Shown here piece by piece: positions 1 through 30,808 of a stretch of DNA of 30,808 nt. Position 1 is the stretch's first letter. Each line of letters starts with the position of its first letter. The notes beneath the pieces were generated by a model. It saw only the letters and a program-made list of their open reading frames with translations, ran no database searches and had not been told where the DNA came from. The stretch is from an uncultured delta proteobacterium (lineage in GTDB: Bacteria; Desulfobacterota; Desulfobacteria; Desulfobacterales; UBA2156). The stretch is taken from assembly GCA_963736855.1 (NCBI GenBank), contig CAVTQK010000018.1, positions 1 through 30,808 on the forward strand, in the 5' to 3' direction. Made by a program: the position numbers and the translations under genes.

Positions 1-946
1 CTTAAAATCATCGGCCTGGTGGCGCTTTTCATCGCACTTTTATTGCTGCCTTTTGTGTGGAGCAATCGGTTTTATATCAGCTTGATCACAGAAATGATGA
101 TTTTACTGGCTGCCTGCCATGAGCCTCGACGTGCTGTTGGGGTACACCGGGCTTCTCTCCTTCATGCATAATGCCTATCTGGGCATCGGAGCGTATGTGG
201 TGGTCGCTTCCTGATTCATGTATCACCCACATCGCTCTGGTTGGCGTGCCTGGTTGGCGTCGTTTTCACAGGATTAGTAGCCCTGCCGGTCGGGTGGATA
301 CAGGTGCGCACCGGCGGGCTTGCCTTCGCACTGCTGACGCTGGCCTTCGGAATGATGTTCTATACCGTCGTCTGGAAGTGGATGGACTCACAGGTGGAGA
401 TGACGGACTGATGGGTGTGCCGGTTCCCGATATTCAGCTTTTCCATGCCAGTTGGAGCACTGGCAATCCGACGCACATGTATATATTGACCTTGTTTGTG
501 GTCGTAATTCGGCTTCGCCCGCGACACGCCGAATTATAAGCTCCCCCTTTGGCGCCGTACTGGAAGCTATTCGCGAAAATGAGGAACGCGCGGCGTTTGT
601 CGGTATCAACGTCAGGCGTTACAAACTCTCAGGATGGATGCTGGCCTGCGTTCTGGCCGGAACAGCCGGCGCGCTTTATATTCTTTACAAAGGTTATATC
701 GGTCCTGTCACGATGAGCGCCTTTGCCGGCGCCGGGGTGTTGATGATGCTCCTTTTAGGCGGCATGGGAACGCTTTGGGGGCCCATCATCGGGGCGGGTA
801 TCTTCATCTATATTCAGGATTATATAAGCACCATGACCGAGCATTGGGAAATTTTCCTCGGTCTCGTGGTGATTTTTCTGGTTTTGTTCATGCCGACGGG
901 ATTTGTCGGCCTCGGCAACTTTTTCAAACGGCTGCGAAGGGGCTAA
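1..946 (+). CDS. livM: Branched-chain amino acid ABC transporter permease, LivM-type (5' partial, several frameshifts)
   Basis: Pieces in different frames: LKIIGLVALFIALLLLPF, MSLDVLLGYTGLLSFMHNAYLGIGAY, FALLTLAFGMMFY, TGGDDGLMGVP, then ORF 452..946 SPFGAVLEAIRENEERAAFVGINV...LLGGMGTLWGPIIGA. Directly upstream of LivG/LivF-type ATPases. Confidence 0.88.
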
Positions 947-955
947 TTCAATATC

Positions 956-1702
956 ATGGATGCGTTTTTATGCACTGATAAACTGTGTCGGCATTTCGGC
1001 GGGGTCATGGCAACGAATTGCGTGTGCATAGAATTTGAAAAAAATGGATTGAGGTCCATTATCGGTCCCAATGGCGCCGGTAAAACTACATTTATCAACA
1101 TCATTACCGGCCGAATACCAGCCAGCTCCGGGAAAGTGTATTTTCAAGGCGCTGAAATCACCAACAAGCCGACCCATGAACTGGTCAAAATAGGAATCTG
1201 CAGAACCTTTCAAATTACGAGTATCTTTAACAACCTGACCGTGTTTGAAAATGTGAGGATCGCCAAACAGGCTCGCTCCGGCGGTTCTTTGAGAATTTTT
1301 TCCGCCAAAAAGAGCCTGAAAAAAGTTGCGAGCGATACCTGGACGATTCTGGAGCGGCTTGGCCTTCAGGATCTGGCCGATATACCGGCCAAGAACATAG
1401 CCTACGGCGACCAGCGGATACTGGAGGTGGCCATCGCCCTATCCGGAAACCCGGAGATTCTCTTTCTGGATGAGCCCACGGCCGGTATGTCGCCAGCGGA
1501 AACCAATCATATCTCAGAGCTGATAAAGGGTCTTTCAAAGGAGATATCGGTCGTGCTGGTCGAGCACGACATGGAAATGGTCATGAGAATCTCGGATAAA
1601 ATCACCGTGCTGCATTATGGCAGCATCATAGCGGAGGGCGCGCCCGAAGAGATAAGGATGAACCAGTTAGTCAGGGAGGCCTATCTTGGAAAAGACGCAT
1701 AG
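956..1702 (+). CDS. livG: Branched-chain amino acid ABC transporter ATP-binding protein, LivG-type
   Basis: Walker A GPNGAGKTT, GICRTFQ, LFLDEPTAGMS, VEHDM, C-terminal VREAYLG. Confidence 0.93.
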   Translation: MDAFLCTDKLCRHFGGVMATNCVCIEFEKNGLRSIIGPNGAGKTTFINIITGRIPASSGKVYFQGAEITNKPTHELVKIGICRTFQITSIFNNLTVFENVRIAKQARSGGSLRIFSAKKSLKKVASDTWTILERLGLQDLADIPAKNIAYGDQRILEVAIALSGNPEILFLDEPTAGMSPAETNHISELIKGLSKEISVVLVEHDMEMVMRISDKITVLHYGSIIAEGAPEEIRMNQLVREAYLGKDA

Positions 1703-2410
1703 AATTCTTGAGATAGAAGATATTCACACCTATTACGGAGAAAGTCACGCCATTCAGGGACTCTCTTTATTCGTCAACGCGAACGAGGCCGTCTCAATTC
1801 TGGGTCGAAACGGTGTCGGCAAGACCACGACACTTAGATCCGTTATGGGACTCACGCCGCCGCGTCCGGATCGGTAACTATTGACGGCAAGAAAACCACC
1901 CGCTGGCCCGCGCACCGGGTATCCCGACTGGGAGTAGCCTATGTCCCCGCGGAACGGCACATCTTCTTCCCGGGCTGACCGTGGAAGAAAATCTGAAGAT
2001 TGCCTCGCGTCCCGGCAAGCGGGGGAGATCCCTGTACCCTGGAACGGGTGTATGAATATTTTCCGGTATTGGCCGACCGCACCAATCAGGATGGTTCGAC
2101 ACTCAGCGGCGGCGAGCAGCAAATGCTCGCGATCGGTCGGGCGCTTGTCAGTAATCCCAAGATTATTATTCTGGATGAGCCGTCCCAGGGGCTGTCCCCG
2201 CTGCTTGTGGAAGCGGTTACTGAAATTGTGAAGAATTATTGTGTCGGTTCGGGAATGACGCTGCTGATTGTGGAGCAAAATTACCGAATGGCCCTGAAAG
2301 TAGCCAGTCGACATTATTTAATGAGCACCAAGGGAAAAATTTCCGGTATCGCAACGACCAAGGAACTGATCGATAATCAGCAGATCATTCTTGATCATCT
2401 GGCGATATAA
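1686..2410 (+). CDS. livF: Branched-chain amino acid ABC transporter ATP-binding protein, LivF-type (frameshifted near 1870-2000)
   Basis: N-part ILEIEDIHTYYGESHAIQG...GRNGVGKTT (1686..1877); C-part TLSGGEQQMLAIGRAL...ILDEPSQGLSP...LIVEQN (2000..2410); middle GVAYVPAERHIF lies in another frame. Confidence 0.88.
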
Positions 2411-2460
2411 TTAAGCCGTAGCCGAAAGCAGGCGGCATAGGCTAAAAGGAGAGCGATGAA

Positions 2461-3477
2461 ATGAATTTAAAAGAACGTTTTATGAGACGCCTGGAGGGAA
2501 AGGAAGTTAGCGCTCCTGCAATGGTAGGATGTACGACGACATACGGTGTGGTTGAAATCATGAAGCTGTGCGGCGCCGAACGCCCGCTGGCAGACGTCGA
2601 TCCCGAAGCCATGGCCAAACTGGCCATCGCCGGGTATGAAATCGCAGGGTTCGAATGGGTCAAGGCCATGGGCTGGGATATCACCCCTATAAGTCAGGTG
2701 ATGGGCTGCACATTGGGTGAACCCAAGATCGATCTTCAATATTACATCAAGGAACATCCGCTTGCCGACAGCCTGGATGGGCTTGCGTATCCGGACAATA
2801 TCTTTGAAAAGGGGCGGTTTCCCGCCTATAAGAAGCAATTTGAAATATTGAAGAAACGTTTCGGTGAAGAACTGGTTGTTTTTGGTGAGAGTGAAGGGGC
2901 CTGGACCTGCGCCTGCAACCTGGTCGGTACCGAGAAGTTCATGAGATGGACTTTCAAGGAACAGGCCAAGGTACAACAAGTCATCGATGTTACTAAGGCA
3001 GTTACCATCGATGTAATCAACTGGGCATTTGATCAGGGGGCCGATTATTATTGTCTGGCCGAGCCTTCATCGGGACCGGCGCTGATGAGCCCCAAGACCT
3101 GGAAACAATTCGTTAAGCCCATGATGATCGAGATTTGTTCCAAGGCCAAGGGCCCAATAGTGTTGCATATTTGTGCCAACACTGACCTGATTGTTCCAAT
3201 GATGTGTGAAACCGGTGTTGCTGGAATCAGCATTGAAGAGAAAGCCGATATGAAAAAAGCCGTTGAGGCGGCGCATGCTAAAAACGTACGCGTTTTTGGT
3301 AATGTGGCGACGGCAACGACCCTGTTCATGGGCACTCAGGAAAAATGTTATGAGGAGTCGATAGCGAGCCTGGAAAACGGCACCGATTTCCTTACGCCGG
3401 GTTGTGGTGTTGCGCCGGGATCCCCCCTTGAAAACGTCAAACAGCTTAAAAAAGCCAGAGACGATTTTTTTAAATAA
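2461..3477 (+). CDS. MtaA/CmuA-family methylcobamide:thiol methyltransferase (uroporphyrinogen decarboxylase fold)
   Basis: 338 aa; M..KERF start, DPEAMAKLA, zinc-type motif LHICAN...TPGCGVAPGSPLENV, GNV; AGGAG RBS upstream. Confidence 0.82.
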   Translation: MNLKERFMRRLEGKEVSAPAMVGCTTTYGVVEIMKLCGAERPLADVDPEAMAKLAIAGYEIAGFEWVKAMGWDITPISQVMGCTLGEPKIDLQYYIKEHPLADSLDGLAYPDNIFEKGRFPAYKKQFEILKKRFGEELVVFGESEGAWTCACNLVGTEKFMRWTFKEQAKVQQVIDVTKAVTIDVINWAFDQGADYYCLAEPSSGPALMSPKTWKQFVKPMMIEICSKAKGPIVLHICANTDLIVPMMCETGVAGISIEEKADMKKAVEAAHAKNVRVFGNVATATTLFMGTQEKCYEESIASLENGTDFLTPGCGVAPGSPLENVKQLKKARDDFFK

Positions 3478-3530
3478 TTAAACATCAATTGAAAGGAAAC
3501 TCGTTTTAGGGGGAGAGATGACCACCGGCA

Positions 3531-4607
3531 ATGAACGGCATAACTGATAAAAAGTTGGTTTTTTTTGGATGCCCCCTGGACTGCGATGAACAATTCGATT
3601 CCATTCATGAAAAACTCAACGGCTTGTGGACAACGGGGAAAAGTGACGATCCTTTTGACGAGGTAATGAAGTTTATCCGTTCAGAAGTCCATCGGGATTT
3701 ATGGAGGGAGCTTGGTTCTGTGGATATCCCAACCTGGCTTCGCCCAAAACCCCGTGGTGAGGATCTTTTGAAGCTCAACACCGAAAGTTTTATCGCATTC
3801 ATTGATGATGACGGCTGCAGAAGAACAGCAGAGGACGTCGCAGGTATTGTCTCAAAAAAGATTCTGCCCGATATTCCCTGTATGATCGGAATAGATCACT
3901 CATTGACCGGAGGCGTGTATAAATCTTTAGCGGAATTTTACGGCAGGGACAATGTGTCGCTGATTGTCATTGACAGTCATACCGATGCCATTCCCATGTC
4001 GGTTCTTTCCGATGCCATTCAATACGATATTGAAACGAATCCCAGCTCTGTTCATGACCCCGGGGATCCTTTTTTATATAACCGTCCGGATTCGTACAAT
4101 GCCAGTTCCTTTATCCACCACATGGCGGCTGAAGGAATAATTGATCTGAAAAATCTCTATATTTTTGGTGTGAGCGACTATCCGGAAAAAAAGTCTTTCC
4201 GCATTAAAGATCCGCGTATTTCCAGATACACGGGCGTTTACGCGGAATTGAAACGCAGGGGATCCAAAATAATGACAAAAAAGGAGTTCGCGATGGCTCC
4301 ACAAAGGCTAAAGACGCTGTTGCAGATGATATCGACGCCTTATGTGTATATCTCAATTGATATGGACATTGGTGCGATGAGCGCTGTTGAGGGCGTCAGG
4401 TTTCGTAATTGGAAGGGCTTAGCGGAGTCTAAAATTTATAATCTTGTGGACACGCTTAAAATCCTGTTCACCCGGAAAATTCAACTGGCAGGAATGGATA
4501 TTATGGAAATTGACCAGAGAAGAGCCGGAGAATATTATCCTGCCGGGAAAGATCAAACCTTTAGAATCGCGGCAAATCTGATCAAGAAGATAGGGTTCGG
4601 CCTTTAA
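3531..4607 (+). CDS. Arginase/ureohydrolase family protein
   Basis: FFGCPLD start; metal-binding motifs GIDHS, IDSHTD and YISIDMD; GMDIMEID near the C-terminus. Confidence 0.8.
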   Translation: MNGITDKKLVFFGCPLDCDEQFDSIHEKLNGLWTTGKSDDPFDEVMKFIRSEVHRDLWRELGSVDIPTWLRPKPRGEDLLKLNTESFIAFIDDDGCRRTAEDVAGIVSKKILPDIPCMIGIDHSLTGGVYKSLAEFYGRDNVSLIVIDSHTDAIPMSVLSDAIQYDIETNPSSVHDPGDPFLYNRPDSYNASSFIHHMAAEGIIDLKNLYIFGVSDYPEKKSFRIKDPRISRYTGVYAELKRRGSKIMTKKEFAMAPQRLKTLLQMISTPYVYISIDMDIGAMSAVEGVRFRNWKGLAESKIYNLVDTLKILFTRKIQLAGMDIMEIDQRRAGEYYPAGKDQTFRIAANLIKKIGFGL

Positions 4608-4706
4608 AAAAAACTGCAAAGAAAGCAGCGAAGGATAAAAGTTGATTCCATAGAAAAATGCGTTTAGAAATAAATACTATGAATATAAAATGTTAAGGAG
4701 GTTTTA

Positions 4707-6302
4707 ATGTTGCCGGAAAAAGACGAAAATAGATATTTTGATGTTGAAGATGCCTCTGTAAAAAATCCCATAAAAAAACTGAAATATTTTATGGGCGGTA
4801 AATTTCACGTCTCTAAAACTGAAAAGTACATGGATTGCTTCAATCCCTCAACCGGTGAAGTAATTGCGCATGCTCCGCAATGTACTCAGTCTGAGGTTGA
4901 GTCCGCCATAGAGAGTGCAAAAAATGCGTACCCCGCCTGGTCGGAAACTCCTGTAAGCAAGAGGGTGCAGGTGTTGTACAAGTTTAAGGCTCTTGTTGAT
5001 GAGCACCTTGAGGAACTGACCTATCTTCTGTGCCAGGAGGAGGGCAAAAACTGGACGGAATCAATGGGTGACGTGTTAAAGGTGAATGAGGTGGTCGAGT
5101 TTGCCTGCGGGGCGCCCCATCTGATGAAAGGCGAGTCTCTGATGAATGCAAGTAAAGGGTATGATACGGTCCTGTACCATCATCCCATAGGCGTTTTTGC
5201 AGGAATCGCGCCATGGAATTTCCCGGCCATGATTCCCCACGGCTGGATGACTCCCATCTGCGTGGCCACCGGAAACTGCATGGTTCTCAAGGCGGCCAGT
5301 TTTGTGCCCCAGTCATCCCTGCGTCTTGCAGAGCTGTGGCGAGAAGCCGGGCTCCCAAACGGAGTGCTCAATATTGTAACTGCGGGACGTAATGAAGCTG
5401 AAATCTTTCTGAAACATCCGGATATTAAAGGAGTCTCTTTTGTCGGATCCACTGCTGTCGGCAAACACATCTATAAGACTGCAGCTGCCCACGGCAAGCG
5501 CGTTCAGGCTTTAACCGAAGCCAAAAACCATGCCCTTGTATTGCGGGATGCCAAGCTTGAAAGAACAGCAAGAGGCATCATCAATGCCTATTGCGGGTGC
5601 GCAGGCGCCAGATGCATGGCCTGCCCGGTAGTTGTTGTGGAAAATTGCATTGCTGATGAGCTCATCGGTTATCTCAAAAAGTTCGTTGCTGAGATGACTC
5701 TGGGGCCGGCCTATGATCCTGCAACCGGCATGGGTCCAATCATGAACGCCGGTCACAAGAAATTTATCACGGACTGGATTGAAAAAGGCATTGCAGAGGG
5801 AGCCAAACTAATTGTTGACGGCCGCAATCCGGTAGTGCCCGGCTACGAGAAAGGATTTTATCTGGCTCCTACGATTTTTGATCACGTTACAGAGAAAATG
5901 ACCATCGGAGACGAAGAGGTGTTCGGTCCGGTACTCTGCATCAAGAGAGTGGATTCCTTTGAGGAAGGTCTGACTTTGATGAACAAAAGCCGGTTTGCCA
6001 ACGGATCAGTGATATATACTCAAAACGGTCATTTTGCCCGTGAATTTGCAGCTCGTACGGATGCCGGAATGGTGGGCATCAATGTGGGGATTCCCGTACC
6101 TCTGGGAATTTTCGGTTTTACCGGTCACAAGAACTCATTCTTTGGCGATCTCCATGTCATGGGAAAAGATGGATTCTCATTCTTTACGGAATCCAAATGC
6201 GTGACCCACACCTGGTTTCCGGAAACCGAACAGGCAGTTTGCAAAGTTGATACCTGGGATGGGACCATCTCTTCCATGCCGGATAAACATAAGTTAAAAT
6301 AG
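4707..6302 (+). CDS. mmsA: CoA-acylating (methyl)malonate-semialdehyde dehydrogenase
   Basis: GIAPWNFPAMIP, VSFVGSTAVG, AKNH, catalytic GCAGARCMA, EEVFGPVL, GINVGIPVP, SFFGDLH; AAGGAGG RBS. Confidence 0.9.
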   Translation: MLPEKDENRYFDVEDASVKNPIKKLKYFMGGKFHVSKTEKYMDCFNPSTGEVIAHAPQCTQSEVESAIESAKNAYPAWSETPVSKRVQVLYKFKALVDEHLEELTYLLCQEEGKNWTESMGDVLKVNEVVEFACGAPHLMKGESLMNASKGYDTVLYHHPIGVFAGIAPWNFPAMIPHGWMTPICVATGNCMVLKAASFVPQSSLRLAELWREAGLPNGVLNIVTAGRNEAEIFLKHPDIKGVSFVGSTAVGKHIYKTAAAHGKRVQALTEAKNHALVLRDAKLERTARGIINAYCGCAGARCMACPVVVVENCIADELIGYLKKFVAEMTLGPAYDPATGMGPIMNAGHKKFITDWIEKGIAEGAKLIVDGRNPVVPGYEKGFYLAPTIFDHVTEKMTIGDEEVFGPVLCIKRVDSFEEGLTLMNKSRFANGSVIYTQNGHFAREFAARTDAGMVGINVGIPVPLGIFGFTGHKNSFFGDLHVMGKDGFSFFTESKCVTHTWFPETEQAVCKVDTWDGTISSMPDKHKLK

Positions 6303-6402
6303 CAGGATCATCTCCAATTAAAAATGAGATCTGAGTCGGATTGTCAGTAATTGCTTTGGAAAAGCTGTCAAATATCCCGAATGAATTACCGGAGACTTTG
6401 AT

Positions 6403-7930
6403 ATGCGTCATCTTATCACCGAGATACAAAGCCTGGGAATCAGGGTTCATAAGGATATCCAGGGACGAAAAGGTGGCGCAGGGCCGGCTGAAGGGAAATC
6501 TTTTCTTATAGGCGGCATACCGGTTAATGCGCCCATTGCCGGTCATTATGTCTCGCATTCTCCTTTCAGCCTGGAGGCCACGGATAGTTCCTATGTTCTT
6601 TTAAAGCATGGAAAAGTAGTTTCTTCACTGGAAGTGGTTCCTGACCCGGCATTCTACAGTCAATCCACACGAGATGGTGTCGGCTTCAGAAATATTGCCC
6701 TTCTCCACGGCAGGGATTGTCTGGCTACAACCGTTCTTCAACAATGCGTTCATTGGAAACAATTTAAAAAGTGCGGCTTCTGCTCCACGGAAACATCCCT
6801 GAGAAACAGGGAAACCATTGCGAGAAAATCACCGGAACAGCTTGCCGAAGTTGCCAGGGCCGCCTGGGATATGGATGGCGTATCTCATATGGTTTTAACT
6901 TCCGGCACGGGTGATCCGGCTGGAAGTGAAATCACGTATCTTGCCGATTGCGTTCGCGCAGTAAAGGCTGTTGTGGATATTCCGGTTCAGGTCCAATTTG
7001 CTCCTCCAAAGAATCTCGATCTTATTGATGCGTTAAAGGAAGCAGGTGTTGATGCCGTGGGCATCCATGTGGAAAGCTTTGATTTGAAAGTGCTTGCCCG
7101 TATTGCTCCTGCCAAAGCAGAAATCGGAATGAATCGATATGAAAGAGCATGGAAAAAAGCTGTTGAACTGTTTGGACCAAGCAGAGTAAGCAGTTTTCTG
7201 ATCGCCGGTCTGGGAGAATCTTCCGAATCCATTGCATGGGGCAGTGAATTCCTTGCAGATTTGGGAGTATACCCTTTTGTTGTTCCCCTGCGCCCCCTGC
7301 CCGGATCAACCCTTGAGAATGCCGTTCCGCCTGACCCGGAAACAATGAAGCGTATCTACGATGCAGTTGCTGTGATTCTCCAGAAAAAAGGGATTTCAAC
7401 TAAAGAGACATTGGCGGGATGTGTGCGATGCGGCGCATGTTCCGCGCTTGGCGCTTATGAAAAAAAAGAGTCCGGAATCATTTGTCACAGTGCTCGAAAT
7501 TCCCACGAACGGAATGAGGCCTTCAGAATCAGAAGACGAAGTGTTCGTTAATGAGCAAAGGATGTTCAACGATTCGGACAGGGATGAAAACGATTCGGAA
7601 GGCATCCTCCTGGTGGCAAAAACGGATGGCAGGATCATTGGAACTGTGAGGGTTTTTCCCGGAAAAGCCGGAAACGGGCACTGGATCGGAGGCAGGCTTG
7701 CAGTGCAAAAAGAGTATCGCACCGGTCGAACCGGATCACTCCTGGTCAAGGAGGCCATGAAACGGGTAAAGAAAAAAGGGTGCACAGTTTTTACGGCGGA
7801 AATCCAGGAAAGGAATGTCCAGTTTTTTAAAAAACTCGGCTGGAAGCCTATCGGGCAGGTTACAGAGCATTTTGGATTTCCCCATCAAACCATGCGAGCA
7901 GACTTGAGTCTTGTTCCAGGTGATTTATAA
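6403..7930 (+). CDS. MSMEG_0568/NitD-family radical SAM protein, probably fused to a C-terminal MSMEG_0567/NitE-type GNAT domain (one extra base near 7535)
   Basis: GRKGGAGPA, IALLHGRDCLATTVLQQC, CX8CX2C (CVHWKQFKKCGFC), GVYPFVVPLRP, AGCVRCGACS. The frame reads EAFRIRR and the other frame continues EVFVNEQRMFNDSDRDEND...GGRLAV; removing 1 nt gives one ~508 aa ORF. Confidence 0.82.
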
Positions 7931-7935
7931 CTGTT

Positions 7936-8929
7936 ATGGAAACAAGTTTAATCGATATCATTGAAGCGGTTAGAAATTATGTGGGGGTATTGCGCAAACA
8001 GCCCATAAAAAAAGTTGTTGAAAAATTGAAGCTTACCCATCAGTATGGTTCACAGCTCCCGAATTTTGGTGATGACGCTGCAGTTATTCCATGGAAAGGG
8101 GAGTATCTGCTTTTCGCTGCCGACGGCATGATGACAGGTCTGCTGATCAATGAGCCCTATGCAGCGGGCAAGGCTTCGGTAATGGTAACGGTGAATGACA
8201 TCTATTCCATGGGCGGAAGACCCATCGGAATGGTAAACGTTCTGGCAAGTGGTGATGAGGAACAGAGAGCCCTTATTGTGGAAGGTATTGAAAAAGGATG
8301 CCAAAAGCTCAGAGTTCCCATGCTCGGCGGACATCTTGCATCCTGATGCATCTCCTTCAGCTCCTTCACTGAGTGTGGCTATTTTAGGGTCTGCAAAAAA
8401 GCTTTTGAGATGCCATCTTGCCGAAGCCGGGGATGACCTTATTCTGGCCGTGGATCTGAATGGACAAAAGGGATGTCATTCCGTTGTCAGCTGGGATGCC
8501 AATTCGGGAAAAACCTCTGAAGAACTGCTGTACCGATTGGAAGCATTGCCTCTGATAGCCGAACAGGGGCTTTCGTGCGCCGCCAAGGATATCAGTAATG
8601 CCGGTATTATAGGCACGATCTCCATCATGCTTGAAAATTCCGGCAAAGGAGGATGTATCGATCTTGATGCTATTCCCAGGCCCTCCGAAATCGCTTTGAT
8701 TGACTGGCTCCGCTGTTTCCAGAGTTTTGGTTTTATTCTCTCAGTAAAACCTGAAAAATCAAAAGAAGTTCAGGCGATTTTTAGTAAAAGAATGATTTCT
8801 TCAAAAATCATCGGCAAGGTATCTGCGGAGCCGATAGTTACGCTGAAGCGGGAACAGGAGTCCATAATACTGTTCGATTTTCGAAAGGACAAAATTACCG
8901 GCATTCGCTACAATGGGATAGGAGGATGA
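7936..8929 (+). CDS. sll0787/NitF-type AIR-synthase-related protein (PurM/SelD superfamily; one extra base near 8337)
   Basis: FGDDAAVI, FAADG, VTVNDIYSMGGRP, MLGGH/LHPD across the indel, AAKDISNAGIIGT, FQSFGFILSV. Confidence 0.85.
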
Positions 8930-9903
8930 GAATGAAAAGATCGTTATTAACGATGCTTCTCCTTGCTCTGTTGGTAGTTGGCCCTCCAGCTCATTTTGCC
9001 GGGGCGTCCGAGCCGGCGATTCGTATGGCCGTGCTGCAAAGTGATATTCACCAACTGGCGTTCTGGGTGGCATTGGAAAAAGGCTTCTTTACAAAGAACG
9101 GCGTTTCCGTCGAAGTTGCGGGTGTATTCAAGGCAGGGCCGGAAATCATGACGGCATTTTCTGCCGGAGAGCTGGATATGGCCTATGTGGGGGAAGCCCC
9201 CGCAACGACCGCTGTTGCCAACAAGGCCGCCAGCGTGGTTGTGGTGGCCCAGGTCAACACCGAAGGCTCGGCCCTGGTGATAGCGAAAGACAACACCGCC
9301 ATCAAAAGCCTGGCTGATTTAAAGGGCAAAACGGTGGCTATACCGGGACATTCAACAGTTCAGGATTTTTTACTTCGAAAGGCGCTGAAAAATGCTGGGA
9401 TCAACCTTGCGTTGGTCAACATTATAGTGCTAAAGCCGCCGGAAATGATCAGCGCGCTTCGCACTGGACAGATCGATGCCTTTATTTCCTGGGAACCCCA
9501 TCCGTCCAAAGCCGCTACCATGGGCGTGGGGAAAAACCTGACAACATCCGGCAGCATGTGGCCGGGACATCCGTGTTGCGTGCTGGTGACCGATAAGGGA
9601 TTTATCGCCAAACAGCCGGAAAAAGTCCGGGCCGTCGTGGCAGCGCATGTTCAGGCAACAGATTACATTCACCGTAATGCCGAGGATGCGATTGCCATCG
9701 GCGTTAAATCCACGGGCATGGATGAGGCTACTGTTCGAATGGCTATGCAAAACGTTCACTTTACCTATGAATTGAACGTCGAGGGAGAAAAAGAATATGT
9801 CCGGTTTCTCTCGGAACTCGGCCTTATTCGGATCGAGAATCCGGACGGATTTGCGGATCAATTTCTTCAGCCGAAAACCTTACGGAACATCCTGCATAAA
9901 TGA
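8926..9903 (+). CDS. ABC transporter substrate-binding protein, SsuA/NitT/TauA type
   Basis: Signal peptide; FKAGPEIMTAFSAGELDMAYVG, DLKGKTVAIP, IDAFISWEP, HPCC; ATGA overlap with the upstream stop codon. Confidence 0.9.
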   Translation: MRMKRSLLTMLLLALLVVGPPAHFAGASEPAIRMAVLQSDIHQLAFWVALEKGFFTKNGVSVEVAGVFKAGPEIMTAFSAGELDMAYVGEAPATTAVANKAASVVVVAQVNTEGSALVIAKDNTAIKSLADLKGKTVAIPGHSTVQDFLLRKALKNAGINLALVNIIVLKPPEMISALRTGQIDAFISWEPHPSKAATMGVGKNLTTSGSMWPGHPCCVLVTDKGFIAKQPEKVRAVVAAHVQATDYIHRNAEDAIAIGVKSTGMDEATVRMAMQNVHFTYELNVEGEKEYVRFLSELGLIRIENPDGFADQFLQPKTLRNILHK

Positions 9904-10655
9904 AAGGCAAGCGGATTATACCGACCATCGTGTTGCTGCTGGTGTGGCAGCTTCTGTGCGCCACCGGCGTGATACCGGCATTTAAACTGCCCTCACCGGT
10001 TCAGGTGGCGGCCGGTCTGGCGGATCTGATTTTTACGGGAATGCCTCCGGGGCATCCGTTGCATCTGCATGTTTACTACAGCCTGCAACGCGTTCTATTG
10101 GGGTATGTGCTGGCGCTGGCGACTGCCGTTCCCCTGGGACTTCTCATGGGATGGTCCAGAACCGTTTGCGCCATGATCGAGCCGTTGGTGGAAATCGTGC
10201 GCCCAATCCCTCCGCTGGCCTGGATTCCTCTTTCCATCCTCTGGTTCGGCATCGGTATCAAATCCGCGGCTTTTATTATCTTCCTAGGCGCTTTTTTCCC
10301 GATTCTCCTGAACACTATCAATGGGGTTCGCGGAATTGAACCGGTGCTTATCGAGGCGGCCAGAATGCTCAATGCCGGTCGGAGGTTTTTCTTTCTCAAT
10401 GTTCTCGTACCCGGCGCCATGCCCTCCATATTGACCGGCATGCGCATCGGTATCGGCGTGGGGTGGATGTCGCTGGTGGCGGCCGAATTTACCGGCGTCA
10501 AGCAGGGCTTTGGTTTGGGCTACATGATCATGACGGCACGCGACATTCAACGTTCTGATGAGATCATCGCCGGCATGCTCGTTATCGGCGCGATCGGCCT
10601 TGGAATTGACATCTGTCTGCAACTGGCCGAAAGGCATCTGATCCGGTGGCGATAA
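9900..10655 (+). CDS. ABC transporter permease, SsuC/TauC type
   Basis: RPIPPLAWIPL, LIEAARML, LVAAE; hydrophobic helices; ATGA overlap. Confidence 0.92.
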   Translation: MKGKRIIPTIVLLLVWQLLCATGVIPAFKLPSPVQVAAGLADLIFTGMPPGHPLHLHVYYSLQRVLLGYVLALATAVPLGLLMGWSRTVCAMIEPLVEIVRPIPPLAWIPLSILWFGIGIKSAAFIIFLGAFFPILLNTINGVRGIEPVLIEAARMLNAGRRFFFLNVLVPGAMPSILTGMRIGIGVGWMSLVAAEFTGVKQGFGLGYMIMTARDIQRSDEIIAGMLVIGAIGLGIDICLQLAERHLIRWR

Positions 10656-10664
10656 TGGAAGCTT

Positions 10665-11441
10665 ATGAGCATACGACTTGAAATAGCTGATCTAAAAAAA
10701 GTATACGTCGACAATACGTCTAAAAGCGACATCGACGTCTTTGACGGGATTAACTTCTCGGTTCAACAGGGGCAGATTTTCTCCATTGTCGGACCGAGCG
10801 GCTGCGGCAAAACCACGCTCCTGCGTCTGATCGCCGGGTTGGAGGAAAAGACTTCGGGAAGAATTCTGTTGGACGGTAAAATTCTTACCGGATGTGACGC
10901 GCAGGTGGGGATGGTATTTCAGGAGTACGCGCTGTTTCCCTGGCGAAAATTGGTCGAAAACATTGAAGTGGCGCTTGAAATCAAGGGTGTGGACGCCGCG
11001 GTTCGCCGTACCATGGCAATGCAGTATGTCCGGGATTTTGGCCTGGACGGATTTGAAAATGCTTTTCCCAAAGCGCTTTCCGGCGGCATGAAGCAGCGCG
11101 TGGCCATCGCGCGCACCCTGATTGCCAACCCGCAGGTGGTGTTGATGGATGAACCGTTCGGATCACTCGACAGTCAGACCCGAAATGTCATGCAGGAATT
11201 TCTCCTGAAAATCTGGGAAGAAAGAAAAGATACTATCCTTTTTGTCACCCATAACGTTGACGAGGCGGTATACATCGGCGACCGGATTGCCGTTTTATCC
11301 CCGCGCCCCGCCAGCATTTTGAAAATCTTTGATGTTGGTCTGGATCGGCCAAGGAATAGGACCGGAAAAGAACATAACCGGATCAGAAGCGATATTCTTC
11401 AATTGCTCAATGCCTCGGCAGCCACTCGTTCGTCATTCTGA
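10665..11441 (+). CDS. ABC transporter ATP-binding protein, SsuB/TauB type
   Basis: [46 protein letters not shown]. Confidence 0.93.
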
Positions 11442-11924
11442 AGCAGCTATAGCAATTGTCATATAGTAACCTAAACTGAGTGATTATGATTTTGAGTAGC
11501 AGCCATCCCCGAAAAACTCGGTGAAAATGGCTGGCGGCAGTGGAATCATCTTACGGCTACGATTCGATCTGCAACCAGCTAGGGCAACCCTTCAGCACCC
11601 TTTGACTGTCCAACCCTGTGGTCGTTTCTAATGGCCGCAACCCACCCTTGCGCCCTCAATTGCGGCTGGGAGAAATCCTCGCCGTTGATATTGGGGAAAA
11701 TCTCAAACGCTGATCCCATATAACGACTTAATATTGTTTTGATTATTTAAGATTTCACATCGAAAAAACTATAATTGTATCTCAAATGCGATCGTTGTAA
11801 TTTTCATAATTTTTTCATCTTCCCATCATGACTTTTGCAAATCAGTATTGTAAACATCCATACTATACAGTTCGGCTCCAACATCATTCAAAATCAATAC
11901 CACTAAACAAAGGAGGAGATTGAC

Positions 11925-12257
11925 ATGACTCAAAAAGATGAAGTGCAAAAGATCAATGATTTATTCGGTTATCTTGGAACGAATACGCCTGAGCAGACAA
12001 TGGCATTCGGCCCTTTCATGGAGGCTGTCGAAAAAGATGGAAAAGTCCCTTCAAAAATCAAAGAGGCAGTCGCTCTTGGAATCGCGATAAAAGCGCAGTG
12101 CACAGGTTGCATCGCATGGCATACGAAGAGAGCGCTTGAGAAGGGGTTTACGAAGGAAGAGATCCTTGAGATCGCGTGGGTTGCTGTTCTCTTGGGAGGA
12201 GGACCGTCGCTTACATATCTGTCATATGTCAAAGATGCCTTAGCGGAATTTGCATAG
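11925..12257 (+). CDS. Carboxymuconolactone decarboxylase / AhpD-like protein with CxxC (copy 1)
   Basis: 110 aa; KIKEAVALGIAIKAQCTGCIAWH, GFTKEEILE, GGGPS; AAGGAGGAG RBS. Confidence 0.9.
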   Translation: MTQKDEVQKINDLFGYLGTNTPEQTMAFGPFMEAVEKDGKVPSKIKEAVALGIAIKAQCTGCIAWHTKRALEKGFTKEEILEIAWVAVLLGGGPSLTYLSYVKDALAEFA

Positions 12258-12260
12258 GAA

Positions 12261-12372
12261 TGCGTAACCATGGCGAACCGCTGTTCAGATCGATCGCCGA
12301 ACAGGCATTCCAATTGATCCCGAACAGTGGTTCCCACTAATGCCGAACAGTTCTCGGAGCGAAGCGACGTTG
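12261..12372 (+). mobile_element. Orphan IS21-family-like terminal repeat region (copy 1)
   Basis: Starts TGCGTA; four ~23 bp-spaced (C)CGAAC(A/C)G motifs, then CGGAGCGAAGCGACG; no istA/istB follows. Confidence 0.6.
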
Positions 12373-12550
12373 TTTTCAAAGAACATCTGTCACTTAAAAG
12401 CAGGCTGCCAAGTCTATCGGGCAGGTTCGCTTTATCATTTCATGTTGCTGTCGAGTTCACTTGTATATGATCATAAACAGCTGTCAAGAGATTACAACTG
12501 CATGACCTCAACCTTTAAGCGCGCCACTGCGATCTATAAAGGAGGTTCAT

Positions 12551-12766
12551 ATGCCATTTGTCAATATCAAGATAATCGAAGGGGTATTCAATGATGAGCA
12601 GAAACGGGGAATTATTAAAAAGGTTACGGATACGATGGTTTCCATCGAAGGTGAAAACATGCGTCCAGTAACCTGGGTTGTCGTTGAAGAGGTAAAAAGC
12701 GGTGATTGGGGAATAGGCGGTAAAAGCATTACCACAAAAGATGTCATAGCGATGGCTAAAGGTTAG
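12551..12766 (+). CDS. 4-oxalocrotonate tautomerase family protein
   Basis: 71 aa; N-terminal MP (catalytic Pro1), EQKRGIIKKVT, WVVVEEV..GDWGIGG; AAGGAGG RBS. Confidence 0.92.
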   Translation: MPFVNIKIIEGVFNDEQKRGIIKKVTDTMVSIEGENMRPVTWVVVEEVKSGDWGIGGKSITTKDVIAMAKG

Positions 12767-12917
12767 TAACTATTTTATCGAAAGTATGCCGTTTATAAAA
12801 AATTCAACATTGCAGTGGCGCGTTTTCAAAAAACACCATATCGATAGCCCGAGTCGGGTATTTACCTTATCGATTTATCACCTCAATTTTGCATGTGATG
12901 TAGCTCAAAAATAGAAA

Positions 12918-13007
12918 ACCATCTGGGACTGCTGTATTATAGGGGTGTCAGCAAACAACCCTAAAAAGACAAGAGGTACCCAGATGGTAAAACAACTTAG
13001 GTCATAA
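12918..13007 (+). promoter_or_regulatory. Nested hairpin pairing an ATG and enclosing its RBS, with a 7-codon mini-ORF upstream of aor
   Basis: ACCATCTGGG (12918-12927) pairs with CCCAGATGGT (12979-12988); inner TAGGGGTGT/ACAACCCTA stem; ATG 12984 MVKQLRS stop 13007. Confidence 0.5.
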
Positions 13008-13023
13008 CAAAGGAGGACCATTC

Positions 13024-14766
13024 ATGGACAAGATCCTAAGAATCAATGTCGGCGCCGAGGGTGGGCCCAAGGCGGTCGTGGAATCGCTCGGCGGTTATGC
13101 GGGAATGGGCGGCCGCGGGCTGACATCCGCACTCATCGCCAAGGAGGTGCCGCCCCTGTGCCACCCGCTTGGCGAAGAAAACAAGCTTGTCATCGCCCCC
13201 GGAATGCTCAGCGGCACCACGGCGGCCATGTCGGGGCGGATCTCGGTCGGGTGCAAAGGCCCTCTGACCGGCACCATCAAGGAAGCCAATGCCGGCGGCC
13301 AGCCCTCGCAGATGCTCGCGCGCCTGGGGTATGCGGCGATCGTCCTGGAGGGAAAGCCGAAGGACGACACGCTCTATACGGTTGTCATCGACAAGGACGG
13401 CGTCAAAATCGAAGCGGACAACAGCCTGTGCATGCTCGGCAACTATGACACGGTGGCCAGATTGAAAGAGCGTTACGGCGAAGAGGTGTCGGTCATTTCC
13501 ATTGGGCCCGCCGGAGAAATGAAATTGGGGGCGGCATCCATCGCCTTTACCGACATGGAGCAGCGCCCTACCCGGCACGCCGCACGAGGCGGCGTGGGGG
13601 CGGTGATGGGCGCCAAGCGCATCAAGGCGATCGTTGTCGACGACACCGGCACGGCCATGCGGACACCCAAGGACCCGGAGGCATTCAAGGCGGCAAACCA
13701 GAAATTCGTGGCCGGACTCAAACAGCACCCGGTCACCGGCCAGGGGCTCCCCGCCTACGGCACCAATATCCTCACCAACGTCATCAACGAAGCCGGCGCC
13801 TATCCGACCCACAATTTTTCCACAGGAAAGTTCGCCGGTGCATCGAAAATCAGCGGCGAAACCCAGGCAGCGCTCGAAGAGGAGCGGGGCGGAAAGGGCG
13901 CCGCCACGCACGGCTGCCACCGCGGCTGTGTCATCCGGTGCTCCGGAACTTTCTACGACAAGATGGGGCGCTTTCTCACAAAGCAGCCCGAATACGAGAC
14001 TGTCTGGGCGCACGGGGCCAATTGCGGCATCGACGATCTCGACGCCATCGCTCAACTGGACCGGATGGACGACGATCTGGGGATCGATACCATCGAAGTG
14101 GGCGCCACCATTGCAGTGGCCATGGAGGCCGGCGTCGCCAAATTCGGCGATGCGGAAGCGGCCATCCGCCTGGTCGAGGAAATCCGCAAGGGGACTCCCC
14201 TCGGCCGCATTCTCGGCAGCGGTGCGACGGTGACCGGAAAAGTATTCGGGGTCGAACGGGTGCCCGCGGTCAAGGGGCAGGCCATGCCCGCCTACGACCC
14301 CCGCGCCATTCAGGGAATCGGGGTGACCTATGCCACCAGCACCATGGGGGCGGACCACACCGCCGGATACGCCATCGCCACCAACATCCTGGGTGTGGGC
14401 GGCAGCGTGGACCCGCTGAAACCCGAAGGGCAGGTCGAGCTTTCCCGCAATCTTCAGGTGGCCACCGCCGCGGTGGACGCCACCGGGATGTGCCTCTTCA
14501 TCGCGTTTGCCGTCCTGGATCAGCCCGAAACCTTCCAGGCGCTGATTGACATGATCAACGCATTCTACGGATTGAGCCTCACGGCCGACGATGTGGCCAA
14601 CCTGGGGAAGAACATCCTGAAAATCGAGCGGGACTTCAACCACAAAGCCGGCTTCACCTCCAAGGACGACAGGCTGCCGGCTTACATGTACAGAGAGAAA
14701 ATCGCCCCGCACAACGTAACCTTCCAGGTGAGGGACGAAGAACTGGATCAGGTGTTCAACTGGTGA
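13024..14766 (+). CDS. aor: Aldehyde:ferredoxin oxidoreductase (tungstopterin family)
   Basis: GMGGRGL, KGPLTGTIKEANAGG, AARGGVGAVMGAKRIKAI, CHRGCVIRC, PEYET, DDLGIDTIE, KGQAMPAYDPR, GADHT, DDRLP. Confidence 0.94.
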   Translation: MDKILRINVGAEGGPKAVVESLGGYAGMGGRGLTSALIAKEVPPLCHPLGEENKLVIAPGMLSGTTAAMSGRISVGCKGPLTGTIKEANAGGQPSQMLARLGYAAIVLEGKPKDDTLYTVVIDKDGVKIEADNSLCMLGNYDTVARLKERYGEEVSVISIGPAGEMKLGAASIAFTDMEQRPTRHAARGGVGAVMGAKRIKAIVVDDTGTAMRTPKDPEAFKAANQKFVAGLKQHPVTGQGLPAYGTNILTNVINEAGAYPTHNFSTGKFAGASKISGETQAALEEERGGKGAATHGCHRGCVIRCSGTFYDKMGRFLTKQPEYETVWAHGANCGIDDLDAIAQLDRMDDDLGIDTIEVGATIAVAMEAGVAKFGDAEAAIRLVEEIRKGTPLGRILGSGATVTGKVFGVERVPAVKGQAMPAYDPRAIQGIGVTYATSTMGADHTAGYAIATNILGVGGSVDPLKPEGQVELSRNLQVATAAVDATGMCLFIAFAVLDQPETFQALIDMINAFYGLSLTADDVANLGKNILKIERDFNHKAGFTSKDDRLPAYMYREKIAPHNVTFQVRDEELDQVFNW

Positions 14767-14777
14767 CAGTTCGTCGC

Positions 14778-14808
14778 AGGGGCGCCATCTCCCGGAGACG
14801 GCGCCCCT
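14778..14808 (+). terminator. GC-rich hairpin after aor
   Basis: AGGGGCGCC...GGCGCCCCT stem 12 nt after the stop; U-tract is weak. Confidence 0.55.
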
Positions 14809-14828
14809 TCAAAACCGAGAGCGACACG

Positions 14829-14942
14829 TATGCCGCCCTCGGTTCCTTGGCGCGCGACAAGAAGATCAAAATGTAAACCGTCATGGATGCGCAAAAACAG
14901 CTCGAAATCGATCCGGACAAGTTGAATCCTTTATGTGTCTGA
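14829..14942 (+). pseudogene. aceE: C-terminal remnant of homodimeric pyruvate dehydrogenase E1
   Basis: Manual translation YAALGSLARDKKIKM*TVMDAQKQLEIDPDKLNPLCV* resembles the AceE C-terminus (AALxxLA...IDxDKxNP); internal stop at 14874; sits directly upstream of E2. Confidence 0.75.
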
Positions 14943-15017
14943 CCGCCATTTTTTTGGTGAACCCGAAAAAGGAGTACGGTTGAGTCCCGTCTGAATAAAA
15001 GAAGAAAGAGAGCCGAT

Positions 15018-16378
15018 ATGATAAAAGAAATTCGAATTCCGGAAATCGGCGAGAACGTCGAATCCGGTAAAGTTGTCGGTGTGCTCGTAAAACCGGGAGA
15101 TCGTGTGGAGGCGGACGACGGCATCATCGAGGTGGAAACGGAAAAGGCCGTGGTAGAGATTCCTTCTCCGGAAAAAGGCCAAATCACCGAGATGCTCGTG
15201 AAAGAAGGCGACGGCGTGAAGGTGGGGGACGTGATTGCCAAATTGGAGACCGAAACAGATGGCGAAAAAGAGGAAGCGAGCAGCGGACCCGAAAAAATAA
15301 AGGAAAAAATTCGGAAAACCGAAAAACCCGAACAGCGGGAAGATGCAGAAAAAAGGAAAGCTCGGAAGACAGAAAATGCCGAAATAGAAGAGGCCAAATT
15401 AAAGACCGAACCGACGAAAAAGAGGTGCCGGTGGTAGAGGAAACTGGAAAGAAAAATGCGCCCGTGGACGGCTCCATTCCGTCATCCCCATCGGTTCGTC
15501 GTTTTGCAAGGGAATTGGGCGTAGATCTACGACAAGTGGACAGTACCGGTCCAAGCGGCAGAATAACCGAATCGGATGTAAAGGCTTTCATCAAATCGAT
15601 GGGAACCTCCAAGGACATTGGAGAAAAAAGAATCGGAGCGGCTGAAATCGGGATGCGGGACTTGCCGGATTTGAGCCGGTGGGGGGAAGTCGAAGCAGTC
15701 GAATTGTCCACGGTTCGCAGGCTCATCGCTCAAAGTACGGCGGTTTCCTGGCAGACCGTTCCGCATGTCACCCAGTTTGAAGAAGCGGACGTTACTCATT
15801 TGGAAGAATTTATCGGCGCGCATGCGGAAAAAATCAGGCAAACCGGCGGCAAACTGACCATAATCGCGGTAATCATCAAAATCTGCGCCGCGGCACTGAA
15901 GCGCTTTCCACAATTCAACGCGGCCATCGATACGGCAAACAATCGAATCGTGTATCGCAAGTATGTACACATCGGCATGGACGTGGATACGGAAAGAGGG
16001 TTGGTGGTGCCGGTAATCCGAAATGCCGATAAAAAGAGCATCTCGGATTTGGCAAGGGAAATCGTGGATCTGTCAGAACGGACCCGCAACAAAAAGATCA
16101 AACCCGACGAACTGGAAGGAGGCGGTTTCACGGTTTCCAATCAGGGCGGTATCGGCGGCACTCAGTTTACGCCAATCGTTTTGTGGCCGCAGGCTGCCAT
16201 CATCGGCATCAGCCGAGCCTCGGTTGTGCCGCGTTATATCGAGGGCGGCTTTGAACCGCGCACGGTTTTGCCTTTGGCGCTTTCCTATGATCATCGTATT
16301 GCCGACTGCGCGGATGCCGCGCGCTTTTTGCGATGGGTCCGAGAAAGCATCGAACAGCCGATGACGATCTTTTTGTAA
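15018..16378 (+). CDS. aceF: Dihydrolipoamide acyltransferase E2 (single lipoyl domain; frameshift near 15420)
   Basis: Lipoyl domain VETEKAVVEIPSP, E3-binding SPSVRRFARELGVDL...GPSGRITESDV, catalytic domain VPHVTQF...SYDHRIAD. Confidence 0.9.
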
Positions 16379-16405
16379 CGATTATGAAAGGAATAGGACT
16401 GTAAA

Positions 16406-17833
16406 ATGAACGACAACAGGACACAACTGGTGGTGATCGGTGGCGGTCCAGGCGGATATGCAGCGGCTTTTTTAGCCGGTGATCTGGGTATGGAAGTTAC
16501 CTTGGTGGATCCGCGGGAAAATCCGGGTGGTGTGTGTTTGTATGAAGGATGCATTCCGTCGAAGGCGCTTTTGCATGTGGCCAAGGTCATCGGCGAAGCG
16601 CGCGCGGCACGCGAATGGGGCGTTACGTACGGGGATCCGAAAATCGATGTGGAAAAGCTTCGCGGGTGGAAAAATGGTGTGGTCGAAAAACTGACCGGTG
16701 GTCTCGGACAGTTGGTCCAGCGCCGAAAAATCCATCATGTGAGGGGCACCGCCGTATTTTCGGACGATCATACGCTTTCCATCGATACGCTGGAAGGGGA
16801 AAAACAGGATCTCCGGTTCGAACAGGCCATTATCGCCACCGGATCCCATCCTGTCGCCGTGCCGGGCTTCGATTTTGATTCAAAACATGTAATCCATGCG
16901 AAAGGCGCGCTTTCGATTCCGGACATACCGAAAAAACTGCTGGTGGTCGGCGGCGGGTACATCGGTTTGGAACTTGGATCTTTTTATGCCGCGATCGGTT
17001 CGAAGGTAACGGTGGTGGAAATGACGCCGAATCTGTTGCCGGGGGTCGATAAGGATCTGGTGCGGGTGCTGCAAAAACAGGTGCGGGACAACTTCGAAAA
17101 TATATTTCTTCAAACTATGGCAAAAGAGCCGAAAGTGCAGAAAGATGGCGTGCATGTGACCTTGTCGGGAAAAGAAATAGAATCTAAGATAATGATTTTC
17201 AATAAAGTTCTCATTGCGGTGGGAAGAAGACCGAACACCAAAGGGCTCGGTCTTGAAAAGGCGGGTGTGGAAATCGACGACCGTGGTTTTATCAAAACCG
17301 ACGAACAGAGGCGAACGGCGGCCGGACATATTTTTGCCATCGGCGATGTGGCCGGCGATCCGATGCTGGCGCACAAAGCCTCTTATGAAGGGCGGCTTGC
17401 CGTCGAAGTCATTTCCGGGAAAAAATCGATTTACGATCCGGCCGCGGTGCCGGCGGTGGTATTTACGGATCCGGAAATCGCCTACGCCGGGCTGAGTGAA
17501 AGCGAGGCCAAGGAAAAAGGTATTTCTCATCAAGTCGTACGATTCCCCTGGGGTGCGTCGGGGCGCGCGGCTACGATGGCCCATTCGGAAGGAATGACCA
17601 AAATGATCGTGGACACCGAGACCGAGCGGATTTTGGGAATCGCAATGGTCGGCTCGGGCGCCGGTGAACTCATTGCCGAAGGCGTGCTGGCCATCGAAAT
17701 GGCCGCCAATGTGACCGATGTGGCGCTGAGCATTCATCCACACCCCACGCTCAGTGAAACGATCAAGGAAGCGGCGGAAGGGTTTCACGGGACCGCCACC
17801 CATTATCATAGCCCCAAACGGAAGGGGAAGTAG
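16406..17833 (+). CDS. lpdA: Dihydrolipoamide dehydrogenase E3
   Basis: GGGPGGY, redox disulfide CLYEGCIPSK, GGGYIGLE, AIGD, HPHPTLSE. Confidence 0.96.
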   Translation: MNDNRTQLVVIGGGPGGYAAAFLAGDLGMEVTLVDPRENPGGVCLYEGCIPSKALLHVAKVIGEARAAREWGVTYGDPKIDVEKLRGWKNGVVEKLTGGLGQLVQRRKIHHVRGTAVFSDDHTLSIDTLEGEKQDLRFEQAIIATGSHPVAVPGFDFDSKHVIHAKGALSIPDIPKKLLVVGGGYIGLELGSFYAAIGSKVTVVEMTPNLLPGVDKDLVRVLQKQVRDNFENIFLQTMAKEPKVQKDGVHVTLSGKEIESKIMIFNKVLIAVGRRPNTKGLGLEKAGVEIDDRGFIKTDEQRRTAAGHIFAIGDVAGDPMLAHKASYEGRLAVEVISGKKSIYDPAAVPAVVFTDPEIAYAGLSESEAKEKGISHQVVRFPWGASGRAATMAHSEGMTKMIVDTETERILGIAMVGSGAGELIAEGVLAIEMAANVTDVALSIHPHPTLSETIKEAAEGFHGTATHYHSPKRKGK

Positions 17834-17922
17834 CGGCTGGAAACATGGGGCAAGGAGTGACACCTGAAGCTTATTCGGTTGGGGTATAAGAAATATATGA
17901 GTCTAACCAAAACTCGGATCTA

Positions 17923-18744
17923 ATGCGAAAAGCACTCCATAATACCAAAGAGAACCGCCTGGATGAAGTTACCACGAACTTGCAGTCTCTGTCTGGTGGG
18001 ATGAGCATGGCTGCAGCTCACCATGCCCATCGAGGCAGCTGGTGGCTGGTCGATCTGCCGGTGGTAGCTTACGCCCCGGCGCTTGATCTGCAGCATCGGG
18101 TGTTGTCTGCCGTTCAGAACAAGACTTTTGTCGGCGGAGTGATACTGATGCTGGAACATTCACCGGTTTACACTTTAGGCCGTCGGGGCGGGCGCGACAA
18201 TCTGTGTGTAGCGGACGATGTCCTTGCTCAAGCCGGCATTGACCTGGTTTCGACAGAACGTGGTGGGGATATAACCTACCACGCTCCTGGCCAGCTGGTG
18301 GTCTATCCCATTGTCGATCTAAAAAAAGCCCGCCTGGGGGTGGTCGATTTTGTATCGGCTTTGGAGGAGGTCATGATCCTCACCGCTGCAGACTTTGGGA
18401 TTGATGCCGTACGCAATGAACTAAACCGTGGCGTTTGGATCGGAACAAAAAAGCTCGGCAGTATCGGTATTGCCGTTCGGTGCGGTGTCAGCTTCCACGG
18501 ACTGGCGCTCAATGTGAACACAGATTTAACGCCTTTTGGGTGGATCAACCCGTGCGGTTTGAGCGGTATTGGTGTAATTTCGCTGCAAAATGAACTCAAA
18601 AAAACCATCGAAATGGCCCAAGTCCGCCATGCCATGGTCAAAAGCATAACCAAAGTCTTCAATATTAAATTGCACAAGCAAACGCCAGAAACGCTCTTTA
18701 AGTGGCTCTCTGTTACCATTGACATGGAAAACCTATGCCTGTAA
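17923..18744 (+). CDS. lipB: Lipoyl(octanoyl) transferase (true start may be ATG 18001 or 18007)
   Basis: LEHSPVYTLG, RGGDITYHAPGQLVVYP, KKLGSIG, HGLALNV, INPCG. Confidence 0.94.
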   Translation: MRKALHNTKENRLDEVTTNLQSLSGGMSMAAAHHAHRGSWWLVDLPVVAYAPALDLQHRVLSAVQNKTFVGGVILMLEHSPVYTLGRRGGRDNLCVADDVLAQAGIDLVSTERGGDITYHAPGQLVVYPIVDLKKARLGVVDFVSALEEVMILTAADFGIDAVRNELNRGVWIGTKKLGSIGIAVRCGVSFHGLALNVNTDLTPFGWINPCGLSGIGVISLQNELKKTIEMAQVRHAMVKSITKVFNIKLHKQTPETLFKWLSVTIDMENLCL

Positions 18745-19619
18745 ATCAAACAACATCAAAACCACCTTGGCTGAAAAAGCGCCTGCCGATCGGTCATGCC
18801 TACGAAAAGGTCAAGGACCTTCTGGCCAGAGAACATTTACACACAGTCTGTCAGGTGGCCCGCTGCCCCAATATCTGGGAATGCTTTTCTAAACAGACCG
18901 CCACCTTTCTGATTTTGGGTGACCGCTGCACCCGCAACTGTGGGTTTTGTGCGGTCTCAAACAATATACCAGCCCCACTCGATCCCGATGAACCTGAGCG
19001 CGTGGCTGCAGCCGCCGAAAAACTGGGCCTGGTGGGGGTGGGGGCCTATGTGGTGGTGACATCGGTCACTAGGGACGATCTGGCCGACGGTGGCGCCGGT
19101 CATTTTGCCCGCACCATCGGCGCTATTAGAAAGCTCAGCCCCGAAACGCTGATAGAGGTGTTGATCCCCGATTTTCAGGGCAATTCTAATGCCCTTGCTA
19201 CCGTGCTGGCGGCTCGACCAGATGTGCTGAACCACAACATCGAAACAGTGCCCGATTTATATGCAACCGTCCGGCCCCAAGCCGACTATAAGCGTTCCAT
19301 CAACCTTATCGCCCGAGTCCATGCTGAAACTCCACAAATTGCAACTAAGTCGGGTATCATGCTTGGCCTGGGGGAAGACTCATCGGCGGTAAAAGGGGTA
19401 TTTGAAGATCTTCTGGCGGCCGGATGCCTTGTTTTGACCATCGGCCAGTATCTGCAGCCGTCGCCAGCCCATCTGCCGGTGGTGCGCTACATAACCCCGG
19501 CGGAATTTAAAACCTGGCGAAAAATCGCTGTCGATATGGGTTTTGTCGAAGTCGCCAGTGGCCCGTTTGTTCGCAGCTCTTACGACGCCAAAAAGCTATT
19601 TGACGCCATCAAAACCTAA
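18735..19619 (+). CDS. lipA: Lipoyl synthase
   Basis: KPPWLK, CX4CX5C (CQVARCPNIWEC), CTRNCGFC, NHNIETV, GQYLQP, VRSSY. Confidence 0.96.
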   Translation: MPVNQTTSKPPWLKKRLPIGHAYEKVKDLLAREHLHTVCQVARCPNIWECFSKQTATFLILGDRCTRNCGFCAVSNNIPAPLDPDEPERVAAAAEKLGLVGVGAYVVVTSVTRDDLADGGAGHFARTIGAIRKLSPETLIEVLIPDFQGNSNALATVLAARPDVLNHNIETVPDLYATVRPQADYKRSINLIARVHAETPQIATKSGIMLGLGEDSSAVKGVFEDLLAAGCLVLTIGQYLQPSPAHLPVVRYITPAEFKTWRKIAVDMGFVEVASGPFVRSSYDAKKLFDAIKT

Positions 19620-19626
19620 GGAGCTT

Positions 19627-21594
19627 TCATCTATTCCTTTCTGGACTTGAATTGTGAAATCGGTAACCCATACCTGGAACAGTCTCGATCAACGATGCTT
19701 TCTCACTCATCTTTTTCCTTAACGATCGGATAACCGCATCGATAACATTACTTCCGCCATCGTATTTATACCCCCAAACATCGTCCAATAAAGATGCTCG
19801 AGTGCATACTTTTCCCTCCCGATGATAAAGATAGTTCATGACTTTGAATTCAAGAGGCGTTAATCTCACTCGCTTCCCATCAATTAACAATTCACGTGCT
19901 TCTGTATCAAAGAATTTATCGGGCTCAATTCCGATCTCGGCATCAACAAGGCTGCTTAGCCACCCTCCGACTAAGGACGATCCAAAGTCGACCACGGCAC
20001 TGAAGTATCGTTTTCCATCCAGTTGCACATCAATGTGATCCAACACCTTAAAACCGAGTGTTTTCCAGACCGGAAAATAAGGACCTGGATCATGGAGGGT
20101 TACATAAACCCTCCTGAGATACTGTCGCAGCTCTATGTATGTACGTTTGATATCCAACCAGCATGCTGCCTGAACTGGTGAAGGAGCCTCACCATTCTCT
20201 GTAGCGAGCCATCTGCGAATAAAAAGAGCTTTTTGCTTTTCGGGAATCGGATCATGCCGAAGATGTTCACACCAGCTCCAGATTACAGGATCCTCCTTAA
20301 GGAGGGATCGCTTGACGGTTTGTGGATTGAACATGAAATAAAATCCTGAGATCATCCCATTCTTATCGCGCACGACATTAAATGAATTCGGCAAATGTTT
20401 CCACCACCATTCGACACATGCGGAGGCTTGCGGACCATCCTTTTGCTCAGAAATTGCGTGAATAGCCTTCATATCTCCCGGCTTTGCCGGTTCAACGGTA
20501 TAAGGCTGCGAAGCCCCGGGGAAAAAAGCTTCCCGGATGATCGGATTTTCTATAATATACAGCAAATCAGCGGTATACCGCCAAAGTTCGGCCTTGCCGG
20601 CTGTATTCATTTCTTTACGTAGTTGGGTCCACGCGGCCTTTCGAAATAAACGGTACCTGTTTGGGTCTGATGCTTTTAGAGAAGATGCGATTGTTTGTCG
20701 GACCGTATCATGAACGATAAGCCCGTCCCTGCCGCTTTCCACAAAAGGAAATCCACGAAGCCGCTCATATGCATCTTGAGGAGCGGCATGGGGAAGCATC
20801 GCATAAAGGAGTGAATGGGTCGTGCGGCGGATGACTGAGGAGGCATCAAGTATTTCTCGACTTAAGGGATCTTGCACATCAGAAGTGTATATGTTGGTGA
20901 GCTCCTCAACAACATGCTGGGCTACAATTTCTCTAAGGTTAAGAAAGGGTCGCTCTTTCAATGCGGCAGCTGCAAGTTTAAGTGCCAAGGGATGCCCGCG
21001 TGCGAATCGGTTGATATTAAAGGCTTCATCTTCTTTCACGCCTAATCTTAAAAGTAGTTCAATAGCTTCATTATCCTTCAAAGATTCTAACCTGATACTT
21101 TGAAACAATCCCTGCCAACCGGGTTCAACCAACCATGAAGATACCGGAGGTTCACGCCCAAAGAAGAATACACGCACATTATCACCCAGGGCCGGGACAA
21201 AGACCTGACGAAGCCACGTATCCATAAGTCGGAAAACTTCAAATGTGTCAAGAGCAAGCACCACCCGCTCCCCGAGTTGCCCCAATCTGTCTGCTACATC
21301 CTCCGGGGTTGTGTGATCACCGCCGATGGCTGAATTAAGACGATAAATGAATCCTTTCTCTGTCGGTTCTATGGATCGGCAATCAAAACCAACTACAGTA
21401 GCCCCTCGCTTTCGTGCTTCTTCCGTAAATGCTTCTAAGAGAATCGATTTCCCGATACCTCCAATTCCATGGATATGGGTAACAACCGGGCTCTCCTGCT
21501 CCAAAACTTTAAGCAGAATCTCAATCTCTTCCGCTCTTCCCGTAAAGTTCTTTAAAGCCTGTTGTGTCAGCAGATCCTTCATCTTATGAACCAT
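19627..21594 (-). CDS. P-loop NTPase with C-terminal OmpR/PhoB-type winged-helix domain, transcriptional regulator
   Basis: FTGRAEE, Walker A GIGGIGKS, Walker B LALDTFE, GHPLAL; C-terminal LTPLEFKVMNYL...VWGY...SNVIDAVIRSLRKK...IETVPGMGY. Confidence 0.88.
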   Translation of the reverse strand: MVHKMKDLLTQQALKNFTGRAEEIEILLKVLEQESPVVTHIHGIGGIGKSILLEAFTEEARKRGATVVGFDCRSIEPTEKGFIYRLNSAIGGDHTTPEDVADRLGQLGERVVLALDTFEVFRLMDTWLRQVFVPALGDNVRVFFFGREPPVSSWLVEPGWQGLFQSIRLESLKDNEAIELLLRLGVKEDEAFNINRFARGHPLALKLAAAALKERPFLNLREIVAQHVVEELTNIYTSDVQDPLSREILDASSVIRRTTHSLLYAMLPHAAPQDAYERLRGFPFVESGRDGLIVHDTVRQTIASSLKASDPNRYRLFRKAAWTQLRKEMNTAGKAELWRYTADLLYIIENPIIREAFFPGASQPYTVEPAKPGDMKAIHAISEQKDGPQASACVEWWWKHLPNSFNVVRDKNGMISGFYFMFNPQTVKRSLLKEDPVIWSWCEHLRHDPIPEKQKALFIRRWLATENGEAPSPVQAACWLDIKRTYIELRQYLRRVYVTLHDPGPYFPVWKTLGFKVLDHIDVQLDGKRYFSAVVDFGSSLVGGWLSSLVDAEIGIEPDKFFDTEARELLIDGKRVRLTPLEFKVMNYLYHREGKVCTRASLLDDVWGYKYDGGSNVIDAVIRSLRKKMSEKASLIETVPGMGYRFHNSSPERNR

Positions 21595-21820
21595 TGGTAT
21601 AGTCTCCTGATGATAGATCGGGCTTCTCGTTACTCCGTTTAATCTGCTGTTCTTTATCCGAAAAAGGGAAGTTTGATGAGTTCGTGGAATCTATTAATTT
21701 TGGCTTCCGGTTCAATCCTACGGACTGTGGATGGTACCATTAATATAAAAAATAGGCAATCGCAATATGCAGAGTACACAGGGTCACCTTATGTAACCTT
21801 GGTACGCAACTTGCCTTCTT

Positions 21821-21990
21821 GGGCCTACCGCATCAGTCGTCATCCACAAGCCAAACCACTCGATATTTAAGGAGGTTACACCATGACCCATGCTAACGAT
21901 ATCCCCTTCGCCAAACATCTCGACAGCATCCGGGCCCCCTGTCGTCACAACACCCGGCACCTCAAATCGATCGTTGTGAAATTTTCATAA
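21821..21990 (+). mobile_element. Putative ISAs1-family left end and transposase 5' fragment
   Basis: GGGCCTACCGCATC resembles an ISAs1-type end; AAGGAGG then ATG 21883 MTHANDIPFAKHLDSIRAPCRHNTRHL resembles the ISAs1 transposase N-terminus; runs into the duplication at 21961. Confidence 0.45.
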
Positions 21991-22106
21991 TTTTTTCATC
22001 TTCTCATCATGACTTTTGCAAATTATTATTATAAACATCATACTATACAGTTCGGCTACAACATCCTTGAGAAATCAATAACACTGAATCCAAGGAGGAG
22101 ATTGAC

Positions 22107-22439
22107 ATGACTCAAACAGATGAAGTGCAAAAGATCAATGAATTATTCGGTTATCTTGGAAATAATACGCCTGAGCAGACAAACGCCTTCGGTCCATTCA
22201 TGGAGGCTGTCGAAAAAGATGGAAAAGTCCCTTCAAAAATCAAAGAGGCAGTCGCTCTTGGAATCGCGATAAAAGCGCAGTGCACAGGTTGCATCGCCTG
22301 GCATACGAAGAGAGCGCTTGAGAAGGGGTTTACGAAGGAAGAGATCCTTGAGATCGCGTGGGTTGCTGTTCTCTTGGGAGGAGGACCGTCGCTTACCTAT
22401 CTGTCATATGTCAAAGATGCCTTAGAGGAATTTGCATAG
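22107..22439 (+). CDS. Carboxymuconolactone decarboxylase / AhpD-like protein with CxxC (copy 2)
   Basis: 105/110 aa identical to copy 1 (K4T, D12E, T19N, M26N, A107E); CTGCIAWH retained. Confidence 0.9.
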   Translation: MTQTDEVQKINELFGYLGNNTPEQTNAFGPFMEAVEKDGKVPSKIKEAVALGIAIKAQCTGCIAWHTKRALEKGFTKEEILEIAWVAVLLGGGPSLTYLSYVKDALEEFA

Positions 22440-22442
22440 GAA

Positions 22443-22556
22443 TGCGTATGCCAGGGCGAACCGCTGTTCAGATCGACGCCGAACAGGCATTCCAATTGAT
22501 CCCGATCAGCGGTTCCCACTAATGCCGAACTGTTCTCGGAGCGAAGCGACGCTGTT
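22443..22556 (+). mobile_element. Orphan IS21-family-like terminal repeat region (copy 2)
   Basis: TGCGTA start, periodic CCGAAC motifs, CGGAGCGAAGCGACGC. Confidence 0.6.
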
Positions 22557-22624
22557 TTCAAAGGGGTTCTGATTGTCACTTAACCCTACAACGAAACTTA
22601 TCACTAATTCAAAGGAGGTGCAGC

Positions 22625-23221
22625 ATGGTACCATTGAAGCCGGGTTGGCAAATTAAGGGAACGTATAATGAGGCCTGTGCCTCAGAAGGGCCCTGCCCTT
22701 ATTATTTCGGCAGGGACAAAGTAGGTGGTTGCCGATACTTTATGGTTTTCAGGATCCAGGAAGGAAAAGTCAATGATGTTGATCTTTCCGGGATTACGAC
22801 TATGTATATGGGTGACATACCCCACCCGTCTTTTGAAGAGCTGATGAATCTCGGATCAGAGGGAGCGATCTACATAAGCGATAACGCCACCCCGAACCAG
22901 CGCGAGATCCTTGATACCTTGGCCGTTGAAAGCCTCGGTGGTGTCTTGATGAAAAAAGTCTACGGCGTCAAATACGTAAAGATGGACATTAAAGAAGAGA
23001 ATGGCACGGTACATTTCAAAATGCCGTTTGGGGAGATGAACCAATATCTATCTAAGGGAGGTGACGGCAGTACGCCCGTGCGTCTTGAAAACCAAGTCCT
23101 CCCCATGCTGACGGACGTGAAAACCTGCCATACTCCGGTTTGGAGCTTCAAGGATCATGGAAGGCATTTCGACTATAAGGACGTCTGTGGCGTCTGGGCC
23201 GACTTCGCTTTTGCCGGATAG
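22625..23221 (+). CDS. DUF1326-like protein
   Basis: WQIKGTYNEAC...CP, FRIQEGKVNDVDLSG, IYISDNATPNQREIL pattern; AAAGGAGG RBS. Confidence 0.72.
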   Translation: MVPLKPGWQIKGTYNEACASEGPCPYYFGRDKVGGCRYFMVFRIQEGKVNDVDLSGITTMYMGDIPHPSFEELMNLGSEGAIYISDNATPNQREILDTLAVESLGGVLMKKVYGVKYVKMDIKEENGTVHFKMPFGEMNQYLSKGGDGSTPVRLENQVLPMLTDVKTCHTPVWSFKDHGRHFDYKDVCGVWADFAFAG

Positions 23222-23252
23222 GACTTCCAAAAACAGTTCAGACCAAAGAGAT

Positions 23253-23294
23253 GAAGAGCCGCCCTTCCGTTTTTTGATGGCAAGGGCGGCCTTC
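23253..23294 (+). terminator. Hairpin after the DUF1326-like gene
   Basis: GAAGAGCCGCCCTT...AAGGGCGGCCTTC inverted repeat. Confidence 0.55.
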
Positions 23295-23410
23295 AGGCCC
23301 TTTCCCGGATGGACTTGAGCTTACCCTATAAAATTATTAGACTATCTGAATCAGACGAAATTTAGTTATTAACTTTCCTTTGGCACATCAAAGAAAAGGA
23401 GGGTTTAAAA

Positions 23411-23620
23411 ATGGCAAAAAATCTCAGATGGGAAGAACTCTGGTCACCGCTCGAAATTAAAGGTGTAAAGTTCAAGAACAGGATGATGCGCTCGGGTACG
23501 TATGAAGGCATGGCAACAGAGCAGGGAAAGGTCACACCGCAGTTAGAGTGGTGGATTGCGAGGCAAGCAGCAGGGGGAGCAGCCTGTATTTTTCCCGGCT
23601 ATTTGCACGTTTGCCTGTTA
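23411..23620 (+). pseudogene. Truncated NADH:flavin oxidoreductase (old yellow enzyme family), N-terminal ~70 aa only
   Basis: LWSPLEIKGVKFKNRMMRSGTYEGMA...ARQAAGGAACIFPGY; family resemblance stops near 23615; AGGAGG RBS. Confidence 0.8.
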
Positions 23621-23898
23621 CGGTCACACCTTTGGCGATCTGCCTCCCCGGCTCCAGCAAGACCTGCAGATGACTCACCGGCCACCCGGAATCGACTACG
23701 GCAACCGGTCCGGATCCAGTATAACAAACGGAGCGGAATCGGGGTCGTACCAAACAAACCAATTGATGGCTTAGTAACAGTTTAGTCTCTCCCTACCGCG
23801 AGGTGGATGTACCGATGTACCCCGGCAGGGAAAGAATGCCGTCTATCGGAATACGCCTCGCCATTCGAAGTCAAACCTTGTCGGAAAAGAATCAGAGA

Positions 23899-25434
23899 TC
23901 AACTGGAGTTATTATACAGAGCCGCCTGAGCCGTAGCGGTATCGGCGGTGAGGAGGGTTTCGAGGAAATCCCTTGGCAAGACACCCTGCCTTCGGGCGGT
24001 TTGGACCAGGCTGGGAAGAATGCTGTGGGTTATCAGACCGCTATCCGAGCGGGTGCCGAAACATATCTTGCGGAAGATCACCAGATGGCGAAGAGACTGT
24101 TCGGCCAGATTATTGGTGGGCGGCACCCCGGGTCGTCGGAGGAAGGTAAATAGAAATTCCTGTTGGGGTCCGGCGAGATAGGCCCGGAGGGTCTCGGCGG
24201 GTTTAAAGGGCAGCGGATGTTTAGAGAGGAGGGCGAGTTCCCTGGAGAATCGTTTTTCCATAGGGGCCGCATTCTTCCAGGGGATAGCGCCGGATTTCAG
24301 TTGTTGCCCGGCCAGGCAGAGTCGTGAGGCCAGGTCCATAAGGCGATCGCAGAAGGGACCGGTGGCAGCGTCCCTCTCGGACTCCGGCAGGAGCGCCTGC
24401 TCCCGGCTGATTTCCTTGGCCTTGGTGATGATATGGGCCAGGCAGGATTGCCAGTCCCTGCCGATACCGTTATAGGCGGCATAGCGGTCGCGCACCAGCG
24501 TGCCGTTAAAGTCTTCTCCGAAAAGGGCTTGGGCCACCTCGGCCGACCGATGCCGGTCGATATGAAAGAAGGCGAGGTTTTCATTGCCGGCGAACCAGAC
24601 GAAATGCCCCAGGCCGTCATTGCGCCAGGAGGTTTCGTCGGCATGGACCACGTCGGAGGCCCTGATCTTCTGGCGCAAGTCCTCATAGATCGGCGCACCC
24701 CGGGCCGCCGCTTTGCGATCGAACCCCAAGGCGGAAGCCGGAACAAACTTAAGTCCGAACAATTCCCGGAACAACTCCGCCGTTTTTCTATAGGGAAGGC
24801 CCATCCGGTAGCGTAAATAGATGGCTGCCGACTTGGCGACCGGCCCGATGGGGGCGTTTAAAAGTTCGCCCTCGCCCGCCTGAACTACCGGCTGATGGCA
24901 CCGCCTACAGAACGCTTGTCCATGCCGATAGCGGGTAACCCGGGTGCGGGGTTGGAGGACGATATCTTCCTGGAGATGGTCCTGGATTTCGGCCAGGGGC
25001 GTCAAGTCGTTGGATTGGCAATGGGGGCAGACGGTCGGGGCCGGCACCTCCACCGTCCGGTCAATGTGGTCCGGCTGGGGCCTGCTCCAGCCCGGATGTC
25101 CCACCGGGGCCCCCCGCTTTTTCTTTTTTTCCGGGGACGATGGAACTCCCTCGCTAGCCGGCACGTTTTTCTTGCTCGGCTTAAATTGTCTTTGGTGTAA
25201 GGCCCGCAGTTTCGCCTTGAGTTCCGCATTCTCTCGCTCCAGGACGCGTACCCGCTCATTCTGGGCCTTTAAGGCCGGGTCAAAGGCCTCAATGATCCGC
25301 AGATGTTCCTGGTATTCCTCGCCGGCCCGCCGGTACTCCTCCAGAACCCAGGTGGTGGACAGCCAGTCCAGATAGGGACAGGAGTGTTGGTAGACACACT
25401 TAAAATCATGGGACGGATAGGGAGGCAGTCGCAT
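23899..25434 (-). CDS. IS66-family transposase (TnpC-like)
   Basis: Coiled coil, KKRGAPVGHPG, CPHC...CRRC, HADETSW, LVRDRYAAY, WQSCLAH, PTNNLAEQSLR. Confidence 0.93.
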   Translation of the reverse strand: MRLPPYPSHDFKCVYQHSCPYLDWLSTTWVLEEYRRAGEEYQEHLRIIEAFDPALKAQNERVRVLERENAELKAKLRALHQRQFKPSKKNVPASEGVPSSPEKKKKRGAPVGHPGWSRPQPDHIDRTVEVPAPTVCPHCQSNDLTPLAEIQDHLQEDIVLQPRTRVTRYRHGQAFCRRCHQPVVQAGEGELLNAPIGPVAKSAAIYLRYRMGLPYRKTAELFRELFGLKFVPASALGFDRKAAARGAPIYEDLRQKIRASDVVHADETSWRNDGLGHFVWFAGNENLAFFHIDRHRSAEVAQALFGEDFNGTLVRDRYAAYNGIGRDWQSCLAHIITKAKEISREQALLPESERDAATGPFCDRLMDLASRLCLAGQQLKSGAIPWKNAAPMEKRFSRELALLSKHPLPFKPAETLRAYLAGPQQEFLFTFLRRPGVPPTNNLAEQSLRHLVIFRKICFGTRSDSGLITHSILPSLVQTARRQGVLPRDFLETLLTADTATAQAALYNNSS

Positions 25435-25436
25435 GG

Positions 25437-25715
25437 TTATTTGGACTGCAAGTTCAGGATCTCCCGGTTGACATTGGAGAGCTTTTGCAGAAGGAACCAG
25501 AGATGCTGGTACCGCCTGCTCATCTCCAAAGCCATGGGAACGAGGTCCTTACGGACATAAAACGTTACGGTCTTTCCCTCCGCCTTGGTGGTCAGGTTGT
25601 AGCCGCTCATGGAAGGGGACTTGGCGACCGTCCCGATCAGGAAAGTATCGAGCAGGGAGGCAATTTCTTCCCTGAGACTGGCTTGGCGCTGTTTTAGGAT
25701 TTCGCTCCGGCCCAT
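25437..25715 (-). CDS. IS66-like element accessory protein (DUF6788-like)
   Basis: 92 aa from ATG 25715 with GGAGG RBS; YNLTTKAEGKTVTFYV...L.KLSNVN; directly upstream of the transposase within the inverted repeats. Confidence 0.65.
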   Translation of the reverse strand: MGRSEILKQRQASLREEIASLLDTFLIGTVAKSPSMSGYNLTTKAEGKTVTFYVRKDLVPMALEMSRRYQHLWFLLQKLSNVNREILNLQSK

Positions 25716-25762
25716 TTTAAACCCTCCGCTACTATGAGTATATTTACTCATATAATTAGAAC

Positions 25763-25796
25763 AAAAAAAAGCCCACAAATCAATAGAATTGTGGGC
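25763..25796 (-). terminator. Rho-independent terminator-like hairpin inside the IS66-like end
   Basis: On the - strand GCCCACAA...TTGTGGGC followed by T8. Confidence 0.6.
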
Positions 25797-25920
25797 GCGT
25801 GAACAAAAAAGTTTCCAAAGGACTAAAAAAGGACTAAACTGTTACGCGGATTCAACCCAGGAAAAGCGGGACGTTCTTGAATTCGTTGAATTACTATTAA
25901 ATTTATGGCCGCGGACCCAC

Positions 25921-26068
25921 GGATGATAGAGGACGGAGGACGGAGGACAGAGGATAGAAGATGGAAGATGGGAAGAGAGAAGACGGAGGACAGATGACGG
26001 ATGACAGATGACGGAGGGCGGAGGATGGAGGACGGAGGACGGAGGGCGGAGGGCGGAGGATGGGAGAT
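25921..26068. repeat. Degenerate heptamer tandem array 1 (consensus RGAKGAY, ~21 units)
   Basis: ggatgat agaggac ggaggac ggaggac agaggat...ggagggc ggaggat gggagat; 148 bp = 21x7+1. Confidence 0.93.
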
Positions 26069-26381
26069 AACAAAAGAAGAAAGAGGGGGAAGGGAGACAC
26101 TGGCAAAAGAAAAGATGCTCAGCCTCCGGCGATCGGTTCAAGCGGCAGGTCGGCGTGCTCGTTTGGACTTCAATTCGCGCTTGGCTGCCGCATACGCCAC
26201 CTCTTCTATCTCGATTCGCTCTTTGATCACCTGCGTAGAGCCACTCTTCGACTCTGGGAGCATGGTGCATTCGAGCGAGAAACGCTGCCCTTTCCCCGAG
26301 GTCCGGAGGAAGGGAGAAAGAGCCGGGTTTGCCGCGTCGCACTTCAATCGGTGACTCCCAAGCGGCGTCGTTTTCGGCCTG
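26069..26381 (-). pseudogene. Duplicated 3' part of the BrnT-associated antitoxin gene plus its downstream DNA (5' truncated)
   Basis: 313 bp nearly identical to 28502..28815; encodes QAENDAAWESPIEVRRGKP...KRARRPAA* but lacks the gene start. Confidence 0.88.
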
Positions 26382-26454
26382 TGAAAAGGGGGACGTTGTT
26401 CACTTCATTCAGAAATATATTTACAAGGGAAGCCAAATAGAGTAGGAAGGTCCT

Positions 26455-27462
26455 ATGCCACGGCACGCCCGTTTAGATGTCCCCGGTACCCTGCACCATG
26501 TTATGGTCCGGGGGATCGAGGGAACCAATATCTTCCAGGATGAGGAAGATCGCCAAGCCTTCGTTGATCGGGTCAGGTCCCTGGTTCGGGAAACCGGGAC
26601 CCGCATTTTGGCCTGGGCACTGATGGACAATCATGTCCATTTGCTGATCATCAGCGGACCGGTTGGCCTACCGACTTTTATGCGGCGCTTGTTGACGGGG
26701 TATGCCGTCGGCTTTAATCGGAAGCATCGTCGATTGGGGCACCTGTTCCAGAACCGTTATAAATCCATCCTCTGCGAGCTGGATCCGTATCTGTTGGAAT
26801 TGGTCCGGTATATTCACCTCAATCCCCTCCGGGCGGCGGTAGTCAAAGACCTGGAGGAATTGGAAAATTTTGTTTGGAGCGGTCATGGGGCCTTGACCGG
26901 CCGGCAGAAGAACGACTGGCAGGAAAAAGATTTTGTGCTCGGCTTTTTCGGGGGCAAAGAAAAGAAGGCCATTAAGGCTTACCGGGAATTCATGGAAGCG
27001 GGGAAAGGTCTGGGTCCCAGGCCGGACCTGGTCGGCGGCGGATTGATCCGCAGTCTGGGGGGCTGGTCGGCCGTCTTGTCTCTCCGGCAACAAGGCGAAA
27101 GGGAGGCCTATGATGAGCGGATCCTCGGGGGCGGCGATTTCGTCCAGGCGGTCCTGGAAGAGGCGGATCAAAAATTGGCCCGGCAAATTCGCGCCCGGAA
27201 GAAAACAGGATCCTTGGCCCGAATCATTAAAGAACAGTGCCGGGAAGCCGGGGTCAACGAACGGGAGTTGCGATCCGGGAGCCGTCGCCGGGCCGTGTCG
27301 GAACTCCGAAGAAGCCTCTGCGTTTATTTATACCGGGAACTGGGGATCCCCCTGGCGGAGATCGCCCGGCGGGTGGGGGTGGGGACCAGCGGAGTGGCCA
27401 TGGCGATTAAGGGGTTGGAAGCGGGAAATAAAAACGACATTGATGATTTGAAAGGGAAGTGA
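26455..27462 (+). CDS. REP-associated tyrosine (Y1/HUH) transposase, RAYT-like, with C-terminal HTH
   Basis: MPRHARLDVPGTLHHVMVRG, HUH motif MDNHVHL, GHLFQNRYKS, YIHLNPLRA, WSGH; C-terminal IPLAEIARRVGVGTSGV. Confidence 0.9.
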   Translation: MPRHARLDVPGTLHHVMVRGIEGTNIFQDEEDRQAFVDRVRSLVRETGTRILAWALMDNHVHLLIISGPVGLPTFMRRLLTGYAVGFNRKHRRLGHLFQNRYKSILCELDPYLLELVRYIHLNPLRAAVVKDLEELENFVWSGHGALTGRQKNDWQEKDFVLGFFGGKEKKAIKAYREFMEAGKGLGPRPDLVGGGLIRSLGGWSAVLSLRQQGEREAYDERILGGGDFVQAVLEEADQKLARQIRARKKTGSLARIIKEQCREAGVNERELRSGSRRRAVSELRRSLCVYLYRELGIPLAEIARRVGVGTSGVAMAIKGLEAGNKNDIDDLKGK

Positions 27463-27495
27463 TAAGGTTAGAAAGGTTAAACCCGGAGGTCGAAA

Positions 27496-27726
27496 ATGAG
27501 ATTTAAACGAATTACGGTCAATGCGGCGCAAATGGGGGGAATACCTTGTCTGCGTGGGCTTCGTATCCCGGTAGCCACCGTTGTAGGGATGGTGGCTGAC
27601 GGTATGAAGGAAGAAGAAATTATCGAGGCCTTTCCTGATTTGGAGCAAGAAGATATTCAGGAGGCTTTACGATACGCGGCGGAAGCAGTCCGGGAACGGG
27701 AACTCCCACTATTGCTGGCCTCGTGA
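27496..27726 (+). CDS. DUF433-family antitoxin
   Basis: [22 protein letters not shown]...[25 protein letters not shown]. Confidence 0.92.
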
Positions 27727-28107
27727 GATTTTTAATCGACAACGCTCTTTCCCCTGCTGTAGCCGAAGCCTTGCGAGAATCAGGGTACAATGCCGTCCAC
27801 GTCCGCGACTTGGGAATGCAAGCGACGACGGATGAAGAAATTTTTACTCTGGCCGCCGTTGAAAATCGGGTAATTATTTCGGCCGATACCGACTTTGGAA
27901 CATTGCTGGCCCTTCGACAGGAAAGCAAGCCTTCGGTTATTTTATTCCGGAGGGGAACGGAAAGGCGACCCAAAATCCAGGTGGCCCTTCTCCGAAGAAA
28001 CATTGAAGCTATCCAGGAAGCACTGGGCCAAAGAGGGTAGTGTCGTGGTCTTTGAACAATCCCGTATACGTATCCGCACGCTCCCCATCAGCAGCAAAAA
28101 AGCCTGA
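27723..28107 (+). CDS. DUF5615/PIN-like toxin (frameshift near 28030)
   Basis: [31 protein letters not shown]-terminus [18 protein letters not shown] is in another frame; GTGA overlap with the DUF433 gene. Confidence 0.88.
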
Positions 28108-28249
28108 AAAAACAGAAGAGGTCTGAATTAAAGGGGTAGAGTAGAGCTGGAGCCTATCTGTTGCCACTTTTTTTCTTTTTGACGCACGCATTTACTCGGA
28201 ACCATAGTGGTTAGCCGGGTCCAGCCCTCCCAGGACCACCCTTGAAGAG

Positions 28250-28501
28250 AGATGACAGATGACAGATGACAGATGACGGAGGATGGAGGATGGGAGATGG
28301 GAGATGGAGGACAGATTAAAGATGACAGAGGACGGAGGACGGAGGGCAGATGACGGATGACAGATGACGGAGGAGAGATGAGAGATGACGGAGGGCGGAG
28401 GACGGAAGAGGGAGGATGGAGGATGGAAGAGAGAAGACGGAGGACAGATTACAGATGACGGAGGACAGATGACGGAGGACGGAGGATGGAGGATGGGAGA
28501 T
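28250..28501. repeat. Degenerate heptamer tandem array 2 (36 units in phase)
   Basis: 252 bp = 36x7: agatgac x4, ggaggat, gggagat, ggaggac, ggagggc and variants. Confidence 0.95.
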
Positions 28502-28570
28502 AACAAAAGAAGAAAGAGGGGGAAGGGAGACACTGGCAAAAGAAAAGATGCTCAGCCTCCGGCGATCGGT

Positions 28571-28884
28571 TCAAGCGGCAGGTCGGCGTGCTCGTTTGGA
28601 CTTCAATTCGCGCTTGGCTGCCGCATACGCCACCTCTTCTATCTCGATTCGCTCTTTGATCACCCTCGTGAGCCACTCTTCGACTCTGGGAGCATGGTGC
28701 ATTCGAGCGAGAAACGCTGCCCTTTCCCCGAGGTCCGGAGGAAGGGGGAAAAACACCCGGGTTTGCCGCGTCGCACTTCAATCGGTGACTCCCAAGCGGC
28801 GTCGTTTTCGGCCTGGGAGATAACCATGTCGTCGATTTCTCGTGAGGTTTGTTTTCTTGGCTTAGGGGATTTTTTCGCATTCAT
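28571..28884 (-). CDS. Putative antitoxin partner of BrnT (indel near 28750)
   Basis: MNAKKSPKPRKQTSREIDDMVISQAENDAAWESPIEVRRGKP then LPPDLGERAAFLARMHH...VIKERIEIEE; ATGA overlap with the brnT stop codon. Confidence 0.7.
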
Positions 28885-29132
28885 AATGGCCATCCCGTGA
28901 TGATCCGGACCACGTTTCCGGGCTTGAGTTGAAAAATGATCTTTAGACGCCTTCCGGCCCAGGTACGGCCAATCAATTGAAAACGGTCTTTGAACTGCTT
29001 GTTTCGCCGTACGACGAAATCGGAGAAAAAGATTTCTACTGCCTCTTCGAAAGATACCCTGTGGACCGAGAGCTTGTCACTCTCGAAATCGTATTCAAAC
29101 TCACTCGGCTGGAATCGATTCCACTTTACCAA
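28881..29132 (-). CDS. BrnT-family toxin (RelE-like ribonuclease)
   Basis: FEYDFESDKLSVHRVSFEEAVEIF, RFQLIGRTWAGRRLKIIF, VRIITGW. Confidence 0.82.
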   Translation of the reverse strand: MVKWNRFQPSEFEYDFESDKLSVHRVSFEEAVEIFFSDFVVRRNKQFKDRFQLIGRTWAGRRLKIIFQLKPGNVVRIITGWPL

Positions 29133-29199
29133 AGTATCCGTCCTTCTGAATAATTTTCTCCACTCTTAGCAGGAAGGGGGGCTCCCGTCGGACGGTCCC

Positions 29200-29222
29200 G
29201 CAGGCAAGGTTGCTTGCCCTAC
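29200..29222 (-). repeat. Single GTAG-type REP-like palindrome
   Basis: - strand reads GTAG GGCAAG CAAC CTTGCC TGC. Confidence 0.5.
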
Positions 29223-29505
29223 ATCTAATTAGCACTATATACTAAATCTATTCTTAAAGGAAGCGAAAGGAAACGACAACAACGAAAATTGAAACGGGGT
29301 CAGACCAAGTCAATAGGATTTGGACCATTTTTTAAACGCACCTCCCCTATTCGCCTGACGGTGTTATTTTTTACAATAAAAGGGCCGGAGGGAGGGGATA
29401 TTTTTCATAATTACTTGACCTAAACCGGTCAGTTATCAGATTATCTGGGAGCATTGAAGTCCGCTTTAGTGGGCTTTTTTATTTTCAGGAAAGGATGGGG
29501 CAAGG

Positions 29506-30009
29506 GTGGTGAAACACCCTTGCCCCGGAGACAGCGGGGGAATAAATCCCCCCAAACCTACTTCCTTGGTAATCTTTGTTCAGCTGGCTGTCAAGCATCT
29601 TTTCGGGGTGGGTCGGGATTTCGTTTGGCCCAGGCCGGAGCGGTGCCCCCGGTGCGGTGGCCGGATCTGGGGGCACGGGTTTGTCCCCGGATATTTTGAC
29701 GGTTATGACCAACCGCTCTGGCTGAAACGATATCAGTGTCCGGATTGCGGTTGTGTGATCCGTATGCGACCCCGGGGTTATTTCCAGCGTTTCCAAGCCT
29801 CCATCCAGACCATCCGCGACTGTCTGTCTTATTGGGTTCATCAGCACCGGTGGCAGGCCGGTCCCTCTCCTCCCCGCCAACGCCATTGGCTGAACGCCCT
29901 GCGGAAACACCTGGTCCTTCGCGAGGGACTGAACCGGATCCAGGATTTGTTGGCCGGTTTTGATCGGCTGTGGGACTTGGGGATTATCCCGGTCAGCCGG
30001 TCCCTTTAA
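29506..30009 (+). CDS. Zinc-finger accessory protein of the DDE element (DUF6431-like)
   Basis: CPRCGGRIWGHG...KRYQCPDCG; directly upstream of the integrase; start uncertain. Confidence 0.6.
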   Translation: MVKHPCPGDSGGINPPKPTSLVIFVQLAVKHLFGVGRDFVWPRPERCPRCGGRIWGHGFVPGYFDGYDQPLWLKRYQCPDCGCVIRMRPRGYFQRFQASIQTIRDCLSYWVHQHRWQAGPSPPRQRHWLNALRKHLVLREGLNRIQDLLAGFDRLWDLGIIPVSRSL

Positions 30010-30110
30010 TCCGCTACGAGGCCCGAAGCCATCACCCTACCGAGGGCTTTCGTTGTGCTTTCCCGGAGGAGTCGTTACAAGGGGAAAAATAACGAAAACG
30101 GAGGGTGCGT

Positions 30111-30808
30111 ATGGATGAAGAACAGAAAAAACGGATCGCGGTCTTTCGATTCGGGGCCATCGCCAACCTGGTCGGGGGCATCATCCTCGATCGGGGGGAT
30201 CGGGAACGGTTGATACGGGAGAAGTGTGACCACCAGTGGCAGATACCGGATTCCGAACGCAGCCGGTTGAGCCGGACTACCCTTAACCGCTGGGTCCGGC
30301 AGTATGACGGACGGTTGGAATCGTTATATCCGCGGGATCGGGCCGATATCGGGCAGAGCCGGACCCTGGAGGAAGAGATCGCTCAGGCCTTGATCCAGGC
30401 CCGGCAGGCCTTCCCCCGGGCGCCGGTGCGTAAACTGATCGAACACCTGGAACGCGAAGGCTGGGGGGAAACCCTCGCCTTCCACCGCCTATCGGTTCTT
30501 GCGGGATCGGGGTTTGATGAAAGCCCAACAGATCATCCCCGAAGACCGGCGGAAGTTTGAAGCGGAACTGGCTAATGACTTGTGGCAAAGCGATGTCTTG
30601 CATGGCCCCTTGGTGGAAATCGGCAACAAAAAACGTAAAAGCTATCTGATCGCCTTTATTGACGACTATTCCCGGCTGGTGCCGTACGGGGAATTTTATC
30701 TCGGGGAAGGCCTGGCTTTTTTTCTGAAAGCGCTGGAGCAGGCCCTGGCCACCCGTGGCCTCTGTAGAAAATTATATGTCGACAACGGCAGTGCCTTCCG
30801 CTCCCATC
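30111..30808 (+). CDS. DDE-type integrase/transposase (rve core), frameshift near 30480, 3' partial
   Basis: IAVFRFGAIA, HTH SRTTLNRWVRQY; after the shift STAYRFL...LWQSDVLHG...FIDDYSR...LYVDNGSAF. Confidence 0.88.

Follow-up and report, generated by a model that had tools for sequence, protein, structure and literature searches.

The window, by which we mean the whole 30,808-nucleotide stretch of DNA analyzed, carries genes for E2, E3, LipB and LipA between two copies of a gene for a small AhpD-like protein. A direct repeat with 94% identity (11781–12381 and 21961–22563, forward strand) supplies the two outer genes, one CxxC CMD gene each. The first copy spans an upstream region, CMD1 (11925–12257) and 125 nt of downstream sequence; the second holds CMD2 (22107–22439). 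CMD1 is a 110-aa protein with a CTGC motif, Glu47 and His66, and differs from CMD2 at 5 of 110 residues. Both families to which the CMDs were assigned scored over cut-off (TIGR00778, 35.2 bits against 27.8; PF02627, 52–53 against 23). The forward strand then encodes a 4-oxalocrotonate tautomerase-family protein (12551–12766; PF01361), an aldehyde ferredoxin oxidoreductase (AOR, 13024–14766) with a 79% identical paralogue on contig C15 of the same assembly, a GC-rich hairpin lacking a U-tract (14778–14807), an aceE stub (14826–14942), E2 in two pieces (15018–15437 and 15425–16378), E3 (lpdA, 16406–17833), the octanoyltransferase LipB (17923–18744) and the lipoyl synthase LipA (18735–19619). On the reverse strand, a 655-aa regulator with AAA and winged-helix domains (19627–21594; PF13191/PF00486) is convergent with lipA and divergent from CMD2. 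A forward-strand DUF1326 gene (22625–23221; PF07040), the usual downstream partner of CMD2-type CMDs, follows. Further downstream, at 23.4–27.5 kb, lie IS66, a REP transposase and a truncated flavoprotein gene.

An earlier note had described two near-identical CxxC CMD genes bracketing a pyruvate dehydrogenase block. Their near identity stands, but they do not adjoin the block directly: the tautomerase, AOR and strong hairpin separate CMD1 from the stub, and the convergent regulator separates lipA from CMD2. From this gene layout and the position of the hairpin, the CMD genes appear to lie outside the E2–lipA transcription unit. Codon usage divides the locus further. GC3 is 0.43–0.47 in the CMD, tautomerase and regulator genes, 0.80 in AOR, and 0.54–0.60 from E2 to lipA, and these classes point to three codon-usage origins.

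The 38-codon E1 stub reported previously is real. It is the extreme C-terminus of an AceE-type E1 (14826–14939), shares 22 of 36 residues with its nearest orthologue, was recovered by tblastn at E 0.002–0.003, and additionally contains an in-frame TAA (14874–14876). Leaving out two orthologues with longer C-termini (L166 and L184), the stub is conserved as well as intact AceE C-termini and shows no excess decay, so the cut can be recent. It sits directly behind the AOR gene and hairpin, whose region (14764–14826) folds at −31.1 kcal/mol (z −4.19; 0 of 200 shuffles equally stable). As judged from this predicted fold, the hairpin is a probable terminator or mRNA end. The stretch from AOR to E2 yielded no sigma70-like site in a promoter scan, though the promoter and terminator scans returned chance-level counts (14 against 12.0 and 19 against 15.6, respectively). 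Of 24 sequencing runs sharing words with the sequence, 3 contained at least half of them; two of these carry a sediment label and one has no label, and they possibly derive from the source sample. Two RNA runs contained only 0.13–0.15 of the search words and gave no sign of expression.

Profile searches recognized lipoyl, E3-binding and catalytic domains of AceF type in E2. The earlier note had implied a single gene, which our analysis does not bear out: a 1-base frameshift at an A5 run (15417–15421) parts a 5' piece with one lipoyl domain (PF00364) and linker from a 3' piece with the E3-binding and acetyltransferase domains. Stop codons are absent from the E2 sequence, and no more than one frameshift could be real; that frameshift is possibly an assembly error. 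Over the lengths searched, the protein collection contained neither a full-length E2 nor a lipoyl fragment nearly identical to the window's. The lipoylation motif (ETEKA) is kept with Lys43, as are the catalytic His, Asp and Ser. The DHRxxDG motif, however, reads DHRxxDC (codon 16307–16309), whereas DG is present in 113 of 113 orthologues. This Gly>Cys change, together with Ala>Asp (15980) and Ser>Ala (15923), affects sites common to the E2p of Escherichia coli and A. vinelandii. As near-identical copies were available as proteins only and orthologues are about 60% identical, constraint was measured by counting changes at invariant columns. The E2 core is changed at 5 of 32 invariant sites, compared with 1 of 88 in E3 (Fisher p 0.005), and, in a second count, at 11 of 116, where the median among 113 orthologues is 0.9% and none is as high. 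The E3-binding domain is eroded as well, with 5 of 23 columns changed, a level reached by 0 of 108 orthologues. At strict thresholds the lipoyl domain is clean, with changes in 0 of 20 and in 0 of 9 invariant columns. This comparison of the two E2 domains had been proposed previously, and although the lipoyl domain emerges unchanged, its sparing relative to the catalytic domain is not significant (Fisher p 0.29–1.0). Branch length of the E2 core is likewise unraised (a ratio of 0.80, where the tree gives 0.90). DC and Ala>Asp also occur in two independent JGI fragments with open frames (P0091 and P0212), and the E2 changes are therefore old and shared.

One account would make much of this artefactual: a mis-join of AOR to the stub, or a minority rearrangement, would conceal a whole aceE in the organism, the frameshift would be a long-read indel, and the DC-type E2 would be a divergent but working pyruvate dehydrogenase core. 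Assembly frameshifts do occur in ordinary genes here (7 in 80.5 kb, affecting 6 of 67 genes after excluding 14 of 81 as probable wrong-strand ORFs), and one frameshifted gene was read as purA. In the protein collection, 90% relatives exist for E2, E3, LipA and the tautomerase but not for AOR, and the absence of excess decay in the stub is also compatible with such an error. However, profile searches and tblastn detected no other aceE or aceE piece in the 100%-complete, 25-contig assembly, the stub holds an internal stop, and the junction lies 15 kb from either contig end and outside any repeat. The Gly, Ala and Ser changes in E2 moreover fit loss of function, as far as conserved residues indicate. 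We consider this account very improbable.

The genes downstream of E2 are better preserved, and profile matches over cut-off for E3, LipB and LipA (TIGR01350, 499 bits; TIGR00214; TIGR00510) agree with the earlier identification of E2, E3, lipB and lipA (15018–19619). E3 is intact, with its redox CxxxxC and C-terminal HPTxxE. Relative to a 94% identical copy, 2 of 27 differences fall in conserved columns, which make up 31% of columns. LipB is intact, and LipA retains both Fe-S motifs and RSSY. Their changes at invariant sites (LipA 3 of 103, leaving out the LipA on C15; LipB 2 of 45) lie inside the range spanned by orthologues that are equally isolated. A 4-residue insertion and E41V in LipA are common to one independent copy. 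E2 and E3 are 60–66% identical to orthologues located behind a whole aceE.

This pattern could be expected if the block had been kept by selection as an E1-less reductase, in which E2, lipoylated by LipB and LipA, is reduced by E3 at the expense of NADH, the E2 core serves only as a scaffold, and the CMDs pass electrons to peroxides or disulfides. An E2 core eroded alongside a nearly unchanged E3, a clean lipoyl domain, E3 differences that avoid conserved columns, LipA and LipB within the orthologue range, and AhpD-type residues kept in the CMD are all consistent with the pruning into a lipoyl reductase that the earlier note proposed. On the other side stand the non-significant difference between lipoyl and catalytic domains, the unraised branch length, CMD genes not co-transcribed with the block, a native promoter that is gone with a hairpin in its place and no sigma70-like site, and the lack of a peroxiredoxin in the block. 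If real, the frameshift would also sever the lipoyl domain from the E3-binding domain. Moreover, no second example of the arrangement was found. We regard selection for such a reductase as unlikely.

Among 400 other genomes of the order, we identified 41 close E3 orthologues, of which 32 had adjacent E1 and E2, 8 lay at contig ends and 1 stood alone. None of the 41 loci had a CMD, lipA or lipB near the E3 gene within the fetched stretch. The window's arrangement was also absent from all 35 loci of a species-level collection, and window-type E3 from all 11 same-family genomes. CxxC CMDs beside lipoyl genes do recur in the order: in 17 of 26 genomes E1 accompanies them and E3 is missing. The window reverses the content of these E1α–E1β–E2–CMD clusters, having E3 and lacking E1. 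It is conceivable, if improbable, that E1 was lost from a repurposed operon whose lipoylated E2 scaffold, E3 and LipB/LipA supply NADH-driven dihydrolipoyl reductant to a DPANN-related AhpD-like protein, and that the block travels among sediment anaerobes as a mobile redox island. It would then be the E3-fed mirror image of the E1-fed operons recurring in the same order.

The rest of the genome offers ample redundancy. It encodes an intact sucA–sucB–lpd operon, an intact E1α–E1β–E2–CMD operon and two more E1α/β pairs with frameshifts; two E3-less E1α–E1β–E2–CMD operons lie on C15 and an E2-less E1α/β pair on C9. The claim that E1 is lacking therefore holds for the AceE type in this assembly but not generally. 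Of the observations that the earlier note had named as telling against its reading, two were made or nearly so: the arrangement was unseen in the 41 and 35 loci compared, and intact E1s are present. A second lipA, a second lipB and a third lpd are found outside the window, and gcvH, in a glycine cleavage operon on C9, is the only PF01597 match over cut-off. With second copies of lipA and lipB, gcvH and two more lpd genes available, neither private lipoate synthesis, which the earlier note ascribed to the block, nor a private E2/E3 is needed. The genome also has 10 POR-family matches and 2 TrxR matches over cut-off. Candidate acceptors comprise 5 AhpC/TSA matches and 1 OsmC, none on the window's contig.

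The partial operons on C15 and the C9 pair need E3 and lipoylation in trans, and E3, LipB and LipA, perhaps with E2, could have been kept intact to serve them. Yet the other lpd, lipA and lipB genes could supply the same functions, the E2 core is eroded, and another genome, G005 (94% complete), has the C9 pair (94%) and the C15 operon without the window's E3. Service in trans thus appears rather improbable.

We next consider the CMD proteins themselves. The best PDB match of CMD2 is 5dik (E 2e-18). Glu47, Cys59, Cys62 and His66 match the spacing of Glu118, Cys130, Cys133 and His137 in AhpD, and E47, C59 and H66 are invariant across 30 aligned homologues. Gly occupies the site of AhpD His132, a residue that is not absolutely conserved (PMC3141380). 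The neighboring tautomerase raised the idea of gamma-carboxymuconolactone decarboxylase activity; this is less likely, as gamma-CMD enzymes are without the CxxC set (PMC3141380). Named members of the CMD clade are DPANN archaea (64–81% identity). In a tree from a quick search (113 columns, many open forks), the window's CMD was separate from E2-linked CMDs. A viral scan with the CMD alignment returned no match.

The regulator–CMD–DUF1326 genes recur in another locus, L136, at 97% nucleotide identity; within 15.7 kb there, lipoyl genes are absent. Similarity to the window sets in exactly at the lipA stop codon, and past this boundary the contig continues for only 2.8 kb. The sequence preceding the match is presumably the end of an IS630, and the left boundary is IS-made. 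This end and the short contig beyond it weaken L136 as proof of the module's independent origin. lipA may once have adjoined the regulator there too, and an adjacency predating L136 would suit a selected reductase. Five further contig sizes (13–247 kb) were common to CMD and DUF1326 clusters and none appeared in E2, E3, LipA or LipB clusters, although the cluster listings are incomplete (the L136 regulator is missing from them) and absence is weak evidence. CMD–tautomerase adjacency recurs in an independent JGI protein, P0222, in which an N-terminal extension of the tautomerase spans the end of the CMD repeat. Regulator relatives comprised 4 distant plasmid matches and 1 of 300 class genomes, the latter with no CMD or DUF1326 within 11 kb.

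With moderate confidence, we favor a patchwork of a pyruvate dehydrogenase operon remnant and a mobile AhpD-like module over a selected unit. This mosaic of mobile pieces resembles the chance juxtaposition by IS activity that the earlier note gave as its alternative. A horizontally acquired aceE–aceF–lpdA–lipB–lipA operon would have lost aceE and its promoter when the AOR gene and hairpin were joined to the last 38 aceE codons; the junction is present in the assembly, and the mechanism is our proposal. The E2 acetyltransferase core, whose drift is evident, would have changed without its E1, with E3, LipB and LipA still intact. Lying downstream of the hairpin, E2–E3–lipB–lipA would perhaps be weakly expressed. 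The CMD genes belong to a separate mobile thiol-redox unit, consisting of regulator–CMD–DUF1326 and a duplicated promoter–CMD before the tautomerase. By its motif and the biochemistry of Mycobacterium tuberculosis and Corynebacterium glutamicum, the CMD is most likely AhpD-like: its Cys59–Cys62 disulfide would be reduced by a dihydrolipoyl protein, and the CMD would in turn pass electrons to peroxiredoxins, OsmC or other disulfides. Every lipoyl protein in the cell could be the donor, including SucB, two other E2s, GcvH, and the window's E2 if it is made. Electron flow from NADH through E3 and lipoyl to CMD may thus be a by-product, for which the block was not pruned. Counted against the patchwork were the E2 changes shared with open-frame P0091 and P0212, and the lipoyl domain unchanged at invariant columns. 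The IS-made boundary of L136, the incomplete cluster listings and the CMD–lipoyl linkage elsewhere (17 of 26) were entered on the same side.

The closest functional precedents are the Lpd–DlaT–AhpD–AhpC peroxynitrite reductase/peroxidase of M. tuberculosis and the Lpd/SucB/NADH–AhpD pathway of C. glutamicum (PMC12995895, PMC10460364, PMC8945050). The likeness extends to E3, lipoyl-E2, a CxxC AhpD-like protein, peroxiredoxins and OsmC, all in this genome, and dihydrolipoyl-to-CMD electron transfer is chemically plausible by analogy. There, E2 is an ordinary working PDH/KDH core, reducible via E1 or E3 with no special operon. Here, E2 is an AceF that is eroded and lacks its E1, the adaptor (110 aa) is a single-hairpin protein whose residue at the His132 position is Gly, and no AhpC is linked. 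Compared with the aceE–aceF–lpdA operon of Desulfobacterales and relatives, the order stub–E2–E3 is shared, but aceE and the promoter are deleted, E2 is frameshifted with DG>DC, and lipB–lipA are appended (0 of 41 loci). Two hallmarks of an AceE-type pyruvate dehydrogenase complex are lacking: whole AceE is absent from the assembly, and Gly>Cys departs from the E2 DHRxxDG motif. Small AhpD-like/CMD proteins (PF02627, TIGR00778; PDB 5dik, 7y4r, 3bey, 1vke) share length, fold family by sequence and E-x11-CxxC-x3-H, but the window's CMD belongs to its own DPANN-containing clade and is duplicated and mobile. GcvH-L/LplA2/SirTM operons (PMC12440151) and LbpA of sulfur oxidizers (PMC6067878) are precedents for lipoyl proteins with their own lipoylation genes and without a 2-oxoacid dehydrogenase. 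Those systems have a GcvH-like carrier and ligases in conserved operons, whereas here a remnant E2 with LipB/LipA was found once.

Taken as one truncated operon next to a mobile thiol-redox gene, the locus is of little importance. Were the relay real, an anaerobe would have naturally trimmed a central-metabolism complex to a reductase independent of thioredoxin, and an E2 with a decayed catalytic site would be a ready test protein. More solid is a lead from beyond the window: in several independent 2-oxoacid/acetoin dehydrogenase operons of the order, two of them in this genome, CxxC AhpD-like genes occupy the E3 position, which makes the oxidant of dihydrolipoyl-E2 in anaerobes directly testable.

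The window is contig C18 of assembly G000, which spans 3.91 Mb in 25 contigs, with completeness 100% and contamination 2.8%. Genes nearby have near-identical copies assigned to Desulfobacterales, Desulfobacteraceae or Desulfatirhabdiaceae, which makes a Desulfobacterales host probable. From 11.8 to 23.2 kb, the genes run CMD1 (11925-12257), tautomerase, aldehyde ferredoxin oxidoreductase, a GC-rich hairpin, an aceE stub, E2 in two frames, E3 (lpdA), lipB, lipA, a convergent AAA/winged-helix regulator, CMD2 (22107-22439) and DUF1326. The two CxxC AhpD-like CMD genes each lie inside a 600-nt direct repeat whose copies are 94% identical. The earlier note had inventoried E2, E3, lipB, lipA, the E1 stub and both CMDs correctly. 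It overlooked the intervening genes and the hairpin, which exclude the CMDs from the E2-lipA unit, and two features of E2: a frameshift at an A5 run and a Gly-to-Cys change in the catalytic motif DHRxxDG. GC3 values fall into three groups (0.43-0.47 for CMD, tautomerase and regulator, 0.80 for the aldehyde ferredoxin oxidoreductase and 0.54-0.60 for E2 to lipA), which points to three separate origins. On balance, we read the block as more probably than not an imported PDH operon that was decapitated and adjoins a mobile AhpD-like module; electron flow from NADH through lipoyl to CMD, if it occurs, would be a by-product.

The stub (14826-14939) corresponds to the AceE C-terminus. It contains one internal TAA and shares 22 of 36 residues with the nearest of 33 orthologue C-termini, an ordinary identity for that distance. 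Queries with the TIGR00759 profile and six AceE proteins found no further aceE piece in G000. Intact aceE is missing from the assembly, but E1 in general is not: the genome carries an intact sucA-sucB-lpd cluster (C17), an intact E1α-E1β-E2-CMD operon lacking E3 (C15:721588-725220; L045), a frameshifted acs-E1α-E1β-E2-(small ACP-like ORF)-CMD cluster (C15:305600-311354; L046) and an E1α/β pair without E2 (C9). Since there is also a second lipA (C15), a second lipB adjoining gcvH (C9) and, besides the C17 lpd, a frameshifted third lpd (C16), the block is redundant for both lipoylation and E3. Ten POR-family matches leave pyruvate a route independent of PDH. The genome further encodes two thioredoxin reductases above cut-off, one OsmC match and five AhpC/TSA matches. 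AhpC/TSA-family matches at C9:372962-373357 and C15:361687-362061 contain in-frame TGA codons and are possible selenocysteine peroxiredoxins.

The earlier note proposed a dedicated E1-less lipoyl redox relay, for which similar clusters might be expected elsewhere; none emerged at the loci compared. The window's E3 as query (E <= 1e-155) matched 41 genomes among 400 others of the order and nothing in 11 of the same family. In the fetched stretches, E1 and E2 adjoined E3 at 32 of the 41 loci, eight loci ended at a contig edge before E1 could show, and one held a lone E3; CMD, lipA and lipB were found at none. That solitary close orthologue (L324; G312:C82, 15192-16730) lies among apr/qmo look-alikes and an ApbE-like gene, with neither E1 nor E2. 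Likewise, none of 35 loci from a species-level collection paired E2-E3 with CMD in the absence of E1. A CMD lay 4-5 kb away at two of them, one with aceE and one ending at a contig start.

Linkage of CxxC CMDs to lipoyl genes is nonetheless real, in the form of E1 kept and E3 absent, the reverse of the window's content. The E2-linked CMD of C15, a query that favours its own orthologues and whose matches include non-independent kin, matched 26 other genomes of the order. E1α/β lay near the CMD in 17 of these, with E2 in 16 and LplA in five, and no E3 was found near it in any of the 17 (fetched 4.7-18 kb). One genome (G287) has the order E1α-E1β-E2-CMD-lipB-lipA-gcvH. Such E3-less operons, with CMD terminal or alongside and some with LplA or lipB-lipA-gcvH, occur at L045, L046, L200, L201, L234-L237, L272-L277, L281, L286, L287, L290, L291, L325 and L326. 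Lipoyl-linked CMDs spread over several clades in a quick tree. At phylum level, the window's own CMD as query gave a lipoyl gene within 1.5 kb at 5 of 29 loci. In these operons, CMD is a candidate acceptor of electrons from dihydrolipoyl-E2 fed by E1. No paper was found on such operons or on an E1-less E2-E3-lipAB-AhpD cluster, in a search thin on subscription journals. Stand-alone lipoyl carriers are already known (GcvH-L, PMC12440151; LbpA, PMC6067878).

The window CMD passes the TIGR00778 and PF02627 cut-offs, has PDB 5dik as best PDB match (E 2e-18) and retains Glu47, Cys59, Cys62 and His66; of the five relay residues in Mycobacterium tuberculosis AhpD, these account for four (PMC3141380). 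That AhpD draws electrons from lipoyl-DlaT reduced via E1 or E3 (PMC12995895), and Corynebacterium glutamicum AhpDs are reduced by Lpd/SucB/NADH (PMC10460364, PMC8945050). Both use an ordinary E2, so an AhpD-like gene needs no private E2/E3.

No genome among 400 of the phylum contained a member of the window's CMD clade above 48% identity, and the nearest named relatives of CMD2 are from DPANN archaea (Woesearchaeota, Nanoarchaeia, Ca. ainarchaeum; 64-81%), making cross-domain transfer in either direction possible. Other observations suggest a module that moves independently. A metagenome locus (L136) carries regulator-CMD-DUF1326 at 97% nucleotide identity, with no lipoyl gene within 15.7 kb. 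Its match opens exactly at the lipA stop codon, preceded by what we take to be the end of an IS630 transposase; lipA may therefore once have stood there, which counts against the reading favoured here. CMD and DUF1326 protein clusters share five other contig sizes (13,217; 118,629; 120,913; 176,640; 247,388) that are found in none of the E2, E3, LipA or LipB clusters, an indirect indication, given the gaps in the cluster lists. The JGI protein P0222 runs from the CMD repeat end into the tautomerase, marking CMD-tautomerase as a unit of its own.

Selection was gauged by proxy, as changes at invariant columns. In a comparison with 38 orthologous loci, 5 of 32 such columns had changed in the E2 catalytic domain, a share above that of every other row (at most 3 of 35). 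The figure was 1 of 88 for E3 (Fisher p 0.005 against the E2 core) and 0 of 9 for the lipoyl domain. LipA (3/103) and LipB (2/45) were within range for equally isolated orthologues. Against 113 database orthologues, 11 of 116 E2 core columns had changed (median of the orthologues 0.9%, none equally high), and all 113 retain DG. Ser>Ala, Lys>Arg, Ala>Asp, Leu>Ile and Gly>Cys replace residues common to Azotobacter vinelandii and Escherichia coli E2p, at two further changed sites the new residue is the one that E. coli carries, and the catalytic His, Asp and Ser are conserved. DC and Ala>Asp recur in two independent JGI fragments, so these changes are real and predate this strain. The acetyltransferase domain (15665-16378), with DHRxxDC and other invariant-site changes, represents a lineage of eroded AceF. 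An eroded E2 core beside preserved E3, LipA and LipB agrees with what the relay model foresaw, but is also expected of an orphaned E2 in decay. Relative to the E2 core, neither the lipoyl domain (p 0.36-0.57) nor the lipoyl plus E3-binding domains (p 0.29-1.0) were significantly spared. At the 90% threshold, none of 108 orthologues deviated as much in the E3-binding domain, and the E2 core branch was not long relative to E3 (0.80 vs 0.90 for the tree). The domain comparison that would separate relay from decay either lacks power or points the other way. The relay model is partly supported; as a dedicated unit we regard it as unlikely.

The E2 frameshift (A5 run, 15417-15421) is probably a long-read error, given its homopolymer context. 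G003 genes mapped onto G000 gave 7 frameshifts in 80.5 kb, or 6 of 67 genes after exclusion of 14 probable wrong-strand ORFs, which puts the chance of such a break at 11% in a gene as long as E2. No near-identical protein spanned the site. Two more genes on C18 are broken, one AIRS-like and one for an ABC ATPase. At ~0.09 frameshifts per kb of coding sequence in ordinary genes, broken G000 genes should not, absent reads, be called pseudogenes.

Elsewhere in the window, 6403-11441 comprises genes for an MSMEG_0568-family radical SAM protein, a GNAT and a sulfonate-type ABC transporter, together with the AIRS-like gene, which is frameshifted near 8335. They follow genes for an MtaA-like methyltransferase, an arginase-like protein and a methylmalonate-semialdehyde dehydrogenase, and other Desulfobacterales carry near-identical copies. 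At 23411-25778, a gene start without a Pfam hit, presumably an NADH:flavin oxidoreductase by its motif, breaks off close to an IS66 element. A REP-associated tyrosine transposase and a DUF433/DUF5615 (PIN-like) pair lie between two arrays of 7-nt purine-rich repeats (25920-26384 and 28230-28818), whose downstream sequence is duplicated.
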